Shown here: positions 1 through 64,000 of the stretch, piece after piece | Layout: each line of letters begins with the position of its first letter | Numbering within the stretch: position 1 is the first letter of the stretch | DNA from: Verrucomicrobiota bacterium | GTDB taxonomy: Bacteria > Verrucomicrobiota > Verrucomicrobiia > Limisphaerales > JADLHS01 | Assembly (NCBI GenBank): GCA_031384405.1 | Contig: JANNAO010000406.1 | Span: 9,759-73,758, forward strand | Length of the DNA stretch: 64,000 nt | Direction of reading: 5' to 3' | The notes under the pieces: generated by a model | What the model was told of the DNA's origin: nothing | The model's input: the letters and a program-made list of their open reading frames with translations, nothing else | Database searches by the model: none | Translations under genes and position numbers: made by a program

Positions 1-143
1 TGTTTGTTCTGGAGCAGCGCGTAGCGTTTGATCTGCTCGAAGCCTAGCAAGCCGAGCGGCAACTCAACGATGTTCTCGTTATGCACCGTCACTGTTTCCA
101 GTTCGACTGCTTCCACCGATTCAATTGTTTCACAAGTGTTCAT
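1..143 (-). CDS. fliW: flagellar assembly factor FliW, N-terminal 47 codons (gene continues past left edge)
   Basis: Minus-strand ATG at 143..141 opens MNTCETIESVEAVELETVTVHNENIVELPLGLLGFEQIKRYALLQNK and stays open to position 1. The hydrophobic-x-F/L-P-x-G-L-x-G-F-E-x4-(F/Y)-x-L-L signature is typical of the FliW N-terminus. Too short to appear in the ORF track. Confidence 0.55.
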   Translation of the reverse strand, partial: MNTCETIESVEAVELETVTVHNENIVELPLGLLGFEQIKRYALLQNK

Positions 144-386
144 GATTTTAGATGTCACGGGCTGTTTAGCAGCGGCGATGCCACATCGGAAATCACCAAT
201 AAACACGATGGTTTCGTGAATATCAGCTTGCGAAGTAGGAAAAATTTGCCGGGATGAGAACCGCAACCCGGCAAAAATTACCGGGTTGAAGAGTGATCCT
301 TGAAGGGAGTGGAAGTTGGACGGCGAAAGGAAAGCGCCTGTGTGCGCGATCCTGTGAAAATGAAATGCGTCCGCGAGTGCAGCGGA

Positions 387-1676
387 CTATTTCCTCACCG
401 CCGCACTTTGCCCGTGAGCGTCCAGCCCTTCCACCTCGGCGAACTTCTTCACGGCAGGCAACGCCTTCTTCAGCGCAGCGCGAGAATACTCCACCACGCT
501 CGTGCGCCGTTGAAATTGATCCACGGTCAATCCAGCGAAGGATGCGCCCGCGCCATCCGTCGGCAGGACGTGGCTCGGTCCGGCGATGTAATCTCCCAGC
601 ACAGTAGGTGAATAATTGCCGAGGAAGATCGCGCCAGCCGTCACGATGTCGCGGCTGAGTTTGCCGGCGGCGCGCGTGAGGACTTCGCAATGTTCGGGCG
701 CGATGCGATTCGTCAACGTCACGCCATCGGCAAGTGTTTTCACTTGGATCAGCCAGACGTTGCGATCCAACACGCGCTGGATGAGCGCGCGTCGTGCGAG
801 ATTCGTGAGCTGCTTCGCGATCTCCTTCTCGACGGCTTTGAGAACCTTCGTAGAAGTCGTCACGAGCCAGACGCGTTCGTGGCCGGAGCCGTGTTCGGCC
901 TGCGCGAGCATGTCGGCAGCGGCGAACTTCGGATTCGCAGTATCATCTGCAAGGATTAGCACGTCACTCGGGCCAGCGAGAAGATCAATGGCGACGCGAC
1001 CAACAAGCAACCGTTTCGCCATGCTGACATAGGCGTTGCCAGGACCGAAAATCTTTTGAACGCGACGGATCGTCTTCGTGCCATAAGCCATCGCAGCCAC
1101 GGCTTGCGCTCCGCCGATGCGGTAAATCTCCGTCGCACCCGCTGCTCGCGCGGCGAAGAGGATCGCGGGATTGATCGAGCCATCTTTGCCGCACGGCGTG
1201 CAGACCACGATATCTTTGCAACCCGCGACCTTGGCGAGCGTGATGGTCATCAACGCTGTTGAGACGAGTGGCGCCGTGCCGCCAGGGATATAAATGCCAA
1301 CGCGTTGGAACGCATCGAATTTTTCTCCCACCACTGCGCCGTGGGAATTTTCCGCCCGCCAATCTTTGCGAACAGATTTCTTGGCGAAGGTTGCGATGTT
1401 GTTCTGCGCCTCAGCAACAGCGTCGCGCAAGGAATCATCCGCCTTGAGCGAGGCGGCGAGAAGTTCTTCCTTCGTGACGGCGAGTTGATTGGCGGAAAGT
1501 TTTGCGCCATCGAAACGTTCAGTCAGCTCCAGCACGGCGGCGTCACCACGCGCGGCGACGTCATCCAGAATGGCGCGCGTGCGCTGTTCGATGGCGGGAT
1601 CAAATAGGCTGGATGCGGCGGTGACTTGGGCGAGTTGCGCGGCGAAATCTTTGTCCGTGTGACGAATCACTCTCAT
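387..1676 (-). CDS. hisD: histidinol dehydrogenase
   Basis: 429-aa ORF with HisD hallmarks: DMLAQAEHG (QAEHD-type region) and GDYIAGPSHVLPT near the C-terminus. Length is typical. Confidence 0.95.
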   Translation of the reverse strand: MRVIRHTDKDFAAQLAQVTAASSLFDPAIEQRTRAILDDVAARGDAAVLELTERFDGAKLSANQLAVTKEELLAASLKADDSLRDAVAEAQNNIATFAKKSVRKDWRAENSHGAVVGEKFDAFQRVGIYIPGGTAPLVSTALMTITLAKVAGCKDIVVCTPCGKDGSINPAILFAARAAGATEIYRIGGAQAVAAMAYGTKTIRRVQKIFGPGNAYVSMAKRLLVGRVAIDLLAGPSDVLILADDTANPKFAAADMLAQAEHGSGHERVWLVTTSTKVLKAVEKEIAKQLTNLARRALIQRVLDRNVWLIQVKTLADGVTLTNRIAPEHCEVLTRAAGKLSRDIVTAGAIFLGNYSPTVLGDYIAGPSHVLPTDGAGASFAGLTVDQFQRRTSVVEYSRAALKKALPAVKKFAEVEGLDAHGQSAAVRK

Positions 1677-1849
1677 GCTTGCAGGCTACGGCAAAGCGGA
1701 GGGCGATGGAAGAATGAATAGGACGCGATCCAAAGCGACGGTCAATAATGGGGGTCTTAATCTTCCTCCTGATCTTTTTCGGTTCTTCGCCTTTTTCAGT
1801 GGGACTGCAAAGCGATGGCGAGAAGAGTCGAGGGGCGGCGTAGAATTCT

Positions 1850-1876
1850 CCCTCTCCCCATCGGATGGGGAGAGGG
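1850..1876. repeat. GC hairpin repeat (ccctctcccca-tcgga-tggggagaggg)
   Basis: Perfect 11-bp inverted repeat with a 5-nt loop in the hisD/TPR divergent spacer. It translates as SPSDGER, an artefact motif I associate with intergenic repeats of PVC bacteria. Confidence 0.6.
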
Positions 1877-2057
1877 TGGCCGACAGGCCGCGTGAAGGGT
1901 TGGCGGGATTCTCCCGATTATCTTCCGCGCTTGGTATGATATGCCTCGGAAGTCACCGAGGAAACCAAGAGCAAGCCAAAGTTTCAAACCGAGTCATTCG
2001 TTGTCCTTCGATGATATTGACAACCCAGCACGGACGACGCAGTCTCGACGCCGTCGT

Positions 2058-3068
2058 ATGAACACCACTCAGATTTTTTCCCGTTTCTCGCGGACGCTTT
2101 GCCTCATTGCGCTCTCGGCCTTTATCACCACCGCACAGACCAACGCGGCAGAACCGACAACGGAAGCGACAGGCGGCTCCAACGAAACCCTCCGTTCCTA
2201 TCTGCAACTTCAAGAGCAGCTCCACGCCACACAACTCGCGCTGGAGCGTAACCGTCAGGAATCCGAAGCGCTCGCGGCGCGCAATGCTGAGGCTGTGGCC
2301 GCGCGATTCAAAACCATCGAAGCAGCCGTCGGTGCTGCACGATTGGCCGAAATGGATTCGATGCAGAAGACACTCCAGAGCAATAATAAGTTGATGTTGA
2401 TCGTCGGCGGATCCATCGCAGGTGTCGGATTCTTCGTGCTGCTGGCCACGGGTTATCTGCAATGGCGTTCGGTGAACCGGCTTGCGGAATTCTCCACACT
2501 CATCCAAAGCGCGCGCGCTGCCATTGCCGCGCCGACGCAGAACCAGACTGAGGCTCAACTGCTCGGCACTGGCGAGACAGCTCAATCAAACGGACGATTA
2601 TTCGGCGCGTTGACTCAGTTGGAAAAACGCATTCACGAACTCGAACACACCGCGCATATCCCGACGCAGGCTCAGGCTCTCACCGCAGGTACAGGCAACA
2701 CTGGCGCGGACGCCATCGCCCATGCCGACAACGGCGGTCATTCGGATCACAACTCATTGCTCATCGCCAAGGGGCAATCGCTGTTGAACATGGAGAAGCC
2801 GTCTGAGGCACTCGCATGCTTCGAGGAAATCTTGAAAGCCGAACCGAATCACGCCGAAGCACTCGTGAAGAAAGGCATCGCGCTGGAAGAACTCCGCCAG
2901 ACCGAGGAAGCCATCCGTTGTTACGACCGTGCCATCGAAGCCAACGCCGATCTTACCATTGCTTATCTGCAAAAGGGCGGGTTGTTCAATCGTCTGGAGC
3001 GTTATGAAGAGGCGTTGCAATGCTACGAGCAGGCATTGCACGCGCAGGAAAAAGCGCAGAGGAATTGA
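2058..3068 (+). CDS. exported/membrane coiled-coil protein with C-terminal TPR repeats
   Basis: Start chosen at the internal ATG at 2058 (MNTTQIFSRFSRTLCLIALSAFITTAQTNAAEP, signal-like). It has a mid-protein TM helix (LMLIVGGSIAGVGFFVLLATGYL). The C-terminus holds three TPR-like units (ALACFEEILKAEPNHAEALVKKGIAL..., AIRCYDRAIEAN..., ALQCYEQAL). Confidence 0.7.
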   Translation: MNTTQIFSRFSRTLCLIALSAFITTAQTNAAEPTTEATGGSNETLRSYLQLQEQLHATQLALERNRQESEALAARNAEAVAARFKTIEAAVGAARLAEMDSMQKTLQSNNKLMLIVGGSIAGVGFFVLLATGYLQWRSVNRLAEFSTLIQSARAAIAAPTQNQTEAQLLGTGETAQSNGRLFGALTQLEKRIHELEHTAHIPTQAQALTAGTGNTGADAIAHADNGGHSDHNSLLIAKGQSLLNMEKPSEALACFEEILKAEPNHAEALVKKGIALEELRQTEEAIRCYDRAIEANADLTIAYLQKGGLFNRLERYEEALQCYEQALHAQEKAQRN

Positions 3069-3153
3069 AATTTGTAGGCGACGAGGTAACGAGGCGGCGG
3101 CGGATTTCAGATAGTCGTCGTCGGAAGTAGAACTTTATTCGGACTTTGGACGG

Positions 3154-4617
3154 TCAGTTGAACTGCAAATCCCCGCCCTTGCGCTCTGCTTCAAGTTGTT
3201 TTCGCATCAGCGCGATCTTCGCCTTGATCAACTCGCGGTTCTCTTCACCTTTCGCAGCGAGTGCCTTCTCCAGGTCAGCAATGCGGCCTTCGTAGGCGCG
3301 GAGGCGATCTTGCAGCGGGGTCTGCAATTCATTCAGTCGCCGCTCCAATTCTGCCATCTCAGCGGCGGCGGCGTGTTGCGCTTCCATCATGTCGCTGCGT
3401 TGAGAGACGAGACTGCTGACGGCTTTCTCTTTGAGTTGATCCATCACGCCGGAGCGGATGGCGTCGTGAGCGCGGGCGACTTTATTTTCCGCTTCCAACG
3501 CGCGTTGCTGCCAGTCGCCTGCGTCAGTCTGCGTATTGGTTGAAAGTGTTGAACCCACCAAGGCAGGCAACATCGTGGCGGCTGGCTTGCGACGGAACGC
3601 CAGCCATGCAAGCAAGGTGAACAAAAGAGTTCCCGCTGCGATCAACCCCGCGACGAGCAATCGGTTGTTCTCTTTCGCCTGTGCGACCTGGACTTTTTCC
3701 TGAGATATCTGCTGTTGCAACCGCCCAGCCACGGTCTTCTCCTGAATCTGACTGAGTGCCGCCATGATCTTGCGATCCACGAGCTGGCCTTGTTTGGCGA
3801 CGGTTTGTCCCGCTTGATAATTATCCGCCACGAACAACGGCTCGGTGTGGCGCGTGCGCGCGGCCAGAGTGAGTTCGCTCTCGACGAAACAATTCACGCG
3901 CAGCGCTCGCGCTGCGAAACGCGCCGCGTCCGGTTCGTCCGCACCAAACTTTTCCACCAACGCGATGCGCGCGCGGCTCATGGTCAGCAGATTAGTTTTG
4001 TTTTCCTTAGCACCGCGTGCAGCAACGTCATCCAAGCCGATTGTTTCGCGTTCGCCCTTCACCGACACGAGCAGGACCTGACTCCCGATCTTGGGCGCGT
4101 TTGTGAGATTGTCGAACCGTATGGGTTGCTCCATCGCCTGTCGCACGCGCGCGAGTAGAGTGATCTGCGCGGCCAAGCCATCGCTGCCCAAAGCCCAATC
4201 CTCCGCCAGAATTCTAGTCAGCGGGAAAGTTTTGTTCTGTTTCTTGAACGACGCGATGAGTTTGTCGAACTGTTGTGTCTCCAACTGATCTTCCTCAAGG
4301 CGCGTGTGATGAAAGCTGCTGTGCATCAATCGCACGAAATTGCTGCGCGCCAGCGAGAACGTCTCGCGCATCTCCGTTTCCACGACAGCCGCAGCGGTCT
4401 TGTCGAACCGGAAGATAACCGGGATGCGGAGTGATTCTTTTTCCTTCAACGCTTCGGTGGCCGCCGGGTCCACGACCATCAATGGCACGGGGGTGATGAT
4501 GTTTTCGTCCAGCTTGTCGCCGACACGGTATTCAGCGAGATCGCGCGCGCTGGCGGTGATGAGAAGTTGAGAACAGACAAATGTCGTGAGAGCAGTGCGT
4601 CGGAATGTGTTCACCAT
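3154..4617 (-). CDS. single-pass membrane protein: exported N-domain, TM helix, cytoplasmic coiled coil (function unknown)
   Basis: 487-aa ORF with an N-terminal signal-like segment, one TM helix (LLVAGLIAAGTLLFTLLAWLAF) and a C-terminal heptad-rich segment (AEMAELERRLNELQTPLQDRLRAYEGRIADLEKALAAKGEENRELIKAKIALMRKQLEAE). It overlaps the upstream ORF by 7 nt. Confidence 0.6.
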   Translation of the reverse strand: MVNTFRRTALTTFVCSQLLITASARDLAEYRVGDKLDENIITPVPLMVVDPAATEALKEKESLRIPVIFRFDKTAAAVVETEMRETFSLARSNFVRLMHSSFHHTRLEEDQLETQQFDKLIASFKKQNKTFPLTRILAEDWALGSDGLAAQITLLARVRQAMEQPIRFDNLTNAPKIGSQVLLVSVKGERETIGLDDVAARGAKENKTNLLTMSRARIALVEKFGADEPDAARFAARALRVNCFVESELTLAARTRHTEPLFVADNYQAGQTVAKQGQLVDRKIMAALSQIQEKTVAGRLQQQISQEKVQVAQAKENNRLLVAGLIAAGTLLFTLLAWLAFRRKPAATMLPALVGSTLSTNTQTDAGDWQQRALEAENKVARAHDAIRSGVMDQLKEKAVSSLVSQRSDMMEAQHAAAAEMAELERRLNELQTPLQDRLRAYEGRIADLEKALAAKGEENRELIKAKIALMRKQLEAERKGGDLQFN

Positions 4618-5072
4618 AGGAAGGATTTTTGTTCACCCAACAGTTGATCTCCGCTCCAGAGCGTCACGCGCCAGGCGGTTACTTCGCCGAACTTCTTAAA
4701 CTCATCGCCCACGAGTTGGAGTCTGGCCCAGTGCCCCGTGCCTGTGATTCGGACCTGCGTTTCGAGGCTGGTTTTGCTGGGCAAATCTCCCTTGGCCGTG
4801 CCGCGTAATTCCACACGCAACGTGGCCTTCTCATTCATCGCACTGCGTCCGCGCCACAAAATATCGAAGCGCATACCGGAACACAGAGCGGGATTTTGTC
4901 GCAGTTTGGCTTGATACGCATCGCGGTCGTAGAGGCTGGGCGAAAGCGAGTGACGCCCCTTCAGATCGAGAAAGTGCGGCAGGACTTTGACGACTTTGCC
5001 ATTGGCCGCAGACGCAGAAAACGCCGCTGCGAGCAGCAGGAGGGTGAGAATAGTTTGGAGCGCGCGACGCAC
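4611..5072 (-). CDS. small secreted protein, unknown function
   Basis: 153-aa ORF with a clear signal peptide (MRRALQTILTLLLLAAAFSASAANG). It overlaps the downstream 487-aa ORF at 4611..4617, which implies co-translation. Confidence 0.6.
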   Translation of the reverse strand: MRRALQTILTLLLLAAAFSASAANGKVVKVLPHFLDLKGRHSLSPSLYDRDAYQAKLRQNPALCSGMRFDILWRGRSAMNEKATLRVELRGTAKGDLPSKTSLETQVRITGTGHWARLQLVGDEFKKFGEVTAWRVTLWSGDQLLGEQKSFLW

Positions 5073-5136
5073 GATGCGACGATAGCGACTGTGTCGGATG
5101 ACTCAAGCGTGAAAGTTCATCCGCAACCAAACGTGA

Positions 5137-5708
5137 TCAAATTTCAAAAAAACGCATCACGCTGTCGCCGTGCTTGAGCAACTTCACTTCTTTCCAAGCG
5201 GCGGGAATTTCCAGTGTGTCGCGACGTGCATGGCCGAGGCCGAATCGTCCGCCGGGTTTCAGCAGCTTTGGCAGGTTCAGATCATCGAGAAGTTTTTGGG
5301 CAAATGAAGCCGAACGCTTGCCGACATTTTTGTCGCCGTAAGGAGGATCAGCTAGAATCACATCAAAGGTCTGCCCCACGGCGACAAGTTGAGGCAATGC
5401 GGCGAAGACATCCTGTGTGCGGACTTCCAGCGTGGCCGGATCGAAGCCCGGCGTTGTGGCGTTGCGCCGGATGAAGTCGGCGTGCTTGGGAGAAAGTTCC
5501 ACACAGACAGCGAATGCCGCACCGCGACTCAACGATTCCAGACTCAACGCGCCGCTGCCGCCGAACAACTCCAACACACGCGCGCCGACAACTCGTTCGC
5601 CGAGCGAGTTAAAGATGGCTTGTTTGACGCGATCAATCGTCGGACGCACCGCCATGCCTTTCGGCACTTTGAGAATCCGCCCGCCCGCATGACCGCCGGA
5701 GATTCGCA

Positions 5709-5709
<1 letters not shown>
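5137..5709 (-). CDS. rsmD: 16S rRNA (guanine966-N2)-methyltransferase RsmD
   Basis: Start trimmed to the ATG at 5709..5707 (MRISGGHAGGRILKVPKG...). It has the SAM-binding motif LELFGGSGALSLESLSRGA and the DPPY motif (ILADPPYG). The ATG shares one nucleotide with the sdhB stop codon (TGATG). Confidence 0.85.
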
Positions 5710-6471
<762 letters not shown>

Positions 6472-6482
<11 letters not shown>

Positions 6483-7116
6483 GGCTAAATTTTTTTGCTT
6501 TTGCGCCGGTTGATTTCGTCGGCTGCTTCATCAACGTGTGAAAGCCGATTTCGCGCTTGGGCGATTTCTTTTCGCTCATCAGAGCGCGGATGGCGTCGAA
6601 CACGGCGCGGAACTGTTGGTCGTATTTTCCCTCCAGTGCTGCCAGTTTCCGCGAGAGGTCGGCGTGCGTTGCCAACAACTGCCGCAATTGCACGAACGTC
6701 CGCATGATGGCGAGGTTTGTCTGGATGGAGCGGGGACTGTTCAGCACGCCGGATAGCATCGCCACACCCTGTTCTGTGAAAGCGTAGGGGCGGTATTTTA
6801 TATTTTTCCCTGATTCCAAGGTCACAATTTGTGATCTTGGAATTTGCGTTGTTTTTGAGGTTTTTCTGCTGATTTCGCCATCCAAGGTCACAATTTGTGA
6901 CCTTGAAATCATATCCGCTTCCTCCTTGGAAACCTGAAACATGAAGTCCTCGGGAAATCGTTCCAAGTTGCGCTTCACCGCTTGATTCAAAACCCTAGTC
7001 TCCACGCCGTAGAGTTCCGCTAAGTCACGGTCGAGCATCACCTTCTCGCCGCGCAACAACAGAATCTTCCGCTCAATGCGAGCGGCTGGAATCAGTGCAA
7101 TGGTTTGTTTGCTCAT
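6472..7116 (-). CDS. ORF6N-domain DNA-binding protein (KilA-N/Rha-related), inserted between sdhA and sdhB
   Basis: The N-terminus [48 protein letters not shown] and the [20 protein letters not shown] segment are the ORF6N family signature. The C-terminus is a coiled coil. The RSQIVTL segment is duplicated. By eye the gene is more AT-rich than the flanking sdh genes. Confidence 0.85.
6816..6840. repeat. palindrome copy 1 (ccaaggtcacaatttgtgatcttgg) inside the ORF6N CDS
   Basis: Near-perfect inverted repeat. On the minus strand it encodes PRSQIVTLE. Confidence 0.9.
6882..6905. repeat. palindrome copy 2 (ccaaggtcacaatttgtgaccttg) inside the ORF6N CDS
   Basis: Lies 66 nt (22 codons, in frame) from copy 1. 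On the minus strand it encodes SRSQIVTLD. Confidence 0.9.
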
Positions 7117-7128
7117 GCGGCGTGAATT

Positions 7129-7153
7129 TCAAGGTCACAAATTGTGACCTTGG
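7129..7153. promoter_or_regulatory. palindrome copy 3 (tcaaggtcacaaattgtgaccttgg), candidate operator or hairpin upstream of the ORF6N gene
   Basis: Lies 13-37 nt upstream of the ORF6N ATG (7116) and 9 nt downstream of the sdhA stop. It has the same 21-bp core as copies 1 and 2 but inverted (central aaatt versus aattt). Confidence 0.6.
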
Positions 7154-7161
7154 ATTCCAAA

Positions 7162-9123
7162 TCATTTATAAGAGCGTGTGCTCATGTGGACTTCTTCATA
7201 CACGAGCGGCTCTTTGTTCAGGATCGGCGCTTTGTCCGGTGCTCCGGCATATTCCCAACCAGCGACATAAGCGAACGCATCATCGCGACGCTTCACATCG
7301 CCTGGATTCACGAGGCCCTGCTTGGTTTCGGGATCGTCGGGCGTGTACTGATATTCTTCGCGGAAATGGCCACCGCAACTCTCCTCGCGATGGAGTGCGT
7401 CGCGGCACATGAGTTCGCCGAGTTCGATGAAGTCCGCCACGCGACCGGCCTGTTCGAACGATTGATTCCAATCCGCCGCCTCGCCGGACACCATCACGTT
7501 CTTCGCATACTCCTCGCGCAATTCGCCGATGAGTTTGATTCCCTTTTCCAGCCCGGCCTTGGTACGCGCCATGCCGCAATGATCCCACATCAGTTTGCCA
7601 AGTTCCTTGTGGAAGCTCGCAGGCGTGCGCCTGCCTTGGTTGCCGAGCAATTGTTTGGTCAATGATTGAACATTTTCCTCGGCCTGTTTGAACGCCGCGT
7701 TGTCGGTGTTCGGACGCTTGTCAGGCTTCTGTGACGCGAGATAACCGCTGATCGTCGCTGGCAAAACAAAATAGCCGTCACTCAAGCCCTGCATCAGCGC
7801 GCTCGCGCCGAGGCGGTTCGCGCCGTGATCGGAGAAGTTCGCCTCGCCCAGCACGAATAGGCCGGGGACGTTGCTCATCAAATTGTAGTCCACCCACAGC
7901 CCGCCCATCGTGTAATGCACGGCGGGATAAATCCGCATCGGCGTTTTGTAGGCGTCTTCGTTCGTGATCTCTTGATACATCGCGAACAAGTTGCCGTAAC
8001 GCTCACGCACCTTGCTTTCGCCAAGCCGACCGATGGCGGCGGAAAAATCCAGATAAACGCCGAGTCCCGTTTCGCCAACGCCGCGACCCTCATCGCAAAC
8101 CGTCTTGGCCGCGCGGCTCGCGATGTCGCGGGGCGCGAGGTTGCCGAACGCGGAATACATCCGCTCCAGATAATAATCGCGATCCGCTTCGGGAATGTCC
8201 TGCGGCGGCTTCTTGCAATCCTCCTTCTTCTTCGGCGTCCACACGCGACCGTCGTTGCGAAGTGATTCGCTCATCAGCGTCAGCTTGGACTGATAATCGC
8301 CGCTGACCGGGATGCACGTCGGATGAATCTGCGTGTAGCACGGATTGCCGAAGCACGCGCCGCGTTTGTAAGCGCGCCAGCTCGCGGTGACGTTCGCCTG
8401 CCGCGCGTAAGTGGAGAGGTTATAGACATTGCCGTAACCACCGGTCGCCAGCACCACGGCATCCGCGCTGTGCTTGGTGATTTCACCGGTCTGGAGATTG
8501 CGGACGATGATGCCCTTCGCATGACCATCCACGACGACAAGATCGAGCATCTCGGAGTGCGTGTAAGATTTCACTGCGCCCGCGCCGATCATCTTGTTCA
8601 ACGCCGAATACGCACCGAGCAACAACTGCTGCCCCGTCTGCCCGCGCGCGTAGAACGTCCGCGAAACTTGCGCGCCGCCGAACGAGCGGTTGTCGAGCAA
8701 GCCGCCGTATTCGCGGGCGAACGGCACACCCTGCGCCGCACACTGGTCAATGATGTTGACCGAAACTTCAGCGAGGCGATGCACATTGGCTTCGCGGGCG
8801 CGGAAGTCGCCGCCTTTGATCGTGTCGTAAAATAAACGGTGAACCGAGTCGCCGTCGTTCTGATAATTCTTGGCAGCGTTGATACCGCCCTGCGCCGCGA
8901 CCGAGTGCGCGCGCCGGGGAGAATCATGGAACACGAAGTTATGAACTTCGTAACCCAGTTCCGCAAGCGTGGCGGAAGCGGATGATCCCGCGAGTCCGGC
9001 GCCGACGATGATGACCTTGTATTTCCGCTTGTTCGCCGGGTTGATGAGCTTGGTGTTGAACTTGTAGCTCTCCCACTTCGAAGCGAGCGGGCCGGACGGG
9101 ATGTTGGAATTCAGCGTGGCCAT
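7162..9123 (-). CDS. sdhA: succinate dehydrogenase/fumarate reductase flavoprotein subunit
   Basis: Start trimmed to the ATG at 9123 (MATLNSNIP...), 1 nt after the sdhC stop. It has the FAD dinucleotide fold [14 protein letters not shown], the covalent-FAD His region [15 protein letters not shown], and [10 protein letters not shown]. Confidence 0.95.
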
Positions 9124-9124
9124 G

Positions 9125-9901
9125 TTAGTGCGTCTCCTTTGCGGTCGGCGTAGCGGGCGCAGCAGATTCAACGATGGAATGTTTCACCTTCTCGGCGTAA
9201 TCCGCGCCGACGGCTCGTAGATAAATCGTCGCGGGAATCGCTGCGTAACCAATGAAGATCGCGATGCTTGCTCCTTTGGCGAACAACTGGATGCGCGGCC
9301 ACCAGACGTGATCGCGCAAGCCGAAGGATTGAAACATCGCTGCCAGCCCGTGACCGAGATGGATGAACAACAACCCTTGCGCGACGATGTAAAACGCCGC
9401 GACCCACCAGACTTGAAAGCCGAGAATCATGATGCCGTAAACGTCGCGAACCTCTTCGCCGTGGATCACGGTCTTGAGCTTGGAGAAATCGCCAACGCCG
9501 TTGATGCCCGGCAGCAGCGCAGTGAAATGTGCCAAGTGATAAACAATGAAAGCCGCAATGACCAAACCGCTGACGAGCATGTAGCGCGATTGCCAAGTTG
9601 AACCATACGGCTCGCTGTCGTGGTAGGCGACGGGACGAGCCGCGCGATTGGCCACGGCCAGTTGAATCGCCGACCAGATGTGCAAGCCGACGATGGCGAG
9701 CAATCCGATGCGCGAGCCCCAGACCATCGCGGGTTTGCTCTGGAGGAAGTGGGCGTAATTGTTGATGAGTTCGGGCGGGCCGAAGACTTGCAAGTTGCCG
9801 ACCAAGTGGCCGATGACGAACAAGAACAGCAGCGCGCCTGTCCCGGCCATGATGTATTTTTTGCCGAGAGACGAATTAAGGATGCCTGACACAATGCTCA
9901 T
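9125..9901 (-). CDS. sdhC: succinate dehydrogenase cytochrome b subunit (b558-type, single membrane anchor)
   Basis: Start trimmed to the ATG at 9901 ([37 protein letters not shown]). It has five predicted TM helices with conserved His residues. Its position at the head of sdhC-A-(ORF6N)-B fits the type-B enzyme layout. Confidence 0.8.
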
Positions 9902-10120
9902 GAAAAACGGTTGGGTTACGTGACGACTGAAACGCCTGCGACGGGGGAAGAAACTAGGGATTTGAAGCGGTGAACGCAATGACAGTTAGCCAGAATAAGC
10001 CTGTGCGTTGGGTGAAATGTAGCGCGCTAATCTCGTTGCCGTTCGGAAGTCCGGCAATTCACGGGCAAGGAGATGTTTTCGGCGGTTGAAACATGTACGG
10101 AAGGTCGCTAGCTTTGCTTT

Positions 10121-11269
10121 ATGAATCGGGTCGCCATCCAACCCAACTTGCTGCGCTGGGCTTGCGAGCGCGCAGGGTTTGATCGCGCTGATTTAGAACA
10201 CAAGTTTCCACATCTGGCCGCTTGGGAAAACCTCACCGAACAGCCGACGCTAAAGCAACTGGAAGCGTTCGCGAAAGCGACCTACACACCAGTTGGTTAT
10301 CTTTTTCTTCCCGAACCGCCAGTCGAAAAAATCCCAATTCCAGATTTCCGCGCTCCCGGCAATGAGCGCATTGGGCATCCATCTCCCGATTTGCTAGACA
10401 CAATCTATGTCTGCCAGCAACGGCAGGAGTGGTTTCGGAATTACGCGCGCTCCATGGGTGAACGACCACTGACGTTTGTGGGTTCGGCTCGCGTAAAGGA
10501 TGATGTTGTCTCAGCAGCAGCGCGCATCCGAACTGCACTTGGTTTTGACATGGATGAGCGCCGCCAGATTCCGACGTGGACGGATGCGTTGCGTCACTTC
10601 ATCGAACAGGCCGACGGCCTTGGAATTCTCGTGATGTGCAACGGAGTGGTGCATAACAACAACTATCGGCATCTGGACACAAAGGAGTTTCGCGGTTTTG
10701 CCATGGCGGATGATCTAGCGCCGCTGGTGTTCATTAACGGCGCGGACACGAAGGCAGCGCAAATGTTCACGCTGGCTCACGAGTTGGCGCACATCTGGTT
10801 GGGGCAATCTGCCGTCTCTGATTCCCAACCCGTCACGATACCGGTTGAGCAAGTGGAGCGTTGGTGCAACGAAGTTGCCGCTGAATTGCTCGTCCCGATT
10901 GAGTTGATGCGACGAGAATACAAGGATGACGCAACATTGGCAGAAGAAGTCAGCCGACTGGCCCGACGGTTCAAGGTCAGCACGCTTGTCATCTTACGCC
11001 GGATTCTTGACGTGGGTGGATTGAGCCAGCAGGAGTTTTGGGAAGCGTATCATGCAGAGGTGGACCGGCTGCGCGCGATTCCTCGCGGTTCTGGCGGTAA
11101 CTTTTATCTGACGCAAGCCGCCCGGGTCAGCAAACGCTTCGCGGCGGCACTGGTTACAAGCACACTAGAGGGGCAAACTCGCTACAACGATGCCTTCCGG
11201 ATGCTTGGGTTCTCGAAGCTTGCGACGTTCAAAGAATTGGGGCGCAGTCTGGGGGTGGGTGTCGCATGA
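10121..11269 (+). CDS. XRE-like HTH + ImmA/IrrE (COG2856) zinc metallopeptidase
   Basis: 382 aa with an N-terminal HTH-like region and an HExxH motif in FTLAHELAHIWLGQS. The overall pattern matches ImmA/IrrE-type antirepressor proteases. Confidence 0.8.
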   Translation: MNRVAIQPNLLRWACERAGFDRADLEHKFPHLAAWENLTEQPTLKQLEAFAKATYTPVGYLFLPEPPVEKIPIPDFRAPGNERIGHPSPDLLDTIYVCQQRQEWFRNYARSMGERPLTFVGSARVKDDVVSAAARIRTALGFDMDERRQIPTWTDALRHFIEQADGLGILVMCNGVVHNNNYRHLDTKEFRGFAMADDLAPLVFINGADTKAAQMFTLAHELAHIWLGQSAVSDSQPVTIPVEQVERWCNEVAAELLVPIELMRREYKDDATLAEEVSRLARRFKVSTLVILRRILDVGGLSQQEFWEAYHAEVDRLRAIPRGSGGNFYLTQAARVSKRFAAALVTSTLEGQTRYNDAFRMLGFSKLATFKELGRSLGVGVA

Positions 11270-11754
11270 GTTACCTTCTGGACTCCGACGTTTTTATTCA
11301 GGCCAAAAACCTCCATTACGGTTTGGATTTTTGCCCAGCCTTCTGGGATTGGCTGGTCGCTTCGAATGAGGCGGGGTTGGTTTTCAGCACAGAAAAGGTT
11401 GGAGATGAGATCGCGGCAGGCGCTGATGAACTTGCAGGGTGGGCTGCAAACCGAGGCGACGGTTTCTTTCTCAAACCAGACGCTGCCATCTTGCCCGCAC
11501 TTGCCACAGTGAGCAGTTGGGCAACCGGACAAAACTATGAACCCGCAGCAGTGAACACATTCTTGCAAGTGGCCGATTTTTATCTCGTGGCTCATGCGCT
11601 GGCTCATGGTCATGAGGTGGTGACACATGAGGTGGCGGCAGCTTCGACGAAAAAGATCAAGATTCCCAACGCTTGCATTGGAGTCGGCGTCAAGTGCGTA
11701 AGCCCTTATGAAATGTTGCGCCGTGAAAAGGCGCGGTTTGTCCTCGGTGCGTAG
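11266..11754 (+). CDS. DUF4411 family PIN-like nuclease (putative toxin partner)
   Basis: 162 aa. MSYLLDSDVFIQAKNLHYGLDFCPAFWDWL and the C-terminal KIKIPNACIGVGVKC are characteristic of DUF4411. It has an ATGA overlap (11266..11269) with the ImmA/IrrE gene. Confidence 0.75.
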   Translation: MSYLLDSDVFIQAKNLHYGLDFCPAFWDWLVASNEAGLVFSTEKVGDEIAAGADELAGWAANRGDGFFLKPDAAILPALATVSSWATGQNYEPAAVNTFLQVADFYLVAHALAHGHEVVTHEVAAASTKKIKIPNACIGVGVKCVSPYEMLRREKARFVLGA

Positions 11755-11773
11755 CCGCAATCATTTCACGCGT

Positions 11774-14413
11774 TCACTTCGCCGCCGCCGGTTTTGATTG
11801 TGGGCCTCCAACCCAATCTTGAAATCCTTTCCAACCAGATTTTGCGTAAACCATATCTGGCGCGGTGGGAATAAAATCTTCCGGTCTCTTCGGCAGATTG
11901 GAGAATTTGTTTACACAGTAATCCTTCCAAGAGCGTTGTCCGCCTCCCTGCGGACGTAAGCGCCAAAGTTCCAGCTTGTGAACCCATGCGCGAGATTGCT
12001 CGAAAGGCCACCAATCTTGCTTCTTTTCGTAGCCAAGAAAATCGGGCCAACTTACCCAATCGGGATAGTATTCATGTGGTCGAGAATGGATGATTTCAGG
12101 CCGCTTCCCTTTGCCTAGAAGCTTTCCAACACTATACGGCGTCCATTCGTTCGGACTCTTAAGGCCGAGCTTGCGGACGAAGGCACGAGCTTCTTCGTAG
12201 GTTAGATACGTTTTGCCGCCCGACCACTTTACTCCAGTGCCAAAGAATTCTCCCCATGTAGTCCAGCCCAGATTTCGATACGTCTCGTTAGGGCTGCTAG
12301 GATGATCTGCCAGCACTGGCGGCAGGTCTGGACGATCACCTCTGCGCCAGGCTCGCCATTGTTTCTGCGTTTTTAAGCCAAGTCGCTGCACAAGTGCCTG
12401 AGCTTCTGCATAACTTGTCGGCGCAAGTTGAGCCAGCTTACCCCATGCTTGGAGGCGGATAGATTGAACAAACTTCTCGGATTCAATTTTCACCGGCAGG
12501 ACTTCGGCAAAGTCAAAGTTCACGATTCGTTTTCCGTGCAGTGGTTTGCCGTGAGAAATGGAACGGAATTCTTCGATGATGCGTTCGTCGTTCGCTGCAA
12601 GCGCGCGAAGAACGAACATGACAAACTTGAAAGCGGAACTCTTTACGGCTTCGGAAAGACTGTCACCGTCCTTCACGACCATCGGAACGATGATGTGACC
12701 AAGCGTTTTATCTTCGGCGCGACGCAACGCGCGCCCTGCGGCCTGCACCACGTCAATCGTGCTGCCCTTGGGATCGCAGAACAGGACGCAATCAATACGT
12801 GGCACGTCCACACCTTCGGTCAGACATCGCGCGTTGGTCACAAGCGACGGCGTGGCAGCGCGAAACGCCAACAGTTCGCGATCACGTGCGCCAGTGGTCA
12901 TCTTCCCGGAAACATGGAACGAAGCGACCTGTGGCTGATTGGGGAACGCTTGATTGAACTGATCTGACAGCGTGCGAAAAGCTTTCGCCCGATCAATGCT
13001 GCTGTGAAACGAAACCGCGTGCCGGACGCCATGTTCTTGCACAGCCCTTCGCAATGCGATGAGGCTGGCAAAGGCTGCGGCAGCCACGTCGCTCCACTTA
13101 CCTTTGTCTGGCCGGACGAACGTGTTGGTTTCAACCAGCCGCCGAATTTCAGATTCCTTCACGCCTATGGTGAGCACTTGATAGTCGCTGAGAATCGGCG
13201 GCTGCGTCTCAATCGCCTCCTTGAACGTCAATAACTCGATGGTCTCGCCAAAGAGTTCCGGGTCATCCATCGAAACGATTTCATCCGAAGTGCCGGCGTA
13301 ACGCCGCTCTGTCGCCGTCATGAACAGGCGACGGCGAATGGGCAGGTTCTCGTCGTAGAGCAAATGCGCGAAGCCGCTGGATTTTCGGCCAGCCGTGCGG
13401 TGCGCTTCATCAAAGACACCGAAGTCGAAAGTGATTCCTGCCTCGCGAGCGGCGACCGCGAGCGGAGTTCCGCTTTGGTAGGTTGTGAAAATTACGCGCA
13501 GCGGCGATTTCATCGCGGCAAGATGCTCGCGAATCTTCTTCGGGTTAGTCTCGCAAGGAACGCCAAGGTCGTGAACGTGAACCAGCAACTCATCGCGTTC
13601 CGGTTTGCCAGCCGATTCATCGCTGCAAACACAAAGCCAGTCGGGGCGTACGCCATCAGCCACGGCCTCCGCGAGCCAAGTCGTGAGAGTCTGATTGATG
13701 AGTGCCAAACTCGGCACGGCGACGACAATGTGTTTTGCACCCAGCCGCCGAGCGAGCCAGTAAGCGGTGAGTGTTTTCCCGGACGCGCACGGGCTGATCA
13801 ACTTGCCTCGCGTCTGGTCTGGGTCGTTGAAGAAGGTCACGCCTTTTTCAAGTGCGCGCATTTGATGCGGCCAAGGTGTTGTTGGTGTGAGAACGCCCGG
13901 AGCTAGTTCCCGTCCTGAGCGCGCTGCCGCGAAGATGTCAGCCGACAGATGCTGCCAAGTTTCGGAAGTGCGGAAACCGATGCGAGAATTCCCTTCAAGC
14001 AAGTCAGTGACGCGGTCGGTGGTCGTGCAAATCAGGCCGAACGAAATGCCGCGACAAATCACGAACGCAAGGGACGTGAAAGTAGAAAGCTCACTGTGTG
14101 TCAGGGAGCTTTTGGAATCGGAACGATACTTCGCTTGAACCGCCCAAAACTCGCCCGTGAATGTTTTGGCAACAAGGTCAATCCCTTCGTCCGGGCCGGG
14201 GAGATTTAATTCCCTGTGAACTTCATCTGGAACTTCCGCGAGCAACCAGACTGTTTCGAGCAGGCTACGATAGGTTGGATGCGTTCGCAGAAGAGCTGCC
14301 ACGAGCAACTCGAAAGCATCACCCTTTTCCTTCCGCTCTCCGGGAAGAAGATTCATCGCAGCCGTGAATTCCGGCCACGCGTTTATGCCGTCGAAGGATT
14401 TTGCACTGGCCAC
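11774..14413 (-). CDS. Mrr-like PD-(D/E)xK nuclease + SF2 (DEAH) helicase with three C-terminal W-rich repeats
   Basis: 879 aa. N-terminal nuclease motifs are GDAFELLVAALL, DEGIDLVAK and AVQAKYR. Helicase motifs are I SPCASGKTLTAY, II FDEAHR, III FMTATE and VI QAAGRALRR. The last 214 aa (11777..12418) form three repeats of about 60 aa: (Y/F)E(E/Q)(A/S)xA(F/L/W)V..LGLK...W.....(R)P..(L/I)P..P...Y...GW..W..F(F/L)G. Confidence 0.8.
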   Translation of the reverse strand: MASAKSFDGINAWPEFTAAMNLLPGERKEKGDAFELLVAALLRTHPTYRSLLETVWLLAEVPDEVHRELNLPGPDEGIDLVAKTFTGEFWAVQAKYRSDSKSSLTHSELSTFTSLAFVICRGISFGLICTTTDRVTDLLEGNSRIGFRTSETWQHLSADIFAAARSGRELAPGVLTPTTPWPHQMRALEKGVTFFNDPDQTRGKLISPCASGKTLTAYWLARRLGAKHIVVAVPSLALINQTLTTWLAEAVADGVRPDWLCVCSDESAGKPERDELLVHVHDLGVPCETNPKKIREHLAAMKSPLRVIFTTYQSGTPLAVAAREAGITFDFGVFDEAHRTAGRKSSGFAHLLYDENLPIRRRLFMTATERRYAGTSDEIVSMDDPELFGETIELLTFKEAIETQPPILSDYQVLTIGVKESEIRRLVETNTFVRPDKGKWSDVAAAAFASLIALRRAVQEHGVRHAVSFHSSIDRAKAFRTLSDQFNQAFPNQPQVASFHVSGKMTTGARDRELLAFRAATPSLVTNARCLTEGVDVPRIDCVLFCDPKGSTIDVVQAAGRALRRAEDKTLGHIIVPMVVKDGDSLSEAVKSSAFKFVMFVLRALAANDERIIEEFRSISHGKPLHGKRIVNFDFAEVLPVKIESEKFVQSIRLQAWGKLAQLAPTSYAEAQALVQRLGLKTQKQWRAWRRGDRPDLPPVLADHPSSPNETYRNLGWTTWGEFFGTGVKWSGGKTYLTYEEARAFVRKLGLKSPNEWTPYSVGKLLGKGKRPEIIHSRPHEYYPDWVSWPDFLGYEKKQDWWPFEQSRAWVHKLELWRLRPQGGGQRSWKDYCVNKFSNLPKRPEDFIPTAPDMVYAKSGWKGFQDWVGGPQSKPAAAK

Positions 14414-14587
14414 GCTCAGAGAATAGAGATTCGCTGTTGGAAGTGGAGACGAAACTCGATGTGTCTCGATTCGTCACTTGGAGAAGTTGACCGCCTACCC
14501 AGCCCCTCCCGCAGTTGAAGGACTGCAAAAATCATTTCGACGATTTGCGAAGGTCAATCTATCGCTTCGGCGTTTGGGTCAATCTCA

Positions 14588-14722
14588 TTACGACTTCGAA
14601 CGCCAGTTTTTCACCAACTCAGGGAACGAGCAGCCGTCGCAGGTGGCGTTGGTGTGATCGCAGAAGTCGCGGACGATCTGGAGCAAGACTTTGTGTGTGG
14701 CGAGGAGTTCTGTGACACAGGA
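14588..14722 (-). pseudogene. remnant of a DUF2851-family gene (C-terminal ~40 codons only)
   Basis: A minus-strand frame is open only between the stop at 14725..14723 and the TAA at 14590..14588. It reads SCVTELLATHKVLLQIVRDFCDHTNATCDGCSFPELVKNWRSKS. This parallels the C-terminus of the intact DUF2851 ORF (QQGLLQIVRDFCDHSNSTCDACTFPELVKSWSPN, 37619..39073). By hand alignment, DNA at 14598..14687 is about 80 percent identical to 38959..39048. Confidence 0.75.
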
Positions 14723-14876
14723 TCAAATCAGAACAACCCTGCGGGACTAAGCCTCAGAAACAATTTTAATCCAAAGGTTCTTTCAAAAGCCCGTAGCAAC
14801 CGATGTGAGTCGGCTCAAAAATTCGGGAAGTCAGAGCGAACTCACGTTCACTGCTACAGTTTTGAAAAAACCTCGT

Positions 14877-16370
14877 TTATTTCGCAGCCGATGTCTTGCT
14901 AGCGATCTGGGCGGCGTCGGTGATGCCGAAGCGTTTGAGGATGCGATCCGTGGCTTCGCGCTCGGCATCGCCAGCGGCGAGTACGATGCGTTGGAGAGAT
15001 TCGTTGGGCACGAAGTCTATGATGTGAAAATCATCCTTGGGTTGCTTCAACGCGGCTTGCAATTCAGTCAAGCTAGTCACGCGCTGGCCGTTGACCTGGT
15101 TCACCACGAATGAACGAAACTCCTGATAGCCGATGTTGAATTTGTCCGGCAATACCTGCGAGAGAATCACGAGGGAGGGCTTGGCTTTCGTGGCTTCGTC
15201 GCTGCGATAATGATTCAGGCGGAATGGCGCGGTGCGTTCCCACTCGTTGCCCCAGCGTTGCAGATAGGGCGTCGTCAACGGTTGAAACACGAGTCCGCCC
15301 ACGATGAGATAATCCGGCGGTTGATCCCGAACCGCGATGGGAACGAGAGCGTTCTGGAAATCATACCCCGGCAAACGATACGTCACGTCGAGCGGTTTGC
15401 CGTCGCGCCAGAGTTTCATCTTCACGTCGTCACCCGCCCACTTGCCGCGCGTGGAGAGATTTTCCAGCGTGAGCGAACCAAACTCCGGATCGGTGTAATC
15501 GCCCTGCATGTCCACGTCGAATCCATCAATCTGCAAAATAATGTCGCGCGGCTTGAGGACGGAATCGCCGCCATCGAGACGTTCGGGGACGTTGATCACG
15601 AGTACGCCGCGCGGTTCGCCGGGAAGTTTGAGTTGCGCGAGCGAGGCGGTGTTTTCAGCGGGTTGCCAATAGAAATGGAAGTAGCCGAGCGCGCGTTGCT
15701 TGCCGGATTTGCGCGCTTCGAGAACCGAGCGGATGAACGACGCGGTGATGATGTTGCACGCGCGTCCGATCTGCGATGCGGTGATGCCCGCGATGCGCGA
15801 ATCCGTGACGACCGGCTCGCCGGACCCTGCGTCGCTGATCTCTGAATCCAATTCCATCTGCACATGGTTGATGGCGCTGCCGTCGCTTACATGAACGGAG
15901 TATTGGGTGAACTCGGCCTGGCGGTTTTCCAATTTGCCTTCGCGCCAGCGGACGATCTCCAACTCATCGCCTTCGCCGGGCGGTTTACCGGTCAAGTCGG
16001 CGGGACGAAGATCGCTCCAGAATGTCGCGTCGTCGGTGGTGAGCAGCGCGAGGTTGGCGTGATAATCAATCCACACGACGCTGGCGGTGGTCCATTTGCC
16101 GCGTCCGTTCTTTTGGAAACGCACGAGCGTCTGGTCGGACAGGTCTTGAGCTGTGGCGAGAATCTGGCGGTCTCCGACGACAAGTCCGGATTTCGCAGCG
16201 CGTTCGTTGCGGCGATTCCACGGTTGATAATAGTCGTAGGATTTTCGCGCGACTTCGATCTTTACGACGGATTTCTCCCAGGCGAATGAGGGCTTAGTGG
16301 AAGCACTTTCCGCCAATGCGGACAAGGGCGCGATCAACACCAGCACGGTAAGGAGGAAACAGTTTTTCAT
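14877..16370 (-). CDS. Deg/HtrA-type (S1C) protease homolog with PDZ region; catalytic His and Asp substituted (probable pseudoprotease)
   Basis: 497 aa with a signal peptide, paralogous along its length to the upstream ORF. Aligned catalytic positions read ATAQDL (versus TNAHVV), HANLALL (versus DSDLAIL) and AGSGEP (versus GNSGGP). ATGA overlap with the upstream gene. Confidence 0.75.
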   Translation of the reverse strand: MKNCFLLTVLVLIAPLSALAESASTKPSFAWEKSVVKIEVARKSYDYYQPWNRRNERAAKSGLVVGDRQILATAQDLSDQTLVRFQKNGRGKWTTASVVWIDYHANLALLTTDDATFWSDLRPADLTGKPPGEGDELEIVRWREGKLENRQAEFTQYSVHVSDGSAINHVQMELDSEISDAGSGEPVVTDSRIAGITASQIGRACNIITASFIRSVLEARKSGKQRALGYFHFYWQPAENTASLAQLKLPGEPRGVLVINVPERLDGGDSVLKPRDIILQIDGFDVDMQGDYTDPEFGSLTLENLSTRGKWAGDDVKMKLWRDGKPLDVTYRLPGYDFQNALVPIAVRDQPPDYLIVGGLVFQPLTTPYLQRWGNEWERTAPFRLNHYRSDEATKAKPSLVILSQVLPDKFNIGYQEFRSFVVNQVNGQRVTSLTELQAALKQPKDDFHIIDFVPNESLQRIVLAAGDAEREATDRILKRFGITDAAQIASKTSAAK

Positions 16371-17887
16371 AGGTGACGGTCTTTGGGGATGCCGTAGGTC
16401 TTGAGGATTTTGTCGTTGGCGCGAACCGCTTCCGCGTGGTCGAGAGTTTCAAACGCGCCGAGCTTGCCGAATTGGATCACGTCGTGCGCGTTCGTGCTGG
16501 TGGAGAATGCGCGGATGACGTCGGCAATCTTCTCGATGCGGATGCCGTTGATGCGATCCACCAACACACGTCCGCGAGTGATGAAGTTGGCGTTGACCGC
16601 ATCGGTCAAGACGCTGCTCAGGACGACGGGTTCGTCGCGGGCGAGTTCGGGTTCTTCGCGATTGCGGAAAAATAATTCGTAATTGAGTTCACCCGTTGAC
16701 GAATCAGAACCCTCACGCCCGGCGTCGCGCAAATAATCCAACGACAACGGCGTGAACACCAGCCCGCCAAAAACAAAATAGCGCGGCTGCACGTCGTATT
16801 GATTGCCCTCGCGCTGATCGTCCACGGCGGCTTCCACGGTCACTGTCACATCCTGCGCCTTGCCGTCACGCCAGAGTTGAACGGGAACGCTGTCGCCGCT
16901 CTGACCGAGTTGAAAACCCATCGCACAGAACACGCGATTGCCCAGGAACAGGATCGTCGCATCGCTCGCCACGGGAAACTCACCGATCTTCAGAATCACA
17001 TCGTCTGCGCGGAGGACATTATTTGTGCTGGTCCGCGAGCGGATGCGATCCACCCGCGCGCCGAGATTGTTGTCGGGCAATTTCAGCCGAGCGCGATACG
17101 CGGGATTTTGCAGCGATGTGATGCCGGCACCAGCCAGCGGCACGCCATCGTAACGTTTGTCTTCGATGTCTTTGAGGAAGCGATTGATGACTTGTGGCGG
17201 AATGAAAAAGCCCGCGCCCTCTAACGATTTGATGCCTTGAAACGCCACGCCCACCACGCGGTCGTCTTGCAGCACAGGCCCGCCGCTGTTGCCGGGATTG
17301 ATCGCCGCATCCGTCTGCACGGAGAGTAAACGGCGATTGCCGATGTGCGAGTAAGGGCTGAGTTCGATCCTCGAAACGACGCCGCGCGTGTAGGAGATTT
17401 CTTCGCCGCCCGCCGGGTAACCGTACGTGATGACTGCGGAACGGACTTTGGGTAATTCACCGAATTCAAGAGCGGGCAGATCATTGAAAAAACTTTCATC
17501 CTCGACGGTGAGAATGGCGAGATCGGAATCGTGCGCGATGTATTCGACCTGAGCAAGGTAGGGTTTCGCGTCCTGATACTTCCGCACGATGATCTGTCGC
17601 GCCCAACCGACGACATGGGCGTTGGTCATGATGCGTTTGCCCCGGATGACGAAGCCTGAGCCGCCGGAGCGTTGCACGGCATCAAACCGCCACGGCGCAG
17701 ACCAATCGGGCGACTGGCGGAACGTTTGGATCTGGATGACTGAACGTTCGGGTTCGATGGCGAGACAAGTCCCCGCGACTAGAAACGCGAGGCAGGCAGA
17801 GATTAATTTCAGGAACACGCCGGGCAAAGTGAAAGTTTGGCGCGAAATGGTCAAGGGATTATCCGGGCTATTGCGCTTGGAATACAT
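16367..17887 (-). CDS. Deg/HtrA-type S1C serine protease with PDZ region (intact triad)
   Basis: 506 aa with an N-terminal TM/signal segment. The triad is intact: His in MTNAHVV, Asp in HDSDLAILTV, Ser in NPGNSGGPV. Confidence 0.85.
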   Translation of the reverse strand: MYSKRNSPDNPLTISRQTFTLPGVFLKLISACLAFLVAGTCLAIEPERSVIQIQTFRQSPDWSAPWRFDAVQRSGGSGFVIRGKRIMTNAHVVGWARQIIVRKYQDAKPYLAQVEYIAHDSDLAILTVEDESFFNDLPALEFGELPKVRSAVITYGYPAGGEEISYTRGVVSRIELSPYSHIGNRRLLSVQTDAAINPGNSGGPVLQDDRVVGVAFQGIKSLEGAGFFIPPQVINRFLKDIEDKRYDGVPLAGAGITSLQNPAYRARLKLPDNNLGARVDRIRSRTSTNNVLRADDVILKIGEFPVASDATILFLGNRVFCAMGFQLGQSGDSVPVQLWRDGKAQDVTVTVEAAVDDQREGNQYDVQPRYFVFGGLVFTPLSLDYLRDAGREGSDSSTGELNYELFFRNREEPELARDEPVVLSSVLTDAVNANFITRGRVLVDRINGIRIEKIADVIRAFSTSTNAHDVIQFGKLGAFETLDHAEAVRANDKILKTYGIPKDRHL

Positions 17888-17997
17888 GTTTGTGCAGGGA
17901 GAATCCCGTTGACCGGTTGGAATGGCAGGCTATAACCGTAGGCAATCCGGGCTATCCGCCGTTTGTTGGCACTCAGAAGACCGGAGAAAAAAACCTT

Positions 17998-18714
17998 ATG
18001 AAACGATTTGTATCACTCGCACTGGCTGTGTTCACGCTGACAGCCGCCACATCCCAAGCACAAGTGTTGACCACACTTTATACGGTCAATTCGAACGCCA
18101 ATGACATTGTGATGTTTGATTTGCAGGTGCTAAGTCCCGGCGGCATCTCGATCACGCGATTCGACGTGAACTGCAATACGCTTGGGTTGGGCAGCAGCGT
18201 TCTCGACGGGCTTTCGAACGGATCGCCGCAGGTCTTGTCCATCTATTTGCGGAATGGGAGTTTTGTGGGAATGAACAACGTCGCGAATTGGACATTCAAT
18301 CAAAACGTGGGATTCACAGCGGCTCAGGAAGGAACTCCGTCTGCGGTGACGCTCGGGTCTAGCATCACTTTGGCGCCGGGCAATTACGCCTTCGCTCTTG
18401 GAATGGTTGATTTGCCTGCCACCACGGGCTCCGGCCTTTCATTCAACAACGGCAATGGAACACTCGCCACGCCGGGTTCAGGATCGAACCAGACTTACGC
18501 CAATGCGGACATCACGCTGCTGGCGGGTGGGTCTGTTGGCAACTACAGCGGCGTGCCCGGCTCTGGAACGGAGATATTTGGTAATTTTGCCGGTGGCCCC
18601 CGCGTGTTCAACGGCTCGATTTATTACAACGTCATTCCTGAGCCGACCGCGTTTGCGATGACCGGGCTTGGATTGCTGGCATTGGCACGGGTCAAATCAG
18701 TCCGTCGTCGGTGA
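17998..18714 (+). CDS. PEP-CTERM sorting-domain secreted protein
   Basis: Start trimmed to the ATG at 17998 (MKRFVSLALAVFTLTAATSQAQV, signal peptide). The C-terminus VIPEPTAFAMTGLGLLALARVKSVRRR has the PEP motif, a TM helix and a basic tail. Confidence 0.85.
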   Translation: MKRFVSLALAVFTLTAATSQAQVLTTLYTVNSNANDIVMFDLQVLSPGGISITRFDVNCNTLGLGSSVLDGLSNGSPQVLSIYLRNGSFVGMNNVANWTFNQNVGFTAAQEGTPSAVTLGSSITLAPGNYAFALGMVDLPATTGSGLSFNNGNGTLATPGSGSNQTYANADITLLAGGSVGNYSGVPGSGTEIFGNFAGGPRVFNGSIYYNVIPEPTAFAMTGLGLLALARVKSVRRR

Positions 18715-18736
18715 TATGAGCGAAGCCTTGGTTTTG

Positions 18737-18765
18737 AAACGCCCGGGCAACCGGGCGTTTTTTTG
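18737..18765 (+). terminator. rho-independent terminator after the PEP-CTERM gene
   Basis: aaacgcccgg-gcaa-ccgggcgttt followed by a T-run. 10-bp stem, 22 nt after the stop codon. Confidence 0.8.
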
Positions 18766-18910
18766 TAGCCGCGAGTTTTACAGCATGTTTATGGCATGGG
18801 CATGTCCGGCAGAATACTTGACGGCCTAATCGAGCCGAGTAGGGTTTCTCAACAAAAAATTCAAAACATTAGGTATCGCAGCCATCCGTCCAGTCCCCGT
18901 TAAGATATTT

Positions 18911-20380
18911 ATGAAAACAAGGCCGTCTTTTTCGTCATTTCTCGCAGCGTTAGTATTGGGTTTCATGTTGGGTTGCAATAACGCCTCGTCACAGTCGGTG
19001 ACGAAGGTGTTGGATATGAATTGGGTTGCTGGCGGTGGGGGTGGATCGTTCGGACCCAAAGGAAGACTTGTTCCTGTGGGCACAAACTACTGGTTTCTAA
19101 CTGAAAATGGCGGGGTGTTTGGTTTTGGAGGTGCATTCTCTTTTGATCCCAGTGCTAATACTCAAACAGAGATTTCCAGCTTCGGGCTAGACGGAAATAG
19201 TCCATACGGTTCAATCGCCATTGCCGATGGTAAAGCTTGGTTCACAACGACGCGAGGAGGTGCGGGAGACAAGGGAACATTATCCTACTTTGATACCAAT
19301 TCTCCGGGTGCGCCAACTTCAGCATTCAGTTTTCCGAACAATAACAATGCTCCAGGACAGGCAAACTGCGGTGATTCTCCCCGATGCACTCCTTTACTCA
19401 TCGGGAACGACCTTTGGATGCTTTCTTCTTTGGGCGGCAGCAACAGCGGGGGCGCGCTGATAAAGTATAACATGACCAACGGAGTTATGACTTCTGTTCA
19501 CCACTTCTCGCTTGCTGGCGGGCGGGTTCCATTCGGCAGTCTAGTCAAACAAGGCGACGCATACTATTTCACAACACACGAAGGTGGCACGAACGTCGGC
19601 AGTGGATTTCCGAATGGGGCTGGCACTCTGAGTCGGCTGACATTTGATGGACTGGGGAATCCGGTTATCACAAAGCTCATTGATATGCCAGTTGGCAACA
19701 CTGGTTTTCCAGATGGAGACGTTTGTCCGGTAGGAACGAATCAGTTGTATTTCGTCGCAAATGGTAATACTGCCAACCCGGGAAGTCTGATCCGTTATGA
19801 CATCGCCAGCAACACGTGGAGCAACATGTTCTCGTTTTCATCTGCTACAAAAACGAATCTGGGCGCGAGTCCGAATGCGGCGACACCTGTTCTCGTAGAA
19901 GGAAATCTGTATTTTGCGACCATGAATGGTGGGCGAAGTGATCGCGGAGCTTTGCTGAAATATAGCATCGCAGATAACACGATGACGAAGATTGCTGATT
20001 TCATCGGGGGAGGTAATGCGGAATCGTTGGGAAGCAGGCCTCAGTATCAAAGCGGCACCTACGTTCCTGGCACGAACAATTGCGATAAGAAAATTTATAT
20101 GTTCACGTTCAGAGGCGGTGCGAACGGCCCTGTAAACACCGGAAACGGGACGCTTATTTCGATAAATCTTGGCCAACCGGTGATGTCTGTTTCCAATTCT
20201 TCATTTGCGACGAAGACGCTTGCTTGGAGGGGTGGTTACTCGCCGTTTGCCGTTCAAAGCACCACGAATATTGTCTCTCCTGTGTGGGTCAATGAAGCCA
20301 CAGGTTTGACGACCAACTCAATCACCATCAATCCAACAAACTCGCAGAAGTTCTATCGCGTATCGGCTTCTTGCCAATGA
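18911..20380 (+). CDS. lipoprotein with about seven GG-rich blade-like repeats (probable beta-propeller; GloVer-like repeat)
   Basis: Lipobox in [24 protein letters not shown]. Seven repeats have the pattern P.G.L...G..(W/Y)F.T..GG....G(A/T)L..(Y/F)(D/N), for example [22 protein letters not shown] and [23 protein letters not shown]. The C-terminal domain ends in KFYRV. Confidence 0.7.
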
Positions 20381-21009
20381 AACGAAGCACGGCAACCTAC
20401 TCGGAAATCAAACGCTTTGGCTTAGTGCGGGCGTTCACGTTGATTGAGCTTTTGGTTGTCATCGCGATCATCGCCATATTGGCCGCCATGCTTTTGCCTG
20501 CCTTGGCCAAAGCAAAAGACAAAGCAAGGAAGACACAATGCGTTTCAAACCTCCGACAGATCGTTTTGGGCATTCACCTGTACATTGATGACAATAATAA
20601 CAGGCTGCCATCGCCACAGATGATTGGTTACTCCAGTTATCGCCTGGCTCGTGATCCGATGAGTTTATGCACTTTTCTTAACACTTATGTCAACGCGAGC
20701 AACCGAGTTTGGTTGTGTCCATCAGGCAGACCTTTGTTAGAATCCAATCTGGTCAATTATACTTGGACACGTAGTGCGAATATCATGGGAAACTTAAACA
20801 AGCAGTTTCAAGCTATCGCCTCGACTGACGAGATAGCGGTTATGAATGACAATCACAGCTTCACGCTGCCATCAGTTTACAACGTGAGTGAAGCAACCAA
20901 TGGTGGCCCGAGAATTCCCCCAGGTGGCGATAAATGGTACCCGCACGATAACAAGAAGAAGGTAAGTTACCTTTATCTTGGTGGTCATGTGAAAACCGTA
21001 CCTCCATGA
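20371..21009 (+). CDS. prepilin-type N-terminal cleavage/methylation domain protein (pseudopilin-like, H-X9-DG-type family)
   Basis: [45 protein letters not shown] is the classical type IV pilin-like N-terminus. The C-terminal end [11 protein letters not shown] resembles that of the DUF1559/H-X9-DG family. It overlaps the upstream ORF by 10 nt. Confidence 0.8.
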
Positions 21010-21052
21010 GCGAGAGAGTCTGCGTCTTCCGGGTTAGAACATTTTTAGAGAC

Positions 21053-22645
21053 CTAATCCGTCTTCGCTGTCTCCAGCGGCAGTTCCGGCAGTCTCACGCG
21101 CGATCTCGTATCCGTCAGCGTCTCCAAGAAGGCTTTCAAATCCGCGATGTCGTGCTCGTTCAGGCCAAGCTCTTTCAGCAGCGGACTCTTCGTCGGGAAC
21201 AGCGGATCGTTCGCCTGATTCGGGCGACGTTTGATGTTGGGCATCCCGCCGTTATACATGTCCAAAATGGTTTCCAGATCGAACATCCCGTGGTGCATGT
21301 AAGGCGCGGTGCGCGTCACGTTCCGCAAAGACGGCGTTTTGAACCGACCCACATCCTCCACTTTCTTCGTCGCGTCATAACGCCCCAAGTCCTGACCTTT
21401 GCGACCATAATTGTTCAGGCTGTTGTTGTGAAAACGATTGTCGCTGAACAACGGCCCCATGTGGCAATTGATGCAACGCCCCGTCGTGCGAAAAATATGC
21501 AACCCGCGAACGGCTGCATCCGTGATGATCTCAGACTCGCCGCGCGCGAACAGGTCGAACTGATTGCGCTTGCTCGTCACCGTGCGTTCAAACGTGGCGA
21601 TGGCTTTGGCCACGTTTTGAATCGTCGGATCGGATGAACCGAACACTTTGGCGAAGTCATTCGTGTAGCCGGTGATTTTCGCGAGACGCTCGCGGACGCC
21701 TTCGGGCGTGTTGCGCATTTCGTCTTCGTTGAGCAAAACATCTCGCGCCTGTTCTTCGAGAGTCGTGGAGCGTCCGTCCCAGAACAAAGGTTTGATCATG
21801 CCCGCGTTCAGGATGGATGGCGTATTGCGTTTGAGTTCCTTGCGCGAATGACCAAAAGCTAAAGTGCGTCCGTCGGCCCAGCCCAAATCTGGTTCGTGAC
21901 AACTGGTGCAGGACATCTCACCCGTGCCGCTCAATCGCGGATCGAAGAACAGCTTCTTGCCGAGTTCAGCTTTGGCGTCGGTGTAAGGATTTTCCGCCGG
22001 GTGCGGGATGTTGGGCAACACGCCGATCTCTTGAAAGTGGGGTTTCACCGAGTCATCAATTTCCGGCGCGGGCCATTGAGAAGCTGGCTTGGAATACGCG
22101 GCGCGCAATTCCGCAGCGAGCTTCTTGTATTCATCGTCGGTAAGAGTCGCGCGCGGTTTCTTTTTCTTGGACGTGGCTTCCAGTTCCTCCTCGCTCAACG
22201 CTCGCGACGTTGTCTCCGCTGCGCCCGCCGCTTCGCCATCCGAGCTTTTCTTTGTTGAGCGCAAGGCTTTCAATTCAGCCTTCTGCTCCTTGGTGAGCAA
22301 CTGCTCGATGCCTTTGTTCGCTGCGCGCAGTGCGAACGTGGAATTCACGCGGGCGTTGTAGAGCGCGTCTGGCGGCGTGTTGCTGGTGATTTCCAATTTG
22401 CTGACCACAGCGCGTGCTGCGTCGAGTTTCGCGCGCAGTGCTGCAACGGACGTCTTCTGCTCTTGCGTGAGCTTCATTTCCGCCAAGTGATCCCAGATGG
22501 TTTTGTTTGCAGGAATGGAACTCGATTTGGTGACGGCTGAATTCGTCTGCGCGAGTGAACTGGTTTGCAATGACGCGAGCGAAGTCAGGGCCAAAGCGAG
22601 CGCGATTGTGGTCTTGCGGCGGAACGACGGGATTAGGCTATTCAT
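21053..22645 (-). CDS. di-heme cytochrome c peroxidase (CCP/MauG family) with a ~190-aa N-terminal LTxxQ-motif extension
   Basis: Two CxxCH motifs (CTSCHEP, CINCHMG) sit in a CCP-like C-terminal ~340 aa. The signal peptide is followed by KLTQEQKTSVAALRAKL and LLTKEQKAELKALR (CpxP/Spy-like LTxxQ motifs). Confidence 0.85.
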   Translation of the reverse strand: MNSLIPSFRRKTTIALALALTSLASLQTSSLAQTNSAVTKSSSIPANKTIWDHLAEMKLTQEQKTSVAALRAKLDAARAVVSKLEITSNTPPDALYNARVNSTFALRAANKGIEQLLTKEQKAELKALRSTKKSSDGEAAGAAETTSRALSEEELEATSKKKKPRATLTDDEYKKLAAELRAAYSKPASQWPAPEIDDSVKPHFQEIGVLPNIPHPAENPYTDAKAELGKKLFFDPRLSGTGEMSCTSCHEPDLGWADGRTLAFGHSRKELKRNTPSILNAGMIKPLFWDGRSTTLEEQARDVLLNEDEMRNTPEGVRERLAKITGYTNDFAKVFGSSDPTIQNVAKAIATFERTVTSKRNQFDLFARGESEIITDAAVRGLHIFRTTGRCINCHMGPLFSDNRFHNNSLNNYGRKGQDLGRYDATKKVEDVGRFKTPSLRNVTRTAPYMHHGMFDLETILDMYNGGMPNIKRRPNQANDPLFPTKSPLLKELGLNEHDIADLKAFLETLTDTRSRVRLPELPLETAKTD

Positions 22646-22805
22646 GGGAACAGTTGGTCAATGTTGAGGGAATACTATTGAGCCATTCCATTGATACAAA
22701 ATAAATCCCAGTGCCCATCATACATGTTCGTGCCAGGGATCGCTTTGGGATTTGAGTTCAACTTCTGGATGCGTTTCATATCAGTGCCATGCTCAGATGG
22801 GTGTT

Positions 22806-23183
22806 TCACTCCAACCCGCGATCAAACAGATCGTCTTCATCCAAGCCAAGGTAATGGCCGAGTTCGTGAAGATAAGTGGTGTGGACTTCCTCCAGGAAAA
22901 ATTCCTCGTCGCCTTCAGTGAAGTCCCAGAGGTTTTCCAGATACAAAATGATCTGCGGCGGCACCGGTGATGCGCTGTGGTCTTCTTCGCCAAACGCCGG
23001 GCCTGTGAACAATCCGAGTGAATCCGCTTCGATGCCTTCGGCGACAAAGCTCGCGTTCGGCTTCGGCTCGAAGGTGACCGGCAAGCGAGCGGCGCGTTCG
23101 CGTAGAGGCGCGGGCAACTCCGCCAGAGTGGCGTCCACTTCGGCGAGAGCGAGTTTTGTCAGATGTTCCCAGTGTGTTGACAT
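22806..23183 (-). CDS. small zincin-like metallopeptidase family protein (COG3824-type)
   Basis: Start trimmed to the ATG at 23183 (MSTHWEHL...). The C-terminus reads TTYLHELGHYLGLDEDDLFDRGLE (HExxH followed by an acidic tail). Confidence 0.7.
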   Translation of the reverse strand: MSTHWEHLTKLALAEVDATLAELPAPLRERAARLPVTFEPKPNASFVAEGIEADSLGLFTGPAFGEEDHSASPVPPQIILYLENLWDFTEGDEEFFLEEVHTTYLHELGHYLGLDEDDLFDRGLE

Positions 23184-23192
23184 GTTGCTTGA

Positions 23193-23314
23193 GGAGCGCG
23201 GCTGCGTTCGTGAGAACCAGCCGCAGCGCGTTGAAAATTTACGGTCACAGTGAATTCGCACACCGCCGTGTGACCATACTGCTGCGGCTGGTTTTCAACA
23301 CAGCCGCGCTCCGG
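23193..23314. repeat. inverted-repeat-bounded intergenic element (~122 bp, MITE/REP-like)
   Basis: The left arm ggagcgcggctgcgttcgtgagaaccagccgcagcg and the right arm ctgctgcggctggttttcaacacagccgcgctccgg are imperfect reverse complements. An inner 7-bp hairpin ggtcaca/tgtgacc lies between them. Confidence 0.6.
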
Positions 23315-23367
23315 CTGATTTGGATTTTGTTCTTTGAACGCGCGCGAGCCGTCCCTACCTTGGCCGC

Positions 23368-24054
23368 ATGAAACATGCGGGTAAAGCACAAGCTGCGGCG
23401 TTAAAAATAATCTTCTTCTCGTTGGGTGCAGTGTTGCTGTTGCTGCTGATAGGCTTTCTGGCTTCAAAATTCGGCGGATTCATCCTCGGTCTGAGCGGAG
23501 TGTTGGCTGTGTTGTGGGTGTTGTTCGCCATCTTCACGTTCAACTTTTTTCGCGACCCGGATGCAACAGTTCCCTCTGGCAACAAACTCGTGCTCGCACC
23601 GGCACACGGCACGGTGGACTTGATTGATGAGACGGAGGAGATGGAATTCATGGGCGGCAAGTGCCGACGCATTTCGATCTTCCTGAATGTCTTCGATGTT
23701 CATGTGCAGAAAGCACCGTTGAGCGGGAAGATGGTTTTCCACAAACATCGCGATGGCCAGTATCTCAGCGCGACGCGGAGTGATTGTGCGGAGTTCAACG
23801 AGAATGTGCTGATCGGTTTCATTCCGGCGGAAGCACCGGAGCAGAAACTCGGTGTGCGGCTCATCGCGGGATTGATCGCGCGGCGCATCAACGTCTGGGC
23901 GGCGGCGGGCGAGACGGTGGTGGCGGGCGAGCGCATCAGCCTGGTGCAGTTCGGATCGCGCGGGAATATCTACCTGCCGATGAGCGCGACGATCAAAGTG
24001 AAGCTCGGCGACAAGATGGTGGGCGGCGAAAGCATTCTGGCAACGCTGAGTTAA
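23368..24054 (+). CDS. psd: phosphatidylserine decarboxylase proenzyme (short type)
   Basis: 228 aa with N-terminal TM helices, LAPAHGTV, and VQFGSRGNIYLP (G-S self-cleavage site region). It is adjacent to pssA. Confidence 0.85.
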   Translation: MKHAGKAQAAALKIIFFSLGAVLLLLLIGFLASKFGGFILGLSGVLAVLWVLFAIFTFNFFRDPDATVPSGNKLVLAPAHGTVDLIDETEEMEFMGGKCRRISIFLNVFDVHVQKAPLSGKMVFHKHRDGQYLSATRSDCAEFNENVLIGFIPAEAPEQKLGVRLIAGLIARRINVWAAAGETVVAGERISLVQFGSRGNIYLPMSATIKVKLGDKMVGGESILATLS

Positions 24055-24066
24055 GCTCATTCAATT

Positions 24067-24924
24067 ATGGCTGAAAACGCAACGACACCCAACGGCGACG
24101 CACCGGAGCCGAAGCTGAAGATTTATTTCCTGCCGAACCTGCTGACGGCAGGAAATCTTTTTTGCGGCTTCGTGGCGTTGACGAAGATTGTGGAGGCGCG
24201 ACTTGAGCTGGGCGATTACACCGACATCAAACTCGCGCTCGCTTTCATTCTTGCTGCGTGCGTGTTTGATCTGTTCGACGGTCGCGTGGCGCGGATGGCG
24301 GGGGTGGAGAGTCCGTTCGGGCGTGAGTTCGATTCGCTGGCGGATCTGGTTTCGTTCGGTGTCGCTCCGGCGTTCCTTGTGCATCGCGTGGTGTTGGATG
24401 ATGTGTTCAGCAACCATCCGCAAGTCGGTTGGTTCATCGCCTCAATGTATCTTCTGTGTGGCGCATTCCGGCTGGCGCGTTTCAACTGTCTCGCCACGAT
24501 GCCCGGCGGCGGTTCGAGCAAGGATTTCCTCGGCTTCCCGATCCCATCAGCAGCCGGCCTCGTCGGCTCGGTCACGATGTTGATCATCCACCTGAACGAA
24601 AAAGATCGTGATCTCGGTCATTGGAAATACGTGCCCGCCATCGTGCTGGTGTTCCTGTCTGCGATGATGGTGAGCACGGTGCGCTATCCGAGCTTCAAGA
24701 CTCTGGGCTTCAAATCCACGAGCACATTCACCAAGGCGTTTCTCGGCGCAGCGTTGCTGGGCAGCGTACTGGTGTTGCGCGAAAAAGTTTTGATCTACGT
24801 GCTGCCGATTTTCTTCACCGCGTATCTGGTCTATGGCTTTGTGCGACCGTACATCTCCCGCAAGATGCGACACGAGATCGAGGAGCAAGACGAGGAAGAG
24901 GAGTCAGCCAAGCGCGCGGATTAA
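24067..24924 (+). CDS. pssA: CDP-diacylglycerol--serine O-phosphatidyltransferase
   Basis: Carries the CDP-alcohol phosphatidyltransferase motif DLFDGRVARMAGVESPFGREFDSLADLVSFGVAP and multiple TM helices. Confidence 0.9.
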   Translation: MAENATTPNGDAPEPKLKIYFLPNLLTAGNLFCGFVALTKIVEARLELGDYTDIKLALAFILAACVFDLFDGRVARMAGVESPFGREFDSLADLVSFGVAPAFLVHRVVLDDVFSNHPQVGWFIASMYLLCGAFRLARFNCLATMPGGGSSKDFLGFPIPSAAGLVGSVTMLIIHLNEKDRDLGHWKYVPAIVLVFLSAMMVSTVRYPSFKTLGFKSTSTFTKAFLGAALLGSVLVLREKVLIYVLPIFFTAYLVYGFVRPYISRKMRHEIEEQDEEEESAKRAD

Positions 24925-24930
24925 AGTGTC

Positions 24931-25611
24931 ATGCTGGATTTGCCGCCCATTTTTATAGCTGCGCTTACGGGCTTTCTCAGCGGCCTGGTTCTCTGCATCC
25001 CAGTCGGTCCGGTCAACATCACCATCCTCAACGAAGGGGCGCGGCGCGGCTTCAAATGGGCCGCGCTCATCGGTCTCGGCGCGACGGCGATGGAGGTGAT
25101 CTATTGCGCGATCGCTTTCACCGGCTTCGCGGCGTTTTTCGAGAAGGGCTGGATCAAGTCGGTGATGGAAGTGTTCAGTTTTGCATTCATGCTTTTTCTT
25201 GGCGTCCGCTTCTTGGTTGCCAAGCCCGTGCCGCTCGTGGAAAAGTTGGAACTCAAGATCGAGGAGCGCATCGAAGAGAAACTGCATCCGCACTCGGCTT
25301 TCATGATCGGCTTTGTCCGCACGCTGGCGAATCCCGGTGTGCTGCTGGGCTGGATCATTCTTGGCGCGAACTTCATCTCGCGTGGTTGGGTGGAGCCGAA
25401 TCGCGAAAGCAAGCTGGCCTGCCTCGCGGGTGTGACGTTGAGCGTGGGGTTGTGGTTCACCGGATTGAGCTGGGCGATTTCTTTCGGTCATAAAAAATTC
25501 ACCGAGAAAACCATGGTCAAAATGGAGCGGCTTTCGGGGGCCGGCCTGATCGTGCTGGCGATGATCCAAGGCGGCTACATCGCTTGGAAGCTGGCTAAAC
25601 ACAAAATGTGA
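24931..25611 (+). CDS. LysE/RhtB-family amino-acid exporter
   Basis: 226 aa, about 6 TM helices. N-terminal PVGPVNITILNEGARRGF is typical of LysE-type translocators. Confidence 0.75.
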   Translation: MLDLPPIFIAALTGFLSGLVLCIPVGPVNITILNEGARRGFKWAALIGLGATAMEVIYCAIAFTGFAAFFEKGWIKSVMEVFSFAFMLFLGVRFLVAKPVPLVEKLELKIEERIEEKLHPHSAFMIGFVRTLANPGVLLGWIILGANFISRGWVEPNRESKLACLAGVTLSVGLWFTGLSWAISFGHKKFTEKTMVKMERLSGAGLIVLAMIQGGYIAWKLAKHKM

Positions 25612-25620
25612 GTGCGCTCG

Positions 25621-25779
25621 ATGAAAACCGAAATCAAATCTGATGAAAGCCTGACGTGTGAGGAGTGCGGATGTTTCGGCGCGATAGATTTCGGTGGTCA
25701 AACAATCTGCGCCGACTGTTACGGAACGAAATGCTCGTGCTGCCCGGAGTTCGGGCGCGAAAAGGCCGAGGAGGATTGA
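25621..25779 (+). CDS. 52-aa Cys-rich (zinc-ribbon-like) small protein
   Basis: Hand-translated as MKTEIKSDESLTCEECGCFGAIDFGGQTICADCYGTKCSCCPEFGREKAEED, with 8 Cys including CxxC pairs. It starts 9 nt after the LysE stop and ends 3 nt before the next ATG. It is below the ORF-track length cutoff. Confidence 0.5.
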   Translation: MKTEIKSDESLTCEECGCFGAIDFGGQTICADCYGTKCSCCPEFGREKAEED

Positions 25780-25782
25780 ACC

Positions 25783-25983
25783 ATGCGAACATTGATTGGA
25801 ATTGTGTTGGTGGTGGCGGGCGTGTTGCTGCTCGTCTTCGGTTATCAAAAGGCAGAATCGCTCAAAGGCCAGCTTCACCGCATCGTCACCAGCTCAACGG
25901 ATAACAAGGTGACTTGGATGTATGTGGGTGGCGCGGCGCTGTGCGTGGCGGGCGTGTTCCAGCTTTATTCAGGGAAGAAGTAG
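25783..25983 (+). CDS. DUF3185-like small two-TM membrane protein
   Basis: 66 aa with two hydrophobic helices (IGIVLVVAGVLLLVFGY and WMYVGGAALCVAGVFQLY). Confidence 0.65.
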   Translation: MRTLIGIVLVVAGVLLLVFGYQKAESLKGQLHRIVTSSTDNKVTWMYVGGAALCVAGVFQLYSGKK

Positions 25984-25993
25984 GAAGGAGTGT

Positions 25994-26089
25994 GGCCGTC
26001 CTCGGCCTCAGCAATGTCCAAACGCCCACGCGCCTAGAGTTTTCAGAAGTCTCTCGCACAATCACGCTGCTGCGCCCGAGGACGGGCGC
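25994..26089. repeat. pair of small GC hairpins between convergent genes
   Basis: ggccg-tcct-cggcc (25994..26007) and gcgccc-gaggac-gggcgc (26072..26089) share the complementary core ccgtcctcgg/ccgaggacgg. They lie between the DUF3185 gene and ade, so they could act as a bidirectional terminator. Confidence 0.5.
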
Positions 26090-26097
26090 ACTCCAGC

Positions 26098-27801
26098 TCA
26101 AACAAACAGCGTCGTCTTCCGTAGTTTCGTTGCGTCAATCAATCCCTGATCCGTCAGCTTCAACGCCGGGATCGGCGAGAGACTCAGGAACGACAGCGTC
26201 ATGAAGGGTGCTTCCAGATCGCAACCCATCGAGTGTGCTGCGGAGTTCAATCCGTCAATCCGGCGCATCACTTCGGCGAGCGGTCTGTCTGAAACCAACC
26301 CCGCCACGGGCAATGCAAGCGCGGCGGTGACTTTTCCGTTCACGACCGCGACTTGGCCACCTTGAAGTTTTTCCAGTTCCTGGATCACGCGCAGGATGTC
26401 CGCGTCATTCGTGCCGACAACTACGACGTTGTGCGCGTCATGCGCCACGGTTGAGCCGAGCGCGCCGCGCTTCAGTTTGAAGCCGCGCACAAATCCCACG
26501 CCCACATTACCCGTCGCGTGATGACGCTCGATGACGACCATCTTCAAGATGTCGCGCTTCGTATCAGAGACGACCCATCCATTCTCCACGCGCGGCGTTT
26601 CGATCTGCTGTCGCGTCACGATCTGATTGGGAATGATCTCGATCACGCGAATCTTTCCGCTGCAAGCCTTCACGTCGAAGTCGCGCGGCTTAAACTTCAT
26701 GTTCATCGTGCTGCGAGGCAGCGGCACGCGGGCGGGATTCTTCGCCAGATACTCACCATCCTCAGCCACAAGCACGCCTTTCTTGTAAGTCTGTCGCACG
26801 CGAAACTTTTTCAAGTCGTCGAACACGATGAAGTCCGCCCAGAAACGCGGTGCGATGGCTCCGAGATTTTGCAACCGGTAATGCCGCGCCGTGTTGATCG
26901 TCGCGATCTGCAACGCCGCGATGGGCGACACACCGCCCTTGATGCTCACGCGCACGGCGTGGTCAATGTGTCCTTCGTGTACCAAGTCGCCTGCGAGTTT
27001 ATCGTCCGTGGCGAAGGAACAATTCTGTGAGTTGTGCGCGTTGATCAGCGGGAGCAGGTGCGAGAGATTCCGCTCCGTGCTGCCCTCGCGCAACAGGATG
27101 TGCATACCGAGCCGAAGTTTCTCGCGCGCTTCATCCACCTCCACCGATTCGTGATCCGAGCGCACACCGGCGAGCGCGTAGGCGTTAAGATTTTTTCCGC
27201 GCAAACCGGGCGCATGACCGTCAATGCACTTGCCCTTGCCCGCTTCGATCTTCGCGAGTTCGCTCTTCATGCCGAGAAACACGCCGGGATAATTCATCAA
27301 CTCCGCCACGCCAGCGATGCGTTCATCGCCGATCATCAGCTTCAGATCATCCGCCGTGAGACGCGCGCCTGCGGTTTCAAGGTGCGTCGCAGGAACACAA
27401 CTCGGCAGCATGATGAAGAAATCCACGGGGAGATTCTTCGAGGATTCCAGCACGTAACGGATTCCATCCAGACCGAGGACGTTGGCGTATTCGTGTGGGT
27501 CAATCACCACTGCGCCCGTGCCGTGCGGGACGACAGCGCGTGAGAATTCACCTGCCGTGAGCATTGAGCTTTCCACATGGAAATGACCATCAATCAAACT
27601 CGGCGCGAGATACGCGCCGCGCAGATTGATGACCTTGCGCGCCTTGTAATCGCCAAAGCCAACCACGCGGCCATCCTCGACCGCCACGTTGGTCTCGTGG
27701 ATTTCACCGCTGAGGACGTTGACGACGCGGGCGTTCTTGAAGAGAAGTTCGGCGGGACGTTCGCCGCGAGCCACGGAAAGTTTCTGCTGCACGTTGCGCA
27801 T
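26098..27801 (-). CDS. ade: adenine deaminase
   Basis: 567 aa. The N-terminus ELLFKNARVVNVLSGEIHETNVAVEDGRVVGFG and the metal site LIDGHFHVESSML fit the amidohydrolase-type adenine deaminase. Confidence 0.9.
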   Translation of the reverse strand: MRNVQQKLSVARGERPAELLFKNARVVNVLSGEIHETNVAVEDGRVVGFGDYKARKVINLRGAYLAPSLIDGHFHVESSMLTAGEFSRAVVPHGTGAVVIDPHEYANVLGLDGIRYVLESSKNLPVDFFIMLPSCVPATHLETAGARLTADDLKLMIGDERIAGVAELMNYPGVFLGMKSELAKIEAGKGKCIDGHAPGLRGKNLNAYALAGVRSDHESVEVDEAREKLRLGMHILLREGSTERNLSHLLPLINAHNSQNCSFATDDKLAGDLVHEGHIDHAVRVSIKGGVSPIAALQIATINTARHYRLQNLGAIAPRFWADFIVFDDLKKFRVRQTYKKGVLVAEDGEYLAKNPARVPLPRSTMNMKFKPRDFDVKACSGKIRVIEIIPNQIVTRQQIETPRVENGWVVSDTKRDILKMVVIERHHATGNVGVGFVRGFKLKRGALGSTVAHDAHNVVVVGTNDADILRVIQELEKLQGGQVAVVNGKVTAALALPVAGLVSDRPLAEVMRRIDGLNSAAHSMGCDLEAPFMTLSFLSLSPIPALKLTDQGLIDATKLRKTTLFV

Positions 27802-27878
27802 GGCTGATTGAACACCGGGCGCGAAAAAGTTGCCAGCGCGGATTTCTTCAAAGAAGAATCACCGTCGAGTGACTGTCA

Positions 27879-30800
27879 TCACGGCGTTTTCACTTCCCCA
27901 GGAGCGTTTGTCTGCGAGCTGATCTTCGAGGGTTCGGTTGAAAATAATTTACCGATGGATTCAAACGGACTCAGGGGCACCATGAGAAAGCCCGGAAGAT
28001 TTTCCGGTTTGATGGTTGGCTCGCTCATCGTTCCCCTGATCTTGTAAGAAAACAATTTTGCGACCGGCGAAAGGATCGTGCTCACAATCGGACCCAGCAC
28101 CGGCGTATCGCGCAACGGCTCGGCCTCCACCCGCGCGCGGATGTCGCCATCGAAATTCACCCAGCCGCTGTATTGCAATCGCATCGCTGGCGAGCGCATC
28201 TCCAGGTCTTTGGATTCGATGACGCCTTTTTCGATCTTGTAAGTGCCGGAGGCTTCCGAAAACTGGCTGTTGGCGACGCCGGGGATGACTGAATTCAACG
28301 GCTTGGACAGCGCGCCGAAAATCGGCAACTCCCACAGCAAACCGTCCCGCAAGTCCGCGCGACCGTAGCCGTCCCACGTCCGGATGTTCTCGGTGCTGGC
28401 GTTGGTGACGACGAGCAGACAGTTGAGTGAGCCGTCGAGTGTGTTGTCGCGTTCGGTGAGATCGGCCAAGAGTTGGCGCAGGTTCGCATTCGTGGCATCT
28501 ACGGTGAACGCGTAGGTCGCCCCGTTGTCTTCATCGAAAACAAATCGCGCCCAACCCGTCGCATGTCCGCCGTAGAATTTTCCTGACGTGTTCGTGACGA
28601 TGAGAAACGTATCCTTCCAGTGAACGCGCGCGGTGAACTCCGGCACGCGAAACTTGAGGCTCTCAAAATCTTTTCCAGTCCCCTCGAACACCACGTCTGC
28701 GTCTTGCGGATTGTTCATCGAAGTGTAACCCCAGAAGCGCGCCGTGGGCGGTTGCCCAAAGTGATACGGCTCCATCACGCGCGTCACTTGAGGTCCGATG
28801 GCGCGCACGACAACGCCCGGATCGAGCGTGCTGAATCCGTTCGTGAAGTACGTCCGCATCGAATTGAAATCCGCCACGATGCCATCGGCTGACAGGTGTT
28901 GCGTCCCGCGCCAGACTCGTGGCTCAATCATTTCGACAACGAGGTTGGTGTAATTCAACCCCGACACGATGGCATCCGTGCTTTGTCCACGGAACGAAAA
29001 GTTCGTCAACGCCACACGCCCCCGGAATCCAACGCTCTCGTGATCATACCAACGTCCCCACAACTCGCCGTCCACCACGGGCGGCTGGCCGAACTCGCAC
29101 AGATCAAATCCACGTCGCACTCCCGCATCCAACAGCGGCAACACCGCGCGTGGATCAATCGCACTGTGAATCTTGAAGTAATATCCGCGCGTGGCGTCGT
29201 TCACTATGAGGCTTAATCCCACGCCTCCTTCGGGTCTGCCTGCTTCGAGATTTGGTATCCACCAGGTCAGGTTCGTGTAACTGAAACCCGACGTGACCCA
29301 GTCCAGATGGATGCCTTGGTAGCCGCCGTTCGTGATGGCGACCTGCCCAGCCAGCTTGAGTGTGGGGCGAACTTCCTTCTGCCAGTCCACACCGGTTGCG
29401 TTCCACGCTGGCAAAACCAACGCGCCCGCCGCATTCAACTGCGGCGGATTCCTCCACGAAAACTTCGCCAGCCACTCGCGGCTCTTCTCCGTGAGGAACG
29501 GCGCGAGTTTTTGCAGATCAAAATCCGTCGTCGCCTCGAACGACCCATCGCGCGAAACAATGTCCAGCCTGCCGCGCGCATCCAACGCGCCGCCGTAGAG
29601 CGTTGCTTTCACCGACGTGATGTTCAACGCCGGCGCAGCCCAATCGCCCTCAAATGAAATCTTCTCCGCTTGCAGACTGGGCGTCTTCAACGCGCCAGCA
29701 CTCACAGTCCAGCGGGTTGCGTAAGGCAAGAGTTGATCCCAGAAATCAAGGCTGCCGTCCGAGGCCAACTCGTTTGTAACGGTGGTCAGCGTCACCGCCA
29801 CATCAACCTGCGCCGCTCGCGCCAGCAGCGTCACGATGGAATCTGTGTGCATCTCCACCTCGGCGGATCGTGGGATCGGATTCGTCAAACTGTGAACCCA
29901 TTTTGCTTTGGCATGAGTTGCACCCAAGCTGCCCCACTGCGTCAACGCGCGTTTCGCGCTGATCGTGCCCGATGCTTCCACCAACTCCGGCGTTGTCACG
30001 GACGTCACGAGCCGCAGCTTCACGTCGAGATTCGTCGTCGTTGCCCAAGGCGTCTCGGCGCTTGCGGCTTGAAGGGTGATCTCCGCGCGGGACAACTCGT
30101 TCGTAGCCGCCGGAAAAATTTGCGCCTTGAGCAACACTCGCGTCGCCTGTCCCCAGGCCGTGTCCGCGTCGTCAGCTTTGAGCATGAAGTGCGCGTCAAA
30201 ACTTCTGAAGTCCCGCGCGTCTCCATTCACGACAAGCCGCAGTTCCGGCGGTGAACTGAATTTGATCTGCTCTAACACCTCGGCCAGTTTCCGCAAGCGT
30301 CTCGGCCACCGCGTCGCGTCCACGGATGCGTCTTCCGCGCCGAACTTCCAATCTTTCACCGCCGACCCGTTCAGCAGACTGGCACTTAGAAAGAAATTCG
30401 CCCCGGCAAATTGCCCGCGCAGATCGTCCAGCATCCAACTGTCATCCGGCAGCAATCGTAGGCTCGATTCGATCTTCTCGATGGTGAGAGTGCGATCCGG
30501 CGCGTTGGTTAACGTGAGCGTCCATTCGAGTTTGCCTTCGCGCAACGTGATGGATTCCACCTGAATTTTTCCCGCAAGCAACCCGCGCATCTGGAAGTTG
30601 AACTCCACTTCCTTGGCAGTCAGATGCGGGACAGCGGGAGAATCCATGGAGCCGAATTTCACCTGCGACGCCACGAACCCGCGCGACCAGTGCAATCTCA
30701 ACTCGGAGAAGTCCACCGCCATGCCGCGCTCACGAAGTTTTGAGATGATCGGACGCTTCACGAAGTCGGGAAGTCCGATGAGATTGAGATAGATCAGCGC

Positions 30801-30905
30801 GCCGAGGATGGCGAGCGTGACGAGCCAGACCGTGATGCGTGCGCGGCGAAAATAAATCCGGCACTTGCGCCAAAAGCGGCTTTTGTGCTTGGCCGGTGTG
30901 GGCAT
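27879..30905 (-). CDS. large AsmA-like envelope protein (N-terminal TM anchor, AsmA_2-like C-terminus)
   Basis: Start trimmed to the ATG at 30905, 1 nt after the DUF4340 stop. TM anchor ITVWLVTLAILGALIYLNLIGL. The body is about 1000 aa and beta-rich. The C-terminus GTYKIEKGVIESKDLEMRSPAMRLQYSGWVNFDGDIRARVEAEP...YKIRGTMSEPTIKP resembles the AsmA/TamB-type C-terminal region. Confidence 0.6.
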   Translation of the reverse strand: MPTPAKHKSRFWRKCRIYFRRARITVWLVTLAILGALIYLNLIGLPDFVKRPIISKLRERGMAVDFSELRLHWSRGFVASQVKFGSMDSPAVPHLTAKEVEFNFQMRGLLAGKIQVESITLREGKLEWTLTLTNAPDRTLTIEKIESSLRLLPDDSWMLDDLRGQFAGANFFLSASLLNGSAVKDWKFGAEDASVDATRWPRRLRKLAEVLEQIKFSSPPELRLVVNGDARDFRSFDAHFMLKADDADTAWGQATRVLLKAQIFPAATNELSRAEITLQAASAETPWATTTNLDVKLRLVTSVTTPELVEASGTISAKRALTQWGSLGATHAKAKWVHSLTNPIPRSAEVEMHTDSIVTLLARAAQVDVAVTLTTVTNELASDGSLDFWDQLLPYATRWTVSAGALKTPSLQAEKISFEGDWAAPALNITSVKATLYGGALDARGRLDIVSRDGSFEATTDFDLQKLAPFLTEKSREWLAKFSWRNPPQLNAAGALVLPAWNATGVDWQKEVRPTLKLAGQVAITNGGYQGIHLDWVTSGFSYTNLTWWIPNLEAGRPEGGVGLSLIVNDATRGYYFKIHSAIDPRAVLPLLDAGVRRGFDLCEFGQPPVVDGELWGRWYDHESVGFRGRVALTNFSFRGQSTDAIVSGLNYTNLVVEMIEPRVWRGTQHLSADGIVADFNSMRTYFTNGFSTLDPGVVVRAIGPQVTRVMEPYHFGQPPTARFWGYTSMNNPQDADVVFEGTGKDFESLKFRVPEFTARVHWKDTFLIVTNTSGKFYGGHATGWARFVFDEDNGATYAFTVDATNANLRQLLADLTERDNTLDGSLNCLLVVTNASTENIRTWDGYGRADLRDGLLWELPIFGALSKPLNSVIPGVANSQFSEASGTYKIEKGVIESKDLEMRSPAMRLQYSGWVNFDGDIRARVEAEPLRDTPVLGPIVSTILSPVAKLFSYKIRGTMSEPTIKPENLPGFLMVPLSPFESIGKLFSTEPSKISSQTNAPGEVKTP

Positions 30906-30906
30906 A

Positions 30907-32718
30907 TCACGGTTTCGCCGCAGGCAGCGGCAATGCGAATTTGATGTATTCGTGGACGACGATGGGGAACTCGAAGAACCACGGCTGTCCACCGATCATC
31001 ACTTTTGCGTAGGGATAATTGTCCGCTGACTTGCCGCCAAATTCGACCTGGTGCTTTGTGCCGTCCTTCAACTCCGCAGTGACGCTCATGTTAATGTTCG
31101 TCCCGCCAAATCCGAACTGCTCGCCATCCTCAACGCCTCGCCCCACCCACGCGCTCGCATCCACCTGACCCAGCCGATGCGTGGTTTCTTCAACCGCCGC
31201 AGCGTTCTTGATAACGCCCTGTGAGCCGGACTCGAATGCCCATTCATTCGTGCCCGTGTGCCGCAGTTCGGTTTTCAACTCGCCTTGCTGGACACTCACA
31301 CGCGCGACATCACCTGCTGCAAATCTCCACACCGCGCGCTGACGCAAATGCCACGCGGACACCGCGAGCGGCGCGTAGTCCTCAATGCCGATGGCATAGA
31401 CGGAATTTTCATCCGAGCGTCGCACGAACACGTTCAAGCTGTTCTCCTCCTTCACCACGCCAAAAGAAAGTTCCACCATCACGCCGTTCGTCGCGCTCCC
31501 GCCCGGCTTGCTCGCCGTGGATCGAAGAACGATCTGGCGGATGGGTTTCGCGAGGCCGTACTTCGGCAGGTCCGCTTCGGTGATCGAATCCTTGTATTGC
31601 ACGATGCGGCCCGTGGTCAGCGTCAGAATCAACGCCCGCACGAATTCCGGATCCACCGGCATCTCCGAATCCACAATGCGCCACGCGTTCGTGCCGGTGC
31701 GTTGCAGCACGAAGGATTCTTTATCGCGCACCTCGATCTCATCAGGCGGCGTGAGCAGCGTGACGAGATGCGGATCGCGGAATTGATTCACCGCCGCGAG
31801 CCACGCCTCGATCGCCTGCCGCTCCACGGTGACGACGGCATCAAAGCCCGTGCGTCGCGCGAACACCAGAGACGAATCGTTCGTGGGGCTTTTGCCGAAT
31901 TGAATTCCAGCCAGCAGATTCGTTCCGCTCACGAGTGAGAGTTCCAGCTCCGCATTCTGAAAACCAAAACCCTCGCCGTCGGTCTTGGGATCGTCTGACA
32001 CAAAACTCTTCACCCGTGTGCCGTGAAGTTTTTGGATCGAACCCGCGAGCCGGAAATTATCCGCACGCGCTGCCATCGGACGCACGAGTCGCCAGAGAAG
32101 ATTGGTGGTGTCCCGCTGAAGTTCGATCACAGCGGTGGCGTTCGAGACGATGATGCGATCAAACATCATGCCGCGCAGGTCCACCAGCCCCGTGTCGCGC
32201 CACTCGTCCATTCTTGCCGGGAGAAATTTCAACAACTGCGCGTCCACCACGGCAACGCCATCCGAGCCGACGACTTGGACATACAGTTGATCACCCGGAG
32301 CCGTGCGCGAACCGATCCGCAACTGGCGGCTCTCCTCGCCGATCATCAACGTGAGCGTCGTGCGAGCGTCGAAACCGAATTCTGCGTCCGAGTTTTTCCG
32401 CTGCCGGACTTCTGCGCCGGAGATGGTGTGGGCTGGAGCTAATTTTTCCAAAGCTCCGATCAAGGCTTCGATGCTCGCAGCCTGTGCGGGATAGCTGATG
32501 GGTTTGGTGAGCCGCCAAGTGCCATTGGTGCGAATGGCTCGGATCTCCAACTGGCCAGCAGGCGTGAACTGAACACTTGTGACTTTTTCCGCGCGAAGAC
32601 CGGGTATGAGCGCCACGAGTTCGGGCGCGGGTTTGTGACTGAACTTTTCCACGCCGAAGATCGCTCCGCCGAGAACGGCAGCCAGCGTGATCCAGACCCA
32701 TGTGCTTTTGGAATTCAT
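30907..32718 (-). CDS. DUF4340 domain protein (accessory to the GldG-type ABC system)
   Basis: 603 aa with an N-terminal TM helix (WVWITLAAVLGGAIFGV), then repeated DUF4340-like modules (TNGTWRLTKPISYPAQAASIEALIGALEKL). Its position after a GldG-like gene is the usual context. Confidence 0.7.
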   Translation of the reverse strand: MNSKSTWVWITLAAVLGGAIFGVEKFSHKPAPELVALIPGLRAEKVTSVQFTPAGQLEIRAIRTNGTWRLTKPISYPAQAASIEALIGALEKLAPAHTISGAEVRQRKNSDAEFGFDARTTLTLMIGEESRQLRIGSRTAPGDQLYVQVVGSDGVAVVDAQLLKFLPARMDEWRDTGLVDLRGMMFDRIIVSNATAVIELQRDTTNLLWRLVRPMAARADNFRLAGSIQKLHGTRVKSFVSDDPKTDGEGFGFQNAELELSLVSGTNLLAGIQFGKSPTNDSSLVFARRTGFDAVVTVERQAIEAWLAAVNQFRDPHLVTLLTPPDEIEVRDKESFVLQRTGTNAWRIVDSEMPVDPEFVRALILTLTTGRIVQYKDSITEADLPKYGLAKPIRQIVLRSTASKPGGSATNGVMVELSFGVVKEENSLNVFVRRSDENSVYAIGIEDYAPLAVSAWHLRQRAVWRFAAGDVARVSVQQGELKTELRHTGTNEWAFESGSQGVIKNAAAVEETTHRLGQVDASAWVGRGVEDGEQFGFGGTNINMSVTAELKDGTKHQVEFGGKSADNYPYAKVMIGGQPWFFEFPIVVHEYIKFALPLPAAKP

Positions 32719-32732
32719 GTCACCGGTTCAAA

Positions 32733-34235
32733 TCATTTTCTGCGACGCAACCACACCAATCCGCCGAACAATAAAATCGCGCCCGGCAACGCGCCGATCA
32801 GGAGCCACTGCATATTGGTCATCTGTGCGACGGTGAGGTTCATGCGAAATTCAGTGAACGGTTTCGGCCCGATGCCCTCGGTGAATTGTGGACGACCCAG
32901 CAACCAGTTCAGCGCGTATCCCGCGAACTCGCGATTCGCGAACGTCTTCATCGGTTCGTTGGCGAAGAAGAATGAATCGCCCACGATGATCATGCGCGTG
33001 TTACCGCGACCGGTCAGCACGCCGCGCACGGCGTTTTTCTCGACGGCGACGCCGAGCGGATACATGGCGGGCTTGATTTCCGGCCTGTCTTCGAGCGTGG
33101 CTTTGTCAGTGGTGGCGAACAAACGCTCAACTCTCGGCACGTCAGCGGAAGTTTCGCGGGTTTGAATCAAATCCACAGAGCGCGGGCGATAAAGGTTAAG
33201 ATACGATCCCATCAACGCCTTCACGGAAGCATGTTTTGAAAACGCCGCCACGGTGATGTCTTTGCCGGGCGTGGCCTTGATCGAATCTATGGACGTTGCG
33301 CTATCAATCACCGCTTCGTCACCCACTTTCACGCGCCATTTCTTTTCGAGAATGATTTCCAATCCGCGCTTCCTGTCGAGCGATGCGGAGTTGAACAGGA
33401 TCAACGCGCGCCCGCCTTCATCGAAATACTGATCCAGCTTTTTTAGCTCGTCTATCGTCACCGCCGGAATCGAGCCGGGGATGATCAGCAAGTTGCAATC
33501 TTGCGGAACGGTGTTCGTGCCGATGAGCGACAGTAGTCGGACTTGCACATAGTTCTGCTCCAGCAAGGATTTGAAATCGAGGTAGCCTGTGTATTCATCA
33601 CCGCTTTCGAGATCGTGCTCCCCGTGACCTTGAAGCACGTAGGCGATATGGGGCTTGGGATTCGTCACGGCGATCAGATACGCGGTGAACGCCGTCTCGC
33701 CCTTGAACGCAACCGTTCGTCGGAAATATTCGCCAGTCTGTTGATCCTGTCCCACGGCGGTATCCACCAGAAATTCACCCGGCAACACCAACGGACGGCC
33801 TTCGCACTCAAACAGCACAAAGTTTTTCTCCTCGGCCTTGCCGTGGCTCGCGTTGGGCAGTTTGAATTTCTGCTTCAAGCGCAACGCCTCCGCCGCGTCC
33901 CGCAAGTAATCCACCGTCACGACGCTCACCTTGGGGTTGACCGCTTGATACTCGCGCAACAACGCGGCGATGTTCGGATAAAAGCTATCCTCTCGATCGT
34001 AGTAGATCGTGATCTTCACCTCGTTGGTCAACGAGTTCAGAAAGTTCTTCGTGCGCGAGGACAGTTCCTGCTTTGTGGTTTCACTCAGGTATTGCCGATG
34101 GAAAAACAGCGCGCCGAGATGGTTCAACATCACGATCACCGCCAGCACCACCAGCGTCCGCACGATGACATCGAAACCCACGCCCCACTTGCGGCGCGGG
34201 GTGAAGCTGGGTTTGGATTGGGGATCGGTGGCCAT
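32733..34235 (-). CDS. GldG-like ABC-transport auxiliary protein
   Basis: 500 aa with N- and C-terminal TM helices and a large periplasmic domain (KITIYYDREDSFYPNIAALLREYQAVNPKVSVVTVDY). It lies 1 nt after the permease stop. Confidence 0.75.
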   Translation of the reverse strand: MATDPQSKPSFTPRRKWGVGFDVIVRTLVVLAVIVMLNHLGALFFHRQYLSETTKQELSSRTKNFLNSLTNEVKITIYYDREDSFYPNIAALLREYQAVNPKVSVVTVDYLRDAAEALRLKQKFKLPNASHGKAEEKNFVLFECEGRPLVLPGEFLVDTAVGQDQQTGEYFRRTVAFKGETAFTAYLIAVTNPKPHIAYVLQGHGEHDLESGDEYTGYLDFKSLLEQNYVQVRLLSLIGTNTVPQDCNLLIIPGSIPAVTIDELKKLDQYFDEGGRALILFNSASLDRKRGLEIILEKKWRVKVGDEAVIDSATSIDSIKATPGKDITVAAFSKHASVKALMGSYLNLYRPRSVDLIQTRETSADVPRVERLFATTDKATLEDRPEIKPAMYPLGVAVEKNAVRGVLTGRGNTRMIIVGDSFFFANEPMKTFANREFAGYALNWLLGRPQFTEGIGPKPFTEFRMNLTVAQMTNMQWLLIGALPGAILLFGGLVWLRRRK

Positions 34236-34236
34236 G

Positions 34237-34989
34237 TTATTTCCAGCGGCGACTCTCCACCGCGCGCAACGTCAGGAACAAAAAGAAAAACGTGAGGCTC
34301 ACCAGCAGCAACACCGAACGCGTATCAATGACGCCGTGCGCGAACTCCTTCATCTGCTCGAAGAAGCTGAACCGGCTCATCACTTGTTCCTTCCACGTCG
34401 CGCCTGAAAAACTCGTTCCCGCCACGTAGCTCAACGCAAACAACGCCAGCCCGATCAACAGACTCAACATCGCCGCCACCATCTGACTCACCGTTAATGC
34501 TGAAGCCAGTCCGCCAAACGAGATGAAGAACGCTCCGAACAATCCGATGCCCGTGAACGTGCTGATCAACACGCCGACATCCAGCGCGCCAGCCTGCTTC
34601 GCGTAATGTTGGATGATGTAACAGCACCCAAGGAACGGCAGCCACATGATCATATAAAACAGCCACGCAGCGGCGAACTTCGCGCTGACCACTTGCAGGT
34701 CGCCCACCGGCGTCGTCATCAGCGTCTCGTAAGTGCCGGAGTATTTCTCGTGCGCGTAAAGCCGCATCGTGATGACGGCGTTCGCGATCAGCAGCGTGAA
34801 CCAGAACATCGGGCTTTGGAAAAACAGTTCCGTCACAGGCAGTTGATACCCCGCGCCGCCCATGCCACGGATCAACACCCAGAAAGTCAGGCCGGACAAC
34901 AGCGCCACTCCCGAAATGATGACGTAGCCAGTGAGAGAGACGAAGAATGTCCCCAGCTCCCGCCGCATGAGTGTGAGAAAAACGTGCAT
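34237..34989 (-). CDS. ABC-2 type transporter permease (GldF-like)
   Basis: 250 aa, about 6 TM helices. The ATG overlaps the ATPase stop codon (TGATG). Confidence 0.8.
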   Translation of the reverse strand: MHVFLTLMRRELGTFFVSLTGYVIISGVALLSGLTFWVLIRGMGGAGYQLPVTELFFQSPMFWFTLLIANAVITMRLYAHEKYSGTYETLMTTPVGDLQVVSAKFAAAWLFYMIMWLPFLGCCYIIQHYAKQAGALDVGVLISTFTGIGLFGAFFISFGGLASALTVSQMVAAMLSLLIGLALFALSYVAGTSFSGATWKEQVMSRFSFFEQMKEFAHGVIDTRSVLLLVSLTFFFLFLTLRAVESRRWK

Positions 34990-35984
34990 CAGCTTTCTTC
35001 TTCCTCGTTCGGTTTGGTGACCTGCACGTAAATATCTTCAAGCGAATGCCGATTGCGCGTGAGTTCGCGCAATTGCCAGCCGCGTTGCTTCACTAGAGAA
35101 AAGATTTTCGGGCGCAGATCGCAGCCATCCAACGGTGTCAGGGCGCAGCGATGGAAATCCCCTTCCGCAGGCGACACATCGTAATGTTCCACCTCGGCCA
35201 TCTGCGCCCACGCAGCTTTCAACTCCGCCACCGGTGCGGCGATCTCTGCAACAATCTGACCTTTGCCAACCATGCGGCTTTGCAGATTGTCCGGCGTATC
35301 AGACGCGAGAATTTTTCCGCCCAACATGATCATCACGCGGCTGCACGTCATCTCCACTTCCGGCAAAATGTGCGTCGAGATCAACACCGTGTGTGAGCCG
35401 GACAAACTCTTGATGAGTGAACGCACGAGGCGTATCTGGTGCGGATCAAGCCCGATGGTCGGTTCGTCGAGGATGATCAAATCCGGCTCGTGAACGATGG
35501 CATCCGCTAGGCCGACGCGTTGTTTGTAGCCTTTGGAGAGCTGACCGATGATGCGCTTGCTGACATCCGTGAGACTGCATTGCTGAAGCACGGTATCAAT
35601 CCGATCCCGCGAGCGAGCGCGACTCAAACCTTTCAGCCTCGCGCGGAACTTGAGGTATTCGCGCACGCGCATCTCGTTGTGCAGCGGATTATTTTCCGGC
35701 ATGTAACCAATGCGACGGCGCACTTCCTCGGAATCATGAAAAACATCGTAACCCGCCACGCGCGCCGTGCCGGAGGTCGCCGGCATGAAGCACGAAAGGA
35801 TGCGCATGGTGGTGCTTTTGCCTGCGCCGTTCGGCCCGAGCAGACCGACGATCTCTCCGCGCGCCACAGAAAATGAAATGCCCGCCAACGCCGTGTGACC
35901 GGCGTAGCGTTTCGTCAGATTGCTGACATCAATCATCGGGGCGGAACTCATCAATGCGATTTTCAGTCTAGGTGAAAACTCCAA
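34989..35984 (-). CDS. ABC transporter ATP-binding protein (GldA-like)
   Basis: Walker A GPNGAGKST, signature LSKGYKQRV, Walker B LIILDEPT. The true start may be an internal Met (MIDVSNLTKRY, about 35936). Confidence 0.9.
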   Translation of the reverse strand: MEFSPRLKIALMSSAPMIDVSNLTKRYAGHTALAGISFSVARGEIVGLLGPNGAGKSTTMRILSCFMPATSGTARVAGYDVFHDSEEVRRRIGYMPENNPLHNEMRVREYLKFRARLKGLSRARSRDRIDTVLQQCSLTDVSKRIIGQLSKGYKQRVGLADAIVHEPDLIILDEPTIGLDPHQIRLVRSLIKSLSGSHTVLISTHILPEVEMTCSRVMIMLGGKILASDTPDNLQSRMVGKGQIVAEIAAPVAELKAAWAQMAEVEHYDVSPAEGDFHRCALTPLDGCDLRPKIFSLVKQRGWQLRELTRNRHSLEDIYVQVTKPNEEEES

Positions 35985-36005
35985 CAGTCGGCGAACTAAA
36001 ACTCC

Positions 36006-37412
36006 TCAGCGGACGGGCAATTCCAGTTGTGCGACTCGCAATTCCACAAATCCACCAGCGCCACGGTTCATTATCTTGAACGTGAGCACGGCTTTTTCTT
36101 TGGCCTTTTTTTTGCCGAGTGCGTTCGTCACACGCACTTGGTTGAACACGGGGAAACCATCCACCCCCAACAACACAATTCCCGACTGAAGTTTGGCAAC
36201 AGCGGCTGGACTGTTTGTCTGCACCTCTGTGACCATCAATCCGTCTCCTTCATTCAATTGAAAATTGACGGCTTGATCGGCTGTGAGGTTTTGTGTGGTC
36301 AAACCCAACCGCGCAAGAATCATTTGCCGCGTCAATAAGTCCATTGTGATCATCTCGATCTTCAGGGTTTTCTCACGACCATTCTCTGAAACTGTGACCT
36401 TCGCCGTGTTGTCGGAATTCGCTGCCATGTTGAGAATCAGTTCGATAAGCCCACGAACCGGCTTGCTGTTCACCTCCAACACCTGCTGCCCGACTTTGAG
36501 TCCAGCACGATCCGCCGGACTGTTCGGTTGAACTTCCCGCACGGTGATGGAATCCGACGCGCCACGAAACCGGGCGCCGAGCCAGAGTTTTGCCATCCAT
36601 TCCAGAGTGAAAAAATCCGACAACGCCTCGCTGATCTGTTTTACAGGAATGGCGAAGCCCGTTCCCTTGCCTTCTCGCTGGCCTCCGACGACAGCTACGT
36701 TTAGCCCGATGAGTTCGCCGCGCGTATTGATCAGCGGCCCACCGCTGTTTCCGGGGTTGATGTCCGCATCTGTCTGCAGCCAGTCTGGATAATCCAGCTT
36801 CATTTCACCGACGACGGATCGCCGATTCTTCGAGCTGAGAATTCCGCGCGACACCGACCCACCAAGCCCAAATGGATTTCCCACTGCAATCACCGTTTCG
36901 CCCAACAAGAGATCGTCGTCTTTCGCAAACGAGATTGGTTTGAATGGCTTTTCGCCAGGCTTGCGCCGAATCCGCAGCAGCGCGAGGTCTTTCGTTCCCA
37001 TCGGCAAAAGCTTTTCAGCTTCATATTCACGACCGTCTTGAAGCTGCACCTGCACGCGCGAGTCATCCTTGATCACATGAAGGTTGGTCAGAATATATCC
37101 ATCCTCACCCACTTCATCCACGATCACGCCAGCCGCAATACTGTTGATGTCGGGTTGCGCTGATTTGCTGATCCCAAATGCCCGCCGATAATACGCCTCT
37201 TCCTCTGGAGAAACATGTTTTGCCAGCCGGATATTCACCACGCTCGGCATCACCCGCTCGATCGCTTCAACCGTCGCATCCCGGCGGACGTCTCGCGCGA
37301 TGGCTTGTTGAGAAGTCGTAGGCGCGCGGTCACAACCCGCCATCAAGCACGCGCACAAAGCCAGTGCTGCCTTGCGCCATTGGGTTGAACTTGTTTTGTT
37401 CGTTGAATTCAT
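36006..37412 (-). CDS. HtrA/DegP-family serine protease with two PDZ domains
   Basis: Triad: LTNLHVI (His), KDLALLRI (Asp), NPGNSGGPLIN (Ser). PDZ-like segments are VREVQPNSPADRAGLKVGQQV and VTEVQTNSPAAVAKLQSG. The N-terminus is lipoprotein/signal-like. Confidence 0.9.
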   Translation of the reverse strand: MNSTNKTSSTQWRKAALALCACLMAGCDRAPTTSQQAIARDVRRDATVEAIERVMPSVVNIRLAKHVSPEEEAYYRRAFGISKSAQPDINSIAAGVIVDEVGEDGYILTNLHVIKDDSRVQVQLQDGREYEAEKLLPMGTKDLALLRIRRKPGEKPFKPISFAKDDDLLLGETVIAVGNPFGLGGSVSRGILSSKNRRSVVGEMKLDYPDWLQTDADINPGNSGGPLINTRGELIGLNVAVVGGQREGKGTGFAIPVKQISEALSDFFTLEWMAKLWLGARFRGASDSITVREVQPNSPADRAGLKVGQQVLEVNSKPVRGLIELILNMAANSDNTAKVTVSENGREKTLKIEMITMDLLTRQMILARLGLTTQNLTADQAVNFQLNEGDGLMVTEVQTNSPAAVAKLQSGIVLLGVDGFPVFNQVRVTNALGKKKAKEKAVLTFKIMNRGAGGFVELRVAQLELPVR

Positions 37413-37458
37413 CTGTCAGTTGAAAGCCGGATCGCGTCTTTGGTTTCGCGGCGTCCGG

Positions 37459-37529
37459 CTCTTAATCTTTTTCATAATCTTAATCCCGCTGGACCGGAGA
37501 TTAAGAAAAAGATTACGAGTAGGATTAAG
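37459..37529. promoter_or_regulatory. AT-rich array of CTTAATC/GATTAAG heptamers in the htrA / DUF2851 divergent promoter region
   Basis: CTTAATC at 37461 and 37479. GATTAAG at 37499 and 37523, with the variant GATTACG at 37511. The 15-nt arms ctcttaatctttttc (37459..37473) and gaaaaagattacgag (37505..37519) are complementary with 1 mismatch. Confidence 0.5.
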
Positions 37530-37618
37530 ACCGCACCGTCCGCGCGGCAGTTTCAGCCACCCCTCGCCGCGAACCTGCGCTTGACTTTGCGAGACGCAGG
37601 ACGCAAAAGCAATTCCAA

Positions 37619-39073
37619 GTGCTTTCCCAAAACACCAATACCTACGCCCAATGGCGCGCGCGAAACAGCTTCGCCGCCGCTCTGCGCGATTCACCAGACG
37701 CGCCGCCGGAGAAACTTCTTCAATCCATCTGGCAACATCAACGCCTGCGCCGCGATCAACTGACCACTCTCGACGGTCAGCGCGTGCGCGTGCTGCATCC
37801 CGGCTTTGGCAGCGTGGAAGGCGGGCCGGATTTCCGCGAGGCTGTGATTCAATTGGGAAACGCTGCACCCGTCTCCGGCGACATCGAAGTGGACATCCGC
37901 GACTCCGGCTGGCGCGCTCATGGTCACGACAAAAATCCCGCGTTCAAGAACGTCATCCTCCACGTCGTCTGGGACGCGAAGCCGCCCGCCAGTCATCCGC
38001 CCACGCTGTGTTTGAGCAAAGTTCTCGACGCGCCGCTCGCCGAGTTGAGCCTGCAACTTGAACATAATTCCATCCGCGCCTTGCCGGAACATCTTCTGGG
38101 CAAATGCTCCGCGCCATTGCGTGAACTCGACGCCAACACGCTCGCTACCTTATTGAATCAAGCCGCGCACGTCCGTCTCCAGAACAAAGCCGCGCACTTC
38201 CGCGCCCGCGCCCAACAAGTCGGCTGGGAGCAGGCATTGTGGGAAGGATTGTTCCGCGCGCTCGGCTACAAACACAACGTCTGGCCGATGCAACACCTCG
38301 CCGAAACGCGCTCACTCTGGCAGCGCGGCGCGGATTCCGCGTTCAAGATTCAATCGCGCCTGCTCGGTCTGAGCGGATTGCTTCCCGCTGAATTGACGCG
38401 CAACGAATCCGGCGCAGACGACTATGTCCGCCGCGTCTGGGACGGGTGGTGGCGCGAGCGGGATGCGTTTTCCGAAAACATTCTTCCGCGCAACACCTGG
38501 CGATTTCACGGCCTGCGTCCCGCCAATCACCCGCAACGCCGACTCGCCCTCGCCGCGCATTGGGCCAGCGATGCGACCTTCGTTGAACGCATCGAGTCTT
38601 GGTGTCAGCGCGAGATCGCGGACAAAGCGTTACTCGATTCGCTCGCGAAGATTCTGGCCGTCGGGCGCGACGACTTCTGGTTCTGGCACTGGACATTTCG
38701 CTCCGCTCGAATGACTAAATCCCAGCCGTTGCTCGGCGAACAGCGTGTCACCGATCTCGCCGTGAACGTCATCCTCCCGTGGCTGTGGATTCGCGCTGTC
38801 GAAGGCGACAACGCAAAACTAAAAACCGAAATGGAGCGACGCTACAACGCGTGGCCTGCCGCTGAAGATAATTCTGTCCTGCGCCTCGCCCGCCAACGAC
38901 TTCTCGGCAGAGCGGCGACGGGGCGTTCCGGCTTGAACACCGCCGCCGCACAACAGGGCTTGCTCCAAATCGTCCGCGACTTCTGCGATCACTCCAATTC
39001 CACCTGTGATGCCTGCACGTTCCCTGAGTTGGTGAAGAGCTGGTCGCCAAATCAGCCCAGACTCAAAACGTGA
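37619..39073 (+). CDS. DUF2851 family protein
   Basis: 484 aa. LLQSIWQHQRLRRDQLTTLDGQRVRVLHPGFGSVEGGPDFREAVIQL...GDIEVDIRDSGWRAHGHD is the DUF2851 N-terminal signature. The C-terminal CDH..C..C motif is present. Confidence 0.8.
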   Translation: MLSQNTNTYAQWRARNSFAAALRDSPDAPPEKLLQSIWQHQRLRRDQLTTLDGQRVRVLHPGFGSVEGGPDFREAVIQLGNAAPVSGDIEVDIRDSGWRAHGHDKNPAFKNVILHVVWDAKPPASHPPTLCLSKVLDAPLAELSLQLEHNSIRALPEHLLGKCSAPLRELDANTLATLLNQAAHVRLQNKAAHFRARAQQVGWEQALWEGLFRALGYKHNVWPMQHLAETRSLWQRGADSAFKIQSRLLGLSGLLPAELTRNESGADDYVRRVWDGWWRERDAFSENILPRNTWRFHGLRPANHPQRRLALAAHWASDATFVERIESWCQREIADKALLDSLAKILAVGRDDFWFWHWTFRSARMTKSQPLLGEQRVTDLAVNVILPWLWIRAVEGDNAKLKTEMERRYNAWPAAEDNSVLRLARQRLLGRAATGRSGLNTAAAQQGLLQIVRDFCDHSNSTCDACTFPELVKSWSPNQPRLKT

Positions 39074-39128
39074 AGGCTCGAGCAATTCGTGGCTTTAGTT
39101 TCTCCCGGGTTTTCAAAACAATCCGCCC

Positions 39129-39782
39129 GTGCCGAAGTGGATCAAATTCATCATCGCCGTTCTGTTGCTGCCGGTTTGCGCTGGTGCAGGCATCACGTTG
39201 TGGCGCGTGATGCGGGCTTGTGGCAACGCCGATGTCACGCTCGTGCCCGTGATCGGCGGCGCGCTTTGCTGGCTCGTCATCTATCTGCTGTTGCCCAAAC
39301 CGATGTGGATTTACGTGTTCGGCCACGAACTCACGCACGTCCTCTGGGTCTGGCTCTTCGGCGGCAGCGTGAAACAATTCAAAGCCACATCCGAAGGCGG
39401 GCATGTGATCGTGGACAAAACAAATTTTCTCATCGCGCTCTCGCCGTATTTTTTTCCGCTCTACGCCGTGATGGTCGTTGCGGTGTTCGTCACCGGCCAT
39501 CTGATCTGGAATTTGACTGGCTTCATGGTTTGGTTTCACCTACTCGTCGGCGCAGCCTACGCGTTTCACATCACGCTCAACGCCCACGTTCTCAAGACGC
39601 AGCAATCCGACATCACCAGCCAAGGCTATCTCTTCTCTGCTGTGGTGATCTTCCTCGGCAACGTCCTCGTGCTGCTCATCGGTCTGCCGCTGCTCACGGC
39701 CAAGGTGACTCTGCTGAAGATGCTGAACTGGTGGTTGGACAACACGCTTGCCCTCGTAAGAACCATCGTTGGGTGGTTTTGA
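39129..39782 (+). CDS. polytopic membrane protein with HExxH motif (putative intramembrane metalloprotease, M50/DUF3267-like)
   Basis: GTG start, 217 aa, about 5 TM helices. The motif VFGHELTHVLWVWLFGG sits at a membrane boundary. Confidence 0.55.
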   Translation: MPKWIKFIIAVLLLPVCAGAGITLWRVMRACGNADVTLVPVIGGALCWLVIYLLLPKPMWIYVFGHELTHVLWVWLFGGSVKQFKATSEGGHVIVDKTNFLIALSPYFFPLYAVMVVAVFVTGHLIWNLTGFMVWFHLLVGAAYAFHITLNAHVLKTQQSDITSQGYLFSAVVIFLGNVLVLLIGLPLLTAKVTLLKMLNWWLDNTLALVRTIVGWF

Positions 39783-39839
39783 AATTGTTTCTGAACAACC
39801 GTTGCGTCTGTGGACGGCTGTGAAATAATCGCCACAGCA

Positions 39840-41327
39840 ATGAAATTTTCCACGTTCACACTGGCCGCATTGAGTCTGATTGGAGGACAAATTGTCTCAG
39901 CACAAAACGCGGCTCCCGTCATCAACGCACCCGCGGCCTATCGCGCCGACCGGATTCTCGTGATGCCCAAACCTGCGGGACTCACCGCCGCGCGCGACCT
40001 TCACACGCGGCATGGCGTAAAAGTCCTGGCAAATTTTCCCGGCGTGCATGGATTGCAAAGCGTGAGCGTTCCTGCCGGGGAATCGGTTCAGGGTTTGATC
40101 TCAAAATATCAGGCCAGCAGCGATGTCGCCTATGCCGAACCGGATTATGTGCGCTATCTGAACGCCGTTCCCAACGATCCCAAATACTCCGACGGAACAT
40201 TGTGGGCGCTCAACAACACCGGACAAAGCGGTGGCGTAGTGGACGCGGACATTGACGCGCCGGAAGCGTGGGATGTCGCTCGTTTCGCCAGCAACATTGT
40301 CGTGGCCGTTCTCGATTCTGGGATTCGTTACACACACGAAGACCTGGCTGCGAACATTTGGATCAACCCAAACGGTGGCGGCTGCGGCTTCAACAGCATC
40401 ACAGGCACGACCAATGTCATGGATGATAACGGGCACGGGACATTGGTGTCGGGCGTGCTAGGCGCGGTTGGCAACAACGGCAAGGGCGTCGCGGGCGTCG
40501 CGTGGCGCGTGAAACTGATGGCAGGCAAATGCTTCGACAATGCCGGCAACTCCAGCGATTCCTACATTATCGGCGCGATTGATTACGCGCGGACGAATGG
40601 AGCGAAGGTGATGGTCGCGGCGTTTGACAGCACCGGTTACTCGTCGTCCTTGTCGAATGCGATCTACGCCGCGCGCGAGTCCGGGATCATCTTCGTGACT
40701 TCTGTTGGAAATAATACAGCCAACATTGACGCAGTCCCGCGCTACCCGGCGTGCTACGACATTGATAACGTGGTGACAGTCACCGCTACCACGCGAAACG
40801 ACGCGCTGTTGAGTGTGGCGAACTACGGCGCCATCAACGTGGACCTCGCCGCGCCCGGGGAGTCCATCCACACGACATGGAGTCCGACGGATAATTTCTA
40901 TACCAGTCTGTTTTCGGGAACTTCCTACGCGGCGCCGTACGTCGCGGGTGCGTTCGCTCTGCTGAAGGAACGATTCCCCGCCGAACCCCATCAGCAACTC
41001 ATCAGCCGGGTTTTAACCGGCGTTGATCCACTGCCTGCACTCGCGGGAAAATGCGTCACTGGCGGTCGGCTGAATCTTCGGAAAGCTCTCAGCCCGCCGG
41101 TTTACCTGACATTCCACACCATGCTGAACTTTCTGGGCCAGACGACGGCGCAGTGGCGTGTCACCGCTGGGCCATCGCGAAATTTTGTAGTCGAGGCCAG
41201 CACCAACCTGACTACTTGGTCGGCAGTGTACGGCGGAAAAACTTCGGTCTCTGGAACAGCGGATTTCTTTGATCCGCTGACAGCAAGTCACTCGCGGCGT
41301 TTTTATAGGGTTGTGGCTGAACCGTGA
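39840..41327 (+). CDS. S8 (subtilisin-family) secreted serine peptidase
   Basis: Start trimmed to the ATG at 39840 (MKFSTFTLAALSLIGGQIVSAQN). Catalytic residues: Asp in VAVLDSGI, His in DDNGHGTLVSG, Ser in SGTSYAAPYVAG. The C-terminal domain ends in RRFYRVVAEP. Confidence 0.9.
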   Translation: MKFSTFTLAALSLIGGQIVSAQNAAPVINAPAAYRADRILVMPKPAGLTAARDLHTRHGVKVLANFPGVHGLQSVSVPAGESVQGLISKYQASSDVAYAEPDYVRYLNAVPNDPKYSDGTLWALNNTGQSGGVVDADIDAPEAWDVARFASNIVVAVLDSGIRYTHEDLAANIWINPNGGGCGFNSITGTTNVMDDNGHGTLVSGVLGAVGNNGKGVAGVAWRVKLMAGKCFDNAGNSSDSYIIGAIDYARTNGAKVMVAAFDSTGYSSSLSNAIYAARESGIIFVTSVGNNTANIDAVPRYPACYDIDNVVTVTATTRNDALLSVANYGAINVDLAAPGESIHTTWSPTDNFYTSLFSGTSYAAPYVAGAFALLKERFPAEPHQQLISRVLTGVDPLPALAGKCVTGGRLNLRKALSPPVYLTFHTMLNFLGQTTAQWRVTAGPSRNFVVEASTNLTTWSAVYGGKTSVSGTADFFDPLTASHSRRFYRVVAEP

Positions 41328-41353
41328 TTGGGCTTAACCGGAACAATTCTTTA

Positions 41354-41485
41354 GCCACAGATGAAACACGGATCGAACACGGATGGGACGGACGAGTTTT
41401 GATTGCCTGATTCCACCAGGCAGTGCTCCCCTGAATCCGCCGGGCGGCTTCGTTCACCGTCCGGTTTCCGTGTTTCATCCGTGGC
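41354..41485. repeat. inverted-repeat-bounded intergenic element (~132 bp)
   Basis: The 19-nt arms gccacagatgaaacacgga (41354..41372) and tccgtgtttcatccgtggc (41467..41485) are reverse complements with 1 mismatch. The element lies between the convergent S8 protease and LbH transferase genes. Confidence 0.65.
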
Positions 41486-41523
41486 TTGAACTGCATCGTT
41501 CCGGATTATTCCGTCAAAAAAAA

Positions 41524-42210
41524 TTAAGAGTCCCTCGGCCTGCGGACGACGACTTCCACGGGCTGGCGGTTCTTGGCGATGCTGTTCGCGGGCAAAATGC
41601 CGCGCCAGTTCACTCCGGGATAGATCACCGCGCCGCGACCGATGATGCTGCCGGGATTCAACACGCTGTTGCAGCCAATCTCGGCGTGATCACCGATGAG
41701 CGCGCCGAATTTCCGCAGGCCGGTGTCGAACGGTTTGCCATCCATGTCCACCGTCACATTGCCGGACAGGGATTTTAGATTGGAGGCGATGACGCCCGCG
41801 CCGACGTGGGCTTTGTGGCCGAGGATGGAATCGCCGAGGTAATTGAAGTGCGGCACCTGACAGCCGTTGAACAGCAGCACGTTTTTCAACTCGCTGGAAT
41901 TGCCCACCACGCAATCGTCGCCCACGATGACATGTTCACGGATGTAGGCGTTGTGACGTATCTGACAATTTTTACCGATGATGGCCGGGCCTTTGATCAT
42001 CGCGCCGTCCTCCACCACCGTGCCTTCGCCGATGAACACCAGATCACCGATGAACGCGCGGCCTTCGCACTTATTCCGCAACTCCGCTTTGGTATTCGCC
42101 TCGACGTAGGCTTTGATCTTCTTCAACGCTTCCCACGCATAAGTGCAACCGTCGAAGAGTGCGGCGTGCTCGGTCTGGCTTAAATCAAACAGGTCGGCGG
42201 GTTTGAACAT
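41524..42210 (-). CDS. left-handed beta-helix (hexapeptide repeat) transferase, GlmU C-terminal-like
   Basis: 228 aa with consecutive hexapeptide repeats (IGDLVFIGEGTVVEDGAMIKGPAIIGKNCQIRHNAYIREHVIVGDDCVVGNSSELKNV...). No N-terminal nucleotidyltransferase domain is present. Confidence 0.7.
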   Translation of the reverse strand: MFKPADLFDLSQTEHAALFDGCTYAWEALKKIKAYVEANTKAELRNKCEGRAFIGDLVFIGEGTVVEDGAMIKGPAIIGKNCQIRHNAYIREHVIVGDDCVVGNSSELKNVLLFNGCQVPHFNYLGDSILGHKAHVGAGVIASNLKSLSGNVTVDMDGKPFDTGLRKFGALIGDHAEIGCNSVLNPGSIIGRGAVIYPGVNWRGILPANSIAKNRQPVEVVVRRPRDS

Positions 42211-42283
42211 GGGCGAAAGCTATTTTGAAACGCGACGAATTCCAAGCCGCAAGCTCACCGCGGATGGAACAGAAACTGCCGCA

Positions 42284-42460
42284 CAGTAGCGGCGACCATC
42301 CTTGGTTGCCGTAGAGGGCGTGCATCCTTGCCGCCCGGAATTCGTGTTGTTGTCTCGTAACGCATTCGGTTTTACCAACGGCTCACGTCTTTCCACGCCT
42401 TTCCGCCGGGCTGCCCCGAATGCTTTCGGGGTACGGCAGGCAAGGATGCCTGCCGCTACA
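42284..42460. repeat. copies of the gtagcggcaRgcatccYtgcYtgccgta hairpin repeat family
   Basis: 42284..42316 is cagtagcggcgaccatccttggttgccgtagag. 42431..42460 is gtacggcaggcaaggatgcctgccgctaca, in the opposite orientation with a 7-bp stem. A partial copy lies at 42317..42338. The same family recurs at 53251..53422. Confidence 0.7.
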
Positions 42461-42499
42461 ATCGAGCGGCACTTCCAGCCACACCTGCTCACCTGTCAT

Positions 42500-42536
42500 A
42501 AAAAAAACTGCCTGAAAATGTGATTTCCAGGCAGGC
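42500..42536 (-). terminator. rho-independent terminator downstream of the Gfo/Idh/MocA gene pair
   Basis: On the minus strand the sequence reads ctgcctg-gaaatcacatttt-caggcag followed by eight T. It starts about 20 nt after the stop at 42554. Confidence 0.7.
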
Positions 42537-42553
42537 GCGAATGTTCGGCGTGT

Positions 42554-43699
42554 TCAGTAGCGAACCGTCTGCCACTTCTTCGCTTTGGCACTGACAAGGA
42601 TTGCCTCGCAGATGGCCAGTTCATCGTGGCCGTCCTTGAACGTGCTGAAGTTGGCTTTCTCTTTTCCGGCGATGTGGGAATACACGCGGATGAGGAAGTT
42701 CTTCAATCCATCGGGATAAGCTTCGGGGTGACCGCCGGGATAATGCGCGTAAGGCCGCGCTTCTGGACTGAGCAGCGACGGGTCTTTCATCAGCAATTCA
42801 TTCGGACGTTCGCGATGGCCGATCCACATTTCGTTCGGGCGTTCCTGATCCCAGACGACGGAACTCTTCGAGCCAGCCAATTCAAAGAACAAGCGGTTCT
42901 TGCGTCCGGCAAAAACCTGCGAGACGGAGAAGGACCCACGCGCTCCGTTGTCGAATTCAAACAACACGCTCGCGAAATCTTCCGTATTGATGGGCATCGC
43001 CTCGTAATCCGACGGTTGCAACATCTTGCCGGAATAGGTTTCTACCTGCTTCTTGGGCTTCATGCGATTTTTGTGAATGGTGGAAAAATCCGCACACACT
43101 TTTTTGATCTTCAGCCCAGTGATGAACTGGATGCAATCGCACCAGTGCGAGCCGATGTCAGCCACGGCGCGGGACTTGCCGCTGAATTGCGGGACGAGCC
43201 GCCAGTTCCAATCGGTGGCGAGATACAACCAGTCTTGCGTGTAAGAACCTGTGGCGTGAAACACATCGCCGAGCTTGCCGTTGGCGACCATCGAGCGGGC
43301 TTCCTGCACGAGCGGGTAGTAGCGGTAGTTGAAATCAATCGCGTTCACGACGCCGGATTTCTTCGCGAGCTTGACCAACTCGGCAGATTCCTTGGTGGTC
43401 ATGGCGAGCGGTTTTTCTGAAATGACGTGCTTGCCAGCCGCCATGATCTTCTTGCTGATCTCGAAATGGACGTGGTTGGGCGTGCAGTTGTGGATGACTT
43501 CGACTTCCTTGTCCTTCAGCAACGCTTCCACGCTGCCGTAGGATTTTGGGATGTTCAGGGCGGCGGCTTTGTTCCGCGCCAAGTCGTCATTCGCCTCGCA
43601 CAACGCGATCATTTCCACGAAGCCGACGCGTCGCGCTGCTTCAACGTGAGCCGGGCCAATGAACCCGGTGCCGATAATTCCTGCCTTGATGGTTTTCAT
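42554..43699 (-). CDS. Gfo/Idh/MocA family NAD(P)-dependent oxidoreductase
   Basis: N-terminal Rossmann fold MKTIKAGIIGTGFIGPAHVEA and EKPLAMT motif. 381 aa. Confidence 0.85.
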   Translation of the reverse strand: MKTIKAGIIGTGFIGPAHVEAARRVGFVEMIALCEANDDLARNKAAALNIPKSYGSVEALLKDKEVEVIHNCTPNHVHFEISKKIMAAGKHVISEKPLAMTTKESAELVKLAKKSGVVNAIDFNYRYYPLVQEARSMVANGKLGDVFHATGSYTQDWLYLATDWNWRLVPQFSGKSRAVADIGSHWCDCIQFITGLKIKKVCADFSTIHKNRMKPKKQVETYSGKMLQPSDYEAMPINTEDFASVLFEFDNGARGSFSVSQVFAGRKNRLFFELAGSKSSVVWDQERPNEMWIGHRERPNELLMKDPSLLSPEARPYAHYPGGHPEAYPDGLKNFLIRVYSHIAGKEKANFSTFKDGHDELAICEAILVSAKAKKWQTVRY

Positions 43700-43731
43700 A
43701 AATTCCCCGTGATCCAGTGCGGACCCTTAAA

Positions 43732-44907
43732 TCACTTGTTCACGATCTTGACCCACTTGCCGGATTTGGCGGAAGCCTCGACCGCTTCGAGCACGCGCTG
43801 GTTTTTCACGCCGTCTTCGAAGGTGGGCTGTACTGACTTGCCGTCCACAACAGCATTCACAAAGTCCGCAACGGTGTGAATGAACGTGTGCTCAAAGCCG
43901 ATGATGTGTCCGGCGGGCCACCAGTTGCCAAAGAACGGCTGCACGCCGCCGCCTTGCGTGACGAGGATGTCGCGGAAACCCTGGCGGTCTTTCGGGTCGT
44001 CGTTGTTGAAAAACTTGAGTCGGTTCATGTCCTCGAAATCGAAGCAGAGCGAACCTTTGCTGCCGTTGATCTCGATGGTGATGTGATTCTTGCGACCCAG
44101 CGCCATGCGTGTGGCTTCGAGATTCGCCAACGCGCCATTTTCAAAGCGACCCATCAACATCGCAGCATCATCCACGGTGACTTTGCCCATCTTGCGTGTG
44201 GTTGCTTTCGCGCCGAGACCCGCGCTCTTGGCGGCGACTTCGGCCAGTGGACGTTCCGTGATGAAGGTGTGAAGCAGTCCGTTGACTTCCTGAAACTCAC
44301 CCACGAGATAGCGGCCCAGATCAATGATGTGCGCGTTGATGTCGCCATGCGCGCCGCTGCCGCTCACGCCTTTTTGAAGCCGCCAGACGAGGGGAAACTC
44401 CGGGTCCGCAGGCCAGTCCTGTGCGTAGCGCGCCCGGAAATGATAAATTTTTCCAATCGCTCCTTCGGTGATCATCTTTTTGGCCAAGGCTATAGCGGGG
44501 ATTCTGCGGTAATTGTGGCAGACCATGTGAACGATCCTGGCCTTGGTCGCAGCGGCGAGCATCTGCTCGGATTGTTTGACGGTCAACGCGAGCGGCTTTT
44601 CGCAGAGGATGTGTTTCCCATTTTGCGCAGCGGCAATGGCGATCTCAGCATGGGAATCATTCGGCGTGTTGATGTCCACGATGTCAATGAGCGGGTTCTC
44701 GACGACATCGCGCCAATCGGTGGAAGAGTTCTGCCAGCCGAGTTGGACGCGGGCGGATTGCACGCCAGCGGCATCGCGACCGCAGATGGTGTGCAATTCA
44801 ACGTGAGCCTTGAGCGGGAAGAAACGCGGGGCTTGACGCCAAGCATTGGAGTGGGCTTTGCCCATGAACTTGTAACCGATCATCCCGACGCGCAGAGTTT
44901 TTGCCAT
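43732..44907 (-). CDS. Gfo/Idh/MocA family NAD(P)-dependent oxidoreductase
   Basis: N-terminal LRVGMIGYKFMGKAHSNA and CEKPLALT motif. 391 aa. Confidence 0.85.
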   Translation of the reverse strand: MAKTLRVGMIGYKFMGKAHSNAWRQAPRFFPLKAHVELHTICGRDAAGVQSARVQLGWQNSSTDWRDVVENPLIDIVDINTPNDSHAEIAIAAAQNGKHILCEKPLALTVKQSEQMLAAATKARIVHMVCHNYRRIPAIALAKKMITEGAIGKIYHFRARYAQDWPADPEFPLVWRLQKGVSGSGAHGDINAHIIDLGRYLVGEFQEVNGLLHTFITERPLAEVAAKSAGLGAKATTRKMGKVTVDDAAMLMGRFENGALANLEATRMALGRKNHITIEINGSKGSLCFDFEDMNRLKFFNNDDPKDRQGFRDILVTQGGGVQPFFGNWWPAGHIIGFEHTFIHTVADFVNAVVDGKSVQPTFEDGVKNQRVLEAVEASAKSGKWVKIVNK

Positions 44908-44990
44908 ATAAAGTAGGGGTTGAATTGCTGTCGGGCGTCTTTATAGTGGCGAAGTTTTTCCAAGTCAACGTGTGACTTGCTCACAAACCT

Positions 44991-46019
44991 ATGACTTTTT
45001 CCGCCGCCGATATCGCCAAACACCTCCAAGGTGAAGTCCTTGGCGACCCGCAAACCCAGTTGAAAAGCTTCGCGCAAGCGGATGTCGCCCAACCCGGCGA
45101 CCTGACTTTCGCTGAAAATGACGAGTTTTTCGCGCGCGCAGAACAAGGCGCGGCTTCCGCCATCATCGTCAGCGGCAATATGACTTCCACCACTGGCAAA
45201 GTGCTGATCCGCGTGAAGAATGCCCGCATTGCCTTCGCCAAAGTTCTCGCATTGTTCTTCCCAGAACCCGCGTTGCCCGCAGGAATTCATCCCAGCGCCG
45301 TCGTCGCACGCACGGCGCAGATTGATATGGGCGCGCACATCGGGCCGAACTGCGTCATCGGCGAGCGAGCGCAGATCGCGGGCGGCACAATTCTTCACGC
45401 GAATAATTATGTGGGCGACGATTGTAAGATCGGAGCAGGCACGGTGTTGTTTCCCAACGTGACGCTTTATCCTCGAACCGAACTCGGCCAACGCGTTCGC
45501 ATCCATGCCGGAGCGGTCATCGGCTCGGACGGTTACGGCTATGTGTTAGACGGCGGTGTGCATCGTAAAGTCCCGCAGATCGGCAACGTCATCGTGGGCG
45601 ACGACGTCGAGATTGGCGCGAATGTGACGGTGGATCGCGGCGCACTCGGCACGACGACCATCGGCAAGGGGACGAAGATTGATAACCTCGTGCAGATCGC
45701 GCACAACGTGCAGATTGGCGAGCATTGCCTCGTGATCGCGCAAGTCGGCATCGCGGGCAGCAGCAAGCTCGGCAACTACGTCATCCTTGCCGGACAAGCA
45801 GGCGTCGGCGGGCATTTGCAGATCGGCAACAAAGCCATCGTGGCCGCACAATCCGGCGTGATGCACAACATCCCCGATGGCCAGACCTGGATGGGCAGCC
45901 CCGCGCAACCGGACAGACAAACCAAGCGCCAGATGATCGCCATTCAGTATCTACCCGAACTACTGAGGCGCGTGAGCAAACTCGAACGCGCGGCGGGCGG
46001 TGGTGAGAAAGCTGACTGA
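44991..46019 (+). CDS. lpxD: UDP-3-O-acylglucosamine N-acyltransferase
   Basis: 342 aa. The LpxD-type N-terminal domain (ADIAKHLQGEVLGDP...LTFAEN) is followed by a long hexapeptide-repeat LbH and a C-terminal helix. Confidence 0.9.
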   Translation: MTFSAADIAKHLQGEVLGDPQTQLKSFAQADVAQPGDLTFAENDEFFARAEQGAASAIIVSGNMTSTTGKVLIRVKNARIAFAKVLALFFPEPALPAGIHPSAVVARTAQIDMGAHIGPNCVIGERAQIAGGTILHANNYVGDDCKIGAGTVLFPNVTLYPRTELGQRVRIHAGAVIGSDGYGYVLDGGVHRKVPQIGNVIVGDDVEIGANVTVDRGALGTTTIGKGTKIDNLVQIAHNVQIGEHCLVIAQVGIAGSSKLGNYVILAGQAGVGGHLQIGNKAIVAAQSGVMHNIPDGQTWMGSPAQPDRQTKRQMIAIQYLPELLRRVSKLERAAGGGEKAD

Positions 46020-46147
46020 TGTCCCGCCATCGGCGCGACGACGAGTACAAAAGTTGACCTCACTTCCAGCGTGTTGCGGATACATTTTCCCCGGTTTAAT
46101 GAATTGAGTCGGAGCGTTTCTGTCACTAGCATCGCGATTCTAAATTT

Positions 46148-47251
46148 ATGCTTAAAGCTGGAATCGTCGGTCTGCCCAACGTCGGCAAATCAACTCTGTT
46201 CAACGCCGTCACCCGCACCCGCAAAGCGGAAGCGGCCAACTATCCTTTCTGCACGATTGATCCCAACGTCGGCATCGTCACCGTGCCGGACGCGCGGCTG
46301 TATGAGTTGCAAAAGATCGCCAAGACGACAGTCGTCATCCCGGCGGCGGTGGAGTTTGTGGACATCGCGGGTCTCGTCAAAGGCGCAGCGCAGGGCGAAG
46401 GCTTGGGTAATAAATTCCTCACTCACATCCGCGAGGTGGACGCCATCGTGCAGGTCGTGCGGTGCTTTGAGGACGAGGACATTCATCACGTCACGGGCAC
46501 TGTTGATCCCGTGCGCGACATTGAGGTCATCAACACGGAACTTGTCCTCGCTGATCTTGAGGCGGTGAAGAAGCGATTGGAAAAAGTCGCCAAGGACGCC
46601 AAGCGCGGTGACAAGGTGGCATTGGCCGAGGAAGCGGTGTTGAAGAAGTTTGAACCCATCTTGAACGATGGCAAGCTCGCGCTCTCCGTCCAACTCACGC
46701 CGGAGGAGAGGGTCATTTCCAAAGCGTTTTTCCTGCTCACGGACAAGCCCACGATTTTTGCGTGCAACGTGAAGGAATCCGAACTCGCTCAGGGCGACAA
46801 GAACACTTACGTCCAGAAGGTTCAGGAATACGTGAAAACGCATCTGGCGTGTGAGGCTGTGGTCATCAGCGCGCAGATCGAGAGCGACTTGATTGATCTC
46901 ACGCCCGAAGAGGCGACGGCTTTCCTCAAGGAACTTGGCGTGGACGAGAGCGGCATCGGCGCATTGATCCGCGCAACGTATCATCTGCTCGGCTTGCGGA
47001 CTTATTTCACGGCGGGCGAGAAGGAAGTTCGCGCGTGGACAATCCACATTGGTGACACAGCACCGAAAGCGGCGGGCGTGATCCATTCGGACTTCGAGCG
47101 TGGCTTCATCAAGGCCGAAACCGTGGCTTACGACGCTTTGATCAAATGCGGCTCGGTTGCGGTCGCGCGGGAAAAAGGATTGTACCGCATGGAAGGCAAG
47201 GAATACGTGGTGAAGGACGGCGACGTGTTGCTGTTCAAGTTTAACGTGTAA
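46148..47251 (+). CDS. ychF: redox-regulated ATPase YchF (Obg-family GTPase-like)
   Basis: [21 protein letters not shown]-loop, and the C-terminal TGS-like end [18 protein letters not shown]. 367 aa. Confidence 0.95.
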
Positions 47252-47262
47252 TCCTCGCTGGT

Positions 47263-48477
47263 TTGCGGAACACTCGCGACGTGCTTGATCTGGAAACGGC
47301 CCTCGCCCGATTGTTGGAAACGATCCCGCCTCCCACGGCGGAACGTGTCCCGCTGACGGACTCCGCCGGGCGTTTCCTCGCGGAAAAAATCAGCTCGTCT
47401 CTCGATCTTCCACCGTTCGACAACTCCGCGATGGATGGCTACGCCGTGCAGGCTGCGGATGTGCGCGGCGCGCGGGCAGATGCTCCCATCACTCTCAAGC
47501 TTGCCGCGAAGATTTCTGCGGGAGAATTGTTCACGGGAGAATTACTCGCTGGTGAGTGCGCGCGCATCTTCACCGGCGCACCGTTGCCGCGTGGTGCAGA
47601 TGCTGTGGTGATGCAGGAGGACGCGCGTGCTTCAGGCGAGATTGTTTCAATCTTGGATGAAGCCGCATCAGGAGAGAACGTCCGCAGGTGTGGCGAGGAT
47701 GTGAAGCAAGGCGAGATGCTGGCGGACGTTGGCGAAGACCTGTCTCCGGGCAGAGTCGCACTGCTGGCGGCCACTGGTTTCTCCACGGTTCTTGTTGGAC
47801 GCAGGCCCAACGTCGCGCTGGTCGCCACGGGTTCAGAGCTGCGCGCGCCGGGCGATCCACTTCAGCCTGGGCAGATTTTCGAGAGCAACCGCGCCATGCT
47901 GTCACCGCTCATCACGGGATGCGGCGGATTGCCCACTTTTTTCCCTCTCGTGCTAGACACTCTCGACGCCACGCGCGCCGCTCTGCAAACGGCTTTTTCC
48001 ACCAGCAACATCGTGGTGACTTCCGGCGGCGTGTCTGTGGGCGAGATGGATTACGTGAAGGCCGCATTTGAATCGCTTGGGGGCGAACTTCAATTCTGGA
48101 AAGTGGCGATGCGTCCCGGAAAACCGTTCGTGTTCGGACGACTCAGTGAAAAGTTTCTGTTCGGACTGCCGGGCAATCCTGTTTCTGCGTTCGTCACGTT
48201 CTTGTTGTTGGTGCGGCCCGCCCTGCTGCGCTGGCAGGGCGCGAAGACCATTTCGCTGCCCACTCACACCGCCGTGTTGGGAGAATCCATTTCCAATCCA
48301 GGTGACCGCCGACATTTCGTTCGCGTGCGAACAGGAGCGGACGGAAAGATTTTCTCTGCTGGAAAACAAGCATCCCACGCGCTGAGTTCGCTGGCGGCTG
48401 CGGATGGGTTGTTGGATGTGCCGCCTCGCACGACCTTCTCTGACGGCTCGCGAGTTGATGTTCTGCGCTGTGTTTGA
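47263..48477 (+). CDS. moeA: molybdopterin molybdotransferase MoeA
   Basis: LPPFDNSAMDGYAV motif and SGGVSVGEMDYV motif, 404 aa. The first codon at 47263 is TTG, so the start is uncertain by a few codons. Confidence 0.9.
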   Translation: MRNTRDVLDLETALARLLETIPPPTAERVPLTDSAGRFLAEKISSSLDLPPFDNSAMDGYAVQAADVRGARADAPITLKLAAKISAGELFTGELLAGECARIFTGAPLPRGADAVVMQEDARASGEIVSILDEAASGENVRRCGEDVKQGEMLADVGEDLSPGRVALLAATGFSTVLVGRRPNVALVATGSELRAPGDPLQPGQIFESNRAMLSPLITGCGGLPTFFPLVLDTLDATRAALQTAFSTSNIVVTSGGVSVGEMDYVKAAFESLGGELQFWKVAMRPGKPFVFGRLSEKFLFGLPGNPVSAFVTFLLLVRPALLRWQGAKTISLPTHTAVLGESISNPGDRRHFVRVRTGADGKIFSAGKQASHALSSLAAADGLLDVPPRTTFSDGSRVDVLRCV

Positions 48478-48478
48478 C

Positions 48479-49561
48479 TCAGCGCCGCGTTGGCGGATTG
48501 AACGTGGAGGGTTTCATCTTCGGTTGTTGCACTGGCGCAACCGGCGTCGAAAGCCGCGCGGCGTCAGACGATGCGTAATCCTGCAATCCCACCGGCCTTC
48601 CGGCTGTGCCGACGATACCAGATGATTTGGAGAATGAACTGCCCAAGACTGGCGTCGCTGTTGCGGGCTTGCTAGAAAACGTTGGAGCTGGAGTGATGTA
48701 GCCCGGGCGTTGACCGGATTTTTCTGTGCTGCCGTAAGTAGATGCTTTCGGAAGATAGTTGTTGTTTTGAGGCTGGCTGTAGGTCGGGCCATCCAACAAC
48801 TTCTTGAAATTCTCCATCCGCGTTTCGCGTTGAATCATCGCGCGGTCAACTCCATTTCCGCTCGGTGACCCGACCCGTCCTCCCTCCGGCATCTTTCCCG
48901 TTCTGGAAAATAAATTATCCGTGGCGGCGTTGTTTGAACTCTGGCCGTATGCCTTTGAATAGATGTCCTGTTCACGTCCTGCATTGTGGCGATTGGACTC
49001 TAGCGCGTGCTTTTCTTCGGTAGTGCGCTCCTTCTTGTTTCCAAACAGGTCTAGCGTGTTGCTCTTATTCGTTCGCACACCTTGTTCTTTTTCCAGCCGT
49101 TCGTAGTAGCGATCCAGCGGCGATAGAGATTTGGTTTTCCGCAAAGGATCCATGGTGGAATCCGGAGACTTGAAAGGGTCGTTCAAATCTTCCTGATCGC
49201 TTTGTTTGCCGTTCAGGAATTGTTCCTCCGCGTTCTTTTCCAGAATTGCCTTGAGACTGGATCGGTTCACCGGCTGGGGCGCGTTATTGATTCGTTGGGC
49301 TGGTTTGAACCTCGGCTGGGTCGGGCCTGAATCAAAAATCTCAAACGGCTTTCTGATCTCCGACTCCAGATTCTTGAACGGCGACTTCTTCTCGTTGACC
49401 TCGTGAAGATTGGTCGAAATCGTATCGGCTTTCGGCGCGGAGAAGATGATGGGCGTGCCCCGATCCCGGCTGCGATCCTGCGCGTGCGTCACTGTCATCG
49501 CCACTACCAAGCAGGCTGCGGCGGTCGCAACCGTCTTTATGTTGGTGAAGATTTTTTTCAC
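48479..49561 (-). CDS. secreted low-complexity protein, unknown function
   Basis: Start placed at the in-frame GTG at 49561 (VKKIFTNIKTVATAAACLVVAMTVTHAQD, signal peptide). The rest is polar and low in complexity (S/N/P/K-rich). The longer ORF N-terminus has no signal and a poor sequence character. Confidence 0.5.
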   Translation of the reverse strand: MKKIFTNIKTVATAAACLVVAMTVTHAQDRSRDRGTPIIFSAPKADTISTNLHEVNEKKSPFKNLESEIRKPFEIFDSGPTQPRFKPAQRINNAPQPVNRSSLKAILEKNAEEQFLNGKQSDQEDLNDPFKSPDSTMDPLRKTKSLSPLDRYYERLEKEQGVRTNKSNTLDLFGNKKERTTEEKHALESNRHNAGREQDIYSKAYGQSSNNAATDNLFSRTGKMPEGGRVGSPSGNGVDRAMIQRETRMENFKKLLDGPTYSQPQNNNYLPKASTYGSTEKSGQRPGYITPAPTFSSKPATATPVLGSSFSKSSGIVGTAGRPVGLQDYASSDAARLSTPVAPVQQPKMKPSTFNPPTRR

Positions 49562-49611
49562 GTTGGGAATCCTACCAGATGCCGACCCTGTTTCAATAGT
49601 CGTCTTAGGGT

Positions 49612-50358
49612 TCAATCCGTCGCCGCGAGCGACATCTCGCGCGTGTAAAACAAGATGCGTCCGCAGTTGATGCAGGTGACGATCTCCTGATGCGACTGGC
49701 AGGCCACGAGCGATTGCGCGGGCAACTTCATGTGACAACCACCACACACGCCGTGCTGCACTCCCACGAGCACGTTATCGCCCTTGCTCTTGGCCAACCG
49801 CTCATATTTGCCGCGTGTGGACTCATCCACGGCTGTGGCCAACGCTTCACGATCACTTTGCAGTGTGCCGAGTTCTTTCTTCATGTTGGTTTCGCGCTCG
49901 CCCAGAAGTGAAACCAAACTGTCCGCATTTTTCTTCGCCTCGGCAGCCTCGGCGGTGAGTCGCACCAAATCCTTCTGCGCCACCTCTGCCTGTTCCATCA
50001 ATGCAATCTCCTGATCCTCAATCTTGGCGATGTCCGCCTTGCAACCCTCAATTTCATGCGCGAGCGCCTTGTATTCCTCGTTCTTACGCGTCTGCAACTG
50101 TTGGTTCGCGTATTTGGAAATCTGTTGCTGCTTGGCGTCCACGTCGAGTTCGAGGCGTTTGCGGTCGGATTCGATCTGGCGCAGGCGCAATTTTCCGGCT
50201 TCGAGCGCGGCTTGGGTGCTGGCGGTTTTACCTTTGAGAGTCTGACGTTCGGGTTCGATGTTCGACAACTCGGCTTGCGCACGGCGAATCTTGCGGTCGC
50301 GATCCTGCAGGATGAGGAGTTTTTCAATGGCTTCGAGCATTGAACGCAGCCTATCCAT
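49612..50358 (-). CDS. coiled-coil protein with C-terminal C4 zinc ribbon (COG1579/DUF164-type)
   Basis: A long coiled coil is followed by VCGGCHMKLP...VTCINCGRILFY. The start is either ATG 50358 (MDRLRS) or ATG 50340 (MLEAIEKLLILQDRD). Confidence 0.75.
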   Translation of the reverse strand: MDRLRSMLEAIEKLLILQDRDRKIRRAQAELSNIEPERQTLKGKTASTQAALEAGKLRLRQIESDRKRLELDVDAKQQQISKYANQQLQTRKNEEYKALAHEIEGCKADIAKIEDQEIALMEQAEVAQKDLVRLTAEAAEAKKNADSLVSLLGERETNMKKELGTLQSDREALATAVDESTRGKYERLAKSKGDNVLVGVQHGVCGGCHMKLPAQSLVACQSHQEIVTCINCGRILFYTREMSLAATD

Positions 50359-50397
50359 CGCTGCGCGGCAAGTCAATCAGCGCAAACTTTTTCCCCT

Positions 50398-51000
50398 TCA
50401 CCGCGCACCGCTACTCTTCATCCAGAGCTGCACGAGCGCGCTAGAAAAATCTCCTGCCGTGTTCAGGTTGCGGAACACCTGATTCTGAAGATTCACAGTC
50501 GTCTGCCGGTTGTTCCTCTGATTCTTGAGATCAAGGTAGGAGATTTTTGCGATGGAGAAATTCGCCACTTCGATCCCTTTGAATTCCACCGCACCTGTCG
50601 GCGGCTTGAGTTTGGCAGCCGCCATCATGTTGACGATGTTTGTCTGGCCGAGATCGTTTTTAACTACCGCCATTTCTCCGATGTTCAACTTGAGCAGCTT
50701 GAAGTGCAGTTCGCGATGAGCCAACGCTTCGCGGTCGAACTCGATGTGCATTTCGCGGATGTGGAGAAACGGAGTGCCGCCAAAGTCCGCCGTGTTGTAG
50801 AGCGTGAGATTCTGGATGGTGGCAATCGGCGAAAGAAGTTTCGTGGACAATTTCCCGATCTTCACATCCATGCCGGTCTGTGCTCGTATCTGTTGCTCCA
50901 TCGCCGACTTGGCGATCTTGTCCCGCGACAGCACCAGTCCCACCGCCACTGCGACGATGACCAGCGTGACGATCAGCAGCCATTTGATCAGGCGTAACAT
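50398..51000 (-). CDS. membrane-anchored protein, unknown function
   Basis: Start trimmed to the ATG at 51000 (MLRLIKWLLIVTLVIVAVAVGLVL, TM anchor), about 200 aa. It resembles the N-terminus of AsmA-like proteins only weakly. Confidence 0.5.
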   Translation of the reverse strand: MLRLIKWLLIVTLVIVAVAVGLVLSRDKIAKSAMEQQIRAQTGMDVKIGKLSTKLLSPIATIQNLTLYNTADFGGTPFLHIREMHIEFDREALAHRELHFKLLKLNIGEMAVVKNDLGQTNIVNMMAAAKLKPPTGAVEFKGIEVANFSIAKISYLDLKNQRNNRQTTVNLQNQVFRNLNTAGDFSSALVQLWMKSSGAR

Positions 51001-51104
51001 GCCGCGAGTATGAGTCGGGCCAGAACGTGGCTCAATGATGAATGCGGTTGAGACGCCAACCAAACGACTCGCGTCCGGCTGAAACTTTTGTCACCGTTCT
51101 GACA

Positions 51105-53279
51105 ATGGAACTGCGGGAATTTGCCGAGCGCGTTTTGTTCGCCACGAGTCTGGAGGAAAAAATCCAGTCGCCCGGCATCATCACCGACGAACATCCCGGC
51201 CCGGCTCTCGTCACTCCCGATGCGCCAGGTCGTCCGCGCGGTTTGAACTTCAAGATCACCGGCACAGCGCGCGGTGAATTTCCCGGCACTCGGCTTCTGG
51301 AGCAAAACCACGAGCGCGGTCGTCTGCTGCATTTCTTCGCCAATCACGAGTTGCTCGCCACGGAATTGATGGCTCTCGTGCTTTTGAAATTTCCCGATGC
51401 GCCCGCCGCCTTCCGCAAAGGCGTACTCGAAACCCTCAAGGACGAACAGGAACACACACGCCTCTACATGGAGCGGATGAAATCGTGCGGCATAGAGTTC
51501 GGTTCGATCCCTGTGAGCGGCTATTTCTTGCGCGCGGTGACCGGCATGGAAAGCCCTATGGATTACGTCGCTGGTCTGAGCCTGACGTTCGAGCAGGCGA
51601 ATCTGGACTTCGCCCGCCACTTCTCGTCGTGCTTCGCGGAAATCGGCGATGCGGAGTCCGCCAAGCTGTTGCAGAAGATTTATCGCGACGAGATCGGCCA
51701 TGTGGCTTACGGACTAAAATGGTTTCGTCGCTGGAAGAATCCGAGCGAGAGCGATTGGGCCGCGTTCTGTCGGCAACTGAAATTTCCCTTGTCTCCTGCG
51801 CGCGCGAAGGGTCTTTCATTGAATGTTGAAGGCCGGCGCGCTGCGGGTCTGCCGTTGGACTTCATCGAAAACCTCAGCGTCTTCTCCCAATCCAAAGGTC
51901 GCACGCCAACGGTGTTTGTTTTCAACCCACTCACCGAAGCGCGCATCGCCGGTGGCAAAAACTTCTCTCCCAAGAAACATCAGGCGCAAATCGTCCGCGA
52001 CCTTTCCAACCTGCCACAATTCCTCTGTCGCCAGGATGACATCGTGTTGGTGGAGCGGCGACCGAGCGTGCATTTTCTCAGCGGTTTGAAGGACGCAGGA
52101 TTCACGCTGCCGGAGTTCGCGGAATCTGTCGCGCCGCTCGTGGAACGAAAGCTCGGCGCGCTGCGACCGTGGGCTTGGGGTCCGGACAGCGTGGCGTTGT
52201 TTGAACCTCTCTTCGCCAATCTGAAAGAACAACGCCGCACGCCAGAAGTTTGTTTCAATGACAGAATCTCCGCGCTCTACTCGAAGTCTTGGAGTGCGTC
52301 GTTTCTGCGGAACTTTCTTATTTCGAGACCCCGTGAGGAATCTCACTCTTCAAAATCGGCAATCGCCAATCAGCAATCGCCAATGGAATGCTGGCTCTGC
52401 TCGGAAGCGGAGATTGGTATGGCGGTGAACTCTGTTAATGCCGCTCTGGACGCCGTCGCCTCCATCCGTGCGCGCGGTCATCACAAGGTTGTTCTCAAGG
52501 AATCCATCGGTGTGGCCGGCAGCAATTCCATCCGTCTGCTCGAACCTGAAGTCTTGGACAAACAGAAAAGTTGGATCGCCAACGCCGTGGATTCAGGACG
52601 TGAAGTGGTGGTTGAACCCTGGCTGGATCGCGTGCTGGATTTCTCCGCACAACTGGAGATGACAACGGCAGGCATTAAACTCTGCGGCTACACCGGATTG
52701 CTCAACGACGCGAAAGGACAGTTCCAAGCCAACTGGGCTGAACCAAAACACGAACGCTCTTTCCCTGCGACGGTTCTCTCCACTCTGGGAGTCACTCCTC
52801 GCGCTGTAAATGAAATCCAGATTTTCTACACCAACTTGTTCGCTGCGTTGGAGAAAGAACTGCGGCTCGTGGATTTCCTCGGCCCGCTCGGCATTGATTG
52901 CTTCGTCTATCGTGACGCCACTGGTTCAATGAAGCTCAAACCTGTCGTAGAAATAAACCCGCGCTACACGATGGGTCGTCTGACTGTAGAGTTGATGAAG
53001 AATGTTCACCAAGGTTGTTACGGATTGTTCCGCTTGGTGAATCGCCCGGCTCTCAAAGCGGAAGGTTGTGACAATTTCAAAACCTACGCCGCACAGCAGC
53101 AGGAAAAGTTTCCTGTGCGTCTGGAGGGTTCAACTCACCCAAGAATCCGCGATGGCTTCGTCTGCCTCACCGACCCGGAACAAGCTGAGGTTTGTCTCGC
53201 CTCGTTCCAAGTCTTCCGCGATCAATCCACATTTCATCTCAACCTCCGAAGTAGCGGCAAGCATCCCTGCTTGCCGTAG
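51105..53279 (+). CDS. fusion protein: N-terminal DUF455 (ferritin-like di-iron) domain + C-terminal ATP-grasp-like domain
   Basis: Start trimmed to the ATG at 51105 (MELREFAERVLF...). The N-terminal ~250 aa carry ExxH-type motifs HFFANHELLATELMAL, LKDEQEHTRLYMERM, FEQANLDF and YRDEIGHVAYGLKWF. The C-terminal ~450 aa contain HHKVVLKESIGVAGSNSIRLLE, VVVEPWLDRVLDFSAQLE and VVEINPRYTMG, which are reminiscent of ATP-grasp folds. The last ~10 codons and the stop lie inside a repeat element. Confidence 0.65.
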   Translation: MELREFAERVLFATSLEEKIQSPGIITDEHPGPALVTPDAPGRPRGLNFKITGTARGEFPGTRLLEQNHERGRLLHFFANHELLATELMALVLLKFPDAPAAFRKGVLETLKDEQEHTRLYMERMKSCGIEFGSIPVSGYFLRAVTGMESPMDYVAGLSLTFEQANLDFARHFSSCFAEIGDAESAKLLQKIYRDEIGHVAYGLKWFRRWKNPSESDWAAFCRQLKFPLSPARAKGLSLNVEGRRAAGLPLDFIENLSVFSQSKGRTPTVFVFNPLTEARIAGGKNFSPKKHQAQIVRDLSNLPQFLCRQDDIVLVERRPSVHFLSGLKDAGFTLPEFAESVAPLVERKLGALRPWAWGPDSVALFEPLFANLKEQRRTPEVCFNDRISALYSKSWSASFLRNFLISRPREESHSSKSAIANQQSPMECWLCSEAEIGMAVNSVNAALDAVASIRARGHHKVVLKESIGVAGSNSIRLLEPEVLDKQKSWIANAVDSGREVVVEPWLDRVLDFSAQLEMTTAGIKLCGYTGLLNDAKGQFQANWAEPKHERSFPATVLSTLGVTPRAVNEIQIFYTNLFAALEKELRLVDFLGPLGIDCFVYRDATGSMKLKPVVEINPRYTMGRLTVELMKNVHQGCYGLFRLVNRPALKAEGCDNFKTYAAQQQEKFPVRLEGSTHPRIRDGFVCLTDPEQAEVCLASFQVFRDQSTFHLNLRSSGKHPCLP

Positions 53280-53422
53280 AGCCGGGCTTCTAGCCCGGCG
53301 GAAATATCTACACGAATCAAGAGGGATTCAGAAGGGTCGAGAGTTACAAAAATTCAATTGCCTTTGTCCGGGCCGCAGGGATGCCCGCCCTCTACAGCAG
53401 GCAAAGATGCCTGCTGCTACAC
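53251..53422. repeat. cluster of GC hairpin repeats (same family as 42284..42460, plus a gccgggc-ttcta-gcccggc hairpin)
   Basis: 53251..53281 is gtagcggcaagcatccctgcttgccgtagag. 53281..53299 is gccgggcttctagcccggc. 53371..53395 is ggccgcagggatgcccgccctctac. 53396..53422 is agcaggcaaagatgcctgctgctacac. Confidence 0.7.
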
Positions 53423-53450
53423 CCTTCGTTCTTCCACGATCAATCCGCGT

Positions 53451-54560
53451 TCAGCTCAACCGCATGGGCATGACGACGTAGAGGAACGGCCCGTTGATCT
53501 TGAGAACTCCGGGGCTGAGTTCGTCAATCAACTCGATGAACACTTCGTCCTGCGTCAGCGCGTTCAACGGATCAATCATGTATTTCGGATTGAACGCAAT
53601 GGACATCTCCTTGCCTTTGTAATTCACCGCCATGCTTTCGCGCGCTTCGCCGACTTCCGGACTGTTGGCTGTGATGGCGAGATTGTTCTTTCCGAACGTG
53701 AGCTTCACAGAATTTGCCTTCTCACTCGTCATTATCTCAGCGCGTTTGAGGGCGTGGAGAAATTCTTCGCGCGGCAGGCTGATGCGTTCCTTAGCTTCAC
53801 CAGGGATCACCTGACGATAGTTCGGATAATTTCCTTCGATCAGCTTGGAGATGATGACCACGGAGAATCCCTTGTCATCGTTCAGCGTGAACTCGGCTTG
53901 ATTGTCCGCGTATTTGATCGTGACGTCGCCCTTGTCTTGAAGCAGACGGTTCAACTCATTGACCGCTTTGGCCGGAATGATGAATTCCCCCTGGCTGTGT
54001 TCGGAAATGTCCACTTCCTCATCCGTCAACGCCAGACGCCTTCCGTCCGTAGCCACGATGGTCATCTTGTGTTCTTTGAGACTAATGAAAATCCCGTTCA
54101 ACACGTAACGCGCCTCGTCGGTCGAGATGGCGAAGGATGTTTTCTTCATCATCGCCTTCAACTTGTCCTGCGGCAGAGTTACTTTCTTGTCGTCCTTGAA
54201 CTTGTTGATGGGCGGAAACTCTTCGGCTGACAAACCGTGGATTTTGTAAAAAGACGAACCAGAACGAACGCTACAAATATTTTTTTCATCCACTTCAAGA
54301 TCAATCTCGCCGCCTGCCAATTCGCGTGTGATGCCAAAAAGTTTTTTTACGGGAATCGTTGTTGACCCTGCTTTCTTGACGGTGGCTTCGACGCTGCAAG
54401 AAACGGTTACGTCGAGATCCGTGGCGGTGAACTCCAGTTTGTTGCCTTCAGCGCGCACGAGCACGTTGGAAAGAATTGGCAACGTCGTGCGAGAGCCGAC
54501 AACGTTTTGGACGGCTTGGAGTCCGTTGAGCAATTGCTCCTTGGAGATGGTCAGGTTCAT
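53451..54560 (-). CDS. dnaN: DNA polymerase III beta sliding clamp
   Basis: 369 aa. MNLTISKEQLLNGLQAVQNVVGSRTTLPILSNVLVRAEGNKLEFTATDLDV is the classic DnaN N-terminus, and the C-terminal end reads VVMPMRL. Confidence 0.95.
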   Translation of the reverse strand: MNLTISKEQLLNGLQAVQNVVGSRTTLPILSNVLVRAEGNKLEFTATDLDVTVSCSVEATVKKAGSTTIPVKKLFGITRELAGGEIDLEVDEKNICSVRSGSSFYKIHGLSAEEFPPINKFKDDKKVTLPQDKLKAMMKKTSFAISTDEARYVLNGIFISLKEHKMTIVATDGRRLALTDEEVDISEHSQGEFIIPAKAVNELNRLLQDKGDVTIKYADNQAEFTLNDDKGFSVVIISKLIEGNYPNYRQVIPGEAKERISLPREEFLHALKRAEIMTSEKANSVKLTFGKNNLAITANSPEVGEARESMAVNYKGKEMSIAFNPKYMIDPLNALTQDEVFIELIDELSPGVLKINGPFLYVVMPMRLS

Positions 54561-54763
54561 GCGTGTCTAATATAGATGATTCTTTTTCTACAAAAAGTAT
54601 TCTTATTAAGGTCTGTGAATAAGGCGTGAAACTTTTATTACACAAGCCTGTCAACGAAATCGGATGAAATGAAACCGGAAACAAAATCGCGACGCCAGTT
54701 AAAAAGTGGAAAGTTGTCGGCCTTATTCACAATTCCACCAATCTGTTCACAAAAGTTTCCCGC
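54561..54763. promoter_or_regulatory. AT-rich spacer with DnaA-box-like 9-mers upstream of dnaN
   Basis: TGTGAATAA at 54614..54622 and TTATTCACA at 54723..54731 both fit TTATNCACA and are in inverted orientation. Weaker sites are tattacaca (54636..54644) and ctgttcaca (54743..54751). An AT-rich tract ctaatatagatgattctttttctacaaaaagtattcttattaagg lies next to the dnaN start. Confidence 0.45.
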
Positions 54764-55915
54764 TTACTTGGCACCTTGTGCGCGACGTACCACTTCAGGG
54801 AGTGAACCGATCACAAATTCGACTTCGTCCATCGTTGAATCGCGCCCCAGAGAGAATCGAACGAGTGAGTTTGCCAGCTTTTGATCCACGCCAAGTGCAG
54901 AGACGACGTGAGACGGTTCTAATGAGCCAGCGGAACACGCAGAGCCGCTGCTCGCGCAAATGCCTTCCAAGTCCAAGCACGCCATCAGGGCGATGCTGTC
55001 TGCGCCTTCAACAACGAAGGAAACCGTGTTGGCTAGCCGTTGCTCGCGAGAACCGATCCGCTGGAGTGATGAAATGGAATCCACAGCGGCTATCAGCCGG
55101 TTCGAAAGGAAAGAAAGTTTTTGTGTATCGAAGACAGGGGTTTTAACGAACCTATCCAAGGCTTCCACCAAACCAGCGATGGCAGGAAGATTTTCAGTGC
55201 CAGCGCGACGCTCATTCTCATGGCCGCCACCGAAAAGAATCGGGTCAGGTAACAGCGGCGAACGGATGTAGAGAAGTCCCGCGCCCTTTGGTCCATGAAA
55301 CTTGTGTGCGCAAACCGAAACGAGGTCGGCATTGAACTGATGGATGTCCTTGAACGGCTCTTTGCCGAACCACTGAACGGCGTCTGTGTGAAAAATAATT
55401 CCACGATCCCGACAGGTTGATCCCAATTCCGGCACGGGTTGAATCGTGCCGATCTCGTTGTTGGCAGCCATCACAGAAACCAGCGTTGTGTCCGGGCGGA
55501 TGGCTTTCTTCAAATCATCGGGCGAAACGCGACCGGAAGAATCCACCGGCAGGCGAGTGACTTTGAAACCTTCCTTCGATTCCAGGTAATCGAAGCAATG
55601 CAGCACGGCATGATGTTCGATGGCGGACGTGATGAGATGTTTGCCTTTGTGAGCCAGAAGGCGCGCTGTACCGAAGATGGCGAGGTTGTTGGACTCCGAA
55701 CCGCCGCTGGTAAAGATGACTTCGCTGGGCTTGGCCTTGAGAAAAACGGCAGCGCGGTCGCGCAAATCGTCCAGAACAGAACGCGCCCGCTGACCGATGT
55801 GATGAACACTGGAGGGATTACCCCAATTGTCTGAGAGAAACGGAATCATCACGTCGCGGACCGATGGATCAAGCGGCGTGGTGGCGTTGTAATCGAAGTA
55901 AATGGTGCGAGGCAT
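54764..55915 (-). CDS. cysteine desulfurase (NifS/IscS class)
   Basis: 383 aa. IYFDYNATTPL N-terminus, PLP-lysine region SVCAHKFHGPKG, and active-site loop SSGSACSAGS. Confidence 0.9.
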   Translation of the reverse strand: MPRTIYFDYNATTPLDPSVRDVMIPFLSDNWGNPSSVHHIGQRARSVLDDLRDRAAVFLKAKPSEVIFTSGGSESNNLAIFGTARLLAHKGKHLITSAIEHHAVLHCFDYLESKEGFKVTRLPVDSSGRVSPDDLKKAIRPDTTLVSVMAANNEIGTIQPVPELGSTCRDRGIIFHTDAVQWFGKEPFKDIHQFNADLVSVCAHKFHGPKGAGLLYIRSPLLPDPILFGGGHENERRAGTENLPAIAGLVEALDRFVKTPVFDTQKLSFLSNRLIAAVDSISSLQRIGSREQRLANTVSFVVEGADSIALMACLDLEGICASSGSACSAGSLEPSHVVSALGVDQKLANSLVRFSLGRDSTMDEVEFVIGSLPEVVRRAQGAK

Positions 55916-55917
55916 GG

Positions 55918-56598
55918 CTAATAGATGGCGGTTTCACTGCCGAATCCTGGCGGGACGGCGGAGGGATTTGCGAAGCGTTCCTCCAACCACGGATCAGCCG
56001 TGTTCGAGTAACCGCGCACTTCCCAGAAGCCGAGGATGTCGCGATCCATGAAGGTGATTTCGCGGATGAACTTCGCGCCCTTCCACGCATAACGCTTCGG
56101 GATGATCAAGCGCGCTGGGCCGCCGTGTTCCTTGGTCAGTGGCTTGCCGTTCCACGAATGAGCGATCATCACATCGTCATCCATGCAGACGGATAAAGGA
56201 TTGTTGGTGGAGTATCCGTCGTAGCTCTTGAAGAAAACGTGTGACGCTTCGGGCTTGGGTTTAACAAGGTCAGCCAGCGTGAAGAACGCCACGCCCGCGA
56301 ACTCCATGTCGAACTGACTCCAAGTAGTGACGCAATGAAAGTCGCTGACATCTTTGAATTGCGGCAGCGCGCGAAAATCTTTCCACGATAGCGTCACAGG
56401 ATTTTTCACCTTGCCACCAATCTTGAGTTCCCACTTATCCAGCGGCACATCAGGATGCACACCGAGATCGAGCACGGGAAAGTTGTGCACCTGCCGTTGG
56501 CCGGGCGGCAAACGATTCGCCGAGCGCACGACGGGCGTGGCTTTGCCTGCCATCTTCTGCGCCCAACGTTCTTTAGCCGCGATGTAGGAATCTTTCAT
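55918..56598 (-). CDS. sulfite-oxidase-like molybdopterin-dependent oxidoreductase (small, soluble type)
   Basis: 226 aa. WELKIGGKVKNPVTLSWKDFRALP, FHCVTTWS and HGGPARLIIP are motifs of the molybdopterin-binding oxidoreductase domain. It ends 2 nt before the desulfurase start. Confidence 0.8.
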   Translation of the reverse strand: MKDSYIAAKERWAQKMAGKATPVVRSANRLPPGQRQVHNFPVLDLGVHPDVPLDKWELKIGGKVKNPVTLSWKDFRALPQFKDVSDFHCVTTWSQFDMEFAGVAFFTLADLVKPKPEASHVFFKSYDGYSTNNPLSVCMDDDVMIAHSWNGKPLTKEHGGPARLIIPKRYAWKGAKFIREITFMDRDILGFWEVRGYSNTADPWLEERFANPSAVPPGFGSETAIY

Positions 56599-56790
56599 TC
56601 GGACGCCGGAAGAATAGACAGCAAAGAAAAAACATCCAACACCAGAGAAGTGTCATTCATCAGCAACTATCGTTTTGACCTCACAGCCCTCTCTGCCTAA
56701 CGTGTTCGAGTAGAAAACGAATCGCTAGAATTGTCCGGCGGAACTCAAAGATGCAATCCGCCAGCCATCCAGCACATTGAACCACTCCTC

Positions 56791-57921
56791 ATGTTTAAGA
56801 AAATCATTCTCGGTATCATCGTTGTCGTCGTCGTGTTGGCTTCGTTGTCAGGTATCAAGGCGTTGCAGATCGGCAAGCTCATCGCCTTCGGAAAAAGTTT
56901 CAAGCAGCCTGCCGAAACCGTTTCGTCCTCGGTGGTGACGGAAGACAAATGGCCGGACACGTTGCTGACCGTGGGTTCAATCTCGGCTGTGCAGGGCGTG
57001 AAGATCACCGCAGAGATTCCCGGCACAGTCAGCACGATAGCCTTCGAGTCCGGTGCAGCGGTGGCTCAAGGTGATTTGCTTCTTAGCATGGATGTATCTG
57101 CTGAAGAGGCGCAGATGCGCGCTCTCGATGCTCAGACCGAACTGGCCAAGACCAATCTCGGTCGTGTGAAAAGTTTGCGTGAAGAAAAAACCGTTTCGCA
57201 GGCCGAGATGGACCAGGCCGAAGCCACAGTGAAACAAACGCAAGCCAACGCCGACGCCATCCGCGCGACCATCGCCAAGAAAGTTATCCGCGCACCGTTT
57301 GCCGGGCGGCTCGGCATCCGTCAGGTCAACGTCGGTCAATATCTCGAACCCGGAAAACTCATCGTCTCGTTGCAATCACTCGCGCCGGTGTATGGAGACT
57401 TTTCGCTGCCGCAGCAGGAATTTGCGCGGCTCAAGAACGGATTGACCGTGCGCGCCACGACGGACACTTATCCTGACAAACAATTCACCGGAAAGCTCAC
57501 CGCCATCAATCCTGACCTTGATGCCTCCACCCGGAGCATTCGCGTGCAGGCGACATTCGAGAATGTAGAGCAGTTGTTGCGTCCCGGAATGTTCACACGC
57601 ATGGAAATCGTTTTTGCCGAAGAGCGGGAGGTTCTGGTCATTCCGGCCACATCCATCCTCAGCGCGCCTTATGGAGATTCTGTTTTTGTGATTGAGCCGA
57701 GCACCGCGACGAACGCTGCACCGGGCGAAATGGTCGTCCGCCCGCAACTCGTCCGCGTCGGCCAGGCGCGCGGCGACTTCATCACCATCACCTCGGGTTT
57801 GAAAGTCGGTGAGCGAGTGGCAACTTCCGGCGTCTTCAAGCTCCGCAAGGGCACTACCGTCCTAGAGAACAACACCATCACACCGCGCTCGAACAAGAAG
57901 CCCAATCCGTCGGATAGCTGA
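56791..57921 (+). CDS. RND efflux periplasmic adaptor (membrane fusion protein)
   Basis: Start trimmed to the ATG at 56791 (MFKKIILGIIVVVVVLASL). It has a biotinyl-lipoyl-like segment, a coiled-coil hairpin (AEEAQMRALDAQTELAKTNL...EATVKQTQANADAIRATIAKK) and IRAPFAGRLG. Confidence 0.9.
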   Translation: MFKKIILGIIVVVVVLASLSGIKALQIGKLIAFGKSFKQPAETVSSSVVTEDKWPDTLLTVGSISAVQGVKITAEIPGTVSTIAFESGAAVAQGDLLLSMDVSAEEAQMRALDAQTELAKTNLGRVKSLREEKTVSQAEMDQAEATVKQTQANADAIRATIAKKVIRAPFAGRLGIRQVNVGQYLEPGKLIVSLQSLAPVYGDFSLPQQEFARLKNGLTVRATTDTYPDKQFTGKLTAINPDLDASTRSIRVQATFENVEQLLRPGMFTRMEIVFAEEREVLVIPATSILSAPYGDSVFVIEPSTATNAAPGEMVVRPQLVRVGQARGDFITITSGLKVGERVATSGVFKLRKGTTVLENNTITPRSNKKPNPSDS

Positions 57922-57959
57922 ACCGTAAACCTCCGTGCTGGTTCAGCTCTGTAAATGAG

Positions 57960-58054
57960 AACATTCAACATTCAACATCCAACTCTCAACATCCAAAGAT
58001 GCGCACGCGGATGGCTGTTGAGCGTTTGGAGTTGGGTGTTCGATGTTCGATGTT
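57960..58054. repeat. long imperfect hairpin between the MFP and RND genes
   Basis: aacattcaacattcaacatccaactc (57960..57985) pairs with gagttgggtgttcgatgttcgatgtt (58029..58054). Of 26 positions, 2 are mismatches and 3 are T:G wobble-type. Each arm contains a short tandem repeat (acattca x2 / gttcgat x2). Confidence 0.7.
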
Positions 58055-58073
58055 TCCCCATTTTCCACCTCAC

Positions 58074-61000
58074 ATGAAATCGTTCACCGACATCTTCATC
58101 CGCCGTCCGGTGCTGGCCATCGTGGTCAATCTGGTGATCCTCATCGCCGGATTCCAATCCATCCGCTCGCTTGTGGTCCGCCAATATCCGCGTAGCGAGA
58201 ATGCCACTGTCACTGTCACTACGGCTTACATCGGCGCGAGCGCGGAGCTTGTTCGCGGATTCATCACGCAGCCGCTTGAGCGCGCCATCGCCGCCGCCGA
58301 CGGGATTGAGTATCTCCAGTCCAGCAGCGAGCTGGGCTTGTCCACCATCACCGCGCGGCTCAAGTTGAACTACGACGCAACCAAGGCGCTCTCCGAAATC
58401 AGTTCCAAGGTGGACCAGGTGCGGCGCGATCTTCCGCCGGAAGCCGAAGTGCCGATCATCAATGTTGAATCTGCCGACTCGCGCTTCGCTTCCGCGTATC
58501 TCAGTTTCTCGTCGGAGATACTCGAAGCGAATCAGATCACGGATTATCTCGTGCGTGTTGTCCAGCCGCGTCTCTCGGCGTTGCCCGGCGTGCAACGCGC
58601 GGACATTCTCGGCGGACGCACCTTCGCCATGCGCGTGTGGCTCAAGCCGGATCGCCTCGCCGCGCTCGGCATCAGCCCGGATGAAGTCCGCCAATCTCTC
58701 GCCAAGAACAATTTCCTCTCCGCCATCGGACGCACCAAAGGCGCATTGATGCAGGTCAACCTTACGGCCAACACCGATCTGCGGTCTGTGGAGGAGTTCA
58801 AAAATCTCGTGCTGAGGCAGAGTGGCGACACGCTGGTGCGATTGAGCGATGTGGCGGATGTCGCGCTTGGCGCGGAGGATTACGACACCGAGGTGCGCTT
58901 CAGCGGTGAGCGAGCGGTGTTCATGGGCGTCTGGGTTTTGCCGAACGCCAATTCACTCGACGTCATAAAACTCGTCCGTGCGGAGATGGACGCGATACAA
59001 ACTGATTTGCCCACCGGATTGAAGGGACGCGTGGCATTCGATGCAACGAGCTATATTGACGATGCGTTGAGCGAGGTCATCAAGACGCTCTCCGAAACAC
59101 TCGTCATCGTGGCCGTCGTGATCTTCCTGTTCCTTGGTTCGCTGCGCTCGGTGTTGATTCCACTGGTGGCGATCCCCGTCTCACTCATCGGGGCAGTGTT
59201 CCTGATGCAGATTTTTGGGTTCACGCTGAACCTGCTCACGCTGCTCGCCATCGTGTTGTCCGTCGGTCTGGTCGTGGACGACGCCATCGTGATCGTGGAG
59301 AACGTGGAGCGCCACATCCGAGCCGGCCAGAAACCTCTGCACGCCGCGCTGCTTGGGGCGCGCGAACTCGTCGGGCCGATCGTCGCCATGACGATCACGC
59401 TCGCGGCGGTGTATGCGCCCATCGCATTTCAAGGCGGACTCACGGGATCGCTGTTTCGCGAATTTGCGCTGACGCTCGCCGGGGCGGTGATCATCTCCGG
59501 CGTCGTGGCACTCACGCTGTCGCCCGTGATGGCGGCTTACTTGTTGGATGCAAAGAGCGAGGAGCAAGGATTCACCGGCAAGATCAACCGCGCGTTTGAC
59601 CGGTTGAAAAACTTCTACGGACGCATCCTTGACGCCACTTTGAATGCGCGTCCGCTGGTTTATGTCATCTGGATCGGGCTGTCGCTGCTCACGATTCCGA
59701 TGTTCATGATGGCGGCCAAGGAACTCGCGCCGGTTGAAGATCAAGGATTCGCCTTCACGCTCGTCGAGGCTGCGGCGGATGCGACGATTGATCAGACCGC
59801 GCACTACACCGATGAGTTGCGGAAGGAATTGCTCAAGGTGCCGGAAGCCAAACAAACCTTTCAAATCACGTTTCCCGACGGCGGCTTCGGCGGACTCGTG
59901 CTCAAACCGTGGGGCGAACGCCAGCGCACAGTGTTTGAAGTCGTAGCAGGATTGCAGACCAACGTGGCGAAGATTCCCGGAGTCCGCGTGATGCTCATCG
60001 CGCCACCTGCATTGCAGGGAGGCGGAGATTTCCCGGTGGAATTTGTTTTGTGCAGCACGGCAGACCCGGAACAGATTTTGGAGTTCGCCCAGCAATTGCA
60101 GATGAAAGCCGCCACCAACGGCATGTTCGCCTTCCCGCCGATCATTGATACGAAGATAGACCAACCGGAAGTCGAGCTCGTGCTCGATCACGACAAGGTC
60201 GCCGCGCTCGGCCTCGACATGCGGCAGGTCAGCGCCGATCTCGCCGCGCTCGTGAGCGGTAATTTTGTGAACCGCTTCAACCTCGGCGGACGAGCCTACA
60301 AGGTGATTCCCCAGCTCAAACGCGTGGAACGACTCAACGCATCTCAGCTCGAAAGCCATTACGTCAAAGGACCCGGCGGCGAACTCGTTCCACTCAGCAC
60401 GTTCGCGCGGTTCGAGAAAAAGACGACACCTCGCGCGTTGAATCGCTTCCAACAGTTGAACGCCGTGAAGATTTCCGGCGTGGCGATCCAGCCGCTGGAT
60501 GTCGCGCTCAAGTTCCTCGAAGAAGAAGCCGCGAAGATTTTGCCGAAAGGCTACGTGCTGGATTACACAGGCGAATCACGACAGTTGCGTACGGAAGGAA
60601 ACAAGTTTCTGCCTGCGTTCGCGTTCTCGGTCGTCCTGATCTTTCTGGTGCTGGCCGCGCAGTTCAACAGCTTCCGTGATCCGTTCATCATCCTGCTCGG
60701 CTCGGTGCCGCTGGCGATGTTCGGCGCGCTGATCTTCTGCTTCCTCAAGTTCCCGAATCCGAACATGAATTTTTGGACAGATGGTTGGACGACCACGCTG
60801 AACATCTACGCGCAGGTCGGACTCGTCACGCTCATCGGACTCGTGTCGAAGAACGGCATCCTGATCGTGGAGTTTGCAAACGAACTTCAACGCGGTGGCA
60901 AAACAAAACTCGAAGCCGTGCGCGAGGCGACGTTGACGCGGCTGCGTCCCGTGTTGATGACGAGCGTGGCGACGGTGTGCGGACATTTCCCCCTCACGTT

Positions 61001-61166
61001 GGTGAGCGGTGCGGGCGCGGCGGCACGCAACTCCATCGGCATCGTCGTCGTGGCGGGCATGGCCTTGGGAACGATCTTCACACTGCTGGTGATTCCGGCG
61101 ATCTACATTCTCATCGCGAAGGAACACGGTGGAGAAGAAGCTGGGGAAATTGGGAAGAATGTATAG
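58074..61166 (+). CDS. RND (HAE1-type) efflux transporter permease
   Basis: Start trimmed to the ATG at 58074 (MKSFTDIFIRRPVLAIVVNLVILIAG). About 1030 aa with a 12-TM AcrB/MexB-like organisation and GLVVDDAIVIVENVERH. Confidence 0.95.
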   Translation: MKSFTDIFIRRPVLAIVVNLVILIAGFQSIRSLVVRQYPRSENATVTVTTAYIGASAELVRGFITQPLERAIAAADGIEYLQSSSELGLSTITARLKLNYDATKALSEISSKVDQVRRDLPPEAEVPIINVESADSRFASAYLSFSSEILEANQITDYLVRVVQPRLSALPGVQRADILGGRTFAMRVWLKPDRLAALGISPDEVRQSLAKNNFLSAIGRTKGALMQVNLTANTDLRSVEEFKNLVLRQSGDTLVRLSDVADVALGAEDYDTEVRFSGERAVFMGVWVLPNANSLDVIKLVRAEMDAIQTDLPTGLKGRVAFDATSYIDDALSEVIKTLSETLVIVAVVIFLFLGSLRSVLIPLVAIPVSLIGAVFLMQIFGFTLNLLTLLAIVLSVGLVVDDAIVIVENVERHIRAGQKPLHAALLGARELVGPIVAMTITLAAVYAPIAFQGGLTGSLFREFALTLAGAVIISGVVALTLSPVMAAYLLDAKSEEQGFTGKINRAFDRLKNFYGRILDATLNARPLVYVIWIGLSLLTIPMFMMAAKELAPVEDQGFAFTLVEAAADATIDQTAHYTDELRKELLKVPEAKQTFQITFPDGGFGGLVLKPWGERQRTVFEVVAGLQTNVAKIPGVRVMLIAPPALQGGGDFPVEFVLCSTADPEQILEFAQQLQMKAATNGMFAFPPIIDTKIDQPEVELVLDHDKVAALGLDMRQVSADLAALVSGNFVNRFNLGGRAYKVIPQLKRVERLNASQLESHYVKGPGGELVPLSTFARFEKKTTPRALNRFQQLNAVKISGVAIQPLDVALKFLEEEAAKILPKGYVLDYTGESRQLRTEGNKFLPAFAFSVVLIFLVLAAQFNSFRDPFIILLGSVPLAMFGALIFCFLKFPNPNMNFWTDGWTTTLNIYAQVGLVTLIGLVSKNGILIVEFANELQRGGKTKLEAVREATLTRLRPVLMTSVATVCGHFPLTLVSGAGAAARNSIGIVVVAGMALGTIFTLLVIPAIYILIAKEHGGEEAGEIGKNV

Positions 61167-61195
61167 GGCTGATGCCATTCAGAAATTCATTCTGA

Positions 61196-61526
61196 GAATC
61201 CCAAAGGGATTCAATCCTTCAGCTCCGTAGGGGCGACATATTTATAGTAACCGCCCCAGAGAAGACAAATCTCTGTAGTACCGACATGATCCCGTTTATG
61301 CCGCCCCTACGGGGCTATGGCGTTTGTGCGTAGCGTTTCTATAAATATGCCACTCCTACGGAGTTCACCGAAACACCGCACAGTCATTCCAACGAGTTTC
61401 TTCAAAATTCAATGACAGTGGGGTAGCTCGTTCCTCGCAACCGCTGGGCTAGATGATTCAACCCCGTTGGGGTTGGGGCGCGGGCCGCGTTATTGCGTGG
61501 AAGACAACGGCGGTCACAGACCGCCG
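61196..61526. repeat. composite intergenic repeat region
   Basis: Hairpin gaatccc-aaa-gggattc at 61196..61212. The 23-nt inverted repeat ccgtaggggcgacatatttatag (61225..61247) / ctataaatatgccactcctacgg (61339..61361) has 3 mismatches. An extra gcccctacgg lies at 61303..61312. Hairpin cggcggt-cacag-accgccg at 61508..61526. Confidence 0.6.
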
Positions 61527-61533
61527 CTACAGG

Positions 61534-62160
61534 TCACTCACTCCACGGATTCACGCTGAGGTCGGCGAAGAAATCGAGTTCCTTGGATCGGAAGCCGTAG
61601 CGTTGAGACGTGCCGCTGTCCACGACGCGGAGTTTGAATTCTTCCGTGCGATCAATCTTGGGCGGACTGAGTTTGCAGGTGAGTCCGGCGTCGCACAGGT
61701 TGGATTTGAAATTGCCGACGAGCATGTTGCATAACTCGCCGATGACGTCGTTGGCGGTGGCGGGGTCTTCCATGTCCGCAGCGGTGAGGCCGAGCAGGCG
61801 TTCGCCGAGCACGGGCACGAAGGCGTTTGGCAATCGCAGATGAACAAGTCCGGTGGCTTTGCCGGAGAAGCTGACTTCACCGAGCACATGTTCTTTCTTG
61901 AACGGATCAAGCATCGTCGGCAGCAGCGATTTCAATTCAATCTTGAGCATCAGCGCGAAGGATTTATGGACGGCTTTGATGAGTGGATCGCTCATGGCGA
62001 GTAGCAATGCGCTGCTCATGCCGGTGCGTTCGAGTGCATCCATCGCGTTTTCATCCGCGCGCATGGCGAAGATCGCCCAACCTGGGGACGTCCCGGCTTC
62101 CAGAGCGATCACATCGGCGACGTGGACAACGGCGTCGGCGTCATCGAGCAGCTCCAGCAA
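61534..62160 (-). CDS. CheX-like chemotaxis phosphatase-fold protein
   Basis: The C-terminal ~150 aa match the CheX pattern (VLGEVSFSGKATGLVHLRL..., DVIGELCNMLVGNFKSNL). The long form (208 aa) keeps coding-like codon usage. An alternative start at ATG 61995 would give 153 aa. Confidence 0.7.
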   Translation of the reverse strand: MLELLDDADAVVHVADVIALEAGTSPGWAIFAMRADENAMDALERTGMSSALLLAMSDPLIKAVHKSFALMLKIELKSLLPTMLDPFKKEHVLGEVSFSGKATGLVHLRLPNAFVPVLGERLLGLTAADMEDPATANDVIGELCNMLVGNFKSNLCDAGLTCKLSPPKIDRTEEFKLRVVDSGTSQRYGFRSKELDFFADLSVNPWSE

Positions 62161-62190
62161 CGCCGCCGTCCGAAAACGTTTTCAAAATTG

Positions 62191-63345
62191 TCACCCCTGA
62201 ATGTGGATCGGCAATCTTAAACCAGAAATCGAAGCGAAATTCCGTAATCGTTCTAGGATGAGCGGGGTGATCTTGGTGCCTGCCCCGACGATCAAAATGT
62301 CCTGCTTGGTCACGATGTCGGCGGACAACACATGCCCGGGGCGCAACTCCGGAAAATCCAAGGCTACGGGACTCTTGACTGCGGCTTCGGGCTGGCTCCT
62401 TGTTGCGAGTTCAAAACAACGCGCCACGGCGTCGAGCACTGTCAGATCATAAACGCCCGTGTGTTGGCGCAACTGCTCCAGCGCCTTGAACTGTGGGATT
62501 TTTTTTGCTTCGAGTTGTGCAAGGTAGGCGAGCACACGGATGATGCGGGCTTCAAGCGGGATTTCATCGCCCGTGATCGTGTCGGATGGAAATCCAGTGC
62601 CGTCGTAGTTTTTATTCTGATAGAGAACGATGCGAGCGACGGCTTCAAGGCGGGGAATCTTGCTCAAAAGATCGTGGCCTACTTGCGGCACCCGTGCGAC
62701 CGCGTCTTTTTCCGGCCCGGTCAGATTTTCCTCCATCCGCGCTTTCTGGTTCAACTCAGCGGGCAGACTCACGCAGCCGATGGGGCACAGCATGGCTGCC
62801 AGATCAAGTTCCCAAGTGGACTTGAGTTCCAACACTTCCGCCACCTGCCGGGCTTGATCGCGCACGGCTTGACCGCGCCCGAATGAAGCGGGATCGGAGA
62901 GCGAAAGGATTTCCATCAGCACCTTCACGCTGCCGTTGAGCGTGTTCTCCAGCAGTTCGCGCTCGGCGGTGACGAGGCGGTATTGTTTGATGCCACCGGT
63001 CAGTACTTCTGCCAGACGCTCCGGCGGACAGGGTTTATTGAGGAACTTATAAATCTGTCCCCGGTTCACCGCGTCGGTGGCCGTCTTCTGATCGGCGTTA
63101 CCGGTGAGCATGACGCGGACGGTATCGGGATATTTCTGGCGCGTGATGTTGAGGAACTCGACCCCGCTCATGCCCGGCATCTGCATGTCGGACACAATGA
63201 CGGCGTAGGGACAATCTTTTTCGATCATCTTGAGCGCGGCGAGCGCGCCGACGGCGGTATCAATGTCGAATTGTTTGCGCAGATTGCGCGTGATGCCGGT
63301 GAGGATGTTCGCGTCGTCGTCAACGCATAGGACTTTATTGCTCAT
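62191..63345 (-). CDS. response regulator: REC domain + degenerate HD-GYP domain
   Basis: REC: VLCVDDD...VIVSDMQMPGMSG...KPC. In the HD-GYP-like domain, AAMLCPIGC replaces LHDIGK, LYQNKNYDGTGFP replaces HHExxDGxGYP, and VLAYLAQL replaces the DxxDAL region. Confidence 0.8.
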   Translation of the reverse strand: MSNKVLCVDDDANILTGITRNLRKQFDIDTAVGALAALKMIEKDCPYAVIVSDMQMPGMSGVEFLNITRQKYPDTVRVMLTGNADQKTATDAVNRGQIYKFLNKPCPPERLAEVLTGGIKQYRLVTAERELLENTLNGSVKVLMEILSLSDPASFGRGQAVRDQARQVAEVLELKSTWELDLAAMLCPIGCVSLPAELNQKARMEENLTGPEKDAVARVPQVGHDLLSKIPRLEAVARIVLYQNKNYDGTGFPSDTITGDEIPLEARIIRVLAYLAQLEAKKIPQFKALEQLRQHTGVYDLTVLDAVARCFELATRSQPEAAVKSPVALDFPELRPGHVLSADIVTKQDILIVGAGTKITPLILERLRNFASISGLRLPIHIQG

Positions 63346-63348
63346 AAT

Positions 63349-64000
63349 TCAATTGGCGGTGGATTCACAAAGTTCTTTTTTCCAGCCGGTCGCGTGGTCG
63401 CCCAGCGAGAGGCGGCCCAAATAATCCAAATCCCATGCAGGCAGTGTGTCACTGCCGGACTTCACGAGCGCGTTGGCGGCGTGAACGGCGGTCAATGGCG
63501 TGAAGGCCGCGTCAGCACTCAGCTTGGGATGATGATGCAGCGCAATGGCGTCCACCACCTGCACAGGCAAGCCCCACAAGCCGAGCAGATAGCCGCCCAC
63601 GTCCGCGTGATTCGCCCCGAAAGCGTCCTGTTCCGCGACGAGCAAATCCGCGCCTTGTTCCTTGGCGGCGAGAATGGTCTTGCCGTATTGATCCGGGAAG
63701 TTGAACGCGAGAACAGTTTTACCCGTATCGTGCAATAAACCAGCCACGAAGGCTTGATCCACGGTTTTCAAATCGGCTTTCTCCAATTGCGCGATGCGTT
63801 TAGCAGCGGCGGCGGTGCTGAGGCTGTGACTCCACAACGCAGGCAATGAAAACCCATCGGTCTTGACCGATTCGTATTGTGCGAAAGCGTTGAGTGAAAG
63901 CACGAGCGACTTGATCGTATCCAAACCCAGGAAAGCAACCGCTTCCGCAGGATTGGAGACTTCACGACGCAAGCCGAAGAACGCGGAGTTGACGAGCTTG
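63349..64000 (-). CDS. HDOD domain protein (N-terminus beyond the right edge)
   Basis: The frame stays open to position 64000 (…LVNSAFFGLRREVSNPAEAVAFLGLDTIKSLVLS…). LLHDTGKTVLAF and the overall pattern are HDOD-like. It ends 3 nt before the response regulator start. Confidence 0.8.
   Translation of the reverse strand, partial: KLVNSAFFGLRREVSNPAEAVAFLGLDTIKSLVLSLNAFAQYESVKTDGFSLPALWSHSLSTAAAAKRIAQLEKADLKTVDQAFVAGLLHDTGKTVLAFNFPDQYGKTILAAKEQGADLLVAEQDAFGANHADVGGYLLGLWGLPVQVVDAIALHHHPKLSADAAFTPLTAVHAANALVKSGSDTLPAWDLDYLGRLSLGDHATGWKKELCESTAN

Follow-up and report, generated by a model that had tools for sequence, protein, structure and literature searches.

A VapBC52-like toxin-antitoxin pair and a predicted Type ISP-like nuclease-translocase in an accessory islet of a Verrucomicrobiota bacterium

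An accessory islet of 4.4 kb, containing three ORFs, was found at positions 10076-14541 of the window, ie the whole 64,000-nt stretch of DNA that was analysed. The islet probably comprises two autonomous defence-type modules, a toxin-antitoxin pair and a nuclease-translocase, which travelled together from a gyrB/parE hotspot, now stand between a putative sdhC gene and a DUF2851 junction, and are most likely independent neighbours. The original prediction was of a small defence islet. The genes are accessory and of defence type, as predicted, but the three are not demonstrably one system, because the pair is present at none of 80 loci of the helicase family, to which the nuclease-translocase belongs, and at least 10 contexts have the pair but not the helicase.

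Organisation of the islet

All three ORFs were present as originally given, and each is of a defence-associated type. The features of the islet and its flanks are listed below; the loci used for comparison are designated L followed by a number.

10076-10120, + strand: upstream leader of the antitoxin gene, moved together with the islet (nucleotide homology to L154)
10121-11269, + strand: antitoxin ORF, 382 aa
11266-11754, + strand: toxin ORF, 162 aa
11774-14413, - strand: nuclease-translocase (helicase) ORF, 879 aa
11801-12421, - strand: three INT_rpt (integrase repeat) units, aa 665-728, 736-796 and 801-871 (mutual alignment)
12536-13918, - strand: SF2 helicase-like motor, aa 166-626 (Pfam ResIII and Helicase_C)
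13919-14413, - strand: Mrr-family PD-QxK nuclease domain, aa 1-165 (Pfam Mrr_cat_2 and LlaBIII alignment)
14507-14541, + strand: 35-nt scrap of gyrB/parE, a type IIA topoisomerase B-subunit gene (identity to L005 and L142)
14597-14702, - strand: remnant of a DUF2851 C-terminus, about 35 codons and two stop codons (nucleotide and protein match)
38944-39043, + strand: counterpart of the remnant in the intact DUF2851 gene (3' end), at the other end of an inverted segment (match to the remnant)

The antitoxin and toxin genes overlap by 4 nt (gcATGAgt, ATGA at 11266-11269), and a convergent gap of 19 nt (11755-11773) separates the toxin gene from the helicase gene; both spacings, as originally given, were confirmed in the sequence itself. 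The GC content of the islet, 0.51-0.58, is the same as that of its flanks. Nucleotide homology to L154, which has the same trio at a gyrB/parE locus, extends across window positions 10076-14386 at 87%. As this homology begins at 10076, the 45 nt upstream of the antitoxin ATG belong to the homologous block. A scan for a sigma-70-like promoter consensus found none (2.0 expected), the antitoxin leader included, and a terminator consensus scan gave 7 matches (7.4 expected). The probable translation start of the helicase is the GTG at 14413, since W13, upstream of the ATG chosen as start in a database entry, does not vary among 23 homologues.

The ImmA/IrrE-DUF4411 pair

The antitoxin is predicted to be a VapB52-like protein consisting of an HTH-like N-terminal domain and an ImmA/IrrE Zn-peptidase. 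Pfam Peptidase_M78 matched residues 165-295 (1.4e-17), and a HELAH motif occupies residues 220-224. Using phmmer, residues 6-345 aligned with residues 2-356 of PDB 9vzy_A (E 1.1e-16), a chain recorded as 'HTH cro/C1-type domain-containing protein'. No Pfam HTH model matched the N-terminus significantly, even when sub-sequences were used, so the HTH assignment rests on homologues. In the alignment with the VapB52 residues described in PMC13273310, the 'FR motif' for self-cleavage, which lies where the N-terminal and middle domains meet, is kept (D75-F76-R77), and H220, E221, H224 and E246 correspond to the HEXXH motif and the downstream Glu. The cysteine-switch loop of VapB52 ('GLCD') falls in a 4-residue gap, with no Cys at or near the position. 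The alignment ends at residue 345; the remaining 37 residues have no Pfam match, and the C-terminal domain of VapB52 has 59. The PADLOC capP profile matched the peptidase core (6.1e-16), and the RmrA profiles matched weakly (4.4e-14 to 4e-4), mostly across the same core. The dN/dS of the antitoxin gene was 0.05-0.06.

The toxin is by its sequence a VapC52-like, DUF4411 PIN-like nuclease. Pfam DUF4411 covers it over its full length (1.4e-52, 159 of 159 profile positions), and PDB 9vzy_D and 9vzz are matched with E 9e-5. E48, D104 and E122 are aligned to acidic residues of VapC52. D6 lies upstream of the alignment, and by its position it is probably the counterpart of the D6 mutated in VapC52(D6A) (PMC13273310). 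No PADLOC model, RmrT included, matched the toxin, and its dN/dS was 0.02-0.04.

Thus both proteins match chains of one solved complex, 9vzy, and the pair appears to be a distant but full-length homologue of VapBC52 (Rv2515c/Rv2514c) of Mycobacterium tuberculosis (PDB 9vzy/9vzz; Singh et al., NAR 2026, PMC13273310). In that system a PIN tRNase toxin is held by an HTH/Zn-peptidase antitoxin, which cleaves itself upon binding ssDNA; the cysteine-switch (C229) loop blocks the peptidase site until ssDNA binds, and the C-terminal helical domain obstructs the toxin's active site (PMC13273310). In both systems the antitoxin gene comes first of two, the toxin is a PIN protein (DUF4411, about 160 aa), and the antitoxin, some 380-415 aa long, combines an HTH-like N-terminal domain with a HEXXH peptidase similar to IrrE and CapP; the Zn ligands (His, His, Glu) and the motif for Phe-Arg cleavage are likewise common to the two. 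The differences are a low identity (antitoxin E 1e-16, toxin E 9e-5), a host of another phylum, the absence of the 4-residue C229 loop from the window antitoxin, and the last 37 residues of the latter, which are unaligned with the 59-residue C-terminal domain. Because of its homology to the experimentally characterised VapBC52, the pair is of an already described kind. The claim that the locus corresponds to no named system therefore did not survive for the pair, and a part of the islet is assigned to a system already described.

A toxin-antitoxin class combining COG2856-Xre with PIN is a long-standing computational prediction (PMC2701414, PMC5499597), and PMC5499597 explicitly predicted a DUF4411.1 toxin encoded downstream of a fusion of HTH and DUF955. 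Our pair belongs to this class, which is Rosmer-like (PMC10440598); the studies used for this comparison were Makarova 2009, Matelska 2017 and Ernits 2023. RosmerTA (RmrT/RmrA) likewise combines an ImmA-type Zn-peptidase antitoxin bearing an N-terminal HTH with a swappable toxin, but the best RmrA match was weak (4.4e-14), and the toxin has no RmrT profile match in PADLOC. As regards a CapH/CapP-CBASS context, the neighbours of the antitoxin gene are the DUF4411 and helicase genes, and there are no CBASS genes in the list of ORFs of the window.

The nuclease-translocase

The 879-aa protein is predicted to be a stand-alone Type ISP-like nuclease-translocase without a methyltransferase or a target recognition domain (TRD). 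Residues 27-626 aligned with residues 30-662 of the 1578 of LlaBIII (4xqk; E 2.5e-56), and LlaGI (5ffj) was matched with 3.5e-42. The PADLOC profile REase_MTase_IIG matched with 5.9e-86, but only over positions 19-644 of 1646, and mREase_IV gave marginal matches (E 2.6e-3 and 3.4e-3). In the nuclease domain, Mrr_cat_2 of Pfam matched residues 44-137 (1.2e-14), and E35, D75, D79, Q93 and K95 aligned with E38, D74, D78, Q92 and K94 of LlaBIII, in which D74, D78 and K94 are catalytic (PMC3553963). These five residues are invariant in 23 members of the helicase family, as are Walker A K213, the DEAH at 335-338, the TAT at 366-368 and Q557, G560, R561 and R564 of motif VI in the motor, for which Pfam gave ResIII (1.8e-10) and Helicase_C (3.1e-10). 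The dN/dS was 0.08-0.10 for the whole gene and 0.05-0.14 across all domains.

Like the Type ISP enzymes, the protein has an N-terminal Mrr-family PD-QxK nuclease and an ATP-driven SF2 translocase of dsDNA, homologous across about 600 residues, with the catalytic D, D and Q-x-K and the Walker A Lys kept. Unlike them, it has no gamma-class N6-adenine methyltransferase and could not itself provide a host-protective modification, the C-terminal TRD is absent and three INT_rpt units follow the motor instead, and its length is 879 aa compared with about 1400-1650 aa. No methyltransferase domain was found in it with Pfam, NCBIfam or PADLOC. For the helicase, then, the claim that it fits no named system stands: it is kin to Type ISP, yet the methyltransferase and TRD features are missing. 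SauUSI, a Type IV enzyme, is a single chain comprising a nuclease, an ATP-dependent motor and a C-terminal DNA-recognition module, and has no methyltransferase. The same order of nuclease, motor and (as proposed here) recognition module is seen in the window protein; the nuclease of SauUSI, however, is of the PLD fold rather than Mrr, and its recognition domain is a different one.

The three INT_rpt units align to each other, and repeat 2 can be aligned with those parts of P0011 and P0033 in which Pfam PF14882 has its matches. The same Pfam model gave no significant match in the window protein (E 4.7), and the assignment therefore rests on homologues. Members of the helicase family have 2-7 copies. 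The AF2 model has a pLDDT of 81 and consists of small helical units; Foldseek found no match to it in the PDB, and in BFVD it matched SF2 helicases of giant viruses. In the comparison with L154, amino-acid identity was 63% in the repeat module, with dS saturated, and 95% in the motor, with a dS of 0.41. The module is hypervariable and seems to have been exchanged by recombination, and we propose that the array is a DNA-recognition module.

Flanks and history of the locus

Three further lineages have the trio, in each case next to a gyrB/parE gene: copies are found in L005-7 and L154/155, and L142 has it in decayed form. At the same position, upstream of the helicase, L005, L142 and L154 carry a duplicated fragment of gyrB/parE. 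The 35-nt scrap in the window is identical (35/35) to L005 25-59 and L142 8408-8442, and 32 of its 35 nt match within the intact gyrB/parE gene of L142 (5094-5128). The presence of this scrap shows that the islet derives from a gyrB/parE site. The block had also been considered as a recombinase site or a small gene, readings which were dropped because it is a conserved gyrB/parE stretch; an exact-match scan of viral contigs for it found nothing.

The truncated copy of DUF2851 to the right of the islet, which had been read as a scar of insertion or recombination, is real and no chance match. Positions 14603-14702 on the - strand match 38944-39043 at 85% over 100 nt (E 2.6e-27), and the encoded peptides match at 73% across 33 aa (E 4.9e-12). 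The gene that is intact, at 37619-39073, was confirmed as DUF2851 (9.4e-64). Together the remnant and 38944-39043 form an inverted repeat flanking a segment that is inverted relative to the two closest relatives, L026 and L027, so that the remnant coincides with an inversion of about 24 kb and marks a rearrangement junction. In both relatives Deg1 is followed directly by a homologue of the window gene at 39129-39782, and from 39084, 11 nt past the stop codon of DUF2851, the sequence is again homologous to L027. The scar thus exists, but it is not a single one, as the gyrB/parE scrap and the inversion accompany it.

None of 32 related Verrucomicrobiota loci with the Deg2-Deg1 protease pair has the trio, sdh or DUF2851 adjoining. 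The three genes are accessory, as they are absent from all 32, and both modules occur in many unrelated contexts. Repeats flanking the islet in the manner of att sites were only short, chance-level matches, no tRNA genes were found in the window, and in an exact-protein look-up for near-identical strains without the islet the Deg1 protein was not on record.

Distribution of the two modules

Searches with the helicase returned more than 3000 hits, and the homologues share an architecture in which INT_rpt arrays are present and the methyltransferase is missing. The 120 immediate neighbours examined at 83 helicase loci included neither a recurrent family nor a conserved partner, and a methyltransferase was absent from the 25 commonest families listed. 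The neighbours include PDC-M19B, PtuA, PD-Lambda-1, HEC-06/09, GmrSD and HigB, and also recombinases, transposases and an ICE-like element. No paper describing this family was found in searches of the literature on 'integrase repeat' helicases, PF14882 and PF13156. The helicase occurs without the pair in L004, L008 and L058, and in L142 it has decayed to 214-221 aa beside an intact pair.

The pair keeps its gene lengths and 4-nt overlap in Verrucomicrobiota, Alpha- and Gammaproteobacteria and Actinobacteria. In Verrucomicrobiota metagenomes, among the matches listed (about 8000 hits for each protein), at least 120 protein clusters were 80-97% identical to the antitoxin and at least 120 were 83-94% identical to the toxin. 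The pair is found alone in L010-25 and L143-153, beside a cyclase gene in L143-146, and on its own in six of seven plasmid contexts; on conjugative plasmids it lies within clusters of other toxin-antitoxin modules near ssb. It also sits between hsdS and hsdR in two Type I restriction-modification operons (L140 and L149). These operons are barely related (HsdM 26% and HsdR 21% identity) whereas the pairs are 54-70% identical, and the pair was therefore probably inserted into them independently. An Abi gene also lies in the hsdS-hsdR gap of L149. On a Dietzia plasmid, an HTH + PIN pair is directly upstream of a 1642-aa Type ISP-like gene.

Proposed function

By analogy with VapBC52, the antitoxin of the first module (10121-11754) would keep the toxin inactive. 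The appearance of ssDNA, from DNA damage or phage replication, would switch on the peptidase, which would cut the antitoxin itself at the conserved Phe-Arg site and so detach the N-terminal domain; the PIN toxin, once released, would then cleave tRNAs, with a growth stop leading to abortive infection or to stabilisation of the element. In the second module (11774-14413) the variable INT_rpt array may bind the target, the motor may translocate and the nuclease may cut foreign DNA. Self-DNA might be spared if the target were a foreign modification or a DNA structure, as for Type IV enzymes, rather than host methylation. Several points stand against two such modules working side by side. The similarity to VapBC52 is distant, with the switch loop deleted and the C-terminal domain unaligned, and the phage protection reported for VapBC52 came from over-expressed toxin alone and not from the native pair (PMC13273310). 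A nuclease-translocase without a modification partner could have repair or mobile-element functions instead. Full independence is also somewhat at odds with the convergent arrangement, which four lineages have kept, spaced at 11-19 nt, although their synonymous divergence is near saturation.

This last observation is one reason for considering that the three genes are one coupled system, in which the pair acts as a back-up or guard of the Type ISP-like enzyme. The model would be PrrC, an anticodon nuclease embedded in the EcoprrI Type I restriction-modification locus. Single-stranded DNA or fragments from the translocating nuclease, or interference by a phage, might trigger self-cleavage of the antitoxin and cleavage of tRNA, and ssDNA is indeed the trigger of VapB52. 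The trio has one and the same convergent layout in the window, L005-7 and L154/155, and is decayed in L142, despite a dS of about 1.5 or more; the independent insertions between hsdS and hsdR place the pair twice in the same niche, and the Dietzia pair adjoins a comparable gene. With PrrC/EcoprrI (Levitz 1990, Kaufmann 2000) the pair has in common a tRNA-cleaving suicide nuclease in or beside a translocating restriction locus, but there is no homology, the window toxin has its own dedicated antitoxin-sensor, and control of the toxin by a restriction enzyme could be suggested by analogy only. We nevertheless think coupling unlikely. Besides the 80 helicase loci without the pair, those of the closest helicases (L003, L004 and L058) are without it, and the pair remains intact beside a truncated helicase, beside a cyclase or alone on plasmids. 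The linkage of the trio is explicable by common descent, because all copies share the gyrB/parE locus, and the hsdS-hsdR gap, which also accommodates the Abi gene, may be a general insertion hotspot.

Quite unlikely, too, is that neither module is primarily anti-phage, the pair being an addiction or stress module and the helicase-nuclease serving repair, recombination or the maintenance of mobile elements. The clusters near ssb on conjugative plasmids would fit this, as would the link of VapBC52 to intracellular growth and stress (PMC13273310), the need for over-expressed toxin to affect phage, the recombinases, transposases and ICE-like element beside the helicase, and its lack of a recurrent adjacent modification partner. 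However, the only characterised homologues of the helicase are restriction enzymes, its C-terminal module is hypervariable and recombining, as specificity domains in an arms race typically are, its neighbours include the defence-type genes listed above, and the pair is embedded in restriction-modification operons. It is very improbable that the 879-aa gene is a decaying, non-functional Type ISP gene which has lost its methyltransferase half. The match to the PADLOC Type IIG/ISP profile is confined to about its first 40% and a truncated copy exists in L142, but the dN/dS in all domains, the invariance of every catalytic residue across 23 diverged members and the thousands of homologues with the same architecture essentially refute it. 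Two modules that are independent neighbours remain the preferred reading.

Significance

We regard the pair as ordinary and the nuclease-motor enzyme as moderately interesting. The VapBC52 type of toxin-antitoxin is now extended to Verrucomicrobiota and to proteobacterial and actinobacterial plasmids, and a natural variant without the cysteine switch is relevant to the gating of ssDNA sensing. The helicase defines a large family, undescribed as far as our searches show, in which the Type ISP nuclease-motor is complete and variable repeats take the place of the methyltransferase-TRD half. If it restricts DNA, the question is how a translocating nuclease would tell self from non-self without a methylase.

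The pair within two unrelated Type I operons hints at a role as a restriction back-up, and its repeated independent placement in restriction loci provides a handle on whether toxin-antitoxin modules have this function. A wider proposal, which we consider unlikely, is that the ImmA-DUF4411 module is a portable 'restriction guard', recurrently recruited beside ATP-dependent translocating restriction enzymes, whose ssDNA-sensing peptidase would read the activity or failure of restriction and free the tRNase as a second, abortive defence. Its partner would be an undescribed and very large methyltransferase-less family derived from Type ISP, with the swappable INT_rpt array as a new DNA-recognition module shared with giant-virus helicases.

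The HTH_19 and Peptidase_M78 genes upstream of the helicase in L003 were considered as relatives of the pair and rejected, because at E 1e-2 they were not similar to it; they resemble an ImmR/ImmA regulator such as belongs to an ICE-like element.

Gene content of the islet

The three genes of the islet, taken from the ORF list, are as follows (window coordinates).

10121-11269, + strand, ORF of the 382-aa antitoxin
11266-11754, + strand, ORF of the 162-aa DUF4411 toxin
11774-14413, - strand, ORF of the 879-aa nuclease-motor protein (the helicase)

They lie where the original prediction placed them, and both the ATGA overlap of the antitoxin and toxin genes and the 19-nt convergent spacer that it described are visible directly in the sequence. 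In Pfam searches the 382-aa protein matched Peptidase_M78 (1.4e-17) and the 162-aa protein matched DUF4411 (1.4e-52, full profile covered), while the 879-aa protein matched Mrr_cat_2, ResIII and Helicase_C, which together with its invariant DEAH motif agrees with the Mrr-like nuclease and DEAH helicase expected from the sequence. The islet does not stand out in GC content, and no tRNA gene was found in the 64-kb window. The reading of the locus as a scar-bounded defence islet was largely right, with two amendments: the pair now has an assignment, and the three genes probably form two modules. Functional assignments for the pair and the helicase rest on homology.

The toxin-antitoxin pair

Residues 6-345 of the 382-aa protein align with chain A of PDB 9vzy (E 1.1e-16), and chain D of the same entry, a 'DUF4411 family protein', is matched by the 162-aa protein (E 9e-5). 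The entry is the VapBC52 complex of M. tuberculosis, Rv2515c/Rv2514c, from a 2026 NAR paper (PMC13273310). Since both proteins match two chains of one solved complex, the pair is a predicted VapBC52-type toxin-antitoxin module, and the earlier view that it had no assignable system is superseded. The toxin VapC52 is a PIN tRNase whose cuts fall in the variable or anticodon loop. In VapB52 an HTH-like N-terminal domain precedes an IrrE/CapP-like HEXXH peptidase, and a C-terminal domain occludes the toxin; when ssDNA activates it, VapB52 cleaves itself at an 'FR' motif. The complex has a 1:2 stoichiometry, and protection from phage was seen only when the toxin was over-expressed (all PMC13273310).

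The window antitoxin retains the DFR motif (residues 75-77) together with H220, E221, H224 and E246, and the window toxin retains E48, D104 and E122 of the VapC52 type, its D6 being putatively placed by position only. The antitoxin differs from VapB52 in the deletion of a 4-residue cysteine-switch loop, and its last 37 residues gave no alignment. Fusions of COG2856 and Xre domains accompanying PIN toxins were predicted computationally for this class (PMC2701414), as was DUF4411.1 downstream of HTH-DUF955 fusions (PMC5499597), and within the TA network the class falls in the ImmA/Rosmer zone. The pair is thus one more member of an already described TA type. PADLOC gave weak capP and RmrA matches to the antitoxin and no match to the DUF4411 toxin.

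The pair is strongly conserved. Among the 120 matches listed for each protein, antitoxin clusters are 80-97% identical to that of the window and nearly fixed in length at about 382 aa, and toxin clusters are 83-94% identical and 160-166 aa long, again nearly fixed. Synonymous sites are close to saturation, and dN/dS for the pair is 0.02-0.06. DUF4411 proteins of alphaproteobacterial plasmids are 70-72% identical.

The helicase and its repeat array

Helicase residues 27-626 align with residues 30-662 of LlaBIII (E 2.5e-56), and LlaGI matches too. The catalytic residues of these enzymes are D74, D78 and K94 with Q92, and the motor residue is K210 (PMC3553963); the PD-QxK motif is described in PMC3874165. 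Their counterparts in the helicase are D75, D79, K95 and Q93, with K213 matching K210 by motif (GKT). All five residues, along with DEAH, TAT and motif VI, are invariant across 23 diverged homologues. Profile searches detected no methyltransferase or TRD in the helicase, and the PADLOC Type IIG/ISP profile is covered only at positions 19-644 of 1646. Unlike a Type ISP enzyme, the protein has INT_rpt units in place of the methyltransferase and TRD, and it would be a Type ISP-derived variant of that make-up.

Self-alignment resolved three C-terminal repeat units of about 60-70 residues each, at aa 665-728, 736-796 and 801-871, which align with stretches of homologues called INT_rpt (PF14882) by Pfam; family members have 2-7 units. 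The AF2 model of the C-terminus (ma64938d75477, pLDDT 81) is made up of small helical units. Foldseek found no structural match to the array in the PDB; among predicted viral structures, the array (11801-12421) matches SF2 helicases of the giant viruses Klosneuvirus, Marseillevirus, Bodo saltans virus and Terrestrivirus, with probability 0.92-0.99.

Compared with L154, another locus carrying all three genes, the antitoxin, toxin and helicase are 98%, 99% and 85% identical, respectively, and the divergence is unevenly distributed. Nucleotide identity is 93-98% in the pair, 82-94% in most of the nuclease-motor and 73% at its extreme N-terminus, and only 57-68% in the INT_rpt region. The motor has 95% amino-acid identity and a dS of 0.41; the repeat region has 63% amino-acid identity and a saturated dS. 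That the repeat region is so much more diverged than the motor indicates that the INT_rpt module has been swapped by recombination. Specificity domains of R-M systems are likewise exchanged by recombination, and it is mainly because of this mosaic divergence that INT_rpt is proposed as a target-recognition module.

One system or two

A total of 80 metagenomic helicase-family loci and three more were examined. When 304 neighbours of helicase-family genes were clustered all against all, Sel1 repeats were the only recurrent family, and methyltransferases were absent from the 25 commonest Pfam families among 120 immediate neighbours. Scattered neighbours included resolvases, transposases, HigB, GmrSD and AAA_15 (Pfam), and PADLOC added PDC-M19B, PtuA, PD-Lambda-1 and HEC-06/09. 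The closest annotated plasmid relatives are named 'type ISP restriction/modification enzyme' or 'DEAD/DEAH box helicase', and their surroundings are often those of a defence island. From these neighbourhoods, and from the settings of the plasmid relatives, we conclude that the helicase is a stand-alone gene. A full-length match to PDC-M19B, a PADLOC candidate family (E 1.6e-108), lies directly upstream of a 78%-identical helicase in L058 (8938-9756). In L003 (8842-14164) a close homologue (85% amino-acid identity, as for L154) is found in an ICE-like element; upstream of it are split HTH_19 and Peptidase_M78 genes (ImmR/ImmA-like), and downstream a serine recombinase gene and one resembling a T4SS coupling protein.

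The division into two modules follows from their separability. The pair was present at none of the 80 metagenomic helicase-family loci, it occurs without the helicase in L010-25, L143-146 and six plasmids, and in L142 the helicase has decayed, being shortened to 214-221 aa. These same observations count against a coupled arrangement, in which the pair would work with a restriction enzyme as its back-up. That arrangement would account for the retention of all three genes over deep divergence, and for the insertion of the pair between hsdS and hsdR of two almost unrelated Type I operons (L140, 2385-10593; L149, NZ_CP043507.1, 2453-11924), between which identity is 26% for HsdM and 21% for HsdR, against 54-70% for the pair. 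The position resembles that of PrrC, which in EcoprrI likewise lies between hsdS and hsdR. On balance we consider coupling unlikely, and two modules the probable reading.

In L149 an Abi-family gene shares the hsdS-hsdR interval with the pair. Another juxtaposition of a TA pair with a Type ISP-like gene is seen in L139 (Dietzia plasmid NZ_CP046569.1, 4747-11792), where a 1642-aa Type ISP-like 'DEAD/DEAH box helicase' and a restriction endonuclease have an HTH and a PIN protein immediately upstream, with TIR and HIT genes nearby. L140 (165-2359) and L142 (9317-11514) share a 75-aa HTH protein (93% identical between loci) and a TPR protein of about 655 aa (84%), both beside PLD-domain and SNF2 helicase genes, and this set may be a further conserved defence-type module.

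Origin of the islet

All three genes also occur in L005-7 and L154/155, with a convergent spacing of 11 nt. There and in L142 they lie just downstream of a gyrB/parE gene, a duplicated 3' fragment of which is found beyond the helicase. In the window, a 35-nt block (14507-14541) is identical to the duplicated fragment, and homology to L154 starts 45 nt before the antitoxin gene. The block and the homology extending into the antitoxin leader argue that the unit 10076-14541 moved or was transferred from a gyrB/parE-type locus. The order of intact gyrB/parE, islet and diverged 3' duplicate is seen in L142 (3881-9214), L005 (1-210 and 4707-5213) and at the ends of L154. In several Verrucomicrobiota the duplicate has 72-81% amino-acid identity to the intact gene. 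The slot looks like a hotspot for insertion, at which the 3' end of the target is duplicated. In L143-146 the genes for topoisomerase subunits B and A have the pair and other cargo between them.

The right flank

The proposed gene remnant at the right flank was confirmed: window 14603-14702 (- strand) and 38944-39043, in the intact DUF2851 gene, are 85% identical over 100 nt, and their protein-level identity is 73% across 33 aa (E 4.9e-12). In none of 32 related Verrucomicrobiota loci with the Deg2-Deg1 protease gene pair were the islet, sdh or DUF2851 found beside it. In the two closest relatives, L026 and L027, whose Deg1 is 84-85% identical, the next gene after Deg1 is the homologue of window gene 39129-39782, which in the window sits just after the intact DUF2851 gene; the window thus carries an inversion relative to them. 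The breakpoint demonstrated is the junction of Deg1 and gene 39129-39782, and, within the compared stretch 14877-39083, at least 14880-27852 is inverted. The other end is suggested by the 100-nt copies of the DUF2851 3' end, 85% identical and in opposite orientation; the inversion would then be about 24 kb long (14.7-39.1 kb).

A second variable spot beside the protease pair is found at 17890-22800. About 4.9 kb there, with the gene of a PEP-CTERM-type protein (17890-18714) and three other ORFs, is without counterpart in L027, where Deg2 adjoins the homologue of window position ~22.8 kb. The GTDB titles of L026, L028, L032, L038 and L055 ('Akkermansia muciniphila' or 'uncultured Bifidobacterium sp.') look mislabelled; their Deg1 homologues are 62-85% identical to that of the window, alongside clearly verrucomicrobial MAGs.

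Follow-up and report, generated by a model that had tools for sequence, protein, structure and literature searches.

A One-Chain Mrr Nuclease and SF2 Translocase with Integrase Repeat Units in Place of a Methyltransferase-TRD: A Candidate Stand-Alone Restriction Enzyme

Few translocating restriction enzymes are understood as well as those of Type ISP, whose loading, activation, and self-protection all rest on a fused methyltransferase-TRD. In LlaBIII and LlaGI (PDB 4xqk, 5ffj), a single polypeptide begins with an Mrr nuclease bearing the E, DxGxD, and QxK motifs and continues into an SF2 dsDNA translocase. The ATPase of these enzymes is site dependent and is normally activated by target binding through the methyltransferase-TRD (PMC7049714), translocation is unidirectional, and cleavage occurs when two convergent enzymes collide (PMC3553950; PMC7049714). 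The protein described here shares the first part of this plan and departs from the second. Its gene occupies positions 11774..14413 on the minus strand of a 64-kb window (the whole stretch of DNA analyzed, 64,000 nucleotides) and encodes an Mrr nuclease, an SF2 DEAH translocase, and three integrase repeat (INT_rpt) units. The open reading frame extends from a GTG start at 14413 to a stop codon at 11774-11776 and gives 879 aa, whereas the identical protein in the public record (P0001) is called from M20 and has 860 aa. The 19 residues upstream of M20 are conserved in relatives, with W13 present in at least 90% of 66 sequences, and therefore GTG is probably the true start.

Several lines of evidence place the nuclease and motor with the Type ISP enzymes. 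The nuclease (aa 27-165; 13919..14335, minus strand) matches Pfam Mrr_cat_2 at 1.2e-14 and was aligned to the LlaBIII nuclease, with motif I at F34-E35, motif II at D75-x-G77-x-D79, and motif III at Q93-x-K95. The SF2 helicase-like ATPase/translocase (aa 181-626; 12536..13873, minus strand) matches ResIII (1.8e-10) and Helicase_C (3.1e-10) and carries a Walker A GKT at aa 212-214. The initial annotation had read a one-chain nuclease and motor from short motifs, and each of these is indeed present exactly once: GDAFELL (aa 31-37), DEGIDLV (aa 75-81), and QAKYR (aa 93-97) in the nuclease, and SPCASGKT (aa 207-214), DEAH (aa 335-338), TAT (aa 366-368), and QAAGRALR (motif VI, aa 557-564) in the motor. 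The catalytic positions are intact and are invariant across 66 homologs with identities down to 42%, namely E35, D75, G77, D79, Q93, and K95 in the nuclease and K213, D335, E336, H338, T366-T368, Q557, G560, and R561 in the motor. Residues E35, D75, D79, Q93, and K95 map onto LlaGI E38, D74, D78, Q92, and K94, at which alanine mutants lose cleavage (PMC2790908). In a search of PDB sequences with phmmer, aa 27-626 matched LlaBIII (4xqk) at 2.5e-56 and LlaGI at 3.5e-42, and LlaBIII was also the top Foldseek match in the PDB (1.6e-36, TMq 0.60) for the AlphaFold2 model (pLDDT 85.4, pTM 0.75). Residues 27-626 are thus clearly homologous to the Mrr nuclease and SF2 translocase of LlaBIII and LlaGI, its nearest characterized relatives, and the restriction-like character first assigned to the protein agrees with this kinship and with a match to the PADLOC model REase_MTase_IIG (5.9e-86), which covers profile positions 19-644 of 1646. 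The other matches in PADLOC-DB v2 are partial ones to fused restriction-modification models, extending over the N-terminal 40% of the profile, together with weak matches in helicase motifs to PbeA, Cas3, and mREase_IV; none of the defence-system protein models in this database is matched over its full length.

Two repair helicases, RadD and XPB, are among the Foldseek matches below LlaBIII, at about 1e-11, and there are weak NCBIfam matches to RadD and Hef. These would suit a host helicase-nuclease of DNA repair, recombination, or replication restart, in which the repeats target damaged or branched DNA. We consider this reading unlikely, given that the RadD and XPB matches are generic to SF2 proteins and lie 25-45 orders of magnitude below the Type ISP match, and the distribution and evolution of the family, considered below, also speak against it.

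The resemblance to Type ISP enzymes stops at the end of the motor. The sequence alignment ends at LlaBIII residue 662, and one long connecting helix (aa 645-663; 12425..12481, minus strand; AlphaFold2 model), in which F648 and W657 are invariant, then leads into the repeats. Past the motor there is no structural match to LlaBIII, and neither Pfam nor NCBIfam detects a methyltransferase domain anywhere in the protein. Unlike in the Type ISP enzymes, the part that follows the motor comprises only about 235 aa, that is, one helix and three INT_rpt units; the C-terminal 214 aa hold these units and no TRD. The gamma-class adenine methyltransferase and the TRD are therefore missing, as is, probably, most of the coupler, and it follows that the protein can neither methylate DNA nor recognize it in the manner of a Type ISP enzyme.

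The three repeats that the initial annotation placed in the last 214 residues (666-879, corresponding exactly to nucleotides 11777..12418) are real. When pairs were aligned locally and compared with 1000 shuffles, z was 13.2 for repeats 1 and 2, 8.1 for repeats 2 and 3, and 4.6 for repeats 1 and 3, with 0, 0, and 1 shuffles, respectively, matching or beating the observed score. A family repeat HMM, constructed from 343 units of other family members with the nine closest homologs left out, recovers unit 1 (aa 667-729; 12227..12415) at 8.3e-23, unit 2 (aa 738-796; 12026..12202) at 4.4e-19, and unit 3 (aa 802-870; 11804..12010) at 7.9e-20, all on the minus strand. The start of unit 2 lies 71 aa from that of unit 1, a spacing equal to the canonical unit length in this family, and unit 1 is modeled as four short helices. 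Unit 3 is atypical in carrying an insertion of 7-8 aa, WRLRPQGGGQRS. The units also differ in how fast they change: in close relatives whose catalytic core is 82-96% identical, unit 2 is the most variable, at 51-59% identity, and unit 3 retains 77-93% identity, being strongly conserved across the three-repeat subclade.

It had been proposed that a Pfam search of residues 666-879 would name the repeat. A direct scan of these 214 aa did not do so, returning no family at E<=1, and the whole protein scores only 10.9 bits (E = 0.59) against PF14882, below the gathering threshold of 26.5 bits, because it has just three, divergent units to sum. The name therefore came through relatives. Proteins with longer arrays pass PF14882 (P0072 at 6e-14, P0111 at 1e-15, and P0299 at 5e-29), and when units were scanned singly PF14882 was the top family for 15 of 29. 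On the basis of these homologous units, we identify the C-terminal repeats as the Pfam "Integrase repeat unit" (INT_rpt, PF14882). The unit is about 71 aa long, basic, and tryptophan-rich, with four short helices in the AlphaFold2 model and the consensus FxEARxFVRxLxL...EW..Y...P.DIP..P...Y...GW.G.GDWLGTG, in which the conserved positions are mostly aromatic or proline. Relatives also gave weak summed Pfam matches to Exonuc_X-T_C, I-HmuI_NUMOD-like, DUF7336, and HTH_50; these reach no further into each unit than its first helix-turn-helix and were accordingly taken as pattern resemblance rather than homology.

INT_rpt is widespread. A word-indexed search with the repeat profile yielded only proteins of 125 aa or less, and architectures were therefore taken from an exhaustive search of representatives, in which the profile is found in 7695 clusters at 50% identity. 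The repeat is fused to Integrase_2 (P0294), to other SF2 helicases with or without Methyltransf_8, to SAP, to a DUF4379 zinc ribbon, and to a DUF559/MTES_1575 nuclease region, and repeat-only proteins are found as well. Giant viruses carry it in SF2 helicases, and among jumbo phages it is limited to 5. This distribution accords with the mention, in the initial annotation, of similar repeats on phage or giant-virus integrase-like and helicase proteins; the repeat has a name and remains uncharacterized, with no housekeeping assignment.

Several properties of the array bear on what it might bind. The C-terminus has a pI of 9.7, and units across the family have a mean net charge of +4.8, with 94% of them positive. 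On circumstantial grounds, it is plausible that the INT_rpt repeats bind nucleic acid, because the units are basic, are fused to DNA enzymes, stand at the position of the methyltransferase-TRD, and are paralleled by arrays of HA domains in related proteins. An alternative is that the array contacts RNA, a partner protein, or some other ligand, through which the motor and nuclease would be recruited or regulated. In keeping with this, the repeat matches no known DNA-binding fold by structure or sequence: Foldseek found nothing in the PDB at E<=1e-3 for the repeat region, and a profile search of PDB sequences gave chance matches only, for example to a designed protein. The conserved aromatic and proline positions could, moreover, just form the core of a small domain, and the repeat occurs on its own. 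Such a ligand is nevertheless quite unlikely in our estimation, since the units are consistently basic, nearly all of their fusion partners are DNA enzymes or DNA-binding domains, SAP for example, and homologs have DNA-recognition modules, either a methyltransferase-TRD or HA domains, where the array is located.

The nuclease-motor-INT_rpt family comprises more than 3000 clusters, and a search of 185,579 species genomes gave at least 575 hits; full-text literature searches found no paper on it. Its members are mostly from the PVC group and other environmental bacteria and are distributed patchily over many phyla, including Verrucomicrobiota, Planctomycetota, and Bacteroidota, together with MAG and single-cell assemblies labeled Pelagibacteraceae and SAR86. 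Family members carry between 1 and 12 repeats. Relatives with 81-85% identity lie in unrelated genomic contexts, and across 80 loci no neighbor is conserved, the largest neighbor cluster being present at 6 of them; the orthologs thus lack stable synteny. We infer that the gene is accessory and moves horizontally. Many of the neighbors are ordinary housekeeping genes, which, together with the lack of an apparent mechanism to tell self from non-self, would be congenial to a role in repair. Against that role stand the patchy distribution, the lack of conserved synteny, the unrelated contexts of close homologs, and a rapid change in repeat number combined with a variable repeat 2, which would be atypical of core repair genes.

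Other neighbors, of a different kind, are often present. They include toxin-antitoxin pairs, Fic/SoFic proteins, integrases, BrxL, a CBASS 4TM effector, and PDC candidates, so the raw listing of neighbors is suggestive of defence or mobile elements. An 85% identical homolog in L003 adjoins a serine recombinase and a T4SS-like ATPase, and tyrosine integrases make up 3 of 133 immediate neighbors. Taken with the shifting context of close homologs and with a repeat that is named after, and present in, Integrase_2 proteins, these observations raise the possibility that the protein is cargo or a worker of mobile elements, processing DNA in integration, transfer, replication, or conflict between elements and sharing its repeats with an integrase that acts on the same DNA. 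This too appears unlikely. At the 80 loci, neither integrases nor transfer genes show consistent linkage, and the locus itself shows no tRNA, no flanking direct repeats, and no compositional shift relative to its flanks. The full architecture occurs in none of 72,556 plasmids and in about 8 of 2.9 million IMG/VR viral contigs; moreover, carriage by mobile elements would also be compatible with a role in defence. An origin from plasmids was considered and rejected, as the 537 plasmids with a match are matched in the N-terminal part alone, and so was an origin from phages, given the few jumbo phages with the repeat, the 2 phage records matched by the motor, and the handful of viral contigs.

Because the nuclease and motor are homologous to enzymes that depend on a methyltransferase-TRD, the protein could in principle be the restriction subunit of a split restriction-modification system whose methyltransferase and specificity partner is encoded elsewhere in the genome. 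No N6-adenine or N4-cytosine DNA methyltransferase was found in the window, and its sole open reading frame with a (D/N/S)PP(Y/F/W/H) motif is the rRNA methylase RsmD; for cytosine-5 methyltransferases the check was a crude one, by PCQ/ENV pattern. Nor is there a methyltransferase in the Pfam listing for 133 adjacent genes, which gives 25 of the 80 families matched, and none is a conserved neighbor for the reason that no neighbor is conserved. These searches covered the 64-kb window and MAG contigs, and an unlinked partner could lie beyond them. Yet the C-terminal array is constant and lies exactly at the position of the methyltransferase-TRD, which suggests replacement rather than separation, and we regard a split system as highly unlikely. 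The initial designation of the protein as standalone is borne out to this extent.

We lean toward the hypothesis that this is a stand-alone ATP-dependent nuclease-translocase in which an INT_rpt array has replaced the methyltransferase-TRD and whose role is methyltransferase-independent restriction. The array would dock the enzyme on DNA, either non-specifically or perhaps via a feature that is not a methylatable target site; ATP hydrolysis would power translocation on duplex DNA; and the Mrr domain would nick or cut once translocation is obstructed or one molecule runs into another, as happens with LlaGI and LlaBIII. The DNA restricted would be that of phages, plasmids, or other invaders, in a Type IV-like or a sequence-independent manner, and restriction of phages or plasmids by this single gene is plausible. 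Such an enzyme, having no cognate methylase, would need to spare self DNA by other means, and its motor, in the absence of the methyltransferase-TRD, would need another way of being loaded and activated. The scarcity of the family in plasmid and viral collections and its many housekeeping neighbors also count against this reading. A more far-reaching proposal, which we advance tentatively as a possibility, is that INT_rpt arrays, along with actinobacterial HA arrays, are modular DNA readers that, on repeated occasions, have taken the place of the methyltransferase-TRD half of a Type ISP enzyme, with repeat number and sequence setting which DNA is targeted, such as DNA that is modified, hypermodified, or non-self in some other way. 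If the arrays are such readers, they would define a widespread and so far unrecognized class of single-gene, methyltransferase-independent translocating restriction enzymes.

The family retains the nuclease and motor of the Type ISP enzymes and exchanges the methyltransferase-TRD half for a basic repeat array that is uncharacterized. Should it be a defence enzyme, it would represent a methylase-free class of ATP-dependent restriction that current defence finders see only as a partial restriction-modification match, and it would provide a first function for INT_rpt, a repeat of some 7700 protein clusters, as well as a testable parallel with HA domains. The mechanistic question would then be how the motor is loaded and self DNA spared. 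Should it turn out to have no part in defence, it would still be an abundant and unstudied nuclease-motor of poorly cultured bacteria.

Comparison with known systems beyond the Type ISP enzymes places the protein among several partial counterparts. One is a plasmid protein of Rhodococcus qingshengii (WP_064689746.1), which has Mrr_cat_2 and an SF2 motor, is 35% identical over aa 3-619, and likewise lacks a methyltransferase-TRD; eight HA domains (PF03457) stand at the position of the INT_rpt array. The two arrays are alike in consisting of tandem small helical repeats of about 65-71 aa that contain tryptophan, and DNA binding has been reported for HA domains (Mills 2013, as listed in PMC12191111, reference 64). 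They belong, however, to different repeat families: the present protein has no match to PF03457, and homology of INT_rpt to HA repeats was rejected (hhalign probability 0.1, E = 0.54). The Mrr-helicase-HA proteins of Actinobacteria are likewise uncharacterized as whole enzymes. Other INT_rpt proteins share the same 71-aa basic repeat, joined to different partners or to none, and none has been described functionally. Escherichia coli Mrr, a Type IV enzyme, shares the catalytic domain family and the DxGxD...QxK signature but is without an ATPase motor, and the present protein lacks the N-terminal winged-helix reader of Mrr. Type IV enzymes in general resemble the protein in being nucleases without a cognate methyltransferase and differ in having a recognized modified-base reader: Pfam, NCBIfam, and PADLOC detect no SRA, EVE/PUA, YTH, Mrr N-terminal winged helix, DUF3427, or iEndoIII in the protein, and the fold search with the C-terminus found no reader of modified bases either. 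The ATP-dependent Type IV enzyme SauUSI (PDB 7clg) comes closer in overall logic, as its one chain has no methyltransferase and joins a nuclease to an SF2 motor and, at the C-terminus, a module that reads DNA. It differs in its PLD nuclease, in its DUF3427/SRA-like reader of 5mC and 5hmC, and in its lack of INT_rpt, and its motor is only distant kin (Foldseek 5.3e-10). In function, SauUSI is nonetheless the best analogy for the stand-alone translocating restriction enzyme that this protein may be.

The N-terminal two-thirds of the 879-aa protein encoded at 11774..14413 on the minus strand closely resembles the nuclease and motor of Type ISP restriction-modification enzymes. First, a phmmer search against the PDB aligned residues 27-626 to residues 30-662 of LlaBIII (4xqk; 2.5e-56) and also matched LlaGI (5ffj; 3.5e-42), and at E<=0.01 Type ISP enzymes were the sole PDB sequences matched. 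Second, an AlphaFold2 model that used 66 homologues (mean pLDDT 85.4, pTM 0.75) had LlaBIII as its top Foldseek match in the PDB (1.6e-36, TMq 0.60), with chromatin remodellers, RadD, XPB, HsdR and SauUSI as runners-up at about 1e-10 to 1e-12. Third, the PADLOC model REase_MTase_IIG, which describes restriction-modification fusions, matched at 5.9e-86, covering profile positions 19-644 of 1646 only. Pfam recognizes Mrr_cat_2 (aa 44-137, 1.2e-14), ResIII and Helicase_C. The nuclease and helicase motifs listed in the initial annotation are all present, each in exactly one copy in the translated ORF: GDAFELL (aa 31-37), DEGIDLV (aa 75-81), QAKYR (aa 93-97), SPCASGKT (aa 207-214), DEAH (aa 335-338), TAT (aa 366-368) and QAAGRALR (aa 557-564).

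The Mrr-family motifs of LlaGI are E38 (motif I), D74-x-G-x-D78 (motif II) and Q92-x-K94 (motif III), and the substitutions D74A, D78A and K94A abolish cleavage while translocation is kept (PMC2790908). Their equivalents here are E35, D75-G77-D79 and Q93-K95. All six of these residues are invariant across the 66 homologues, down to 42% identity, as are K213, D335, E336, H338, T366-T368, Q557, G560 and R561. Given this invariance, the enzyme is very probably catalytically active as both a nuclease and an ATPase. The public call for the identical protein (P0001) has 860 aa and starts at M20, and thus lacks the stretch at 14357-14413 on the minus strand. The 19 residues upstream of M20 are conserved among relatives (at least 90% of sequences have W13), so translation probably starts at the GTG at 14413, and the database start is probably too short.

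A single long helix (aa 645-663) lies between the motor and three C-terminal repeats. These had been proposed from the sequence alone, and they are non-random by two measures that agree. Pairwise local alignments gave z = 13.2, 8.1 and 4.6 against 1000 shuffles, and a profile built on 343 units taken from other family members recovered repeat 1 (aa 667-729, 8e-23), repeat 2 (aa 738-796, 4e-19) and repeat 3 (aa 802-870, window 11804-12010 on the minus strand, 8e-20), the last of which carries the insertion WRLRPQGGGQRS. Profile comparison identifies the repeat as Pfam INT_rpt, the "Integrase repeat unit" (PF14882). The 879-aa protein alone reaches only 10.9 bits (E = 0.59), below the family's threshold, but relatives with more units clearly pass, including P0072 (6e-14), P0111 (1e-15) and P0299 (5e-29); NCBI names one such relative an "integrase repeat-containing protein". 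When 29 units were scanned one by one, PF14882 was the top family for 15. The unit is about 71 aa long, with the consensus xxFxxARxFVRxLxLxxxxEWxxYCxGxxPxxxxxPxDIPxxPxxxYxxxGWxGxGDWLGTG, and is predicted with high confidence (pLDDT 88.8 when the C-terminus is modelled alone) to fold as two helices, then a loop rich in proline, then two very short helices. The unit is strongly basic: the pI of the C-terminus is 9.7, and across the family the mean net charge of a unit is +4.8, and 94% of units are positive.

The repeats and the catalytic core have diverged at different rates. Close relatives match the 879-aa protein at 82-96% identity over nuclease and motor; over the repeats, identity is 62-71% in repeat 1, 51-59% in repeat 2 and 77-93% in the terminal repeat 3 with its insertion. 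That repeat 3 is far better conserved than its neighbors suggests that it has a distinct role, for example as a cap or in a specific contact. At 75% overall identity, the number of repeats in relatives is six rather than three. The array thus changes faster than the catalytic core in both number and sequence, which fits a specificity or interaction module; relaxed constraint is an alternative reading.

An exhaustive profile search found INT_rpt in 7695 clusters at 50% identity. The Mrr-helicase module is present in 43 of the 149 best-scoring clusters that were analysed, the remainder being repeat-only proteins or other fusions. Fusion to Integrase_2 explains the name of the repeat; further partners are other SF2 helicases, some ending in Methyltransf_8, SAP domains, a treble-clef zinc ribbon and a DUF559/MTES_1575 nuclease region. 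Almost all partners act on DNA, whether as enzymes or as domains. The repeat is rare in viruses, where tblastn found it in five jumbo phages only. The viral structure library yielded one match, A0A292GIR6 (1.7e-5), and marginal ones (4e-3 to 7e-2) to SF2 helicases of Klosneuvirus, Bodo saltans virus and Terrestrivirus. The initial annotation had loosely linked such repeats to phage or giant-virus integrase-like and helicase proteins, and the Integrase_2 fusions, jumbo phages and giant-virus SF2 helicases bear that link out. In three metagenomic proteins (P0344, P0386 and P0348), six to seven units lie N-terminal to a different SF2 helicase; a Pfam scan of P0344 and P0386 placed a Methyltransf_8 (Rrp8-like) domain at the end of both, and P0348 has a striking abundance of N, K and I. 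Another protein, P0355, has SAP domains together with INT_rpt units. An origin in giant viruses or in organisms associated with eukaryotes is possible for these proteins.

A full-length search returned 3158 clusters (90% identity, E<=1e-5) among 8000 candidates scored. Among the 120 matches listed, the shortest protein has 755 aa and the longest 1525 aa, and a simple pattern count gives 1-12 repeats per protein. In a scan that took a single genome for each species, at least 575 relatives were found, distributed among Verrucomicrobiota, Planctomycetota, Lentisphaerae, Melainabacteria, Bacteroidota, Nitrospirae, Desulfobacterota, Campylobacterota and Saccharibacteria, and some assemblies with relatives are labelled Pelagibacteraceae and SAR86. 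These host labels are bin labels from MAG records, and some look wrong. Mis-binning or mislabelling is likely for four MAG contigs with close relatives (L007, L031, L028 and L050): the sequences cluster with those of environmental Verrucomicrobiota, yet the contigs bear the names Bifidobacteriaceae, Klebsiella or Akkermansia muciniphila.

When every ORF within 6 kb of the gene was clustered across 80 loci, no conserved neighbor emerged, and the biggest cluster (Fic/DOC) was present in 6 of the 80. The 133 immediate neighbors match 80 Pfam families, most commonly Fic (5), phage integrases (3), DUF4143/AAA_14, DUF559 and PIN, with BrxL, an SLFN-type helicase, RmuC, a CBASS 4TM effector and YhcG occurring once each; PADLOC recognizes SoFic (6), several PDC candidates and BrxL among them. 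Homologues 81-85% identical are found in unrelated contexts: one (85%, L003) adjoins an HTH plus Peptidase_M78 arrangement, a serine recombinase and a T4SS-like ATPase, another sits among metabolic genes and a third adjoins DUF433-PIN modules. The gene thus has the genomic behavior of a stand-alone accessory gene that moves horizontally. Its neighborhoods are frequently, though not in every case, those of defence, toxin-antitoxin or mobile-element genes, a defence association that is qualitative. The patchy distribution, together with the lack of synteny, speaks against a role in chromosomal repair or restart. Some contexts, and the integrase link, would suit a role as mobile-element cargo or as an enzyme serving the element, although the association is not consistent.

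In the window, the gene is flanked by succinate dehydrogenase genes on one side and two PDZ proteases on the other. Convergent with it, with stop codons 19 nt apart, are a gene for a 382-aa IrrE/ImmA-like Peptidase_M78 protein (10121-11269, plus strand), which also matches the PADLOC capP and RmrA models, and one for a 162-aa DUF4411 (PIN-like) protein (11266-11754, plus strand), the two overlapping at ATGA. This pair looks like a toxin-antitoxin or defence pair; the Peptidase_M78 arrangement on L003 differs from it. An ORF6N gene (6472-7116, minus strand), whose KilA-N/anti-repressor-like domain is typical of phages, appears to have been inserted within the sdh cluster, between the genes for the Fe-S subunit (5709-6482) and the flavoprotein (7162-9171). 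On the other side are two overlapping minus-strand genes (14877-16370 and 16367-17887), each encoding a C-terminal PDZ_3; a trypsin-like protease domain is detectable in the second only, which may make the first gene a degenerate paralogue.

A reading of the protein as the R subunit of a split restriction-modification system is less likely, since the search for a methylase found none that is co-located or conserved. The window contains no N6-adenine or N4-cytosine DNA methyltransferase, its sole ORF with (D/N/S)PP(Y/F/W/H) being RsmD, and the cytosine-5 patterns PCQ and ENV served as a crude check only. Nor is there a methyltransferase in the 25 listed of the 80 families matched by immediate neighbors, or, by Pfam or NCBIfam, in the protein itself.

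We instead favor a model in which the INT_rpt array would dock the protein on DNA, ATP hydrolysis would power translocation and the Mrr nuclease would cut upon stalling or collision, by analogy with LlaGI and LlaBIII, whose nucleases do so (PMC3553950). Invading DNA would then be restricted without any methyltransferase. Motor activation and the sparing of self DNA could depend on modified bases, on DNA ends or structures, or on control by expression or a partner. It is possible that the array binds protein or RNA instead, as its fold lacks a known relative: Foldseek of the C-terminus against the PDB gave no solved structural relative at E<=1e-3, and the INT_rpt profile had no credible match among PDB sequences. 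Parallel architectures give the best indirect case for the array as the DNA-engaging half of the enzyme. With tblastn, 537 plasmid records, including 221 from Streptomyces and 27 from Rhodococcus, matched the N-terminal 65-77% of the protein only; their annotations read type ISP enzyme or DEAD/DEAH helicase. The best match is a Rhodococcus qingshengii protein (plasmid NZ_AP023173.1, 6022-9627), 35% identical over aa 3-619, which combines Mrr_cat_2 and an SF2 helicase with eight HA domains (PF03457, 8e-113). It shares the nuclease-motor chassis but has a different repeat family. HA domains are small, helical and tryptophan-containing, and DNA binding is reported for them (Mills et al. 2013, cited as ref. 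64 in PMC12191111). INT_rpt and HA show no detectable homology (hhalign probability 0.1). The HA gene lies near a NACHT-domain gene. One nuclease-motor chassis has thus acquired three kinds of C-terminal half: a methyltransferase with a target-recognition domain (TRD), HA arrays and INT_rpt arrays.

In Type ISP enzymes the motor is followed by a coupler, a gamma-class adenine methyltransferase and a TRD, and this C-terminal half recognizes the site, stimulates the ATPase and protects self DNA (PMC4666363, PMC7049714). The 879-aa protein lacks the methyltransferase and TRD, and probably most of the coupler as well. As computed, it combines an Mrr nuclease and a dsDNA motor of the Type ISP kind, both with intact active sites, and a basic INT_rpt array replaces methyltransferase and TRD. 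We hold this architectural statement with high confidence, and lean only slightly toward the whole explanation, including the defence role. A full-text literature search found no study of the Mrr-helicase-INT_rpt family or of INT_rpt, and the databases hold names only ("DEAD/DEAH box helicase family protein", "integrase repeat-containing protein", PF14882). No PADLOC system is matched in full. With no recognized modified-base reader, the protein does not qualify as a known Type IV enzyme, and the absence of the defining methyltransferase and TRD places it outside Type ISP. The family is not a categorically new system but a large, uncharacterised and testable one, whose members plausibly work, by analogy, like the front half of a Type ISP enzyme.
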